From Haplodiscus bocki (taxonomy: Eukaryota), in NCBI GenBank assembly GCA_965655095.1, contig OZ296648.1, positions 155,992,001-156,056,000 of the forward strand: a stretch of 64,000 nt of DNA, written 5' to 3'. Positions within the stretch are counted from its first letter, which is position 1. Each line of letters opens with the position of its first letter. Below are positions 1 to 64,000 of the stretch, in pieces. The notes under the pieces were generated by a model. The model was not told where the DNA came from, searched no databases, and saw only the letters and a list, made by a program, of their open reading frames with translations. The translations under genes and the position numbers were made by a program.

Positions 1-800
1 AAAACAAAGCAACTTATGCTCCGGCAACTGATTCAACATTCTTCACTAATATTACTCTTCATCCAATTCCTCTGAGTGTAGTATTACTGCCAATAGCATC
101 AAAATTCTTCCGCCCGAAAAGCTTTCATTGAAACAGAAATTTCACACAACAGGGAAGCAAAAGATACTTGATTAAAAAATCAGGGATATTCCTATGAAGA
201 GCAGCCTGATAACTTTATCAAAACACCTTTCACTGCAAGGACAGCTGAAACGCGCGAGTCCGCAGAAGTCTCTTTCATTCGCAAAAAAAGCGTCGGATTT
301 CTTGTCATGTGATCAACACCTGATAAGTGGAGTTACATTGAAAATTTTGTTTTTCAGAAACCGACCTGATTATGCATTGATTTAGGATGATGAAACAAAA
401 GATTATAAAATCGAGATGAACCAAGACAACTAAATCGTTCGAAAAATGACAGTAAGTGACAACGTTTACTCAGCTAGAGACTACATTAACCAAAACCCTT
501 GCCCGTTTCCGTTATAATGAGATCATACCTAAAACGTTTCTCATTTCCGAAGGGGTGCAGAGTTAGAGTCACGAAGAGGTATTCACCAGACAGCCCATTC
601 GAAAGTTTGTAAGAGCTATGACAACAAGAGGCCTTTCTGGGAGCTAGGCACTTAGAACCTTTCCATGCCGAGAAATTCAATCTGAACAGCATTACAGTTT
701 ACCGTAAGGGTTATCCTGCTGTCGGAACTCCGCTCCAAAAAGATTGATCAAAAAATTCTATCAAACTTGCTCAAAGCTCTAGCCTTTCGAAAACATCGTC
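1..800 (+). pseudogene. Polinton/adintovirus major capsid protein relic, C-terminal part, frameshifted
   Basis: Manual translation across frameshifts: AFIETEISHNREAKDT*LKNQGYSYEEQP...DFLSCDQHLISGVTLKILFFRNRPDYALI...VRKMTVSDNVY...EPFHAEKFNLNSITVYRKGYPAVGTPL, matching Polinton MCP motifs as I recall them. Confidence 0.75.
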
Positions 801-825
801 AGGAGAAAACATCGTCAGGAGAAAA

Positions 826-1190
826 TGTAGGTACCTGGGACATGGGCGTATTCTCTGCAGAAACAATTCCTATCTCACTCAACGAGAACACTTTCATTAA
901 TGTGAACTCCGAAAATTCTTATGATGAACGGAAGCGTTGCCTCTTAATTTGTAACAAAGACGGAGTTTATCTATTCGGTGACCCATTGGTCTTACGCCTC
1001 GAAGCCTGAAAGAAAGTTAACAAGCGTCTGAACTATGCTAATTTCAGTTGTGAAGAGCTAATTCAAAAAACTCTTCAACCGCCTATATCGCATTTATGTG
1101 GACTTTAATGTTTTACTTTGATCATTGTTTTCAAGGGTTGCTACCATGTAATACCGCTAATGGATGATGAACGCTAATTAGGATTTGTAA
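826..1190 (+). pseudogene. Adenain-like (adenovirus-type) cysteine protease relic
   Basis: GVFSAETIP...FINVNSENS...LLICNKDGVYLFGDPLG...LQPPISHLCGL*CFYF resembles the GVF-D / IvN / HW / FDslG / Q..S..CG.yC pattern. The catalytic His position is decayed and there are stops. Confidence 0.75.
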
Positions 1191-4068
1191 AAGATTTATA
1201 TACTTTATTTTATCTTCGCTCACGTCATATTTAACAAGTTTTCAAAATCTTTTTTCAATACAGGTTGAATCAAAGTGGAAGGGAAGCATTTCATAGTTTA
1301 TAGTACCATAGCCAGAATAATAAATATCAACAATCATACAAAAAAGGCTGCATGTTGACCATCAAGTATCAGACAGTCTATTGTGAAAAAGTGGAGATAA
1401 GTCGCTGGTTTGCGCTGATCATTCATTTCAGTGGTTTGAATGGCTGATTCTTCATTTGGTTTGCGTAGTCTTTTCGTGTTTTTGAAAAAAAGGGTCCTGT
1501 CGTCCAGATTCCTGTTACATGTCACTGCTCGATTAGGTTTTTTAAATGTTTCACCGATCAACTAGTAGTAGGTATCAGACGAGAAAGTTGAGTATAAACA
1601 GGGCACAGCGTACCCCTTTTCTCGCTTTTGAAATTTGTATCTTGATTCCAGAACATGATAATGTTTTTCCTTAATGTCTTAGTATTCGCTTTCTTCAGAG
1701 GGCAACCCAGAAGCATAAAAGATGTCTTTTTCAAAATCTTTTCCCGCAAGCGGTTCTCCAAAACAAAGACGATACCGAAAGTTTTCAAAAAACTTCATGA
1801 AAAAAATTGGGCGATTGTTCGTCCATAGCCCCAACAACTGAAAAGGTCACAATTGGTAACATTCAAGGAACAAACTTACGGCTTCAAAAAGAAAATGCTC
1901 TTGGCATGGAAGATCGAATTGAAGGAAGATGTATGTTCACGGGTAAAAACGCTCAAAGGAAAAATTATATAGCTCCTGCGGGATATACACAATCTGGGAA
2001 CTTTAGAGAATTGTTTGTTAGATGGTATCTCTCGCTTAATAGTTGGCATCACATACTCCTCCTAGGGTCCTGGTTGAATTCTAAAAATCTCTCCATTGTT
2101 GGTCGAGTGATGAAACTCAGAAGCAGTGAGAGTAAGTTGTTGATCCAGATAATAGTCATCATGAAATTTGTTGAAAAGTTCCAGAAACAAGTAGGTCCCC
2201 GTGTTGCGATAAACTTTAGATAAAAATGGTAATAGATGCCTCTCAATTCTCTAAACAACGATGTAGCTATCCCCGAAATCTTTTGTCAGTAGTGGCAGAG
2301 AATTGACGATACATTCTTTCGAGCAGTTAGGCAAACTGGAGCAGAAAACTGTATCCCAGGGAAAGTAAGAAATTGAATGGTACAAGCTGTTGAAATAAAG
2401 CTAGACAAAGAATGCTTGAAGTAAGCAACTGAAACTTTTATGCTAGAAAGAAACTGTTAACTTTGTTTACAAGCAATTATATTAATTGGCAAACAAAGAG
2501 AAAAAAATTGGGTCGAAATACTGTGAAAAAAGGAACGTGCAGGGACCTGTTTCACTACCTGTAGACAAACTCCATCTGTAGCCTACAGAAAATCATTGAT
2601 TGAAAAATTGAGAAGATCACGATCATTATTCGTTTAACGGCTGGTAAACATGTTTGTACCCAGTTAAAGCTGGCGATCTGCACAAAACATGTAAACAAAC
2701 TGTCTGAAGTCCAGACAAAACACGTAACGTAAACAAAAACCATTTTTGGTTGTCACCATTCAAAAAATCTTTTTACAATAAGTAGTTAGGATAAGTAGTT
2801 ATCCTTTTACGATAACAGTCAAAGTGGCAACTGGGTCCCCTGATTAAAAGTTGTTTTCATAGTGATTCCAAAATTTCGATACTACACGTAATCTAACCTG
2901 AGATAATCAAGACTGTAAACACTCATTAATCAAAGAATGACAATAGAGACTCAAACCTTCACCAGCTATTATTGTTCCTATCATTAAACTTCTTACGAAA
3001 CTTGGTTGAATAAACCGGCGGCTGGTCAGAGATGAGAAGTCAGATGACGAGTGGAGCATCAAAAAATCAGTATCCAAGACATATTTGGTCTGTTGAAGAG
3101 CAAGAGCGTCCCACCTAACATTGTCAGGAGTTTGGAAACTGTGGGCCTTGCAGAGGAAAAAATTCATATAAGTATAAATGTTGACCGTTTCGAATTACCT
3201 CTTAGTGTCCGAGAAGTCTTATTCCGTTTCTATTTTGATGACACAACCCTATCCGAGAACCAGTTGGGTTATCAGTCGGACTGAGAAACCTTAGAGTGGT
3301 ATTGTCAGACAATTAACAATCCGCAGTCTCCGTGTCTGAAAGAAGTAACATCGCCATCTTCATTTTAATCTCCCCCTTATCAAGATAGCAATGAGGAAAG
3401 AACAGAATTTATTCAGCTGGAAGCTCTTCTGAAGTCGAGCCCTTCCTTCTCTCCTGAATATCCTTCCTGAAATTGGAATACCGTCCCACACTTTCACCAC
3501 AAGTAGAGACACAAGATCTTTCCAAACTTTGAACTATTTTTTATTTGATAAAAACATTCATGACTATCTTCTACATTTTCCGATAATCAACAATAAGCTA
3601 TTTTGTATTAGTTTTTTAAATTCTTCAGCATGATTATTTGCAATTTGAGGATTGATATTGCAGAAGCGGTTAGTCTAAGTCCTCCGCTAAAACAGAAGAA
3701 ATGCAAGCACTCGGGCATAATTTACAGTAAGCGGGAGGCAGTTAAATCAGAATAAACAAACTTCAAAGAAATCGCGCGTATGAATCTAGTCATAGTTGAG
3801 TTGAAAAGGCACAAGTGGTCATCAGATAACAAAAGCCATCAGCAAAAGTTTATATTTGAACAAACAAAGAACGAGAGGTGCTTGTTTTTACATCAAGATG
3901 AAGGACACTATCATAAACATTCAGAACTGCTTCAAAAGTTACGCATCCGATGAGATGACCTACTTTTACCCTGCAGCGTTAGTCAACAAAACAGACGATC
4001 GTAAACAAAAGGGGAAACCTTACTTTCAAGTTTTCAAATTCAGTTTAATAAACTCAGCAACGGAAAAA

Positions 4069-6887
4069 ATGATAAACTGTGATATTTGCAGCAAAACTTT
4101 TGCTAAGAAGTGAAACATGTATCGGCATCTCCGCAATATTAATAACACTGACACGTCGAAGTCAGAGCAGTGAAACTGCATCGAATATCCTTTCAAAAGT
4201 TCCTCTATGGCAGTAATGACGAAACAAGAGGCCATCTCCAGTTCCAAAATTACCAGGCGACATGGTTCGCAACTTATGTATTGCATTTTGATTTTGAGTC
4301 GCCCATTAAACTGGTAGCGACATGCTCCAACGCTTCTGATAGAAGCTCAAACGAGATTATAGAACAACATGAACCTTGAGGCTATTGCCTGGTTGTTATC
4401 GAGCACAGCAATGCAGAACCAGCCTTTTTCAAATTGGAAAGATCTTCTAATTGTATGCAAAGTCTCGTCAAAAACTTACAAAAACTTGCAAAACATCGTA
4501 ACTACACAGGATCAACTCAGTTTCCATCCGATCAGTGCTGGATTTGTGAACGAGATTTAGATGAAAACGATGTAATTTTATATCAGTCATACCAGCGGAA
4601 AGTTCCTAGGTTTCGCACACAGTAAATGCAACTTTGAACGACGCACAGTACATTCCGATATTTGCTCATTTTCGAATTTTGATTTATTTTTTGCTAAAAT
4701 CTACACCTTTTCCAGAATGGAGCAAAACTCGAGTCAATCCTGTAACCGACGAAAAACATACCGATTTCGATTGGCATGACAGTTGCGTCTTACACCGACC
4801 GCCGAGGGGTTGAAAAAAATTTAACTTTTTTTTAGTCTTACGTTTTGTCGACTCTTATAGATTTATGGCTTCATCACTAGACAAACTTGTGAGTTATTTA
4901 CCTGCAGATTATTTCAGTTTATTGCATAATCACTTTCCTCAACATTGTTCCGACGATTTGCAACTACTCCATCAAAATGGTCTTTACCCCACCTCTTATT
5001 TCGATTCCCTTGAGAAACTTCAATAAAAAGCCATGCCCAGTGTAGAGAAAGGGACAAACTCTCCAATATGGTCAGGTGTCAATGACTACAGAGAAATTTC
5101 AACATGCAACAAAAGTTCCGAAAGTTTGGGTGCAAAAACCTCGGTAGTTACCACGACCTTTACCTAACAACGGACACTGTGCTACTTGCAAGTGCGGTTG
5201 AGCAGTTTCGATAAGTTACTTACACTACTTACGGATTGGTTAGTGCTCACCAAAACACGTGTTCTCATTTTTCTGGCGATGGTTTCCTAAAAGTTACTAA
5301 AGCAAGAGTTGAATTGCTCACAGACCGTAGTCATTTGGAGATGGCTAAGAACTTGATCCTAGGGGGTCTCTTCAATGGTTTCAAAGCGTTTGGCAGGATG
5401 GACTTCAAGAAACAAAAGCCAGATCATACAGTCTCCTCATTGAAGCAAACAACCTTTATGGTGGAATTATGCAGAAAATTCCACTTCCTTTGAGAGATTT
5501 TGAGATTGTTGAACTTGTTGAGCTGAATTCTCAAAACCGCAAACGACCCCGAAATTGTTTTCGGATTAGAAGTCGATTTCCGATGCCCTCCATAACTTGC
5601 ACAAGGGCTTTTCCAATGGCTCCAACCAAGCAGAAAATTGATCGCAAGATGTTATCCGAGTATCAGATGGGTCTATCGGACCCAATAGGCAATAGACGGG
5701 TTACCAATCCAAAGCATGTTCAGACTTTATTCGCCAAGAATAAATACACGGTTCATTACATTACTCTAAAACCCCACGTGAATCTTGGTCTCAACGTTAC
5801 CAAAGTACATCAATTCCTTCAGCTCAAAAAAAGTGGCAGTACCCGTATATCAGCCTGAACACCAGAATGCGAACCCAGTCAAGGAACAAGTTCGAAGAGT
5901 CATTTTATAGGCCGATGAACATTTCTCGTTAAAGAAAAACTCGAAAGTAAACGAAACAGAGTCAACGTGAAACTAGTTAAAACAAGAGAAGCTGTCCTTG
6001 AAAACTCTGTGAAAGGTTTGATGAAATCAATCAACATCTTCGACGAAAACCTGGTAATAATTACGAGTCGAATGGGACAAATTTACTAGGATACGCTAAC
6101 ACTAATGGGCGCTTGCATACTCGATCACGCCAAGTTCCATATGTACGAATTCCATTACAAGGGAAGCATAACATGTCAAAATCAGTACATCTATCCCAAA
6201 AACTGAAACAAAGGAACTGGTGTAATTTGCACCTATATAGTTTGAATCAAATATCATTAGGTATCCAAGCGAAATGATCTAGAGGCCATGACAAAAACGA
6301 TCGGAAGCCGACGGTAGGGTTTTCAAAACAACCTCATTCGAATAAAAAAAAATGTTTTATTCCCAGGTAATCAAGAATACGTTTCGTTACTCGCTATTGT
6401 ATTCAGGCACTGACTTGCAATTAGAAGAGATCAGAGGAGAGGATTTTCATGAAGAAAAAGCAAGCAACCCAAACAACCTCATGCTAGAGAACCATTTCGA
6501 CTGTTCCAATTACCCAACTGGCAGCCCTCTTCATTGTGACAAAAACAAGATGATCTCACTCAAATTCAAAGATGGGATGGCAAGGAAAATCATCCGCGAA
6601 ATCCTTGGTCTCAAAGCCAAGATGAACTCAATAAACTATGAGAACCAGAGAAAATGTTAGAAGGCATATTTTGATTCGCTCAAACTTCACCGAAACATGC
6701 TATCTACAGTCGTGTTCTAGTCAGTGGTAACCACATGAGGTCAAACAACATAAGTTTTGGTTCTTCAAAACATCTCCAAACCATTCGAAACCAAAAATCA
6801 TTGAAGGCCTTTGACGACAAACGTTTCAAACCAAACGATGGCATACATTGTCTTCCTTTCGGCCACTTCGAAATAAGAGACTGGTAA
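4069..6887 (+). pseudogene. polB: Protein-primed family B DNA polymerase (Polinton pPolB), many frameshifts, interrupted by a 205-nt insert
   Basis: Ordered motifs: N-terminal CxxC (CDICSKTF), YVLHFDFES, CWICERDL...FAHSKCN, RFVDSYRFMASSLDKLV, YHDLYLTTDTVLL, EANNLYGGIMQ (motif A), FYRPMN...ESKRNR (motif B, decayed), LLYSGTD (motif C, decayed YxDTDS), KFKDG...GLKAKM, AFDDKRF...LPFGH. An acidic tail may extend to 7371. Confidence 0.92.
6162..6366 (+). other. 205-nt intron-like / MITE-like insertion in polB
   Basis: Removing 6162-6366 restores MYEFHYK|VIKNTFRYSLLYSGTD in frame. Ends are AAG|GGAAGC and TTTTATTCCCAG|GTA, with imperfect TIRs. Confidence 0.75.
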
Positions 6888-7477
6888 CTGTACAGAGGAA
6901 TCCTAGGAGACGATGATTGAGGAGTTAAGAGCAAAAGGAAACGCCAGAAAGTAGTCCAACTTGGTCAACTCTAATCAGGATTTTCAGCTTCCCCTGCTAG
7001 CAACGTTTCATCGCTTTCAAACTATGATCCTGACCGTGAAGGGGTCATCCATGAAGTTGACACACAAATCTCAGATGAGATAAGCACCCCTCCTGACACT
7101 GGAGAGCATCAACAAGATTACTGGGCAATTGAACCGGGAGAGGTCATTTACTTCGAGGAAGAAACAACGGCATATTCGAGTGCTAGACAAAAAACGCTTC
7201 ACTGACGACGAAGCTGAAGTAGAATCCTTCCGAGACTTCGATTCAGCCTATGACGACCTAACAATCGACTATAGTTCCTTGAAGGACCTTTCGGCACCAA
7301 GGTTTCCCGCCCTTTTCGATGTTTCCCAACCTAAGAGAACAGTTGTAATAATTTCAAGTGGTACTGAGTAAAATTTGATCGTACAAAAGGATTTGGGTGG
7401 AACATTGTTCAACTGTTTTTAATCATACACGATGAAAAAAGTTTTGAAGTGTTTCTTTTCACGTAGATAACACCCAC

Positions 7478-7790
7478 ATCCCGGAAGTGAGCATAAAAAG
7501 CCTCAGCGAAAGACCGCAGGTAAAAGCCCTTGCGAGAATGGGCACGCAAAAAGACCATGCAAAAAAGCGCACGGAAAACCCCCCAGCGAAAGAGCGCACG
7601 GAAAAGCCCCTATGAAAAAGCGCACGGAAAAAGTCCGCATCCCGCAAAAGAGCGCACGGAAAAGACCCTCCCGCGAAAGAGCGCACGGAAAAAGCCTCCG
7701 CGAAAGAGCACACGGAAAAAGCCCCTACGATAGAGCGAACGGAAGAAGCCCCTGCGAAAGAGCGCGCTAAAAAGCCCCAGCAACACAGCA
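7478..7790 (+). repeat. 27-bp coding minisatellite (~11 units) encoding RKSARKKP(P/L), within a decayed basic ORF
   Basis: Units such as gcgaaagagcgcacggaaaaagcctcc / gcgaaagagcacacggaaaaagcccct / acgatagagcgaacggaagaagcccct; ORF 7530-7733 shows KSARK repeats. Confidence 0.9.
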
Positions 7791-8984
7791 GATGTGAACA
7801 GCCTGTGCGAAAAAATTTGTAGATTTCTGCACAGTGGACGTTCGTAAGAAGAAAGGATTCAAAATCTCCAGCCTCATACAACACCGTTCGAGACAGAGCC
7901 GGTAAAAGAGCACCGAGAAGGACAGAAGTAGCTGTTGTGCGGTTCCGGACACACCACAAGGGTGAGTTTTTCGGACATAGTCCTGCTGGAAAAAGACAGA
8001 TTCAAGAAAAAGACATAGTAGTTGATAAAAATGCATCAGTTCAACTATTTTCACCATTAATGATACATTTCCCTTTACCTGTTCCGAAATTTGGAAAATG
8101 AACTTTAGTTTCCTGAAATCATTTTCTGAATATAATCCCAATCCAAATCTGAATGTTTTATACTCAAGCTTGGAACAACATATGTAAAAAATCATTTTGC
8201 TTCAAGACTGAATACAGAGGAACACATGTTTCTTCAGAATCGTGAAGCATTCAATTTCTTAAATGCATGGATAAACGCTTGTATTAACTTCAAATCAGTA
8301 GAGGTGTTACAAATACCTTCTTTTCGAACTAGACAATCTTTGACACCCGCTGTTTTTAAGATCTTCCGAGCGCGAGGAGTAATCTGAGCTCCTGGGGAGG
8401 GACTATGGATTCCAGTTCGGGCGCTGGCTTGATATGTACCCTAATTCCGGTGTGAGATCCAATGACATAAAAAAAGCACATTGTGTATGTTCTGTAGATC
8501 CCAAGAACCGAGAACTTTATGGAATCTTTTCCGATAGGCCCTTCCAGTAGCTCCCATCACAGCAAGGGTTTCCGTTCTTTTAGTTTTCTCTCCATTAGCG
8601 ATATCTCCGGCTCCGTCGCCTACCATAACAGTTGCCCGCCTTCGAACTCTCTGTGCCCGCTGAAGTGTGGCTGACGCGTGGTGTTACGTTTAGGAGTACC
8701 TCTTCCATCTCAAGTTTGAAAACTAACTGTTATGTTCGCTGGAAAAACCGTGGAACCAAAAGTGTGGTTTGAAAAACCGGAAATTAATCCCTTCCTCGAA
8801 ACTTTTCGAAACTTTAGGATGGAAATTAACAATTTTTTTCGAATAATTTTAAAATAGGAACAAGGAAAGACTTATCAAAATAAGAAAACATATAACACTC
8901 AGGTGGTTAAAAAAAATTTGAAAGACACAAATTGGTTGTACAAAAACTTTGTGCAACATAGAAGTTTCAGAAGTTTTTTAAATG

Positions 8985-9482
8985 GAACCGCTCTCTTAGC
9001 GAAAAATTCAACAAGAATTTCGAAGCAGAAGACTGTTGACAGTTTTGGTTAGAAGGGTATATTTTATTTGGATCCACACTCTTAGCAGAAAATTCAACAA
9101 GAATCTTGAAGAACGAGACTGACTAATGTTGTCAGCTTTGGTTAGAAAGGTAAATTTTTTACTAGTAGTAGAAAAGTCTTTTGTTAAAAGTTAGGTTCGA
9201 TATTGCCTTTGTGTTTCCGCAACTTCAAAGAAGCGCAGTTCAACTTTGAATAGAGTGAGACTAGTAGAAGCGGGGATGAACGCTTCTCCTTCACCTAGGT
9301 CACAAAGTAAACAAACTTGAAATACCTTTAGTCTGTCCCAGGCTACATGTAAATTTTATTTACAAGCCAAGATTCACCCGCGAAATACCTGTTTTGGGTT
9401 TTGTTTCAAGGATTCACCCGCAAAAAAATTGATATAATCTTAGGATTGACCCGCGAAAAACCATGTGAATCCTTATACTACT
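8985..9482. repeat. Polinton right terminal region: ~85-bp direct repeat pair, three GATT(C/G)ACCCGC(G/A)AAA motifs, terminal ACTACT
   Basis: ctcttagc..aaattcaacaagaat...ttggttagaa at ~8993 and ~9078; gattcacccgcgaaa (9371), gattcacccgcaaaa (9411), gattgacccgcgaaa (~9444); ACTACT 9477-9482. Confidence 0.7.
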
Positions 9483-10134
9483 AGCTCATCACAGAAAATT
9501 GTGAAATGCTTAGTTGAGGCCGCTGTGGTAACGGGAAAGGCCTTCAAAGATGAGCATCTGTCAAACAATTCATAATTAGTTGAAATGGAAAAATAGAATT
9601 TTCTATCAGCTGAAATGCTAAAATATCAAATTTTCTGTTAATCTGTTTCTAGAGAACAAGCTTGAGCTAAACTGAGGCAATATCGTGTGGACTTGATACG
9701 TAAATTCATCTCCAATGAGGGCAAGTTTTGAGGGCACCCAGGAGCATCTTTTCCACTGTTCTGGTATGGAATGCATTAGCCAGAACCCCCAAAATTGAAA
9801 GCACTATTATTTATTCCGCAAAGCTGAATTCAGCAATATTTCTCCTCCAAAGCTTTCAACATCTTCAAAAGTATAGAACAAGCCAAATATGTGTTGTGCC
9901 CTTGTTTTGAATCACTACTTTCCACAAGAGCGAGAAAATTAGTAGTGCATCCCAATCCAATTGATCGCTTCTCTTCAGCAACAATTTTTGCATGTATTTC
10001 TGTCTGGTCATCTAGTTGTCTGGTCTGCTGTCGGAACTCCGCTCCAAAAAGATTGATCAAAAAATTCTATCAAACTTGCTCAAAGCTCTAGCCTTTCGAA
10101 AACATCGTCAGGAGAAAACATCGTCAGGAGAAAA

Positions 10135-10499
10135 TGTAGGTACCTGGGACATGGGCGTATTCTCTGCAGAAACAATTCCTATCTCACTCAACGAGAACAC
10201 TTTCATTAATGTGAACTCCGAAAATTCTTATGATGAACGGAAGCGTTGCCTCTTAATTTGTAACAAAGACGGAGTTTATCTATTCGGTGACCCATTGGTC
10301 TTACGCCTCGAAGCCTGAAAGAAAGTTAACAAGCGTCTGAACTATGCTAATTTCAGTTGTGAAGAGCTAATTCAAAAAACTCTTCAACCGCCTATATCGC
10401 ATTTATGTGGACTTTAATGTTTTACTTTGATCATTGTTTTCAAGGGTTGCTACCATGTAATACCGCTAATGGATGATGAACGCTAATTAGGATTTGTAA
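10135..10499 (+). pseudogene. Adenain-like protease relic, copy 2
   Basis: Duplicate of 826-1190. Confidence 0.75.
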
Positions 10500-13377
10500 A
10501 AGATTTATATACTTTATTTTATCTTCGCTCACGTCATATTTAACAAGTTTTCAAAATCTTTTTTCAATACAGGTTGAATCAAAGTGGAAGGGAAGCATTT
10601 CATAGTTTATAGTACCATAGCCAGAATAATAAATATCAACAATCATACAAAAAAGGCTGCATGTTGACCATCAAGTATCAGACAGTCTATTGTGAAAAAG
10701 TGGAGATAAGTCGCTGGTTTGCGCTGATCATTCATTTCAGTGGTTTGAATGGCTGATTCTTCATTTGGTTTGCGTAGTCTTTTCGTGTTTTTGAAAAAAA
10801 GGGTCCTGTCGTCCAGATTCCTGTTACATGTCACTGCTCGATTAGGTTTTTTAAATGTTTCACCGATCAACTAGTAGTAGGTATCAGACGAGAAAGTTGA
10901 GTATAAACAGGGCACAGCGTACCCCTTTTCTCGCTTTTGAAATTTGTATCTTGATTCCAGAACATGATAATGTTTTTCCTTAATGTCTTAGTATTCGCTT
11001 TCTTCAGAGGGCAACCCAGAAGCATAAAAGATGTCTTTTTCAAAATCTTTTCCCGCAAGCGGTTCTCCAAAACAAAGACGATACCGAAAGTTTTCAAAAA
11101 ACTTCATGAAAAAAATTGGGCGATTGTTCGTCCATAGCCCCAACAACTGAAAAGGTCACAATTGGTAACATTCAAGGAACAAACTTACGGCTTCAAAAAG
11201 AAAATGCTCTTGGCATGGAAGATCGAATTGAAGGAAGATGTATGTTCACGGGTAAAAACGCTCAAAGGAAAAATTATATAGCTCCTGCGGGATATACACA
11301 ATCTGGGAACTTTAGAGAATTGTTTGTTAGATGGTATCTCTCGCTTAATAGTTGGCATCACATACTCCTCCTAGGGTCCTGGTTGAATTCTAAAAATCTC
11401 TCCATTGTTGGTCGAGTGATGAAACTCAGAAGCAGTGAGAGTAAGTTGTTGATCCAGATAATAGTCATCATGAAATTTGTTGAAAAGTTCCAGAAACAAG
11501 TAGGTCCCCGTGTTGCGATAAACTTTAGATAAAAATGGTAATAGATGCCTCTCAATTCTCTAAACAACGATGTAGCTATCCCCGAAATCTTTTGTCAGTA
11601 GTGGCAGAGAATTGACGATACATTCTTTCGAGCAGTTAGGCAAACTGGAGCAGAAAACTGTATCCCAGGGAAAGTAAGAAATTGAATGGTACAAGCTGTT
11701 GAAATAAAGCTAGACAAAGAATGCTTGAAGTAAGCAACTGAAACTTTTATGCTAGAAAGAAACTGTTAACTTTGTTTACAAGCAATTATATTAATTGGCA
11801 AACAAAGAGAAAAAAATTGGGTCGAAATACTGTGAAAAAAGGAACGTGCAGGGACCTGTTTCACTACCTGTAGACAAACTCCATCTGTAGCCTACAGAAA
11901 ATCATTGATTGAAAAATTGAGAAGATCACGATCATTATTCGTTTAACGGCTGGTAAACATGTTTGTACCCAGTTAAAGCTGGCGATCTGCACAAAACATG
12001 TAAACAAACTGTCTGAAGTCCAGACAAAACACGTAACGTAAACAAAAACCATTTTTGGTTGTCACCATTCAAAAAATCTTTTTACAATAAGTAGTTAGGA
12101 TAAGTAGTTATCCTTTTACGATAACAGTCAAAGTGGCAACTGGGTCCCCTGATTAAAAGTTGTTTTCATAGTGATTCCAAAATTTCGATACTACACGTAA
12201 TCTAACCTGAGATAATCAAGACTGTAAACACTCATTAATCAAAGAATGACAATAGAGACTCAAACCTTCACCAGCTATTATTGTTCCTATCATTAAACTT
12301 CTTACGAAACTTGGTTGAATAAACCGGCGGCTGGTCAGAGATGAGAAGTCAGATGACGAGTGGAGCATCAAAAAATCAGTATCCAAGACATATTTGGTCT
12401 GTTGAAGAGCAAGAGCGTCCCACCTAACATTGTCAGGAGTTTGGAAACTGTGGGCCTTGCAGAGGAAAAAATTCATATAAGTATAAATGTTGACCGTTTC
12501 GAATTACCTCTTAGTGTCCGAGAAGTCTTATTCCGTTTCTATTTTGATGACACAACCCTATCCGAGAACCAGTTGGGTTATCAGTCGGACTGAGAAACCT
12601 TAGAGTGGTATTGTCAGACAATTAACAATCCGCAGTCTCCGTGTCTGAAAGAAGTAACATCGCCATCTTCATTTTAATCTCCCCCTTATCAAGATAGCAA
12701 TGAGGAAAGAACAGAATTTATTCAGCTGGAAGCTCTTCTGAAGTCGAGCCCTTCCTTCTCTCCTGAATATCCTTCCTGAAATTGGAATACCGTCCCACAC
12801 TTTCACCACAAGTAGAGACACAAGATCTTTCCAAACTTTGAACTATTTTTTATTTGATAAAAACATTCATGACTATCTTCTACATTTTCCGATAATCAAC
12901 AATAAGCTATTTTGTATTAGTTTTTTAAATTCTTCAGCATGATTATTTGCAATTTGAGGATTGATATTGCAGAAGCGGTTAGTCTAAGTCCTCCGCTAAA
13001 ACAGAAGAAATGCAAGCACTCGGGCATAATTTACAGTAAGCGGGAGGCAGTTAAATCAGAATAAACAAACTTCAAAGAAATCGCGCGTATGAATCTAGTC
13101 ATAGTTGAGTTGAAAAGGCACAAGTGGTCATCAGATAACAAAAGCCATCAGCAAAAGTTTATATTTGAACAAACAAAGAACGAGAGGTGCTTGTTTTTAC
13201 ATCAAGATGAAGGACACTATCATAAACATTCAGAACTGCTTCAAAAGTTACGCATCCGATGAGATGACCTACTTTTACCCTGCAGCGTTAGTCAACAAAA
13301 CAGACGATCGTAAACAAAAGGGGAAACCTTACTTTCAAGTTTTCAAATTCAGTTTAATAAACTCAGCAACGGAAAAA

Positions 13378-16196
13378 ATGATAAACTGTGATATTTGCAG
13401 CAAAACTTTTGCTAAGAAGTGAAACATGTATCGGCATCTCCGCAATATTAATAACACTGACACGTCGAAGTCAGAGCAGTGAAACTGCATCGAATATCCT
13501 TTCAAAAGTTCCTCTATGGCAGTAATGACGAAACAAGAGGCCATCTCCAGTTCCAAAATTACCAGGCGACATGGTTCGCAACTTATGTATTGCATTTTGA
13601 TTTTGAGTCGCCCATTAAACTGGTAGCGACATGCTCCAACGCTTCTGATAGAAGCTCAAACGAGATTATAGAACAACATGAACCTTGAGGCTATTGCCTG
13701 GTTGTTATCGAGCACAGCAATGCAGAACCAGCCTTTTTCAAATTGGAAAGATCTTCTAATTGTATGCAAAGTCTCGTCAAAAACTTACAAAAACTTGCAA
13801 AACATCGTAACTACACAGGATCAACTCAGTTTCCATCCGATCAGTGCTGGATTTGTGAACGAGATTTAGATGAAAACGATGTAATTTTATATCAGTCATA
13901 CCAGCGGAAAGTTCCTAGGTTTCGCACACAGTAAATGCAACTTTGAACGACGCACAGTACATTCCGATATTTGCTCATTTTCGAATTTTGATTTATTTTT
14001 TGCTAAAATCTACACCTTTTCCAGAATGGAGCAAAACTCGAGTCAATCCTGTAACCGACGAAAAACATACCGATTTCGATTGGCATGACAGTTGCGTCTT
14101 ACACCGACCGCCGAGGGGTTGAAAAAAATTTAACTTTTTTTTAGTCTTACGTTTTGTCGACTCTTATAGATTTATGGCTTCATCACTAGACAAACTTGTG
14201 AGTTATTTACCTGCAGATTATTTCAGTTTATTGCATAATCACTTTCCTCAACATTGTTCCGACGATTTGCAACTACTCCATCAAAATGGTCTTTACCCCA
14301 CCTCTTATTTCGATTCCCTTGAGAAACTTCAATAAAAAGCCATGCCCAGTGTAGAGAAAGGGACAAACTCTCCAATATGGTCAGGTGTCAATGACTACAG
14401 AGAAATTTCAACATGCAACAAAAGTTCCGAAAGTTTGGGTGCAAAAACCTCGGTAGTTACCACGACCTTTACCTAACAACGGACACTGTGCTACTTGCAA
14501 GTGCGGTTGAGCAGTTTCGATAAGTTACTTACACTACTTACGGATTGGTTAGTGCTCACCAAAACACGTGTTCTCATTTTTCTGGCGATGGTTTCCTAAA
14601 AGTTACTAAAGCAAGAGTTGAATTGCTCACAGACCGTAGTCATTTGGAGATGGCTAAGAACTTGATCCTAGGGGGTCTCTTCAATGGTTTCAAAGCGTTT
14701 GGCAGGATGGACTTCAAGAAACAAAAGCCAGATCATACAGTCTCCTCATTGAAGCAAACAACCTTTATGGTGGAATTATGCAGAAAATTCCACTTCCTTT
14801 GAGAGATTTTGAGATTGTTGAACTTGTTGAGCTGAATTCTCAAAACCGCAAACGACCCCGAAATTGTTTTCGGATTAGAAGTCGATTTCCGATGCCCTCC
14901 ATAACTTGCACAAGGGCTTTTCCAATGGCTCCAACCAAGCAGAAAATTGATCGCAAGATGTTATCCGAGTATCAGATGGGTCTATCGGACCCAATAGGCA
15001 ATAGACGGGTTACCAATCCAAAGCATGTTCAGACTTTATTCGCCAAGAATAAATACACGGTTCATTACATTACTCTAAAACCCCACGTGAATCTTGGTCT
15101 CAACGTTACCAAAGTACATCAATTCCTTCAGCTCAAAAAAAGTGGCAGTACCCGTATATCAGCCTGAACACCAGAATGCGAACCCAGTCAAGGAACAAGT
15201 TCGAAGAGTCATTTTATAGGCCGATGAACATTTCTCGTTAAAGAAAAACTCGAAAGTAAACGAAACAGAGTCAACGTGAAACTAGTTAAAACAAGAGAAG
15301 CTGTCCTTGAAAACTCTGTGAAAGGTTTGATGAAATCAATCAACATCTTCGACGAAAACCTGGTAATAATTACGAGTCGAATGGGACAAATTTACTAGGA
15401 TACGCTAACACTAATGGGCGCTTGCATACTCGATCACGCCAAGTTCCATATGTACGAATTCCATTACAAGGGAAGCATAACATGTCAAAATCAGTACATC
15501 TATCCCAAAAACTGAAACAAAGGAACTGGTGTAATTTGCACCTATATAGTTTGAATCAAATATCATTAGGTATCCAAGCGAAATGATCTAGAGGCCATGA
15601 CAAAAACGATCGGAAGCCGACGGTAGGGTTTTCAAAACAACCTCATTCGAATAAAAAAAAATGTTTTATTCCCAGGTAATCAAGAATACGTTTCGTTACT
15701 CGCTATTGTATTCAGGCACTGACTTGCAATTAGAAGAGATCAGAGGAGAGGATTTTCATGAAGAAAAAGCAAGCAACCCAAACAACCTCATGCTAGAGAA
15801 CCATTTCGACTGTTCCAATTACCCAACTGGCAGCCCTCTTCATTGTGACAAAAACAAGATGATCTCACTCAAATTCAAAGATGGGATGGCAAGGAAAATC
15901 ATCCGCGAAATCCTTGGTCTCAAAGCCAAGATGAACTCAATAAACTATGAGAACCAGAGAAAATGTTAGAAGGCATATTTTGATTCGCTCAAACTTCACC
16001 GAAACATGCTATCTACAGTCGTGTTCTAGTCAGTGGTAACCACATGAGGTCAAACAACATAAGTTTTGGTTCTTCAAAACATCTCCAAACCATTCGAAAC
16101 CAAAAATCATTGAAGGCCTTTGACGACAAACGTTTCAAACCAAACGATGGCATACATTGTCTTCCTTTCGGCCACTTCGAAATAAGAGACTGGTAA
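13378..16196 (+). pseudogene. polB: Protein-primed PolB relic, copy 2 (insert at 15471-15675)
   Basis: Duplicate of 4069-6887. Confidence 0.92.
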
Positions 16197-16786
16197 CTGT
16201 ACAGAGGAATCCTAGGAGACGATGATTGAGGAGTTAAGAGCAAAAGGAAACGCCAGAAAGTAGTCCAACTTGGTCAACTCTAATCAGGATTTTCAGCTTC
16301 CCCTGCTAGCAACGTTTCATCGCTTTCAAACTATGATCCTGACCGTGAAGGGGTCATCCATGAAGTTGACACACAAATCTCAGATGAGATAAGCACCCCT
16401 CCTGACACTGGAGAGCATCAACAAGATTACTGGGCAATTGAACCGGGAGAGGTCATTTACTTCGAGGAAGAAACAACGGCATATTCGAGTGCTAGACAAA
16501 AAACGCTTCACTGACGACGAAGCTGAAGTAGAATCCTTCCGAGACTTCGATTCAGCCTATGACGACCTAACAATCGACTATAGTTCCTTGAAGGACCTTT
16601 CGGCACCAAGGTTTCCCGCCCTTTTCGATGTTTCCCAACCTAAGAGAACAGTTGTAATAATTTCAAGTGGTACTGAGTAAAATTTGATCGTACAAAAGGA
16701 TTTGGGTGGAACATTGTTCAACTGTTTTTAATCATACACGATGAAAAAAGTTTTGAAGTGTTTCTTTTCACGTAGATAACACCCAC

Positions 16787-17099
16787 ATCCCGGAAGTGAG
16801 CATAAAAAGCCTCAGCGAAAGACCGCAGGTAAAAGCCCTTGCGAGAATGGGCACGCAAAAAGACCATGCAAAAAAGCGCACGGAAAACCCCCCAGCGAAA
16901 GAGCGCACGGAAAAGCCCCTATGAAAAAGCGCACGGAAAAAGTCCGCATCCCGCAAAAGAGCGCACGGAAAAGACCCTCCCGCGAAAGAGCGCACGGAAA
17001 AAGCCTCCGCGAAAGAGCACACGGAAAAAGCCCCTACGATAGAGCGAACGGAAGAAGCCCCTGCGAAAGAGCGCGCTAAAAAGCCCCAGCAACACAGCA
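16787..17099 (+). repeat. 27-bp RKSARKKP coding minisatellite, copy 2
   Basis: Duplicate of 7478-7790. Confidence 0.9.
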
Positions 17100-19138
17100 G
17101 ATGTGAACAGCCTGTGCGAAAAAATTTGTAGATTTCTGCACAGTGGACGTTCGTAAGAAGAAAGGATTCAAAATCTCCAGCCTCATACAACACCGTTCGA
17201 GACAGAGCCGGTAAAAGAGCACCGAGAAGGACAGAAGTAGCTGTTGTGCGGTTCCGGACACACCACAAGGGTGAGTTTTTCGGACATAGTCCTGCTGGAA
17301 AAAGACAGATTCAAGAAAAAGACATAGTAGTTGATAAAAATGCATCAGTTCAACTATTTTCACCATTAATGATACATTTCCCTTTACCTGTTCCGAAATT
17401 TGGAAAATGAACTTTAGTTTCCTGAAATCATTTTCTGAATATAATCCCAATCCAAATCTGAATGTTTTATACTCAAGCTTGGAACAACATATGTAAAAAA
17501 TCATTTTGCTTCAAGACTGAATACAGAGGAACACATGTTTCTTCAGAATCGTGAAGCATTCAATTTCTTAAATGCATGGATAAACGCTTGTATTAACTTC
17601 AAATCAGTAGAGGTGTTACAAATACCTTCTTTTCGAACTAGACAATCTTTGACACCCGCTGTTTTTAAGATCTTCCGAGCGCGAGGAGTAATCTGAGCTC
17701 CTGGGGAGGGACTATGGATTCCAGTTCGGGCGCTGGCTTGATATGTACCCTAATTCCGGTGTGAGATCCAATGACATAAAAAAAGCACATTGTGTATGTT
17801 CTGTAGATCCCAAGAACCGAGAACTTTATGGAATCTTTTCCGATAGGCCCTTCCAGTAGCTCCCATCACAGCAAGGGTTTCCGTTCTTTTAGTTTTCTCT
17901 CCATTAGCGATATCTCCGGCTCCGTCGCCTACCATAACAGTTGCCCGCCTTCGAACTCTCTGTGCCCGCTGAAGTGTGGCTGACGCGTGGTGTTACGTTT
18001 AGGAGTACCTCTTCCATCTCAAGTTTGAAAACTAACTGTTATGTTCGCTGGAAAAACCGTGGAACCAAAAGTGTGGTTTGAAAAACCGGAAATTAATCCC
18101 TTCCTCGAAACTTTTCGAAACTTTAGGATGGAAATTAACAATTTTTTTCGAATAATTTTAAAATAGGAACAAGGAAAGACTTATCAAAATAAGAAAACAT
18201 ATAACACTCAGGTGGTTAAAAAAAATTTGAAAGACACAAATTGGTTGTACAAAAACTTTGTGCAACATAGAAGTTTCAGAAGTTTTTTAAATGGAACCGC
18301 TCTCTTAGCGAAAAATTCAACAAGAATTTCGAAGCAGAAGACTGTTGACAGTTTTGGTTAGAAGGGTATATTTTATTTGGATCCACACTCTTAGCAGAAA
18401 ATTCAACAAGAATCTTGAAGAACGAGACTGACTAATGTTGTCAGCTTTGGTTAGAAAGGTAAATTTTTTACTAGTAGTAGAAAAGTCTTTTGTTAAAAGT
18501 TAGGTTCGATATTGCCTTTGTGTTTCCGCAACTTCAAAGAAGCGCAGTTCAACTTTGAATAGAGTGAGACTAGTAGAAGCGGGGATGAACGCTTCTCCTT
18601 CACCTAGGTCACAAAGTAAACAAACTTGAAATACCTTTAGTCTGTCCCAGGCTACATGTAAATTTTATTTACAAGCCAAGATTCACCCGCGAAATACCTG
18701 TTTTGGGTTTTGTTTCAAGGATTCACCCGCAAAAAAATTGATATAATCTTAGGATTGACCCGCGAAAAACCATGTGAATCCTTATACTACTAGCTCATCA
18801 CAGAAAATTGTGAAATGCTTAGTTGAGGCCGCTGTGGTAACGGGAAAGGCCTTCAAAGATGAGCATCTGTCAAACAATTCATAATTAGTTGAAATGGAAA
18901 AATAGAATTTTCTATCAGCTGAAATGCTAAAATATCAAATTTTCTGTTAATCTGTTTCTAGAGAACAAGCTTGAGCTAAACTGAGGCAATATCGTGTGGA
19001 CTTGATACGTAAATTCATCTCCAATGAGGGCAAGTTTTGAGGGCACCCAGGAGCATCTTTTCCACTGTTCTGGTATGGAATGCATTAGCCAGAACCCCCA
19101 AAATTGAAAGCACTATTATTTATTCCGCAAAGCTGAAT

Positions 19139-19624
19139 TCAGCAATATTTCTCCTCCAAAGCTTTCAACATCTTCAAAAGTATAGAACAAGCCAAATATG
19201 TGTTGTGCCCTTGTTTTGAATCACTACTTTCCACAAGAGCGAGAAAATTAGTAGTGCATCCCAATCCAATTGATCGCTTCTCTTCAGCAACAATTTTTGC
19301 ATGTATTTCTGTCTGGTCATCTAGTTCTCGAATGAAAACTACTTTTTCACCATTAATAGTGACATCAAGGTGGGTATCATCCCACTTCTTTGAAATGAAA
19401 GTCTCATCAATTTTAGATGTTTCCTTTCCCACAAAATTATGAGTGCTGTTAGAAGGCGTCACAGCCGAATTTCCCGAGCGCCGGTTAACGATTGAACATT
19501 TTGTAACGAACTGATTCCCATATATATCCTTCCGATTGTTGATATCACTTATGAAAGATTGCAATTTTTCTTCTTCACAAAAAATACTCATGTTACTGAA
19601 AAAAGTTTCCGAGTCAAATGACAT
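19139..19624 (-). CDS. Hypothetical 161-aa protein (unknown); only its 3' part is present in duplication copy 1
   Basis: ATG-initiated ORF with globular composition, among the longest in the window; no motif recognised. Confidence 0.3.
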   Translation of the reverse strand: MSFDSETFFSNMSIFCEEEKLQSFISDINNRKDIYGNQFVTKCSIVNRRSGNSAVTPSNSTHNFVGKETSKIDETFISKKWDDTHLDVTINGEKVVFIRELDDQTEIHAKIVAEEKRSIGLGCTTNFLALVESSDSKQGHNTYLACSILLKMLKALEEKYC

Positions 19625-19772
19625 GAGACCACAAACTGCAAAAATACTTACAACGCTTAAACTCTAGACATTATTATTTACAGGGATGTACAATTAGTAA
19701 TTAGAGCAATCAATAACTGATAAAATAATTGCCATAATTCATTGATGTTAATTTTTATATTGCATTTATCGA

Positions 19773-19922
19773 AGGACCGATTTTCAATTATTGTGAGCAA
19801 TAAATAAATACGGACCATGCGTACTGAATCCACTATTCGTACGGAAAAACATTAAGGATAACGTATGGGCAGTCAGAAAAACAGGCGTCACTACGCCTCC
19901 TTACAGCGTCAATAACGGTCCT
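19773..19922. mobile_element. Possible small MITE
   Basis: Imperfect TIRs aggaccgattttca / tcaataacggtcct (11 of 14 match) about 150 bp apart; TA follows the right end. Confidence 0.4.
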
Positions 19923-21097
19923 ATATATTACACAAAAAGCATCTAAACAATCAGTAAATGGAGGAAGGATTTATAGATTAGGTCATCGTATTGCATAGTT
20001 AACTTCATCGTATTGCATAGTTAACTACATCGATTTAGAAAAAAATCACCACTGAAGGCGCGTCCAGATAAATCACAAAAGCCTTCCCTCCCCAAGTACA
20101 GCGGAAATTGATGATTCTTCAAAATTGCAATAAATCGATTGGAAATCAGATTTTAGATGTACAACTGAGTTTCCAGGTACGTCGAATGATAATTTTTTTC
20201 CGGTATTTTTGAAGTTGTGTCCGACAGTATAATATCCAACATCAGCAAAACAGAAAAGAAATTGTCGTTTGTATTAAAAACTTTGGGAAAATCAAAATAG
20301 GCTAGGAAAAATCCAATTTCTGGAAAAAATTTGGATCTAAACAGTTATTTTCACAATTTTTCATGGAAAATCTTCCAACAACTCAATAATTGAATTGTCA
20401 GGTTTCAAAAAACTGACACCGCTGATGTTTTGAAATAAACTCAACCACGGAAGTTTTTATTACGATATAAATTCGATAATTGAGTTCACAACAGTTTGAT
20501 TGGTTTGTCACTCTATCAGAAACCATAAATCGTCGTCCAGAATCTTGGTGCCTCTCAAAACATCATGCTGGGGGAGCTGGCACACCCAGTTAGTTAGCAC
20601 ACAACAGCACTCAACGTTAAAATTAACATAAGACTACTGCTCCGCTATCGAGTTAATCCGTCAAGCAGGCAAGCAGCGTTACAGTAAACAAGCAGGGAAC
20701 AGCCCAAATCAGCAACGGCCGGACGGCTCAAACTCTCACCTTCCCATCTAAGATTTGGGGAAACGTTAACTTTTCTGACAAATCCATTTTTTTTCGTGAA
20801 CTAAGTTGCAACAAAAGGATCGTTATAAAGGAGATATTAGGAAAAAAACTGGACCGAAAGTCCAATATGTTTCCCATTTTCATCAATCTGTGGTGCTCGA
20901 TTCTTGAGAACGTTGGTTTGAGCTTTGTGAGTTTTTCTTCTGCCTACTTTAAGTACGCCATTTTCTGGTTTTTGGTACGTCTTCTGTAAGCTTAAAGTGA
21001 ACAGGAGTGGTAATGAAAACAAGACGGTCAACTACCACCAGTATAAATTCCTCCCGCCAAAATTGTTGTTTCTTGAGAGAATGGAAACGTTTTTTTC

Positions 21098-21203
21098 AAC
21101 TCCGCCTCTGGGAAGGAAGACCCACACGTGCTTGGTTTCATTATTGGGTTCACTGTGGGAAGAACTATCAGTGCCGGTCCCAAGCCCGGGTAGAGGAGGA
21201 GGG
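21098..21203 (+). ncRNA. Twister self-cleaving ribozyme (P1-type core with a long P3 insertion) at the RTE 5' end
   Basis: c|AA-CTCC-GCC...[P3 hairpin cccacacgtg/cactgtggg]...GCCGGTCCCAAGCCCGGGTA-GA-GGAG-GAGGG. P2 (CTCC/GGAG), P4 (CCGG/CCGG), T1 (CCC/GGG), T2 (GC/GC), catalytic A (21098) and G (21199) match the rice Osa-1-4 twister layout. The P1 5' strand is absent. Confidence 0.85.
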
Positions 21204-23120
21204 TTGCGTCAGCAAGGGCATGCGGCCGTTAAACTCACGTCATCAAATATGAAAGGTCCTTACTCCAGTAACGATAAAGCTAGGGCGTACCCCAGAAGCG
21301 ACACCCGATAACGAGGACCGGGCACCGTGATAAATCAGCAACGCCCAAAACAAAACAAGCAGTTTTGCCAAACGCAACATGGAATGTCGGTACTCTGAAC
21401 GCAAAAAGTGCGGGACTGCTGACTGCTTGAAACGGAGAAACGTCAATATAATTCGTCTACCAGAGACCCGCTGGAAAGTAGTCCAAGCTAAGCAAATTGG
21501 CCATGGGTACAAACTTTTATATTGGCGATCCAAATCATCGAAATAGAGTAGTGATCGCGGTAGCTGAACAAGTGAACCAAAAAGTCAATAAGGAGTCACG
21601 TATCAATGATCCTAACATGGCCATAACAATTTTGGTTGAGGAACTTGGACGACCCATACATACGAACGCAAACTAGGTGTACATGATGCGAGAAAGACGC
21701 GTTCTCCGAGAGCCCAGAGTACGTACTACCGAACCGAAATTGATAAGTGACACGGTACTGGCCGGTGACTTGAATGGCCACAACAGTGAGGAGAGGAATA
21801 TCTAAACTATGACGGTGGTTGGGCTTATGGAACTGTAAAACCTGGGGGACATGGCATCTTGAACTTAGCAGAAGCCAACAGTTTGGTGGTTTTGAAACTC
21901 TACTGAAAAAACAGGTAAGAAACACCTGATTACCTACAAGAGTGGAAGAAAACATACTCAGATTGATGACATATTGGTTTCAGTAAGACGAGAAGCGGTC
22001 AGAAACTAACGAAGGAGTCCTGGTGGTAGAATGAGACAGTTAATGCGGCAACGAAACAGAAAGGAGCAGCATTCCGAAAATGGCAGTTGTCTAACTATGA
22101 TGAAAATCTAACGGCGTACAAACGTAGCGAAAAGAAGCCGAAACTTGAAGTTACCCACGCCAGAGAGCCAGCGTGTGAAGAGCTCAACAAAGAACTGAAC
22201 AGACTAGTGGGACCTCAGAAACTATATCGTTTGGCCAAAGCCAGGCAGGAAGTGGAAAAAAGGTTACCACGGGTTCTTTGTGAAAGACAAAGATGGAATC
22301 CCCATGTTCAGGAAGGACCAGGTTGTCAAGGGATGGGAACTCCACTACGAGAACTTGCTCAATGAGTACAGAGAGTTTGACGAGTTCACACTCAGTGCCC
22401 TCCATTCAAGGTCTTGTCGAAAAAACAACCATAACTGAAGTCCACTACCAGCTGAAAAGAATGAAACAGACAAAACACAGAACAATAACTTTGACCTACC
22501 ATGTTTGACAATCAAAAGTACACGAACCTTCAAAAACCTCCGCTTACTAATGAATGAGGATTTGGGAAACTGCCAAGACGATGTCAAAACTAGATTTGGG
22601 GTCGCCTGCAGGAACTGGCCAAAACTGTCTCCTTTTATCTACGACAAGAAGTTGCCGGAAACTCTGAAGCACCGTGTATACGAAGCTGTAGTCAGACCAC
22701 AACTAATGTATGTATCGGACACTTGGATGCTACGGGACAAAGATACAGATTGACTACAGAGGAAGGCGGCAAAATCCTCAGAAACTTCTATGCAAAAACC
22801 GTGAAGACCATGTCAGGAGCGCTGATTTATTACAGAGTGCCAATTTGCTCCCAATTGAAAAAATGCAACGAACCCAAAGGATAAATTAGTACAGACACTT
22901 TCTACGACTGGACAAAGCGCATGCAACAAGAGCTGCGTTTGGCCTAAAAACAGTTGGTAAGCCTCAAGAGAACGCACAGAGAATCATTGGATGGAAGTCA
23001 TCGCAAAAGGCATGCAAACTAGTGGGATACGCCCGGGGACTGCAAAAGATCGTGAAAAACAGAGGAAGAAGAATATGCCGAACCTGGAGGGAACAAGGCA
23101 GTAAAAGAAATAGCAAAACG
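21098..23120 (+). mobile_element. RTE-clade non-LTR retrotransposon relic (APE endonuclease and C-terminal RT/thumb; RT core deleted)
   Basis: ATWNVGTL, PETRWK, IGHGYKLLY, LAGDLNGH, HLITYKSGRKHTQIDDILV; SPWW*NETVNAATKQK...KLYRLAKAR...; YDKKLPETLKHRVYEAVVRPQLMYVSDTW; RTE-type 5'UTR after the ribozyme. Confidence 0.9.
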
Positions 23121-25639
23121 CAAAGGGAACAGTTTTCTAGAAAAAAAACAGTCTTTATGTCTATCTAATTTTTCCAAAGTTGAAGAATTTCTTGATTTTT
23201 TTTTGCAAAAGCTCCCTTCAAAAATAAAACGAAACGGATATTCTTAAGAAATGTTATAATTTAATTTGCATTGCATAGTAAGAATTCCTATAAACCGGTG
23301 ATAAAATTTTCAAAGTCAGAGTCAACCGGTTTCGATGTTCTGCCTGGACAACAGTCAAGTAAACCTCAAAAACAAACCGTGGTGAATGGATGATGTTCCT
23401 TCCAAATATATATTATGGTAGAAAATACCAAAAAAACCTGACAAGCTAAGTTGCAGCATAAGCAATTCTAAGCGTCGAGACTGAAAAAAAGTGGTTTTTA
23501 TACCTTGTTGGTGAAAAGAGAAGCCAAGCCGAAGATGAATGCTTCAAGTTTCGAAAGTTTTGGACAAACGAAAGGTATGATACAAGCCAATTGTATGGCT
23601 CAAGGGCTAATCTCCAGCACAAGTACGCCAAAATACATACACGAAATGGGCAATTAATGCAAATGACGGTATATTTGATGTTTTTGCTAATTCTTCGCCA
23701 AAACCCCGCCGAAAAAAAAACAGTTTTTTTCACCAAATGGGCATCAAGAAACGAAGCATTTGCATCCATTCCATTACCAAACATACCCGCAACAGACAGC
23801 AAGGTAGTGATGCTACTCAAAAGACAACGGTTGCCGGGCAAATTTCTGCCGTTTTCATTATAATTTCGCTAACCAGAATGGGATGAAGAAAATTTGCACG
23901 CCGAAAAAAATGGGCATTGTCAATCACGATCATTTCGTTGCTTTTTGAAAAAAGAACTAGAACGCTCCAACAAAGACGTTTGGAGACACAACGCTTTAAA
24001 ATAGGAAACGCAGAGGGATGTCAAAATATTTGGCTGTGACAAATGAAAAGAAGCTGGCGCTGTTTGGAAATTCCCGTAAATCGTCTCAATAGGTTTCGCT
24101 TCACAGAAGCTAAGTTTATTTAAAAAAATGCAAAAGTTGGGCTACCTAGTGAAATTATGTGAGCGGCCATCAAGACTACAAATTGAACACGAGTAGCAGT
24201 TTCAAGCTTAAAGAAACTAGATTGGCTGGCTCAATCGTTCTACAAACAGTTTACAGCCGGGCTCAATTCATAATAACCATCGCTCAATGAACAAACAGTA
24301 AACATTTGTCAGACACACAAGAGCTTTTTGAAGTCTAATTGGCATGAATTTTTTGAATAACTAGTTTAATCAAGTTAATATTAATGATTTTCTGCGTGGA
24401 AGGCCTTTCATTAGAAGTTTTTGGCAAAAAATCTGAAAAACAAAAACACATTGCCACTGCCAATGACTTTTAAAGAGCAATCAACAAGAGTAGAAGCCGG
24501 ACAGAACATCTGATGAGACATGTTGGTCGTATAACGGATCTCCTTGTTCTATCCCTCGACTCCAAGTCCAAAAATCTCCTCGAGATTATGCAGCATCTCC
24601 TCAAAGACAAGGTTTAGAAATTTGAAAAAAAACACTAGCACGACGTTGTCAACAACGCGTTAAAGCCTCGCTCTTGCAGCAATAACATTCCGTCCTTCGT
24701 TAAGGACTTGAACACAATTATTGTTGATAACGAGTAAAAAAATACCGATATAGTTTACCGGCAACGCAAAATCAAAAGTGTGATCTCAAAGAACATCAGT
24801 CATCGCGTTAATCAGATGAGCATTCAATTATTCGAAGTTGGAAAAAATCTCATCTCTAGATTAAACAATGTGACACGGCATCGTGAATGTCCTTGCTGGA
24901 ATTCGTTTGATCTCTACTGCCGACGGAAATTTGCTGGCAATCCCAGAACATGTAGTCGTCCTAATTTTTTCAAAAGAAGTCAATGAACCAGATGATGATC
25001 CCCGGAGGTCAAAACAGAAGTGCCCATTGCAGAAAACAAGACATTAAAACATCGGTCTGTTAAAAAGATTAGACCTTGTCTTTCGCCTTAGATCGCTTCG
25101 CTGAAATTACTTGTGGTGTTGGTGGTTGGTGTGGTGGGACAAAACTTTTCTTGTTTTTTCATCTGGTTCTGCCTTTTTGTAATTTTCGGCGAGCGGATGT
25201 AAGCCTATTCGCACAAGGGCACGTCAGAAAGGTTTCGTTTTTTTGCCGTCCATGACATCCCTCTGCGTTTCATCTCCTTAAATCTAGCTTTCTCGGAACC
25301 TAATGGTCGGAATTAACCAAATTTTGTCGAAACTCTACCACGGGTGCACGATCTATAATATTTCAAAGTTTCGGCCGTTAAAATTTCATTTTCGGTGAGA
25401 CATTGATGATAAAAATTTAAATTTTCAGATTAGAGGGCAAAGGGTCTAAGTTTGAGTCCTGTCTTTACATTAAGCTTGGAATAGCGACTGTTTTTTTTGC
25501 ACACTCGATGGAACAGCGTTCAGTTGACCGGCCTGCAGTGACAATTTTCCCCAAAAAACTTTGTGCTGAGAATTTTGAATTTTTTTCAAACAGGATGGAC
25601 ATACTCCCCTTTGCCCCCTGAGTCAAACTTCACAATCAT

Positions 25640-27122
25640 TTTTTACAAACACGTTTGAAGGATCCGTTTGCTTATTGCTCAGCTGCCTTGGCAAAGTCTC
25701 AGTTGACCGAAGCCAAATTATTGGCTGGAAAGAAGTTTTTCCCCGGCCAGCTTTCCACGCTAACAATTGAAAAGCCAGGTTTTTTTAGAGAACAAGTGTT
25801 ACTTTATCGCACTTCTCTGGCGTAGTTTTCCATGTAAGGCAATCCATTGCTGGTTAAGTGATGGAAAAGAAGCGTTCGTTGCGTTTTGTTTTTAGCCGAT
25901 TTCTGCCAATTTTTTTCCCACACTGTTTTAGTCCAAAATTTTCTGAAAAAAACTGAGTTTTCAAATAAGTTTCTGTAATCTCCAAAGTTTAGCGCTTTCT
26001 TTCGCCCCTCAAAATCAAGCATATCACCTGAATTGCAGAGAAGACTAAGTAATCTGTTCCGTAGTCAAATTTATAATGACTTTTCTGATGGATTAATCGC
26101 CGAAAAGTCTCAACAGATATGTTTTGTTAAGATTTTCTGAAAAATTATTAGCCTGTTGTACAAAAAATAAAAGTCATCTGGGCGTCGTGAGGCCCACTGT
26201 AAAGCCTGCAGAAGCACTCGAAGTTTTCTGATGATACGGTTGGTTTTAGAAAAGTGGTCGGGCCATGGTACTCTTTAGAAGTAGTGCAATTTTTTTCAGT
26301 TCTTCTTCCCTTTGGCGAAAGTTTTTTACGACCCTCATCCCGGTTGAACTAGCGTCGAAGTCATACCTCCTAATTTCTTTCAGTACCTCGGTGTTCTTAA
26401 TCTAGGTTTGCGCGAAACTTTGGACTGATCTTTCTGAGAAAACTTACCGAAAAAACCCGGCTTTCTGAAAAACTTTTGCCTTTCCAGATAAAAATGTCTT
26501 GATTCAACGTCGTAATTGTCAAGCTTTGGGACACTGTTGCTGTCAGACCACTTCTGCCAAACAATGGCTGCTTTTCGCTGACTTTGCCTGTAACAAAATG
26601 TTCTTTTTCAGCTAACTTTTGTTTAAAATTAGAATGATTGCCTTCAACTTCGGCTGTTATAGTATTGTTCGTTTTCTGCCTAATTTCTTCAGATTTTGAG
26701 GCATGCTGTTCGGCTTTGCATGAGCACGTGGTCAGCAATTAAATCGAGATTGATTTTTGATGTACTTGCAGATTGATTTCTGAATTATATGCTTTGATAT
26801 TGGAGCGGTGGTAGTAGCCTATATTTGAATGAGACAACGTGGCAGGTCAGTGGTGTTTTCGACGTCTTTCACTGTGCCACAATCTTGACCATTGGATTGC
26901 GAAATGTTGGAACCTCAGAACCTCAAAAGACATTTTTGACCGGTCACTTTTTCTAGCATAAGACACTCTTAGCAATTACTTGTCTCAATTTGAGTTTTTC
27001 GAACAAACCTTTCGTTGAGAGATGGTGTAGTAACTTTGAAAGTGTCAATAACTTCCCTGATCGTAGTTTCGAATGTCTTAGATCTTTGATCTGTAATGGT
27101 GAGTCAGATGGTATGTGACATA
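25640..27122 (-). pseudogene. Decayed long ORF of unknown family within the array unit
   Basis: Long semi-open frames; peptide-level similarity to the diverged paralog at 38100-38900. Confidence 0.5.
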
Positions 27123-27369
27123 GTTTAGTTTAAGAAATCCTTTTATTACTCTCTTGAGGCTATTACAATGGCGTTTAATTTTTCACACAAGATAAGTACA
27201 AATATTCGAATCCAAATCAATTTCCCCAACAAACAAATTATCTCAAAACAATAATCACATCCTCACAAAATTGGAAGAAGACAGAAACTTTGGATGTGAA
27301 ACTTGAAAAATGACATAGAGTTTTTTGGGAGCCGGATTAGGTGAAAGGTAATATAGACTCCATTGGTAG

Positions 27370-27965
27370 CGGGTTGAAATATAATTGGGGCCATATGGGA
27401 GAAGGGATTATATGGGGGCCTCGGAAGTGGGATTTAATGGTTGATATTGGAGGCTGATAAAGATTGATCGTACTGGAAGCCGGACTTGATGGACAAAATT
27501 AGAAGCGAGAAATATTGGAGACGGGATATACTGGAAGCTGAATTTGATGAACCATATTGAAAGCGGGATGAAGTAGATTTAATTGGAGGCGGGATACAAT
27601 GAATAATATTGGAAGCAAGATAAAATGGATCATCTTGGAAACTCTATGATATATGTTTCCTTGAAAACAGGAGATGAGGATGTTGGAAGAAGGATTCAAT
27701 GGCAGTTGGATATGATGCACGATTTTATAAGCAAGATAATGTGGGCAGACTGGAAGCACGATAATATAAGATTGATTAGAAGCAGAATAATGTGAATGAG
27801 ATATGAAAGCCAGCTGTGATTAATGATATTGCAAGATAATGAAAGATGTTTGAGATGGAATTTGAAGGCAGATATTGTGGTTAAAACTGGAAAATGATGA
27901 AAGAGAATAGTAGGTTTAAATGGTGGTTGAAATTTTAACCTGATATCGGAAGTGGGATGAAATAA
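27370..27965 (+). repeat. Degenerate minisatellite of ~20 ATATTGGAAGCGGGAT-like cores with variable linkers (present in each array unit, truncated in unit 3)
   Basis: atattggaggctgat, gtactggaagccgga, atattggagacgggat, atactggaagctgaat, atattgaaagcgggat, atattggaagcaagat, atatcggaagtgggat, etc. Confidence 0.7.
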
Positions 27966-28029
27966 ATGTGGGACGTTCAATTTTTCAGCTCGATGAATAA
28001 AAAATAGACTTCCTCGAAGTAGAGTCAAA

Positions 28030-28790
28030 TAAAGAAATCGGTAACCAGTTGATGAATATTTTATCATAAAGTTCCTCGAAACCTCCTGAAAAACTATGAT
28101 AAAAAACCGAATTAAAACAGTTGGCGCTGAGATTTGCTGGTTTTGATTCATTGTGGACGAAAAAGTAATAGAAGTTGCTTTTATTTTTTGTGGTTGATAA
28201 CTTCCATTGATGTGTCATTCCATCGAAAAATACTTTTGCTTAAACAATAACTGATGTTTTCGCGACATTCTGATTTCATCTACAAAAACACTAAACTAAT
28301 AGAAAAGATGATGGTAAAGAGTTTGTAATTTTTGTTTTTAGGTTGATTCAGAGAAGTGGGAATAGGGCGATATAGATCTGCGTTTAATGGAGCAGGACTC
28401 GCTGAAATTGTAAATAGATTTATAGTTTTTTGAAGAAGCCAGTTTCTGAGAAAGGTAATAGTATTTGGATCGATCAACTATTGTCTATCACCGAAAAACA
28501 TCAACACTGTCCATAGTTCCATTGAGATGACTCCAGTTGATACTTTTCTGAAAAAAATTGAGATGATCGTTTTCGGGAACCATTACGGTGAACGCAACAA
28601 ACAAATCGAAATTATAGTATGGGAGGCTTATTTTGGACGGCTCTTACGAAGAATATACTTTCTAGAGGATAAGCAGCAAATTGCAGTTGTAAGTTGATAA
28701 ATTTTTCAAATGTTTGTTGATACTTGTCGTTGTTAACAGAATCGTAGACAACTCGTTAGTTCCCAGAGCAACTTACGGAACATCAGCAAA
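28030..28790 (+). pseudogene. Polinton-type retroviral-like (rve) integrase relic in array unit 1; copies at ~31522-32290 and ~36990-37760
   Basis: Across frameshifts: KPP..KNYD, FVVDNF, IPSKN..TITDVF, DDGKEFV, EKGNSIWIDQL, NTVHSSIEMTPVD, consistent with the DxGxEF and YNNTxHSSxKMTP motifs. Confidence 0.75.
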
Positions 28791-31700
28791 AATGGTTAGG
28801 CGATGGAACGAGAAACATTAGTTGCATTCAGTCTTAAACCGATTGTTTCCTGATTTTTCAAATTTTTTCGACCGACATTTGTGAACAGAAAATTGAATTC
28901 TCAAATAATACTTTGCATTATCTAAAAATTAGCGCGTCCAGCATGCCTCAAGTGTTGCATGTTATCTGAGTTGAGGAACAATTCAAGCAACACGTATAAC
29001 AACGTGTTTTGAGACACGTTTTGACTGTGACAGATTTTTTCTCATGTATTTGGTGCCATAGTTTGTCAAAAAATACATTTCCTTAAACTTTGTCGACTTT
29101 CCAAAAACGTTTTGCCCGATTGCACAATCATTTTTTACAAACACGTTTGAAGGATCCGTTTGCTTATTGCTCAGCTGCATTGGCAGAGTCTTAGTTGATC
29201 GAAGCCAAATTATTGGCTGGAAAGAAATTTTTCCCCGGCCAGCTTTCCACGGTAACAATTGAAAAACCGTGTTTTTTCAGAGAACAAGTGTTACTTTATC
29301 GCACTTCTCTGGCGTAGTTTTGCATGTAAGGCAATCCATTGCTGGTTAAGTGATGGAAAAGAAGCGTTCGTTGCGTTTTGTTTTTAGCCGATTTCTGCAA
29401 ACTTTTTTCCCACAGTGTTTTAGTCCAAAATTTTCTGAAAAAAACTGAGTTTTCAAATAAACTTCTGTAATCTCCAAAGTTTAGCGCTTTCTTTCGCCCC
29501 TCAAAGTCAAGCATATCATCTCAATTGCAGAGAAGGCTAAGTAATCTGTTCCGTAGTCAAATTTATAATGACTTTTCTGATGGATTAATCGCCGAAAAGC
29601 CTCAATAGATATGTTTTGTTAAGATTTTCTGAAAAATTATTAGCCTGTTGTACAAATAATAAAAGTCATCTGGGCGTCGTGAGGCCCACTGGAAAGCCTG
29701 CAGAAGCACTCGAAGTGTTCTGATGATACGGTTCGTTTTAGAAAAGTGGTCGGGCCATGGTACTCTTTAGAAGTAGTGCAATTTTTTTCAGTTCTTCTTC
29801 CCTTTGGCGAAAGTTTTTTACGACCCTCATCCCGGTTGAACTAGCGTCGAAGTCATACCTCCTAATTTCTTTCAGTACCTCGGTGTTCTTAATTTAGGTT
29901 TGCGCGAAACTTTGGACTGATCTTTTTGAGAAAACTTACCGAAAAAACCCGGCTTTCTGAAAAATTTTTGCTTTTCCAGATAAAAATGTCTTGATTCAAC
30001 GTCGTAATTGTCAAGCTTTGGAACACTGTTGCTGTCAGACCACTTCTGCCAAACAATGGCTGCTTTTCGCTGACTTTGCCTGTAACAAAATGTTGTTTTT
30101 CAGCTAACTTTTGTTTAAAATTAGAATGATTGCCTTCAACTTCGGCTGTTATAGTATTGTTCGTTTTCTGCCTAATTTCTTCAGATTTTGAGGCATGCTC
30201 TTCGGCTTTGCATGAGCACGTGGTCAGCAATTAAATCGAGATTGATTTTTGATGTACTTGCAGATTGATTTCTGAATTATATGCTTTGATATTGGAGCGG
30301 TGGTAGTAGCCTATATCTGAATGAGACAACGTGGCAGGTCAGTGGTGTTTTCGATGTCTTTCACTGTGCCACAATCTTGACCATTGGATTGCGAAATGTT
30401 GGAACCTCAGAACCTCAAAAGACATTTTTGACCGGTCACTTTTTCTAACATAAGACACTCTTAACAATTACTTGTCTCAATTTGAGTGTTTCGAACAAAC
30501 CTTTCGTTGAGAGATGGTGTAGTAACTTTTAAAGTGTCAATAACTTCCCTGATTGTAGATTCGAATGTCTTAGATCTTTGATCTGTATTTGTAAGTCAGA
30601 TGGTATGTGACGTAGTTTAGTTTAAGAGATCCTTTTATTACTCTCTTGAAGCTATTACAATGGCGTTTAATTTTTCACTCAAGATAAGTACAAATATTCG
30701 AATCGAAGTCAATTTCCCCAACAAACAAATTATCTCAAAATAATATTCACATCTTCACAAATTTGGAAGAATACAGAAACTTTGGATGTGAAAATTGAAA
30801 AACGACATAGAGTTCTTTGGAAGCCGGATTAGGTGAAAGGTAATGTAGACTCCATTGGTAGCGGGTTGAAATGTAATTGGGGCCATATGGGAGAAGGGAT
30901 GATATGGGGGCCTCGGAAGTGGGATTTAATGGTTGATATTGGAGGCTGATAAAGATTGATGGTACTGGAAGCCGGATTTGATGGACAAAATTAGAAGCGA
31001 GAAATATTGGAGACGGGATATATTGGAAGCTGAATTTCATGAACCATATTGAAAGCGGGATGAAGTAGATTTAATTGGAGGCGGGATACAATGAATAATA
31101 TTGGAAGCAAGATAAAATGGATCATCTTGGAAGCTCTATGATATATGTTTCCTTGAAAACAGGAGATGAGGATGTTGGTAGAACGATTCAATGGCAGTTG
31201 GATATGATGCACGATTTTATAAGCAAGATAATGTGGGCAGACTGGAAGCACGATAATATAAGATTGATTAGAAGCAGAATAATGTGAATGAGATATGAAA
31301 GCCAGCTGTGATTAATGATATTGCAAGATAATGAAAGATGTTTGAGATGGAATTCGAAGGAAGATATTGTGGTTAAAACTGGAAAATGATGAAAGAGAAT
31401 AGTAGGTTTAAATGGTGGTTGAAATTTTAACCTGATATCGGAAATGGGATGAAATAAATGTGGGACGTTCAATTTTTCAGCTCGATAAATAAAAAATATA
31501 CTTCCTCGAAGTAGAGTCAAATAAAGAAATCGGTAACCAGTTGGTGAATACTTTATCATAAAGTTTCTCGAAACCTCCTGAAAAACTATGATAAAAACCG
31601 AATTAAAACTTATTGTTAACAGTTGGTGCTGAGATTTGCTGGTTTTGATTCATTGTGGACGAAAAAGTAATAGAAGTTGCTTTTATTTTTTGTGGTTGAT

Positions 31701-34700
31701 AACTTCCATTGATGTGTCATTCCATCGAAAAATACTTTTGCTTAAACAATAACTGATGTTTTCGCGACATTCTGATTTCATCTACAAAAACACTAAACTA
31801 ATAGAAAAGATGATGGTAAAGAGTTTGTAAGTTTTGTTTATAGGTTGATTCAGAGAAGTGGGAATAGGGCGATATAGATCTGCGTTTAATGGAGCAGGAC
31901 TCGCTGAAATTGTAAATAGATTTATAGTTTTTTGAAGAAGCCAGTTTTTGAGAAAAGTAATAGTATTTGGATCGATCAACTATTGTCTATCACCGAAAAA
32001 CATCAACACTGTCCATAGTTCCATTGAGATGACTCCAGTTGATGCTTTTCTGAAAAAAATTGAGATGATCGTTTTCGGGAACCATTACGGTGAACGCAAC
32101 AAACAAATCAAAATTATAGTATGGGAGGCTTATTTTGGACGGCTCTTATGAAGAATATAATTTCTAGAGGATATGCAGCAAATTGCAGTTGTAAGTTGAT
32201 AAATTTTTCAAATGTTTGTTGATACTTGTCGTTGTTAACAGAATCGTAGACAACTCGTTAGTTCCCAGAGCAACTTAGTGAAAATCAGCAAAAATGATTA
32301 GGCGATGGAACGAGAAACATTAGTTGCATTCAATCTTAAACCGATTGTTTCCTGATATTTCAAATTTTTTCGACCGACATTTGTGAACAGAAAATTGAAT
32401 TCTCAAATAATACTTTGCATTATCTAAAATTTAGCGCGTCCAGCATGCCTCAAGTGTTGCATGTTATCTGAGTTGAGGAACTATTCAAGCAACACGTATA
32501 ACAATGTGTATTGAGACACGTTTTGACTGTGATAGATTTCTTCTCATGTATTTGGTGCCATAGTTTGTCAAAAAATAGGTTTCCTTAAACTTTTTCGACT
32601 TTCCAAAAACGTTTTGCCCGATTGCACAATCATTTTTTACAAACACGTTTGAAGGATGCGTTTGCTTATTGCTCAGCTTCCTTGGCAAAGTCTCAGTTGA
32701 CCCAGGCCAAATTATTGGCTGGAAAGAAGTTTTTCCCCGGCCAGCTTTTGACGGTAACAAGTGAAAAGCCAGGTTTTTTCAGAGAACAAGTGTTACTTTA
32801 TCGCACTTCTCTGGCGTAGTTTTCCATGTAAGGCAACCCATTGCTGGTTAAGTGATGGAAAAGAAGCGTTGTTCGCGTTTTGTTTTTAGCCGATTTCTGC
32901 CAACTTTTTTCCCACAGTGTTTTAGTCCAAAATTTTCTGAAAAAAACTGAGTTTTCAAATAAATTTCTGTAATCTCCCAAGAAAAGCGCTTTCTTTCGCC
33001 CCTCAAAGTCAAGCATATCATCTGAATTGCAGAGAAGACTAAGTAATCTGTTCCGTAGTCAAATTTATAAAGACTTTTCTGATGGATTAATCGCCGAAAA
33101 TTCTCAACAGATATGTTTTGTTAAGATTTTTCTGAAAAATTATTAGCCTGTTGTACAAATAATAAAAGTCATCTGGGCGTCGTGTGGCCCACTGGAAAGC
33201 CTGCAGAAGCACTCGAAGTTTTCTGATGATACGGTTGGTTTTAGAAAAGTGGTCGGGCCATGGTACTCTTTAGATATAGTGCGAAGGTACTCTTTAGATG
33301 TAGTGCAATTTTTTTCAGTTCTTCTTCCCTTTGGCGAAAGTTTTTTACGACCCTCATCCCGGGTGAACCAGCTTCGAATTCATACCTCCTAATTTCTTTC
33401 AGTACCTCGGTGTTCTTAATCTAGGCTTGCGCGAAACTTTGGACTGATCTTTCTGAGAAAACTTACCGAAAAAACCCGGCTTTCTGAAAAATTTTTGCTT
33501 TTCCAGATAAAAATGTCTTGATTCAACGTCGTAATTGTCAAGCTTTGGGGCACTGTTGCTGTCAGACCACTTCCGCCAAACAATGGCTGCTTTTCGCTGA
33601 CTTTGCCTGTAACAAAATGTTCTTTTTCAGCTAACTTTTGTTTAAAATTAGAATGATTGCCTTCAACTTCGGCTGTTATAGTATTGTTCGTTTTCTGCCT
33701 AATTTCTTCAGATTTTGAGGCATGCTCTTCGGTTTTGCATGAGCACGTGGTCAGCAATTAAATCGAGATTGATTTTTGATGTACTTGCAGATTGATTTCT
33801 GAATTATATGCTTTGATATTGGAGCGGTGGTAGTAGCCTATATCTGAATGAGACAACGTGGCAGGTCAGTGGTGTTTTCGACGTCTTTCACTGTGCCACA
33901 ATCTTGACCATTGTATTGCGAAATGTTGAAACCTCAGAACCTCAAAAGACATTTTTGACCGGTCACTTTTTCTAACATAAGACACTCTTAACAATTACTT
34001 GTCTCAATTTGAGTGTTTCGAACAAACCTTTCGTTGAGAGATGGTGTAGTAATATTGAAAGTGTCAATAACTTCCCTGATCGTAGTTTCGAATGTCTTAG
34101 ATTTTGATCTGTATTGGTGAGTCAGATGGCATGTGACGTAGTTTAGTTTAAGAAATCCTTTTATTACTCTCTTGAAGCTATTACAATGGCGTTTAATTTT
34201 TCACACAAGATAAGTACAAATATTCGAATCGAAGTCAATTTCCCCAACAAACAAATTATCTCAAATGAAAAATCACATCCTCACAAATTTGGAAGAATAC
34301 AGAAACTTTGGATGTGAAAATTGAGAAATGACATAGAGTTTTTTGGGAGCCGGATTAGGTGAAAGGTAATATAGACTCCATTGGTAGCGGGTTGAAATAT
34401 AATTGGGGCCATATGGGAGAAGGGATTATATGGGGGCCTCGGAAGTGGGATTTAATGGTTGATATTGGAGGCTGATAAAGATTGATGGTACTGGAAGCCG
34501 GATTTGATGGACAAAATTAGAAGCGAGAAATATTGGAGACGGGATATATTGGAAGCTGAATTTGATGAACCATATTGAAAGCGGGATGAAGTAGATTTAA
34601 TTGGGGGCGGGATACAATGAATAATATTGGAAGCAAGATAAAATGGATCATCTTGGAAGCTCTATGATATATGTTTCCTTGAAAACAGGAGATGAGGATG

Positions 34701-37700
34701 TTGGAAGAAGGATTCAATGGCAGTTGGATATGATGCACGATTTTATAAGCAAGATAATGTGGGCAGACTGGAAGCACGATAATATAAGATTGATTAGAAG
34801 CAGAAAAATGTGAATGAGATATGAAAGCCAGCTGTGATTAATGATATTGCAACATAATGAAAGATGTCTGAGATGGAATTCGAAAAAAACTGAGTTTTCA
34901 AATACACTTCTGTACTCTCCAAAGTTTAGCGCTTTCTTTCGCTCCTCAAAGTCAAGCATATCATCTGAATTGCAGAGAAGACTAAGTAATCTGTTCCGTA
35001 CTCAAATTTATAATGACTTTTCTGATGGATTAATCGCCGAAAATTCTCAACAGATATGTTTTGTTAAGATTTTTCTGAAAAATTATTAGCCTGTTGTACA
35101 AATAATAAAAGTCATCTGGGCGTCGTGAGGCCCACTGGAAAGCCTGCAGAAGCACTCGAAGTTTTCTGATGATACGGTTGGTTTTAGAAAAGTGGTCCGG
35201 CCATGGTACTCTTTAGATATAGTGCGAAGGTACTCTTTAGATGTAGTGCAATTTTTTTCAGTTCTTCTTCCCTTTGGCGAAAGTTTTTTACGACCCTCAT
35301 CCCGGGTGAACCAGCGTCGAATTCATACCTCCTAATTTCTTTCAGTACCTCGGTGTTCTTAATCTAGGTTTGCGCGAAACTTTGGACTGATCTTTCTGAG
35401 AAAACTTACCGAAAAAACACGGCTTTCTGAAAAATTTTTGCTTTTCCAGATAAAAATGTCTTGATTCAACGTCGTAAGTGTCAAGCTTTGGGACACTGTT
35501 GCTGTCAGACCACTTCTGCCAAACAATGGCTGCTTTTCGCTGACTTTGCCGGTAACAAAATGTTCTTTTTCAGCTAACTTTTGTTTAAAATTAGAATGAT
35601 TGCCTTCAACTTCGGCTGTTATAGTATTGTTCGTTTTCTGCCTAATTTCTTCAGATTTTGAGGCATGCTCTTCGGCTTTGCATGAGCACGTGGTCAGCAA
35701 TTAAATCGAGATTGATTTTTGATGTACTTGCAGATTGATTTCTGAATTATATGCTTTGATATTGGAGCGGTGGTAGTAGCCTATATTTGAATGAGACAAC
35801 GTGGCAGGTCAGTGGTGTTTTCGACGTCTTTCACTGTTCCACAATCTTGACCATTGGATTGCAAAATGTTGGAACCTCAGAACCTCAAAAGACATTTTTG
35901 ACCGGTCACTTTTTCTAACATAAGACACTCTTAACAATTACTTGTCTCAATTTGAGTTTTTCGAACAGACCTTTCGTTGAGAGATGGTGTAGTAACTTTG
36001 AAAGTGTCAATAACTTCCCTGATCATAGTTTCGAATGTCTTAGATCTTTGATCTGTAATGGTGAGTCAGATGGTATGTGACATAGTTTAGTTTAAGAAAT
36101 CCTTTTATTACTCTCTTGAAGCTATTACAATGGCGTTTAATTTTTCACACAAGATAAGTACAAATATTCGAATCGAAATCAATTTCCCCAACAAACAAAT
36201 TATCTCAAAACAATAATCACATCCTCACAAAATTGGAAGAATACAGAAACTTTGGATGTGAAAATTGAAAAATGACATAGAGTTTTTTGGGAGCCGGATT
36301 AGGTGAAAGGTAATATAGACTCCATTGGTAGCGGGTTGAAATATATTTGGGGCCATATGGGAGAAGGGATTATATGGGGGCCTCGGAATTGGGATTTAAT
36401 GGTTGATATTGGAGGCTGATAAAGATTGATGGTACTGGAAGCCGGATATGATGGACAAAATTAGAAGCGAGAAATTTTGGAGACGGGATATACTGGAAGC
36501 TGAATTTGATGAACCATATTGAGAGCGGGATGAAGTAGATTTAATTGGAGGCGGGATACAATGAATAATATTGGAAGCAAGATAAAATGGATCATCTTGG
36601 AAGCTCTATGATATGTTTCCTTGAAAACAGGAGATGAGGATGTTGGAAGAAGGATTCAATGGCAGTTGGATATGATGCACGATTTTATAAGCAAGATAAT
36701 GTGGGCAGACTGGAAGCACGATAATATAAGATTGATTAGAAGCAGAATAATGTGAATGAGATATGAAAGCCAGCTGTGATTAATGATATTGCAAGATAAT
36801 GAAAGATGTTTGAGATGGAATTCGAAGGAAGATATTGTGGTTAAAACTGGAAAATGATGAAAGAGAATAGTAGGTTTAAATGGTGGTTGAAATTTTAACC
36901 TGATATCGGAAATGGGATGAAATAAATGTGGGACGTTCAATTTTTCAGCTCGATAAATAAAAAATATACTTCCTCGAAGTAGAGTCAAATAAAGAAATCG
37001 GTAACCAGTTGGTGAATATTCTATCATAAAGTTCCTCGAAACCTCCTGAAAAACTATGACAAAAAACAGAATTAAAACCTATTGTTAACAGTTGGCGCTG
37101 AGATTTGCTGGTTTTGATTCATTGTGGACGAAAAAGTAATAGATGTTGCTTTTATTTCTTGTGGTTGATAACTTCCATTGATGTGTCATTCCATCGAAAA
37201 ATACTTTTGCTTAAACAATAACTGATGCTTTCGCGACATTCTGATTTCATCTACAAAAACACTAAACTAATAGAAAAGAAGATGGTAAAGAGTTTGTAAG
37301 TTTTGTTTTTAGGTTGATTCAGAGAAGTGGGAATAGGGCGATATAGATCTGCGTTTAATGGAGCAGGACTCGCTGAAATTGTAAATAGATTTATAGTTTT
37401 TTGGAAAAGCCAGTTTCTGTGAAAGGTAATAGTATTTGGATCGATCAACCTTTCTCTATCACCGAAAAACATCAACACTGTCCATAGTTCCATTGAGATG
37501 ACTCCAGTTGATGCTTTTCTGAAAAAAATTGAGATGATCGTTTTCGGGAACCATTACGGTGAACGCAACAAACAAATCAAAATTATAGTATGGGAGGCTT
37601 ATTTTGGACGGCTCTTATGAAGAATATAATTTCTAGAGGATATGCAGCAAATTGCAGTTGTAAGTTGATAAATTTTTCAAATGTTTGTTGATACTTGTCG

Positions 37701-38099
37701 TTGTTAACAGAATCGTAGACAACTCGTTAGTTCCCAGAGCAACTTACGGAACATCAGCAAAAATGGTTAGGCGATGGAACGAGAAACATTAGTTGCATTC
37801 AGTCGTAAACCGATTGTTTCCTGATTTTTCAAATTTTTTCGACCGACATTTGTGAACAGAAAATTGAATTCTCAAATAATACTTTGCATTATCTAAAAAT
37901 TAGCGCGTCCAGCATGCCTCAAGTGTTGCATGTTATCTGAGTTGAGGAACAATTCAAGCAACACGTATAACAACGTGTTTTGAGACACGTTTTGACTGTG
38001 ATAGATTTTTTCTCATGTATTTGGTGCCATAGTTTGTCAAAAAATATTTTTCCTTAAACTTTGTCGACTTTCCAAAAACGTTTTACCCGATTGCACAAA

Positions 38100-38900
38100 C
38101 AAAAACAAATTGTCTGGGCTTCGTGATGCTCACTGGATTGCCTGAAGGAGCAGTTGAGAGCGTTTTAGGGTACGGTCAGACGTATATTGGTGGTCTGGCC
38201 AAGATATACTTCAGATATAGAATAAATTTTATTCAATTGTTTTCGACCTCCGCGAGAATTTACCACGACCCTCATTACCTGGAATGTTGCCCCCCATGTG
38301 TGCCTCCTAATAACCCTCAACATCTCTTGAGTAATCATGTGACCTCGGAATTTGGAGAAAAATCCTTTAGTCGAGTGTCTGAGAAGGTTTATCGACCCAG
38401 CACGGCTTTTTCGGAAATGTTTTTGGTTCAAGATTGGTATTTCCTTATTTAACACCGTAGCTGTCAACCTATGGGAACATGCTGCTCTGAGACGGCGTTC
38501 TCTAATCGGCGGCTGGTTCTCGCGGACTTTTGAAAAGACAAAATTTTATTTTTAGGCATAATTTTGTTTGAAGTTAGAATAGTTATCTTGAACCTCCGCT
38601 GATTTCTCATGGTTGTCCTCTATCTAATCTTTCCGGAATTATCTATATGATCTCTTGCATTGCATATACATGTGGTCAGCGCTAAAGCCAAGAGGTTCAA
38701 TATCTTCGCGAGCTTTGCACTTAGCACCTTAGCACCTGTTTATCATTTTTGATAACTCCCCAGCAAGTCTTTTAGCAAGCAGTTGATACAAACGATCAAC
38801 CATATCAATTTGTAGAATGTGGAACCGAAATACACCTCGCAACACTTTGAACGCGTCTCCCGAATGTTTCTGTCCGTGCAGTCAAGGAAAGAAGTCGGTG
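38100..38900 (-). pseudogene. Diverged paralog of the array's unknown minus-strand ORF
   Basis: LTTCICNARDH vs LTTCSCKAEQH; LTATVLNKEIPILNQKHFRKSR vs LTITTLNQDIFIWKGKSFSESR; EMLRVIRRHTWGATFQVMRVV vs EVLKEIRRYDFDASSTGMRVV; HHEAQ vs PHDAQ. Confidence 0.6.
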
Positions 38901-39599
38901 CCGTTGTGGCACTAATTTGGAATGAACGTGTTGAAAGGAAATCTAAACATATTTTCCACGAAACAAATCAAAAAAAGGAAAACCTGTGGGCCAAGGTTGA
39001 TTCATTTGAGCAAATAAAAGAACGGTTCAATCAAAGGTGAGTCAAGAATCAAGAAAACTTGTGCCAAAAGCTATGAAATAGTAGTCCGCCAGGTGATAGA
39101 GAAAAACTCAGATCCAAAATTGAATGCGGCGCCAACAAATTTTTGCTAACTTAGCAAAGTTTGCTAACTTAGCTGTCTAACGTCCAGCTTTTTTGTGCGA
39201 AGCCTACAAAAAAGTCTACCAAAAACTGAAAAAATTATTGCGCTCAAGACCATTGAAAATTCTGAAATTTAACTTCACTCACCATGAAATCACGATAGAC
39301 AGACAGCAACAACTGGGGAAAAAGGATAAAACGGAGAGAGCCCTATCAGTCTTTTGTACTACTAAACAACGAGCGCGACACTAGCTTGTTACTGACTGAA
39401 CCTAAAAAAAAACCGAAAGAAACTGAAAAAAAATGGCTTTCACGTGCTTCCAGTAACGTCCCAAGACAAGGATGAAAAATTGATGCTGAAAAAAAAATGA
39501 CTCAAACAATGGTGTGAAACTTGAGAAGCTAAATCTAACAATCTTAGCACTTTTTCAGGACGGATTAAAGTTCTCAGTAGTTGATCAAAAACCTAAAGG

Positions 39600-42500
39600 A
39601 GGCTGACAACCAGACATGAATTGCATACCGTTGAAAATGACATGTCTAATTGATAATAGGAGTACAATGAGGTTCGCAACAGCTGTCACTCAAAACTTGT
39701 ATCTAGAGTTTTCTGCGAGAGAGACATGGTGGAATGAGACGACTAAAGACGCTCAATTAATTTGTAGAAAAAATGAATGACTTTCGCAGTGATGGAAAAC
39801 CATCGGATGATGCTTCCTCGCCTCATGGAGGGGTCATCGTTCTGGTGAGTAATTTGATGCCCATAAAAGAGCATCTATTATCCAATCTAGCTGAAGTATC
39901 GAATTAAGATTTCAGCTGACAAATTCAAATATCTATTGCATGACTTGCAATCACCCGAAAAACATCGCATACAGCTAAAAACAGACTGACTTTCAAAGCC
40001 GTGTGATAACAATCTTTCAATTTGGAATTACCTAAACAGTTATCTATGGTGATGAAAAGTTCCTCTGCAACAACGCAAAAAAATTCAGAGCAGCCGCGAA
40101 GAAGATATTTTGTTTTTTAACGAAGTAATGCTGAACAATTAATTGATCGGCCTACTTATGACAGAAAATCATCTCAGATGTGCTTTCCACGAACTTACGA
40201 GTCGAAACAGTTATGGAAGTTTCATAAAGGTTCTTGAATCATCTGACTAATTTGTTTCGTCTTATGAGATGTCCGTCCCAGTTACAAAGCCTAAATGAAC
40301 AAATGAACGCTTCCTAGTTTCAGAACAACAAATTGTGAATCAGTGAACTATTACAAGACCTAACGGACTATAATCCAGAGTGCTAAACAAATCTGAACAG
40401 AAAGTATGATGGAAATAAAGTTCATTGCAAAGTTGTGAATAATGGCAAAAATCATGTTCAAACCAACATTGAAGAACCTTGATAGTATGGCAACCTCCAA
40501 ATTCGTCAAATTTTACGATTCACCTTCAGAATCACAACCAAAACTACACGATCAAATTAGCATCGTACGGAAAACGGAAAATACTTGGAGTTAAAAAGCT
40601 ATTATTTAAAAAAGCTGAACCCGTTTGGGTGGAGCACAACAAACAAAATCTCTGGCAAAAAAATTCAGATTTAAATTCGAATCTTTCCCTGCAATAGGCA
40701 AAACAGCAAAAAATCCAGATGAACTCAAACTAGACATGGAAAAAATGAAACAAGCATGCAAGAAACAGTCAACCAATTGCACCACTACATTCAATCTTTT
40801 TACTGGTCCCCTTTTGTGTTTGAAGTAGCATCCACTTAATAATAAGGGTATTGACTCAATCAATGAAAGCACGTTGACACTTTTTTCAATCTTGGAAAAA
40901 CACGTTGGGAGACTTTTAATGGTCGGAAAAGGTATGGGGAAGTCGCGAGTATCCGTCGGATTACCAGCAGTGTTTTCAAAGAGATTGCAAAACTGTTGAG
41001 TCAAACTTTCAACGCTATCTTTAAAACAATCAAATGTCTAAGAACAAAACCACTTGTTTTGAAACGTAGCGAAACTTCATCCATTTCCAAGAAAAACGAA
41101 AAGCACATCGTCGAAAGCTGTCGAGAAAGATCGCGGCTTTTTCCCTTGGAAATGTCCTTGAAGTGTGCCCGAAAAGACTTCTCTGAAATTGATTTGTGAC
41201 CTTTGCGTCTAAGTATCAACATGTTCACAAAGAATCAATCTCTATATCGAAACTTCCCGATACTTCTCAAAACTCTTCTGAGTTCGCTGGAAAAAACCAG
41301 AGACGGAACAACTGTCATAATCCACTTTTTTTTTCAATTATACTCGGTAAAGTACCTCACCTGGAGCTGACAACAAATTTGAGAAACTCGCAGTCGGGTG
41401 CTAATTTATACAGATATAGGAGAATTACGTGAAAAAAAGAGAGACCTGTGTTTGTCGTAGTTGCACAGAGTGAACCAAAAAGAGCATTAGCAGTAGCATT
41501 CCGCGTGGTCTTGTAATCAGGCCGCTTTTGTTTTTTCTCTATTTGAACGACTCTTTTTTATCTTTGAAAGTTCCTGCATGAGGCCCTTCGTTCAATTTCT
41601 GGAATTTGTCACTAACACTAAACAAAGCCGCGTTAATACTAAGAAATTTCCTAACGGCGCTGGTTAAGAGTTAACTCTAACACGAAACAGTTGAAATTTT
41701 GAAGACAATTATAGACACATTAGTTTCCGAGGGCACTCGCTCTTAGTTGGAAAAAAAACAACATTGCCGAAAGAATGGTACTCTCAAAACTCAGTTTCAC
41801 GTGTTCAAAAAAACATTTTAACAGTTTTTCGGGAAAAACTATATCTTTGGAATGTTTTTCGCTCACTGAGCGGAAAAGCGTCGGAGTTTCGACAAAACAA
41901 GTTTCAGAAATCTCGTCAGAAGTGAAATCTACGTATCCAAGGTAACAATTTGACTGAAAAAAGTGAGAAAACAAAAATGAAGAACATTTTAGAAAAGTCA
42001 GGACTTCGAGCGGAAGAATTCCGGCATTCTCTGGAACAACTTCGGCAGGCTTGACAAAACTACATTCGACGTGTCCAGGCGAACATCTTGAGGCTTTTTA
42101 AATATGTTCTTCAGTCTTGGACTTGTTCATTTCGACTCGACAAATTGCGGATGAAAAAATCCACAGTTTCGGGAAGAATGAGTTTCCTTTCATAAAATGT
42201 TACGACGGTGAACAAAATTGAAATTAGAAAAACTTGATCTCGAAAGATTTGAAAGATGAAGTGGTCTATACAAAAAACAAGGATGGCTCTTTGTAAACGC
42301 GGGAATCAAACAATAATATACGTTGAGCAAAGAAACGCTTCAGCTGCGAGGTTACATCAAGGAATTTGGAGTGTAAGTAAGGCCTGATCTCACGCTGTAA
42401 GTGCACAATAATGGAAAACCTGATAGAGTTCCACGACCACTCCATTGTCTTCAACTCAACTCGTCTCCAAGCATGAACACACAACCAAATTCTCCAATTA

Positions 42501-43076
42501 TAAATCGAGGGCTTTCCCAGTTTTTTCGTATGCATCTCCTTGTATACACCCTAACAAACTAATCTTATCCAAAACTGAAACATTCCAAAAACTGGTGCAA
42601 AAGAGGTGTTCGTGTGAACGCAAATGGACATCGAAGTGTTTTCTGGAAAAGCAGTAATAATACCTTCTTCCATTCTTCCAATGACTGGATTTGCTTCATG
42701 TGTCAATAGTCTCCGAAAAAAACTCGATTGTAGAGAAGTTTTTAATATCGTGCCAGAACGAGAAAAAAAACATTTGTCCTGCCGCAAGTCTTGATAGAGA
42801 AATCGTTTCTGGGAAAATCCTCTTCAACTTGCAGGATGACCACCCATCTGACCTCTTACATCGATTGCTTCAACTCATGGATTTTAGATATGGATCAGAT
42901 TTATGTTCTCGAAATGTTACCAGAGCCGACAAGCTTAAATTATCTCATGTACCTGCCGGTATGCGTGCGACTGCCAAAGGTGCCCGAAATTGCTTGGCAT
43001 GTGGAAGTTATAGGGACAATCAATTGACCTAGGGTTGAAAATTTCTAACCAGAAAAACAACAAGAGAAGCAACAAT

Positions 43077-43120
<44 letters not shown>
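39600..43120 (+). mobile_element. CR1/L2-like LINE relic with internal insertions, ending at a (CAA)n tract
   Basis: RETWWNE and PHGGVIVLV (APE, ~39720-39850); SIPRGLVIRPLLFFLYLND (decayed PQGS..GPLLF..YND, ~41495-41552); KEFGV*VRPDL...YKS..PVFSYASP..KTETFQK (~42360-42600). Confidence 0.7.
43056..43120 (+). repeat. (CAA)n microsatellite
   Basis: Direct read of the caa run. Confidence 0.95.
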
Positions 43121-43122
<2 letters not shown>

Positions 43123-44149
43123 GAAAACAAAGTCTCGAACCTTAAAGAAAATGAAATGATTAATTTTCAGATCATAAAGGACTTGATATTTTAGTAACCT
43201 ATTAAAAACATGATTGCCGCTGTCATTTTAACGTGAGCTGATAAAATGGTTTCAGTACTCATTTCCAAAGAAGGATGAGTGGCATTGACTGCGACAGCCT
43301 ATCGCTTCCGAAGAGCATAGCCTTTTAGTAGAGCGGAAGTGCTCTAAAATGTTTTCCAGGGACTGCTCAGTGAAGACATGGGTAATCACACGGCTGCTGT
43401 AAGTTCACAGCTCCTTTTCTGGACCTTGGTCATTTCACACCTATATTGCAAAGTTTTCCCAAGTCAAGAAATAGCCAAAACATTACATATCTCGAGCAAT
43501 TTCTACGCTGTATCAAAAAATTCTGGAGAGAAAGGGCCATGGCATGTAGAGCTCGAATATTGAGTCGCAGAAATCAAAAACCACATTCTGAGGCTACGGA
43601 ATAAAAAACTTGGTTGCCTAGAGCACAAGGATTCTGACTTCAACTTCAAAAAAAAATAACTACAACAAATTTGTAACGTGAAACAGCTTGACTTTTGAAG
43701 ATAAAACGGTAACATGTGCATTTTTCTCGTGTTTTTTGGCATGTTTTGTTTGAGAAAAACTACTCATGAAGCCTCAGCATATCACTTGTGCCTAACAAGA
43801 GCATTTGAGTTCCCCAAAAGCGTCCCGATAGGCCAAGTAGAACAGAAAATTTCAAAAAAGATTTGATCATCCGAGAGACCACATCATTTCGACAATATCA
43901 ACGGGAATGAAAATCAAGTATTTTACTTTTAGTGAATGGCCTCCAGTTGAACACAGCTCATCGAATGAATGATGTTATCAAAGCACTTCTCAGACTCTAA
44001 TATGCCAAAAGATGATCCTACAATCCTCCAAAAGTCTAGTCTTTAGCTAGGTTTTTTTGCGAGCAAACGAAACATTGCCTGTCCATAAACGACCAATATC
44101 TTCTCTGTGAAGAGAAACCTCCAAAAAGTGGTCATTGTCACGTTCACAA

Positions 44150-45000
44150 CACCCGATGGTGATGCGGGAAATCTATCACTGTGATATGACTAGTGAAAAT
44201 AACTGTGGAGCGAGTCATGAGAAACAAGTTGAGAAGTCATTTCAATGAAGTCAGTTTTTTCCAGGCCTGCAAAATTTACTAAGAAGGCTGTTAGCTGCCT
44301 GCCCAGACTGTCCAGAGAAACGTTACATCAAAGAAGACAAACAATTGCACTGGAAGACAAAGTCTGTTGAAAGTTTAATGAGCTGTTATAAATTGATCAC
44401 TTCAACATCCATTGATTCCAAGGTGGTCAAACAAGACTATTAGTGATCGTTGACCACCTCACAAAGTAGGCAGAAGCTCTGGCCTATAAATTTGATTATC
44501 ACGCCGCACAATCAGAGGTCGTCAGGTCTTGACACGATGGTTTGCACGTAATGGCCGACCTTCCATTTTAAAACCAGACAAGGGAACCAAATTTACTGCC
44601 GATTTATTTCAAGAGTTCAACAGATTGTCCACAGCTAACCACCCATTGACAGTAAGTCTCGTGGAACTGCAGAAATGGACATTCTGTATCTAGTCCCCAT
44701 ATACTGCAGTCGTCAAAGGCATGAATAGTGTTTGTATCTCGGTGAAGTAATTGGAGTACGCAAAAGCTCTGGTCGTAACTCCACTGGACAAAAACCACAA
44801 GAAGTTGGCTCCGGTAGATAAAATTCAATCCAATTTGCCTCCGTGTACAATGAGATTGCCGAATAGGAAGTCCATTCTCCGCTAGTGGACCTTGTCCGAC
44901 TCTCTTCATATAAAATGAAAAGGTAATGAATTATCACCATTCATCCTGTTCATTTTACCATAACTCACAGTTCATGAAAACGTAGAAAAACGCTTGTGCA
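44150..45000 (+). pseudogene. Ty3/Gypsy integrase relic
   Basis: KFNELL*IDH...LLVIVDHLTK*AEAL, a decayed DxG region, HSVSSPHILQS, VYNE..NRKSIL; heavily frameshifted. Confidence 0.6.
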
Positions 45001-48000
45001 ATGGAAACACAAGACTCGGCAGGGGATTGCTCGTCAAACAGCAACTGTCTAGTAATCGTTAAGTTATTATCCATCTGATGATTCCTCTTCTGGCAGAAAG
45101 TTTCCCTCCCATCCACTATCTTGAGGACAACAATTAATGATTCATCCGATTGAGGATTACTTGATAGTGCGGGCCCGACTACATATTGAGCGCACTCCCC
45201 AAAAATCAACCGACTGGCAATCCGCTCTGGCATCCATCTTGCGTCCGTTCACCGGGGAGTACCAACAGCCATCCTGATATGCTACGTGCAACAAACGTCA
45301 ACATAAAAGACACTGATCCTGTTGCTCAATAGATACCAAAAGTTTTGCCGCCTAGGTGCAAGTCCTGAGCACCACAACTTCAATGAAACTTTACAATAAA
45401 GTCCGCCGTAGGATGCCAACTCTTAGGACAGTGGCAGGCAGAGCAGGAATCAACACATTACTCGCAGCAACCGAGTTTTTGTGATGAATGGAAGTATGAG
45501 CACAATTTCTACAACAAATCGATTCTTAGCTCTAGCTCAACTCAGCCGATTGGCCAAAACTTGGAGGAACATACACCAAAACAAACGCTCGTTAAAACCT
45601 TACCAGCCTTGCAGCAGAGCAGAACACGCGCAGCAGCCTGCGTTATGGCTTTAAAACCGGATTTGTCTTGGAAACACTGGTCCGCTGTGAAACACCAATT
45701 ATTCAGTTTCTACGTGCTCCTCAACTGGAACAAAATTCTGCTTCGCAGCAGAAAGCAGATAAAATCCGCTGGATGTCCAAAAAATTACCAGAAAATTAGC
45801 AGTGGGCAAAGAAGGAGATTTTACTTTTTGGTTTAATATCTTGGCAGCGTCTAATGAAGAGCTGATGCATAATGATGACCGGTTTAAAATTTGGTTAATG
45901 TGAGAATAAACAAGCTTTCCAACAAATCATAACTTTTACAACCTCAATTGTTTCAGAAAAAAGTCCATTTTTTGTGCACAGAAAATTCGAAATGAATAGC
46001 TTAGTGCTTTTTGTATTTTCTCAAATCCATTAAATGATTTTCCATGATCTGAGGATTTTTAAAGTAAGGTGCGCCACCTCTGTCAACTGTACAATGAAGC
46101 AAATAGAAACGCTAAACAAGCGGATCACAGATGAACATCCTACCAACCAAAACCTGAAGTGGGCCACCCAAAAGCAATCCAATTCCTCGGTCAACAGAAA
46201 ATCGGCAAAGTACTCTTTTTCAAAACACAACAAGACGCCTGTTTTCTAAATGTTCCTATCGCTAAAAGACAGGGAAACTTTTCATGTAACGGGAAACACA
46301 GTGGTGTCTGTTATCACTAAGCGCCAGCTACGTTCAGGCAAGACGAAAACATTATAAGCAGACGTTGGTGAGCACGACATTTTCAAGAAAAGAGAAAGAG
46401 TGCTGGAAACGATTATATTCGGACAAAAGTCTCAATAACAAATTTGCCAGTCATATCTTCCTGCTTGTTATCGCTGCCATTTCGAAAACAGATCTTTTCA
46501 AAGAAACGTTGTGATGGTGCATGGAAGACTATTTAGACTTTCGGTCAATTACGGCATCGATAGAACTCACTTCTCCAACCAATCTCCCGAACGCGAATGC
46601 AACAACTTGCAAAGCTGATAACAACATCTAATGGATTGCTTCGAGGATGGAAGAATCAAACTACGTCTGGAAGATCAAATTGCGTGAACAGAATTGAAAA
46701 TTAATAGAATAACGAGATGAAACAGGCCAAAAATATGGCGAAGGAAGAGAAAAGATAGAAGTTTTTGAGAAATGTGAAGAACCTAGAACCAAAACAAATC
46801 TCTGTAGAGCAAAGAAAACTTCGAAACAATCACAGAGTCGTCCAACCACCGTAACGTCCGTTGAAATTGTATATTGTAGTGCATCATCCGGTCTTGATGA
46901 GCCCTTTCTTCCAGAACGATGCTGTCACATAGGGTTGACCAATCTCAGTTTCGAGGACATCGATTTTTGTAAGCAAAGCTGCTGGAGGCAGCTTGGTAAT
47001 TCGTGAGAATGATGAGGTGTAGTAGTTGTAAGGCATACTTCTGTTTGTCTTTCACATACCTGAAAACAAACGAGATTCTGAAGAAGTCAGCAAAGACAAA
47101 AGCTTACCTTAGGCGTCTAAACGAGTCATGCATAAATTGACTGACTTGCTGGAATAGTGCACGAGGAAACTCAGAAAACAGACATTCATTTTGAAAGGAG
47201 CCAAAATTCGGAAAAATAACAGGTCGACCCAGCAATGATCAAATTGAAGCAGCGGCCGTTTTTGCAGTTTCAACGTGACTGAACTCTGGGAAATGAGTGC
47301 CCGCACAATCAAACCAGAAAAGCATCAAGTTCAACTGCGGCAAAACTTTTTCTCTCGATCGCCGGTGTGATCGAACATGACCCCAACAAGACTTCAATTT
47401 ATCTCTTGAATTAAGTTCCGGGGATGGGAAAGTGCAGACGAGTGTCACGATGATCAAAAGATCGAGTTCCTAAGAAAGCTTAACGGTTGCAAGACTGTTA
47501 CAGGCAGGAAGTGCACACATAATTGAAATATTTGACTCCGCAAAAATGAAGTTTCCGAAAAGACTGGATTTGGAGGAATCACAGCCCATGAGAGCAACTC
47601 TTTCAACCTTCAGTTGCTGAAAAGGTTAGATGACGCTAGACCATTCAGAATATACCCACACTTTAATGGACTTGGATTTTGTTGGAGAGCCAGTAGTCAA
47701 CCAACCGGATCCAGTAGCCTGCCTCATTAGGGAACGCTTTCACGCTCAACCTAACAGTTTATCAGATGAACAAAAAACATTAGGGATTTTGGGAATACCA
47801 AGCAATAAACTGTCAGCTTTCATGAAGATGCGCAAATATAACGTTCAGGCCTCTCCGCAGAAGAAACCATTAAATGGCAAAAAACTGCAGCAACAACGAC
47901 GGACAAAAGTATCAAAAGAGACTGCGCAGTTCCATTGCCTTGGTTATTCCGGACTGCTGTGGAGTAACATCCCAGCCTAACCTGGGAACTTAGATACAAA

Positions 48001-48409
48001 ATACGCCGGCATCACTCCGCGGAAAGTCTCTACTCGAAAGGAAAAACTGTTGACCCCGACTTGAATTGAAAACCAAACGAATCGATTCAGTTTTCTCTGT
48101 GTTCGGAACCCAAGATAATAGTACCTCACGTCAATATATCGGGGATGCGGAGACAGAACAAAAATAAAAAAAGTCAACTGATACCGGATCTTGATACAAA
48201 CGGATTCCAAAACAAATTAATTCTGAAGAATTACATTCCTGCAACCTATAAGGCGAACTCTCTCTGTCATTTCCTTGCAATGAACCACATAACACTAAAA
48301 AATTTTGAGTCATCAGGACGTGTACTTATGCGTCCGGCGTCTTTATCTGTCACGTCAGGGATAATATGGCTCGCAAGGAGCTGTTAAGGAAATTGAGCCA
48401 AAAGTTGTT

Positions 48410-48900
48410 AATTCATGGACGTCAAAGATGTCATTTTGGGTCTGATGGGGGCAAAAACCGCCGATGGCCAGAAAGTTTGTCAAAATCGGAGCACAAAGAC
48501 TGCGATATTGTCTAATCTCAATCCTTCATTGATTGCAAAGTCTCCAGTTTTTTTCCACTGCTCTGGAAAAAGTGCCATGCAGAGACAAGAGAAAAGTCAG
48601 AATCACTGAACCCTTTTTCCCATCGCATCACACACGCTACATCCTCACGAAAGTGATTACTTGGCAATCTTTGCTGAACGTTTGATTTTGGCCACGTAAC
48701 TGACAACCCTTCACAAAATTTAACTACGTGTGATTTCAGCTTCTGTGGCTACGGGTATTGAATGGTAGCATTGCAAAATGAGCACCGCTTAAAAACCATC
48801 GCAAAAGAGGAGCGCACAGCAGTCTCAAAAGCCTTTGCACCTGAATTTCAAGAGCATATTCCTTAAAAACTAGAACAGTTACAAGAAAACCTCCTACCGT
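48410..48900 (+). pseudogene. Tc1/mariner transposase C-terminal relic
   Basis: SQNLTTCDFSFCGY resembles the SPDLxPxDFxxWGY motif. Confidence 0.45.
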
Positions 48901-49249
48901 AGTTCTTAGCAGTCGGCTCCTTTTGGCATAACTGGATCGAGAGCGCTCAAAATTTGAAAGTAATTCTTCAGTTAGATTAAATAAAATGGGAGCCTGAAAA
49001 AATATATGAAATTATTCAGCAGCACAACCAAGAACTTGATCAATGAAGTCTTGAATAAAGGCACGTACTTGTCCTGGTGCCAACCTTTACAAATTCTTCA
49101 TCTGGAGAATTCAGCTGACAAAAAAGTGGATAACAAGGAACTAGTTATGTTGACTGGATAGACTTAGATTCCAACTTTTTTCAAAACGATTTCTAGCGTC
49201 ACTGATGAAGAAACTATCAACAACGGTCAGTCATAGGCACAGTTCAATT

Positions 49250-49960
49250 CAGTTAAATTATTCTTTAGGTCACCCTCATGCCTAGAAGATGGCTGATTTG
49301 CAGGATCTGTAGCGACAGTAGATCAAGTAGCTATCTCAGTCCTGCAGGGTCGAACTCTGTTATTCTTGATGATCACGACAACATTGTTTTCCACTTCAGA
49401 CTTAAGGCTGAAAGCCTTCAATAATTTAAAGAAAATCCCAAACGGAGGTTAAACAGCAGTAGCAAAAATCGGAGCAACTCATTTGCCATTGGGTTCAACC
49501 CACAACAGTCTATACCTCAAGTCTGTTTGCAAGGTCACGAACTTCCCACGAGCCACGGAATCTTGATGCCCTCTCAAAACGCCGAAGTAATGAACGTGAA
49601 AGTAAAAGACATTCTGCCAACCTGTTCTGCCGTGATTTAGATCATCTCTGGCTCTGTATCCAGCGCTACATTTCCCCAAGAGAACACTGCCACCTACTGT
49701 GAGGCAAAGTGTTTCCAATCTTCTGTCTTTCGTGCAAAACAGTAGAATACCCAGCTTGGCAAACTAATGGGAGAATTAATGATACCAGCAGTTGTCAACC
49801 TATTCAAAAAAGTGTAAACCTTCTGGTAAGAGATTAGGAAGGTCTGAACAAAAGATAGACTGAAAACTCTTATACTGCCCAACCAGCTTATCGTTGAGAT
49901 GTATCACTCACACTTTGGGGAGGAAAATAAGTTGTATAGAGCAATGCAACTGACTAATGC
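49250..49960 (+). pseudogene. Ty3/Gypsy RNase H end / integrase zinc-finger relic
   Basis: LICHWVQ...RNLDALSKR (NADALSR motif); LILPNQLIVEMYHSHFGEENKLYR (HH part of the integrase zinc finger). Confidence 0.55.
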
Positions 49961-50368
49961 AAAAAATCAGAGCTCTGTTTACTAAGTACCAGCGTTTGCT
50001 GGCACATTGTGACATCACGGATGATGATGCGACGCTGAAAAAAATTTCATCAAAAATAGGAAGAGGAACTACATAGGCAGACCTTTGAACTCGTTCGTCT
50101 GCCTCAAGTGCCCCAATTTAGTGCTTCATTGCTTCTATGTACACATCAATTGTTTATGTTTTCTAAGTGCTTTCTTTTGTTGCTGTGCTGTCTCGAATCG
50201 AATCTAAACTCACAGTAGTTAGCTGACAGTCGTTCCTTTTTTGTTAATCTAACTTTTTTTGCTCTTTCTCCTTCTTCGCTGCGAAGTTGTCGACTTTTAA
50301 AGTTTTTAGAGTGCAGGTCAGCTCAACTGAAAGTTTCTGGACTGGCTCGGAATAAGATTCTAGTTTAC

Positions 50369-50839
50369 TTAGATTGGAGAAAAAATATGTCTCAATGTGC
50401 TCAGAGAACTAAAAATACTGTGAGGGTAAGTTTCGATCACCGTATGCGAGATGGTCTCTGCCTCTGGGCTATTGAGTTGACCAGAGTGGTGAGGAAAATA
50501 CCCCACTTCGGGATAGGGATCGTTTAAAGAGCGATCCCCATGAGTTTCCCGGTTTTCTGAATTAGAGTTTCTGGACGTTCCGTGAGCGGCTACAGAGCAC
50601 GTCCGAACTTGTGGATTAAGAAGAAACTCGTCAAGTTTCGATAAGGCACCCAAGATGCGTGACTCCGTTTTGTTAAATTCCTTAGAAAGTTTCTTGGTTA
50701 CCCTCCCTTCAATCTCCTCAGAGACTTGGGAGATGTAATCCTGTGTTAACTCAGGGTCAAGCACATTCCGTCCTGTACTACCTTCGGGCGTTTCTCTTGA
50801 AACTGCCGCTAATTTTCTCTTGTTTCTCAATGTTGCCAT
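50369..50839 (-). CDS. Gag-like N-terminal ORF (MATLRNKRKLAAVSRE...) starting inside the LTR; 140 codons LTR-encoded plus 16 codons from flanking DNA
   Basis: Uninterrupted ATG ORF with helical QDYISQVSEEIEGRVTKKLSKEF..ESRILGALSKLDEFLLNPQ; crosses the LTR end at 50419. Gag assignment is from my recall of this family. Confidence 0.7.
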   Translation of the reverse strand: MATLRNKRKLAAVSRETPEGSTGRNVLDPELTQDYISQVSEEIEGRVTKKLSKEFNKTESRILGALSKLDEFLLNPQVRTCSVAAHGTSRNSNSENRETHGDRSLNDPYPEVGYFPHHSGQLNSPEAETISHTVIETYPHSIFSSLSTLRHIFSPI

Positions 50840-52194
50840 ATTCTTCGAAGGGAAAAAATCTTGTCAGCGGTGAAGACTGAATTTATTTTTATCTTTATTT
50901 TCAGTAACGATCTGCTCTTAGTATGAGGGAAAAGTTTTGATGAATACAAACCGTCAAATGGTTTTTAAAGGAAAATGGTACAATACCGAGGGGCTACAAT
51001 TTATATAATAATAATTGTACTTTTAGTTCTCCTATTTATACCTTTCCTTGGCGGGAAACATAATTGTTTACACGCCAGATCAAGGTACAAATAGGGAAAA
51101 GTACTTTAATCATATTATTAATCAAAGAGAAAGGATGCCGACTCTGGCGGGAAATAAACACCCTTCCGTCCATTTCTTCCCTCACGGACCGCGTCTTTTC
51201 CATCTTTCGACAGAAAAAAGCACGGTCTGATCCATCGGAAATGGACATCAAAGTGGTTATTCCCGCGCCGACATAATAAATAATAACATAAACAAAAGAT
51301 CAAAGTTATTTCCATACAGGGAATAAATACATTAATACAGTCGGAAAAAAATTTAAAGTATGGAAATATGAGGTGTATAATATAAAAAAATTCATGATTA
51401 CATGCTGCATCAATTAAAACCACTGTTTGGAACAAACTAGGCGTATTTCCTAGCTCGTTCCACGTTTCTACCAGCTCAGGCCTCATTTTGGCCGGAACGT
51501 TCCGTGGCGGCTACATAGCCGCTTGTAGCACTGCCTTCCGCAGTGCTACTGAGGAGAATGATTCTGGTGGCTACGTAGACGTTCCGTGTCCGTCCAAAGT
51601 GAAACAGCGTAGTAGCACAGCGGATTGGCTGAAATTCTAGTGACGTCACCAGATTAGTTACGACGGAACACATACGGAACAAACATTCACTTTTAAAGTC
51701 AAGCTCTGTTCTACTAGTCAAGCTATTGAAAATTTGTTAAAGCTGTCAATCTAAATTACAGCACAGATTAGAAAGTGGATTTATGTAATATTCATTTAGA
51801 TTAATCATATAAAATAGCACCTGATATTAATATAAAAATACATTGAATACTCGTTTGCTCCGTATCTATTCCGTCCCAAATAAGGATCAGTTCACCAGAA
51901 TTATACGTATCGGATACGTGCTTTCTACATGAAATAAATATTATGGGACGATACGTAACTACTACGTATCGTCCACATAAATTACATGTGTGCGTACTCG
52001 GTGGATACGTATCTACTACGTATCCTTAATTATAATTAAATGAGTTCATGAATTAAATAAATAGGGTTTCAAGTTTAAGAGTTTGTATATAAGTTTGAAG
52101 TAACGCTGCTGTCTCTAACTTTTGCTAGATGGACCTGGGGTGTCCTTTGTTGAGGGGATCGTCTGACCGCAGGCTTCGCAGATGTGCTGCGACA
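50419..52194 (-). mobile_element. Solo LTR (1776 bp) of a Ty3/Gypsy-like element with 5-bp TSD AATAC
   Basis: AATAC at 50414-50418 and 52195-52199; element reads TGTCGCAGCAC...CCCTCACA on the minus strand (TG...CA). Confidence 0.88.
51048..51649 (-). promoter_or_regulatory. Putative LTR promoter: CRE palindrome, CCAAT box, E2F-type sites
   Basis: GTGACGTCAC 51640-51649; ATTGG (CCAAT on minus) ~51624-51628; GCGGGAAA at 51051 and 51147; TTCCCGCG at 51260. Confidence 0.45.
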
Positions 52195-52453
52195 AATACA
52201 TAAACCATACTTGTGTTAGTCAGGGAAAAAGCAGTTTTAGCCAAGGCAAATCTCCGCTCCGTAACCATTTTAGTTGAAGCATTGATGGAAAAGACACTGA
52301 AAAAGACTATAGAAGAACCGCTCTAGAAATAGGAAAAACGGATAAAAGCCCAAAAAACAACACAACATTTATTAAAAAGTGACCAAAATAAACTAAAAGT
52401 GAAGAAAAAGGAACAAGAGTGTGACGTACTGAGAAAAGGAAAAAGAAACAGAA

Positions 52454-52557
52454 AGAGAGAGAGAGAGAGAAAGAAAAAAAGAGCGAGAGAGAGAGAGAGA
52501 AAGGGGGAGAGAGAGAGAAAAAGAGAGAGAAATAGATGGAGAGAGAGGAAGAGAGAA
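52454..52557. repeat. (GA)n / purine-rich microsatellite
   Basis: Direct read. Confidence 0.9.
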
Positions 52558-54349
52558 AATTTTGTGGCAGTGCGCTAGATAAAGCGATGAAAGTCATTTC
52601 AAAGTTTTACAAGATGTACAAGGTATTAATTTGTTCAATTTTCATGTTTGTGATCTCACAAAATGATAAAATAACTTACTGCTTAACCCAATCTTCAGAC
52701 TAGTTCTTCAACCAGTTCAAAACCACAGGGTTCTTTGATTACCGGCAAGTTTTCCGAATTCCAACATCTGGTACTTTTTTGGAACTTGCTGGGCATCCAA
52801 AGGAGTAATCCAGAATCATCGAAGCCGGAGGCAACGTTCCGGCTCCCCTTTGTTTTTGGTAAAGTCAAAGATAGAAAATCAAGAGAATTCAACACACAAA
52901 ACTGCTCAAAACTTCGATCTTTTACCGCCCTTCTTTGTTTTTGTTAAGGGTTTACTATCAAGGAAAATTTCTCGGAAAAATCATTTTCCATCCTCTGAGT
53001 AGAATCTCATCATGCACCAAGTCTGTGAATAGTCACTTTAATTTGTAGCATTTGATTTTCAGAAAAGTTAGGCTAGGCTTACGAGATAAGACAAGTCATC
53101 AATACAAAGAAATCACTTTCCTCCTCCTTTGGAATCAATCACGGAATATGTGACTTGAATTTGGAAGTGATTTGGGAAAAACGGGAGTTTTGTGATTCTC
53201 TACCAGATCATTCGTTAACATATTTTGTTAGGGAATGGTTTCCGCTACAAATAAAAATTTCGCGATGGAGGAGAAAACCTGAGTTGATATTCCGTCATTC
53301 CTAGATTCTAGTGTGAATGACTATTTTATGTCCATATGTTGCGCGATGTCTACATTCGTGATAATCAAGATTTATCAGGACTCAATCCCAACGCAAAGTA
53401 AAATCCGCGAAGGAACATCTTTTTCCAAACAACGATGATTTTGCAGCAGCTCTTATCACAATTTCATCGTACCACTCATTTTTCGGTGGACTTTCTAACA
53501 TTTTCCTGTATCTTATTGTGTACTTAAGTGTTGTGTTTGTGTTGGGAGAAAAATTCCGAGAAAGTAGTTGCAATAGGTTTGTTACCTCACCATGGTGTGT
53601 TGGTTTGAAATCAGCAACTTTTATTTGGAAAACAACTGCACTGTATGCAAGGATTGTAAGCAGCTGAATGACAATTGCTTTTATCAATTAGCGTTATAGC
53701 GAAACTTTTTGAGAAAAAGCAAAGAGTTTTTTGATTTTTTCCCGACTAAGTCGTTCCTTCAAACAATGATTTTCCTTATTTGTCACCCCAAAATGATAGA
53801 ATTGGACGAAAAAGTTCCATATTTACCTCGAAAGATTTGAAAAAGGAACTTTTCCGACCTTTACTTTAGCCAAAAAACAGGCATGATAAGGTGACGAAGC
53901 GGGAGATTATTTGCGTTGCGGATTATTGAAGTGAACTGTCAAATTTTCCAGACACAATAAAAATCTCTCTTTTGGAGACGCTGAGTTGTTGGGGAAAAAC
54001 TTGGTTTAAAAAGGACATTTGTTCTCTCACACAATCGAAGAAGATTGGAGGGGGAATTTAGCGTTTCCAAAAACGTCTCAAAATCATCTTCGAAACCTTA
54101 TATGAATTTAGAACGTTATGCTGTGAAAAACCCTATGCTGAGCTCCAAAATCTCAACCCCTCAACCTACGTTCTTGGATCAGATCTTTTTCATCCTTGGA
54201 ATGCGTTCAGGTGCATGAAAACCTGAACTGGTCATTGAATAGTCTGCATAAAGTTGTTTCATAATCTTTCACCGGAAGCGAAAATTTTAACTGCATACAC
54301 TGAGTTAGTTACTTTCAATAATGATTCCTAAATGTCCACTGATCAGTGC

Positions 54350-55903
54350 TGTTGCAGCAGTTTTGCAATGCCTGTGGACAACCCACAGCCGCAGAAAGGT
54401 CATTCCAAGACTCGCATAAAATAGGAACTTCACATTTTTATTTTGAAGCACTTTTTTATTTTTATAGGCTTTGTACATATAAAACGATCCGTAAACATAC
54501 GGATCACACCAGCGAATTGATCCAAGTGAGGAGGGAACCATTGCGTACCAAATAGATGTTCATCTAAAACTTCATTATAAAGTGCTACACTTATAGCAAA
54601 AATCTTAATTTAATTAAAAGAAATCCACCTTCTTAGTTGTGCTAAGTGCTGTAGAAATACCTCAAATTGACGTTGTCATTAAAAAAATACAGTGCTACTG
54701 CAGCTGAGAATTACAGATTCCACGAGAGAAGGTTTGTACCGTACGTGTTCTATCACTAATATTATGGTTACGGCACAGTGAATTCACTCCAACACTCGAT
54801 AGCTACCAGGCTGTGCTGAGAAATCCACTCGGGGATCAGTTCCGTATTGACTCTGTTTCGGCTCAGAGCAGCACAACTCTCAACAACGCTACAAGAAACA
54901 AGAAAGTACGGAACCGTTCCGGAAGGATTGGCTAAAATGAGGAACAGACTCAAAACGTTCATAGTTTATATCTAGTTTCTTTCCAATTTCAACGTAACTT
55001 TTCCAGGTAGGCAGAACATGTTTCCTTTTGTTTGAACATGAAATATCCGTATTCATATGTTGCTGCTGTTTTGATTTCACCTGAGGAATTATTTTGTCTT
55101 TCATTGCTGTATCTTCCAATTATGGAGAACTTTCATTGTAAAACTTTGAATAAAATGTTCTTAAGTCAATAAAAAAAACCACTTTGATGTCCATGGATGG
55201 CGAGGTCTTCGTTTACCACCAGGGTTCGTATTCTTGCTATGTAGAAGATGAGATTAACGTACTTTTCCCTACTTTGTACCTTGACTGGGCTTGTGAACAA
55301 TTAGGCTCTCCGCCAGGAAAAATTAGAAAAAGGAGAAACGAAAATACCAAAAGTTTTAACAATAACTATACCGATTGTAACCAGTCGTTTTATTATCGAC
55401 AAGATTATGCAGTTTTGGTTTCGCCCATATAGGAAATGAAACTATAAAAATATATCAGTCCTAAACACTGGTTCACTACTTTCTCTCCAAAACCTCCTGG
55501 CAACACTCAGGGACAGTTGAAAGTTGACAGTAGTTGCTAGACAAAGTCAAGAAGAACACCATAGGAACAGCCAGTTACGAAAAACAGCTGCTCCTAGAGG
55601 TAACGAGGAGTATATCACTCAGGTGTCGGCGGAGACGGAAGGCAGGGTGACAAAAAGAAGTCCCAGGAGTTAAATAGTACACGGAGGCTAATTGTGAGTG
55701 TTCTGTTCAAATCAGACACAACTCTTCTGAATCCACAAGTCCGGGCACAATCCTGAGCCGCTCTGGAAACGACCAGAATTCTAACATAGAAAAGCAGGAA
55801 CCAGACGAAGACTGTTCCCGTAATGAGCCTCTTCCTCAGGTAGGTACTTCCATTTAGCGGCCGCCCCAATCAATGAGTTCAGACCCAGTTGAAGCAACTT
55901 ACA
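54350..55903 (+). mobile_element. Older solo LTR (1554 bp) of a related family with 5-bp TSD AGTGC
   Basis: AGTGC at 54345-54349 and 55904-55908; starts TGTTGCAGCAG (compare TGTCGCAGCAC) and ends ACTTACA. Confidence 0.82.
55497..55903 (+). pseudogene. Decayed copy of the MATLRNKRK Gag-like N-terminus inside the second LTR
   Basis: LATLRDS*KLTVVARQSQEE...EEYITQVSAETEGRVTK..SQELNST...LLNPQVRAQS...SDPVEATY aligns to the 50369-50839 protein. Confidence 0.85.
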
Positions 55904-58900
55904 AGTGCGTACGTCAATATTTAGGATTCTTAACTTTTGGACTAAAAGGTCGACTCTTTCGCACCGTTTTCGAAATTACCCAAGATCTCGATAGTGTGAA
56001 ATAAGATAAGTGTTATGGAAGGCTGTCAGTTTAGGTAGTGCAGCAAAGGTACCCAAAAAATCCGAATGTTTGGATTTTGAAAAGAAGCTTTCTTAAAATT
56101 AAATTGAACCTTTGTGATTAATTGAAGAAATTTGAGACTAATTGTTCATAAAATCCAAAAGGAGTGAAGTGAAAGCAAAAAATTGAGTTGTTCTAGAAAA
56201 AGTCACGCTGTTACAGCACCAGCATTGTCCTTAACACAATCAACGGCTACATTGAAGCTTGACTGGACCTAAAGTTTTTTGATGTTCAATTATTCATTCC
56301 ATAAAAAACAATGGGCAACTTATCGACTGAGGAACGTTGTTTCTGATTTGAAATATTCAAAGCATAACAAAAAAAATACGCTTACAGTTTCGTGGAGCTG
56401 TGATCGAACGAAACGGAAAAGCGCGAATCCTGTATTTTTGCATTACAAGTCAGGTTTTCAGTTGAAAATCCTGCTTTCACGGAAGAAAATACATAAAAAC
56501 TGTCAAAAGTACTGTTTTTAGTGCTTAAAATTAAACGATTATAACAACTTCTACGGTTTTGTGGAAGTTTTTTTCAGAAAACTCAAATTTTTGATTACTT
56601 AAGTCACGAATTCTTGTCTTGCTACCTTTTCTCACAGTGATACCTCTAGAATAACTAAACTTCAGTTGTTTTTATAGTTCGCTTTTTCCGAAAACCAAAA
56701 TTGAACTTTTCCTACCAATTTCTCGTGATAACCTTTTTGTATTAACCTCTACGAACCAAGAGACTTCGCACCGAAGCTTCATTTCTGACTATTTTTTTTC
56801 GTTCTTGAATGTTATTAAGCTTTGTGCAGTGCAATCATAGACAACCAACAGACAAATCACCGATTAGAATCGCAGGTGGTAGAAATCACTGTCATATAAA
56901 GTATTTCATCAAGTACAGAGCACAGACCAAAAAACCCCAATCACATGCGGTGCGTGCTCAATCCCAATATCGACTGCTTCTGGTACTCTTACCAACTTCA
57001 ATCGGCTCTATAGATAGTGTAGATAAAACAAGTACACGGAACTAAGAACTACACGCGAGTTGCTCTTCCAACAGCGCGGCCTAATCATTCGTCAAAAATT
57101 AGTTTTGTGATTTCGAGACATAGCGGGAAAACCGTTTTGCCGGCCGTTTAGCTTCAATTTCTTGTTGTTGACTTTTTACGATTTTCCAGCTTCGCAGGCC
57201 CGCAAGTTTTTGATGAACTTTAGGAGGAACTTGCTTTTTGGTTTTTTTACCAACTTGGAAAGAGTGCTGAGATGGTGGAACAAATTTTTCGAGATGTTTT
57301 TTGCACCCAAGTTATTAGACCCAGCATAAAACCTTCCGCTGAAGTCTACTAATTGAAGTGAATATATATGTGTCGGCTGCTCATTCTTATCGGAAATGAG
57401 ACTTACGCCGTCCTGGTTTCGTCAACCAAAATTGCAAGTTTCCCTCTTTCCGGAACGACAGCTTTTTCAGTTCATTTGACATAGCTCCACATGTCAGCCA
57501 CTCCAAACTCCACTTTTCCGACTCCAAAATCTTGGTGTTAATGGTTCCGATTTTGGCTAAACCTGTCTGCAGTGCTTGACTATAAAGAACTGAACCACTG
57601 CAATCTCGAAATACAAATGAAGGGCTCACTTGCAATAATCAAGATCTGACTAACTAAACGATAAAATGCATGGAAACCAACAAATTAGGCAGTTAAGTCG
57701 TGAACAAAAGGTGGAATAGTGGCAGCCAAGATCAGACTTAACATGTGACGGATAAAAAAAATATGTAAGTATGAGATATCTTCATGCCGTATACACCAAA
57801 CTCCGTAGATTAAATTCAAAAACTTCCTTGATATGTTAATTGTTAAGATTCAAAAGAGAGTTAAATGTGCCGCTATGGCAGCTATCAAAAAACCGCGAAG
57901 CACCAATTGTCTAGTTAAAGATTTAATGTGTGAAGATTGCTTCAATTAAATAGAAAGGTGAGTGAAAAGTTTAAAAAACATTACAAAGATTTATCGAAGA
58001 AAACTTGAATTTGGGCAGAAACATTTTTGTCTCCGATTGGGCTGAAACTTGCCGCGGGTAAGTAATAGGCAAATCTGGACTCCAAAAATCCAGGTCGATA
58101 GCAATACTTAGTTTTCAGATACACCTGCTTAAAAGTCGGGAAAATTCGCTGGTTCAGTTCGTTTCAGGATAATTAGATGTTATTATCTAATTTATTGGCA
58201 CTATCACTTGCCTGGTGTTCTTAGAGAAACCTTTGGAAATACATTAGTGTATCAAACGTTTTAACCAAAAGTTATAACTTTTCAAGTTTTATAGCTTTTC
58301 AAAGGCGTGACACCAGCATGCCAACAGGTTTTAAAGTTAACCTTCGCTTCATCTGCAAAGACCAGGAGCGTTATAGAAAGCACGAATGAGCCAGCTCACT
58401 CGAAATGGTGCGTTATGTAAAGGGATGCGTCTTGCATTTTTCAAACTTTATTCGTTGTACAGGAAAAGTATCTCCAAAATTCTGCTATTTTACTCAGAAG
58501 TAGTTTCGAAATTTGCGTTTTTTCTCTGAGTTGTACAAATATTCATTCACATTCATACCAAGGTGCAAAAAGGTTCAAGAATTAGAGTTAGTGAGTCTGC
58601 TTGCTAAATATTGTGAGCGTTTGGACTCATTTTTTTATTTGCCTAGCTTAACCTTCGTTTAGCTGGAGTTTCATGATTTACAATGCCCAACTTTTACAGT
58701 GGCTCCTTTTTTCTTCAGCCTCAATTTTAAAATACCCTTCCTCGCAAGGTTGTTTCCTGCTGATATTGTATCTCACGGGCCTTCTGTGCAGAACAAAATA
58801 GTTCCAAATCTACATGTCCGGTGTTCGAACAGGTGCGGTGTTCTTTTTCAAAAATCAAACAGCCTGCCAACTACTTACATATTATCGTGGCGAAGAAATT

Positions 58901-61900
58901 TTGGACCTTGTGTACATCATTTTTCCTTTCTGTGATAGCCCCCCCCCCCCCTCTATTGATCTGCTGAAAAGTGTTCCCAACTCTGGAGGCCTCCCCCGCT
59001 TAAACTATGTTGATCCTTACGGGCGACTCCAATTTCAGCCTTCTGGGCGCGATCAAATTTGGGAGCGGATGTATCGGCGACAAAGCAGTCAACGTTGGTG
59101 TCGCTGAGTTTCAAATGCCCATTTTGTGCACTTTTTTGTTTTTGCCCATTTTGGCCGCCGCCGGAAGTTTCAGTGAACGAAAAAAGTTTCATCTACAGTT
59201 CAATCAATTATTATTTGTCAATACCATTTTCTGCCTAATTTTTTGCTTGTTAGCTCTCTGCTTCAAGCCGCAGGTGTTTCAATCTACCGTTTTTTTTCAG
59301 TATCTCATAGGAGAAACTAATCTGTGTGCATATACAAACATTGGAGTGAGTTTTTGGCGAATCGTTTTCAAAAAAGTTCATTCTATGAAGTGCGGTTTCT
59401 AATATTACTCCACAGATAGCATCGTTTCGAGACATTTTTTGCTTGTCATTGAGGTGCTGCGAATGAGCCGTCGGTGTTGGAAAATGACTGCTCTAAGCCC
59501 ATGAGCTAAATTGCTTAGGTCCTATGGTTTGTCTTGGTGTAATTTCTGAGCTAAAAACTTGCGCCCACTTGCCTTAGAGAGCTACATTTTTATAAGCGAG
59601 TTTTCTCTTGTACGGTCTCCTGAAACGGTAGCAAGAAAGACTTTGATTAGACATTTATCATTTCCTTATATTAAACAACTTTCTGAAATGCCTCATACGT
59701 CATACTTAACCTCTTCGAAATATGCATCAATGTCCGTACATAAGACGCCCTAATTTTTACACTCGCTATGCAGAATTTCGCTCAATAAACAGGGCAGTTT
59801 TTAACGAAATTAGGCATAAATAATGCAAGTAATTCATTTATCCGTTAGCCGTACTCGGACATGGGTGAGTAAAAAACGAGTAAGAAGAGACTTGCTTTAG
59901 CTCTCAGACGAAAATGTCTGCTGTCGATTCTTGTTATCCCTCTGTTTAATCAGAAATAGGATTCTATCCCATAATTACATTATAAAGTGAGGTCGTGGTC
60001 TTGACGTCAAATTATTGAAATTATAAATCAAGTCAATGATACGAGAGGAAAGTTAGTACAAAATTCTATCAATTTTCAAAATTGTTTTCCCTATAATTTA
60101 CTTGAGTGGAGAATTCTCTAATTACGTCATTACCAGGCCTTGAAATTCGACCAATCAATCGATTGCCAGCCGAATAAAACGGCAAAATGGTATCGCAAAG
60201 AAAAGCAGGCGTTTTAATTTTGTTGGTCAATTATTTTTGATAACTTTGTTCAAAAAGCATTAAACAAACGTCAAAAGAGCCGAGAGTTGAAAAAAGATTA
60301 GTTGAAAGAAAGTGATATTTCTATCAGTATGCAGTTTAACCAGTTTATGATATCTTGGTCAATGGTTATAACTAAATTTATAATTGAATGGCAATGTATG
60401 TATCTTGCAAAAGACTAGCCGACTTCTTCTTTCGGAGTTGGTATAAAGACGTGAACAAACTTTGCGAAGAAGTAGCGAAGTTATAAATCACCATTTGTGT
60501 AATGAGTGAACAAACTAAAACGAAAAGATTTTTGAGGAGAGAAGGAGTGACGTGGCGGCTGCCAAACGTGTAGGAACCCTAACTCTAATTAGCTGCGGAT
60601 TACTTCTGTTAAACATTGGGATAAGTTACATTATAAATATTGACTCCTACCGCTGACTTATACACGTTACACCACCTCCATATACCTCAAACATTACTAT
60701 CATCATTGGCCTACTATTAGAGCATGACAACTCTACAATTGTAGACTTTATATTCTAATCAGTTTTTCGAATCAATCGCTGATTGTAAGAGTTCAGGACT
60801 ACTGCGGTGAAAGTATGTAACACTACAGCAGGGGAGCCCCGAATTGGATAATAGCCAGATACCAGCCCGTGCAGAATGGATATGATGTACCACACGCAAG
60901 GCCCGTCCACTGGGGAGTTTCTGTGCAAGGTGAATACGAAGTTGTTCAGGTGGTTGATCCAATCAATTCTGAGCACGGCCACTTTTGCGTTAGAAGTCGT
61001 CTTTTCCGTCTACATACACTCATCAGGTTCGTCCACTTTCGTTTTCGCCCCAAATTACTCGGACCCAAAATGCCCAAGGCCAAAAGACCCAAAGTCTTCA
61101 AATTAAAGCATGAAAAAGACTTAAGTTTGCATAGTCACTTGATTGATATTGTGCACCACTAATTGAATGCGCTGCCCAAAAATACATATTGAATCTACTT
61201 TCATAGGAAGTCTAATAAAAAATTTAAAAAACGATATGCATAAATTTATAAATATAAATACATTTTACGAAAATTCTACTTTGGAATTTGAAGTTTTCCA
61301 AAACTCAGAAATTTGCAATGAAATTTATGGTAAACGTGCAACGTTGGTGCATCTACTGAAAACAAGACAAATAAATGTGAACAAGGTGATCAATTTTGAA
61401 TTCAGCGCTGTTTATCGATCTGACGCAAAAAAAGTGGATATACCAAATGCAATAGGGTGACTACGAGTTTGTATGCAATGGAAAAACATAATTTACCGTG
61501 TTTTGAAAGAAATTGTTTAGCTATTACAACGGGAAAAGTATAAAACTCGGTTGGGTAAGATCATACATTGTAAGAACGGCGCTGGCAAATCTACAAGAAA
61601 AGGCAGGCCAATTTACTTGAGGCCCGCATGTACTTCGGCCCCACATGCGCTTTACCTGCTGTACATGTAATAGTAGTTTAATTCAACTCCTAAATCGCGG
61701 CAAGGACAACATGATATTTACAGGTAATTTCTCATGTGGTATAATTGCAAGTGAATTTGCACAAGAACCGATTGCTGCAGGTGAAATTTTCTGAAGACTT
61801 AGCAGTACTATTCCATGCCAACGAAGGAACTTGTTTTTGAAAATAGGTTTTCAAGAAAAACTTTCAATAAATCGTGACCATCCACATTCTGTGGACTCTG

Positions 61901-63239
61901 TTATGACAAACTTCAAAGTGTCACGTTCAAGACAACCGAGCAGGAAAGAGAAACTCGAACTAGTTTTCTATGAAAAAGCTAAGAGAAATAGGCGAGTTAA
62001 AAAACAAGAAAAATCCACTAGACCCAAAATCGAGAATTTTTTTTGTATTGACATTTTTAGGAAACTCACTTTTCTGAGGACTTCATCAGTCGATGTGCCC
62101 GAAATACCGTCAATCTCGAAGAAAGTTCATTTCTGAACTGGAAATGGAGAAAAAGGTGAATATGAAGAAAGAGTTTTCGGCTACAAGTATGGTTTTCTAA
62201 CATACTGGAATACATATTAGCTTTTTCCAAAACGCCACCGGGGCCAATTTCAGGTAAAATGCAGGTGAAAATTTGTGGATTACTTTCAGAAACTGAAGCA
62301 AATAGAAAACTGCTGAAAAATCTGATTGCAACCGCAAGTTAACTTACCGGCGGATTAACTGTCTGCGGCCGTCGTAGGTAATTTGGTCTCTGCCATTGTT
62401 ACAAAACAAATCAAAGGCACCGTGGAGGCAAATAGGCTCTCCCTGAGCTTAAAGAGTTGATTGTTTGACAAATATCAAGCTTCAAAATCTTCTTCAGAGC
62501 GGTAGACCACGCGTTTTTCTCGCATTTTCTACAATTCCCACAAAAAAGTGGATTTGGAGTAAAAAAAAGTTGAGACATACAAGTAAAATTGCGAACTTCA
62601 GCTGTTTTATGGCTGAAGTCAAAGCGCCAAAAGTACCCGTTTCGCTGAAACTTCCCCAAATAAGACAGATTTTCCGAAGCTGGAGACTTTACTCCGAAGT
62701 AATTCGGACTCATGGGCACAAATGAATGGGCGTGCTTAACAAAAAAAAGGCTTCCTCCGGAAGATAAAGAGCTAAGGTCTATGCAATTGACAAAAACGTG
62801 ATAACTCGAAATGAAAATTGTCAAGTTCAATTACTGATTGAAAATGATGTCATGCGGAAAAGCATTGTGGTCAACAGTACTGAAACGATAGATGATAATA
62901 TCACAATTGTAGTGCTAAGAAAGAAAAACAGATTACCAATGGTAATCAAAGGGGTGCAAGTACCAAACAATATCACACATTGCAATTACCGACTGGAAGT
63001 AAAGTTGAAAAAGAAAGTGTTTTTCGATCATGAAATTTAAAAAAAAATTGTTCGGATTCCAAACGACTGAATCTCCGCCCATCGCCTCAGAACTGTAAAT
63101 GAGTGAATGCCAGTTCTCAAAAAATTTATCCAACATTGCAACATAGTCATTCTCTTTGTTCAGAACAAATACTAATACTGAAAACACACAACTGGCAACC
63201 AAATATGGAAAACTTTCAAAAACTAATTTCAAGACAGAG

Positions 63240-64000
63240 GGAATTACTTTGTTGTATAATAATATCAGATCGGTTTCTGCAAACTTAGGAGAGTGTGAAG
63301 TTTGATGGGTGAAAAAAAGCCGTCGATCATAATTTTAACAGAAACTTGGTTTTAAATTACCAAATTGTCAATCTTCATTGCCTTGAAGGTTATCAAAAAC
63401 CGTTCACAAGCACTATTAGTGAACAACGAGGTGGTGGAGTGGCGATATATGCATCAGAGTGCCCGCAAGTTGAATTAGTACAGACAAACGAAGACTTTGA
63501 GCCTGTCTTGGTAAAAGTAGGAAATAAAAAAAGCAAAATCATTGTTTTCTGTTTCTACTGCCAACCTTCTCAAAACAAAAACAAACATCTAGATCACATT
63601 GAAAAAGTGTTTGACAGAAATGGAGATTTACCTCAATTGGTGGCCGGTGATTTTAGCATTGATCTATTGCCAGATGAACTGGTGTGAAGGAGGAAATTAG
63701 AAAACATGGTGACTAAACATTAGTTAAATCAAATCAAAATGTGAGAAGTAGTCTGGGAAATTTGACCTTCTAGCTCTTTTATAGATGCCATTTTTAGCAG
63801 CGTATCAGTGCCAAAAGTCTACAATTGAGAAAAAAACAACATTTCCCGATCATTACATCTTGCATTTGAATTTCAATCTTGACTGAGAAGCTGTTGAATG
63901 CAAAACTCGCCTCCGATGCTTAAAAAAACTTGAGAACAGAGAACACAGCGAACATTTTTATATTTATTCAGCCCACACTTTGGGAAAAATTGAAAAGACT
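63240..64000 (+). pseudogene. Non-LTR retrotransposon (CR1/L2-like) APE endonuclease relic, runs off the window
   Basis: IIILTETW, RGGGVAIY, FYCQPS, VAGDFSIDL, SFIDAIF, PDHY. Confidence 0.85.

Follow-up and report, generated by a model that had tools for sequence, protein, structure and literature searches.

A twister-P1 motif heads an old LINE copy that carries internal deletions and was likely copied from ribozyme-cut RNA

When a retrotransposon copy begins at the very base where a ribozyme would cut, it may be asked whether the ribozyme produced that end. This question is raised by a 64,000-nucleotide stretch of DNA from Haplodiscus bocki, called here the window, in which a decayed element opens at position 21098 with a twister-like sequence. 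An earlier note on this DNA had described an RTE retrotransposon starting at the scissile position of a twister ribozyme, and had proposed that the insertion was copied from the self-cleaved RNA. The comparisons presented below support this view: an old LINE copy with internal deletions begins exactly with a twister-P1 sequence, and its template was very likely RNA that the ribozyme had already cut. The parts of the predicted ribozyme and of the sequence directly behind it are as follows.

21098..21203, + strand: type-P1 twister without a paired P1, with a predicted cut between C21097 and A21098 (cmscan match to RF03160; P2, T2, P3, P4, L4, G21199 and the T1 partner present)
21100-03 and 21195-98, + strand: the two strands of P2, complementary
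21104-05 and 21184-85, + strand: the two strands of T2, complementary
21106..21173, + strand: long P3 arm (alignment, pair counts and folds; length in relatives)
21174-77 and 21186-89, + strand: the two strands of P4, complementary
21178-85, + strand: L4, which pairs with GAGGG (G21199 then AGGG), complementary
21204..21232, + strand: small hairpin followed by a GUAAA-like tract (9 sequences from several families)

The twister core was found where the earlier note had placed it. The Rfam model twister-P1 (RF03160) matches window positions 21093-21207 with 51.1 bits and an E-value of 2e-10 for the 701 bases searched with cmscan, or 9.9e-8 genome-wide, and P2, T2, P4 and L4/GAGGG are all present. 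P2, P4, T1 (in its presumed register) and T2 are complementary in the window copy, and the conserved A+1 and the general-base G are in place. We take A21098, the first base after the predicted scissile bond, and G21199, the general base, to be the catalytic residues, following the alignment to the Rfam consensus and the numbering of the twister structure. The check with the Rfam model was thus significant, but the score lies below the gathering score of 67.2, so that a scan of the whole window at the gathering threshold returned 0 hits. None of 14 genomic twister-P1 matches reaches 67.2 (the best young copies score 66.8), the long insert and the missing P1 costing score; cmscan aligns 55 bases in the P3 loop where the model has 8. 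Compared with the family majority, the core of the window copy differs at 2 of 42 positions, 21190 and 21193, both in the 3′ strand of L2, a region found to be tolerant in the rice twister, where most mutants were active (PMC5113685).

Folding predictions were less favourable. In the pseudoknot-free minimum-energy fold of the window copy P3 and P4 are lost and the tip of P3 pairs with L4, to which two tip stretches (21130-35 and 21144-48) are complementary; this counts against our reading, and such pairing may lower the activity of the window copy. The energy gap to an active-compatible fold is 13.8 kcal/mol, versus 8.7-12.4 in young copies of another twister-headed family (family C, see below), so that this measure discriminates little and does not separate old from young copies. 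Nor did thermodynamic folding single out the ribozyme region (z −0.98). RNA made from the window copy would probably retain the ability to cut itself in vitro.

Read directly from the sequence, P1 has a single G-U wobble out of four possible pairs when the native flank is used, and folding of the window copy gave a pair probability of 0.0 for the one P1 pair tested. The flank is unable to form P1, as had been remarked before. That P1 would have to be restored for cleavage is not supported by published work: P1 is described as dispensable for twister (PMC11662667, PMC5113685), its imperfections were without effect in the natural twisters of McKinley et al. 2024 (PMC11662667), and in the T-variants treated by Liu et al. 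2021 P1 is variable and C*AA is cleaved (PMC8501958).

The element that follows the ribozyme is laid out as listed here, together with its candidate target-site duplication (TSD).

21080..21097, + strand: candidate 5′ copy of a decayed TSD, host flank in place of the P1 5′ strand (11/14 matches to 23123-23136; flank unrelated among copies)
21098..23122, + strand: whole decayed LINE copy of RTE-type architecture, about 2.0 kb (BLAST against family copies)
21370..21987, + strand: frameshifted APE endonuclease remnant (APE-like motifs in the translation; the homologous part of family copy L029 aligns to Exo_endo_phos of L098)
21987..21988, + strand: internal deletion 1, a loss of 258-270 bp whose junction shows short microhomology (comparison with family copies)
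22468..22469, + strand: internal deletion 2, about 770-785 bp missing, which takes out the RT core (tblastn of L098; comparison with family copies)
22469..23122, + strand: C-terminal ORF remnant, 3′ end and short decayed tail (comparison with family copies)
23123..23137, + strand: candidate 3′ copy of the TSD, not significant alone

L098, which served as reference protein, is an intact 1135-aa APE+RT frame on a metagenome contig, with Pfam matches to Exo_endo_phos (aa 123-298) and RVT_1 (aa 646-850). When compared by tblastn with the window, it gave matches at aa 438-545 and 918-1015 only, and L029 is matched across RT. Since the matches in the window skip RVT_1, the RT core is absent from the window copy. 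Stops and frameshifts interrupt what is left of the ORF, whose bad decay had been recognised in the earlier note; no intact ORF with RT is present and the window copy is unable to encode its own RT. Its own fragments gave no Pfam match. This copy is likely a relic. The two internal deletions are an addition to the earlier description. GT-AG ends are not seen at their junctions, and splicing was rejected as their origin. The two deletions are shared by none of 12 aligned full copies and 16 further 3′-end loci. The idea of a non-autonomous deleted family was likewise dropped, the two deletions not being common to any copy fetched from genome searches that give lower bounds.

Full-length copies of the family measure 2994-3066 bp between TSDs (about 3.0-3.07 kb). 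They align along the intact APE+RT protein of L098, and their majority frame is open over most of its length. The family can be described as an about 3-kb element with a single ORF encoding APE then RT, no ORF1, and a short 3′ end with a repeat tail. Such a length, a single APE+RT ORF, the lack of ORF1 and a short 3′ end with a repeat tail are features of the RTE clade. The family fits RTE by this architecture, and protein searches returned no clade names. Elsewhere in the window, positions 716-10017 and 10025-19326 form a 9.3-kb tandem duplication, 100% identical, which is either very recent or an assembly artefact, and positions 25631-38098 are taken up by about four units in tandem, 1.9-3.5 kb long and with 96-97% identity. 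A weak Exo_endo_phos match at 63313-63684 (+ strand) is likely another LINE fragment. Scanning of 96 of the 106 open stretches of at least 85 aa in the window revealed only a LINE fragment and one weak DUF match.

Other insertions were then compared in the 1.5-Gb genome, where all counts are lower bounds. A search with window positions 21060-21330 returned 28 places, 19 of which belong to the family of the window copy (family A) and 9 to other families. Three tandem and two inverted places share flanks, which leaves 16 independent family-A insertions in which the 5′ region is kept. Segmental duplications, tandem and inverted, have carried along family-A copies and their flanks at L010, L012 and L013 (G000:C1 16.60-16.61 Mb) and at L015 and L016 (C1 108.70-108.71 Mb). 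In fourteen of the 16 independent insertions the element begins with the AA at the predicted cut site (two of them uncertain by 1-2 nt), and the flanks are unrelated. Positions +1 and +2 are A in 15/15 aligned rows, and upstream columns reach at most 9/15, except position −5 (T, 12/15); no shared sequence beyond T-richness was found upstream of AA in these 15 rows. The common 5′ end at 21098 which the earlier note had suggested looking for in genomic copies is therefore there, and homology within the family stops at 21098 instead of extending well upstream. The two remaining insertions count against a shared start: L024 begins at about +80 and L035 at about +15, the latter because its apparent first 14 bases recur at its 3′ end as a TSD. 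This 15-bp TSD (L035:443-457 and 3393-3407) is itself similar to the start of the element, as would be seen if the end of the cDNA had annealed to the target by microhomology.

Queries from further downstream gave a compatible picture of the 5′ side. The endonuclease region alone produced 14 matches, all at places already known to carry the twister. With the 3′ end as query, 29 places were obtained; the 16 loci fetched are 5′-truncated at about 300 to 2900, or rearranged, and the 5′ starts of such downstream-truncated copies are scattered. Roughly one in two of the copies found extends as far as the AA, and none is longer on the 5′ side. In five loci (L109, L110, L113, L114 and L116) the truncated copies begin no more than about 60 nt away from the right breakpoint of the window copy's large deletion, a clustering that may reflect a pause site of the reverse transcriptase, or only an effect of the query.

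TSDs were scored in the family-A copies for which both ends were available. A significant TSD ending 0-2 nt before AA (p at most 0.011) was found in 4 of 10, namely L029 (perfect 13 bp), L030, L034 and L036. The other 6, including the window copy, have no significant TSD at the assumed start, which counts against our reading. For the window copy, the possible decayed TSD mentioned in the earlier note consists of 11/14 matches between 21080-21093 and 23123-23136, at the distance expected from the 3′ end. An equally good score is obtained with 8.7-9.3% of random flanks (p about 0.09), and this candidate is only suggestive. The element is present in both sequenced samples, and no credible empty site was found in the contigs covering the locus (4 sequencing runs of one study, 2 samples, possibly the source DNA).

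Family A is one of at least five twister-headed families in this genome, whose T2-to-P4 spacings are 69, 30-32, 26-27, about 40 and 6 nt. Most copies of all five families start with AAC. In family E, 4/8 copies start at +3 to +7, which again counts against a shared start. Perfect TSDs adjoin the AA in 3/5 young copies of family C (14-18 bp) and in 2/2 copies tested of family E (13 and 11 bp); none was found for L043, L124 and L125. Both families are young. Family C (L044-L048, L025) is made of near-identical twisters, with (GAA)n tails and an APE+RT+PHD-like ORF. Family E (L122:484-3656, on G000:C106, L123, L077, L079, L084, L085, L089, L091) has a twister without P3 and with a small hairpin after P4, a (GAT)n tail and, in L122, a 1051-aa open frame.

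The following course of events is suggested by these data. An active parent copy would likely have been transcribed from an upstream host promoter. Its RNA would be cut just before A21098, as predicted from the Rfam match and from assays of Perere-3 variants, which would leave a 5′-AA end and discard the 5′ strand of P1. Target-primed reverse transcription would run to this 5′-AA end, so that full-length insertions would start at AA, with new host flank in place of the P1 strand. A new copy would be expected to cut again, since P1 is dispensable. At the DNA level, the shared start, the unrelated flanks, the adjoining TSDs and the dead ORF support such a course. We infer, as the earlier note did, that the insertion was copied from self-cleaved RNA, because the twister lies at the exact boundary, homology stops at 21098, and the TSDs of relatives adjoin the site.

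A shared start at AA might also have another cause, an internal promoter at +1 or a stop of the reverse transcriptase, the twister being vestigial. The few copies that begin some bases downstream would agree with this. It is nevertheless highly improbable in our view, as the catalytic core is kept in five families whose accessory arms are unrelated, each of them beginning at the same base of the fold, and as this bond is cleaved in Perere-3 variants both in vitro and in yeast (PMC8501958). A different difficulty is posed by the uneven preservation of the window copy. Differences were counted against a leave-one-out family majority, and amount to 2/42 in the core, 9/64 in P3 and 313/1599 in the ORF (core versus ORF, Fisher p 0.015). 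The statement of the earlier note that the core is better preserved than the ORF is thus correct for this copy, but does not extend to 12 other copies, which show 90/490 differences in the core (18%), 120/752 in P3 and about 15-16% in the ORF. Since the core of these relatives is not better kept than their ORF, there is no sign of family constraint after insertion. What is well kept in the window copy goes beyond the core: its first ~420 nt (21098-21520) show 9.7% divergence versus 16-22% in the rest, a contrast reached by 0/300 block permutations, and when 575 stretches of 300 nt over 13 copies are each measured against their own copy, the best preserved of all is found in its 5′ part. This is not accounted for by a plain relic and counts against our reading, and the picking of this copy for its intactness contributes to the low 5′ divergence. 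Gene conversion was rejected as a cause, the 5′ part having no excess of variants shared with any one copy.

One way to explain this gradient is that the window copy came from an already broken or deleted parent that was mobilised again in trans, or arose by template switching between two RNAs; only the 5′ part with the ribozyme would then have been under selection, and the ORF would have drifted. Besides the gradient itself, several P3 changes that keep or gain pairs, the weak third-position excess among ORF differences (0.38, p 0.28) and the bipartite RTE derivatives described by Kojima 2018 would fit such a history. We consider it unlikely: neither deletion occurs in any of the 12 aligned full and 16 further 3′-end loci, the 3′ end, which is also needed in cis, is not better preserved (12/55 differences), and the 5′ part lacks the excess of variants shared with one copy. 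Moreover, the gradient of L032 and L033 is similar and goes with a clear excess of third-position differences in the ORF, so that theirs is ordinary lineage divergence of active parents. Retention of the 5′ 400 bases by the host, for example as part of a host transcript with a role in RNA processing or regulation, would go with the nearly intact core, the best-kept 300-nt stretch and the presence of the element in both samples. This is very unlikely, however, given that the copy was picked because it is intact, that the boundary was chosen after looking, that no host gene was detected in the window among the open stretches scanned, and that the family shows no constraint after insertion. An old relic, copied from RNA that had been cut by its ribozyme, remains the reading that we prefer.

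The P3 insertion announced in the earlier note, 66 nt without the closing pair, was recovered at 21106-21173 (68 nt with that pair, 69 in relatives). It consists of a proximal 4-bp stem, a purine-rich internal loop, a CCCACA/UGUGGG stem and an apical stem-loop. Its description as a hairpin is partly supported: the CCCACA-C-GUG/CAC-UGUGGG stem is recovered when the insert is folded in silico, but in the window copy this insert is no stabler than its shuffles (z −0.4, to be compared with −3.6 for L030 and −6.0 for the divergent L028). Pairing as in the proposed structure is found in 82.7% of 526 cells over 14 mostly decayed copies, and 8 pairs are changed on both sides, a number that 16/500 shuffles reach; covariation is weak because the copies are related and mostly decaying. 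A kink-turn pattern (3-nt bulge plus tandem G-A) is readable in the internal loop of the family majority. It has no Rfam match and is changed in the window copy, and in L028 the loop closes into a helix; a kink-turn is doubtful, the pattern not being conserved. The long P3 is likely a family-specific accessory arm with no part in catalysis. That it is unusual in kind is not supported: natural twisters with a P3/L3 of >50 nt are active (McKinley et al. 2024, PMC11662667), and a seahorse family in the list of Liu et al. 2021 has a ~45-nt P3. A 10-mer of the family P3 gave 0 hits in the part of that list searched (Supplementary Document 1).

A scan of metagenomes for long P3 arms returned 11 stretches. 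Five of them (contigs L096, L097, L100, L101 and L104) are one twister with a complete, intact P1 and a low-complexity P3 loop of 68-70 nt, and no RTE frame lies close to it. Among the others, one (L098) heads an intact APE+RT ORF, one is a tandem 5′ duplication, and four are without a clear 3′ core or ORF. The 74-nt P3 of L098 is uncertain, because cmscan prefers an inner start with a 29-nt P3.

Directly behind the ribozyme, the hairpin at 21204-21232 is built of a 3-bp stem, a bulge, a 3-bp stem and a 6-nt loop. It recurs in families A, B and C, in two older relatives, in L098, which stems from a soil metagenome, and in a contaminant contig. Nine rows were aligned (window, L029, L043, L044, L098, L125, L026, L027 and L211), in which 94.4% of 54 cells are paired and 4/6 pairs show changes on both sides. 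Neither the pairing nor the covariation score was reached by any of 500 shuffles, and slid controls gave 24-59%; these controls are flattering, because the structure was drawn by eye from the same sequences. A model based on the hairpin matched only behind family-A twisters among 45 sources. In the genome, a 12-mer alone gave 33 matches versus 12 for a control, and 6 of 30 fetched lie behind a twister, the rest looking unrelated. In viral and prokaryotic contigs, all of the 84 loci examined out of >126 matches to the hairpin pattern were chance-like except one. This exception, L211, a 2754-bp contig of a bacterial assembly, carries two twister-plus-hairpin units and RTE-like ORF pieces, and is likely eukaryotic contamination. 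Families D and E have a different hairpin before a similar tract.

The hairpin may resemble the zebrafish DANA SINE. Identity with the Vhc block of V-SINEs was rejected, the Vhc SINE consensus sequences in the part of the PMC4758252 supplement covered being without the motif. It is also absent from the supplement of Kojima 2018. Its first half is present in the seahorse T-variants listed by Liu et al. 2021, without comment in the parts of the paper covered here (PMC8501958). A prior description was found neither in the literature searched nor in the Rfam scans. It is possible, if rather doubtful, that the twister and the bulged hairpin (AGGGCA loop, GUAAA tract) make up a two-part 5′ module of a broad RTE-like group, undescribed so far, which would serve the uncapped RNA, most likely in translation start or in binding the protein of the element. 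Should the uncapped RNA prove to need the hairpin for its translation, this would be relevant to the way in which LINE RNAs trimmed by a ribozyme are translated.

The twister-headed LINE described here is a real, further member of a published arrangement. Twisters in the 5′ region of RTE elements, for which the earlier note had cited Perere-3, are indeed reported by Liu et al. 2021 (PMC8501958), who describe for this element cleavage, 5′-AA ends, activity of C*AA and translation after cleavage. As in the Perere-3 T-variants (RTE clade, Schistosoma mansoni), a type-P1 twister forms the first bases of an APE+RT LINE, which starts with AA and is adjacent to the TSD. In Perere-3 the adjacent TSD forms the 5′ strand of P1 (PMC8501958); here too flank replaces this strand, P2, P4/L4 and GAGGG are near-identical, and the C before AA is tolerated in the Perere-3 assays. 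The differences lie in P3, which has 68-69 nt in family A versus about 22-27 in the Perere-3 examples given in that paper (PMC8501958), in the sequence behind the ribozyme and in the low copy number (about 30 places found). In addition, the window copy is decayed and without RT core, and the twister is known here from its sequence, whereas that of Perere-3 was assayed. Closer in some respects are the seahorse T-variants (Supplementary Document 1 of Liu et al. 2021), with a variable flank, an AAC start, a ~45-nt P3 and the same 3′ flank as family A, an 11-mer of which occurs 378 times in the supplement as covered here.

One more genome is thereby added to the published principle that RTE-type LINEs trim their RNA with a P1-less twister. 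The five families, with arms of 6 to 69 nt and young copies bearing perfect TSDs, offer a natural series for the roles of the arms and of the hairpin. In a review that cites work in preparation, truncated but active twisters are said to be conserved at the 5′ ends of the RTE superfamily, with a likely function in 5′-end processing and promotion of translation (de la Pena et al. 2020, PMC7761336). HDV-like ribozymes, which head R2, RTE, L1Tc and other LINEs, would free the element RNA from the host co-transcript and fix its 5′ end (PMC6765202, PMC5786205), the same job as inferred for the present twister, performed by an unrelated fold.
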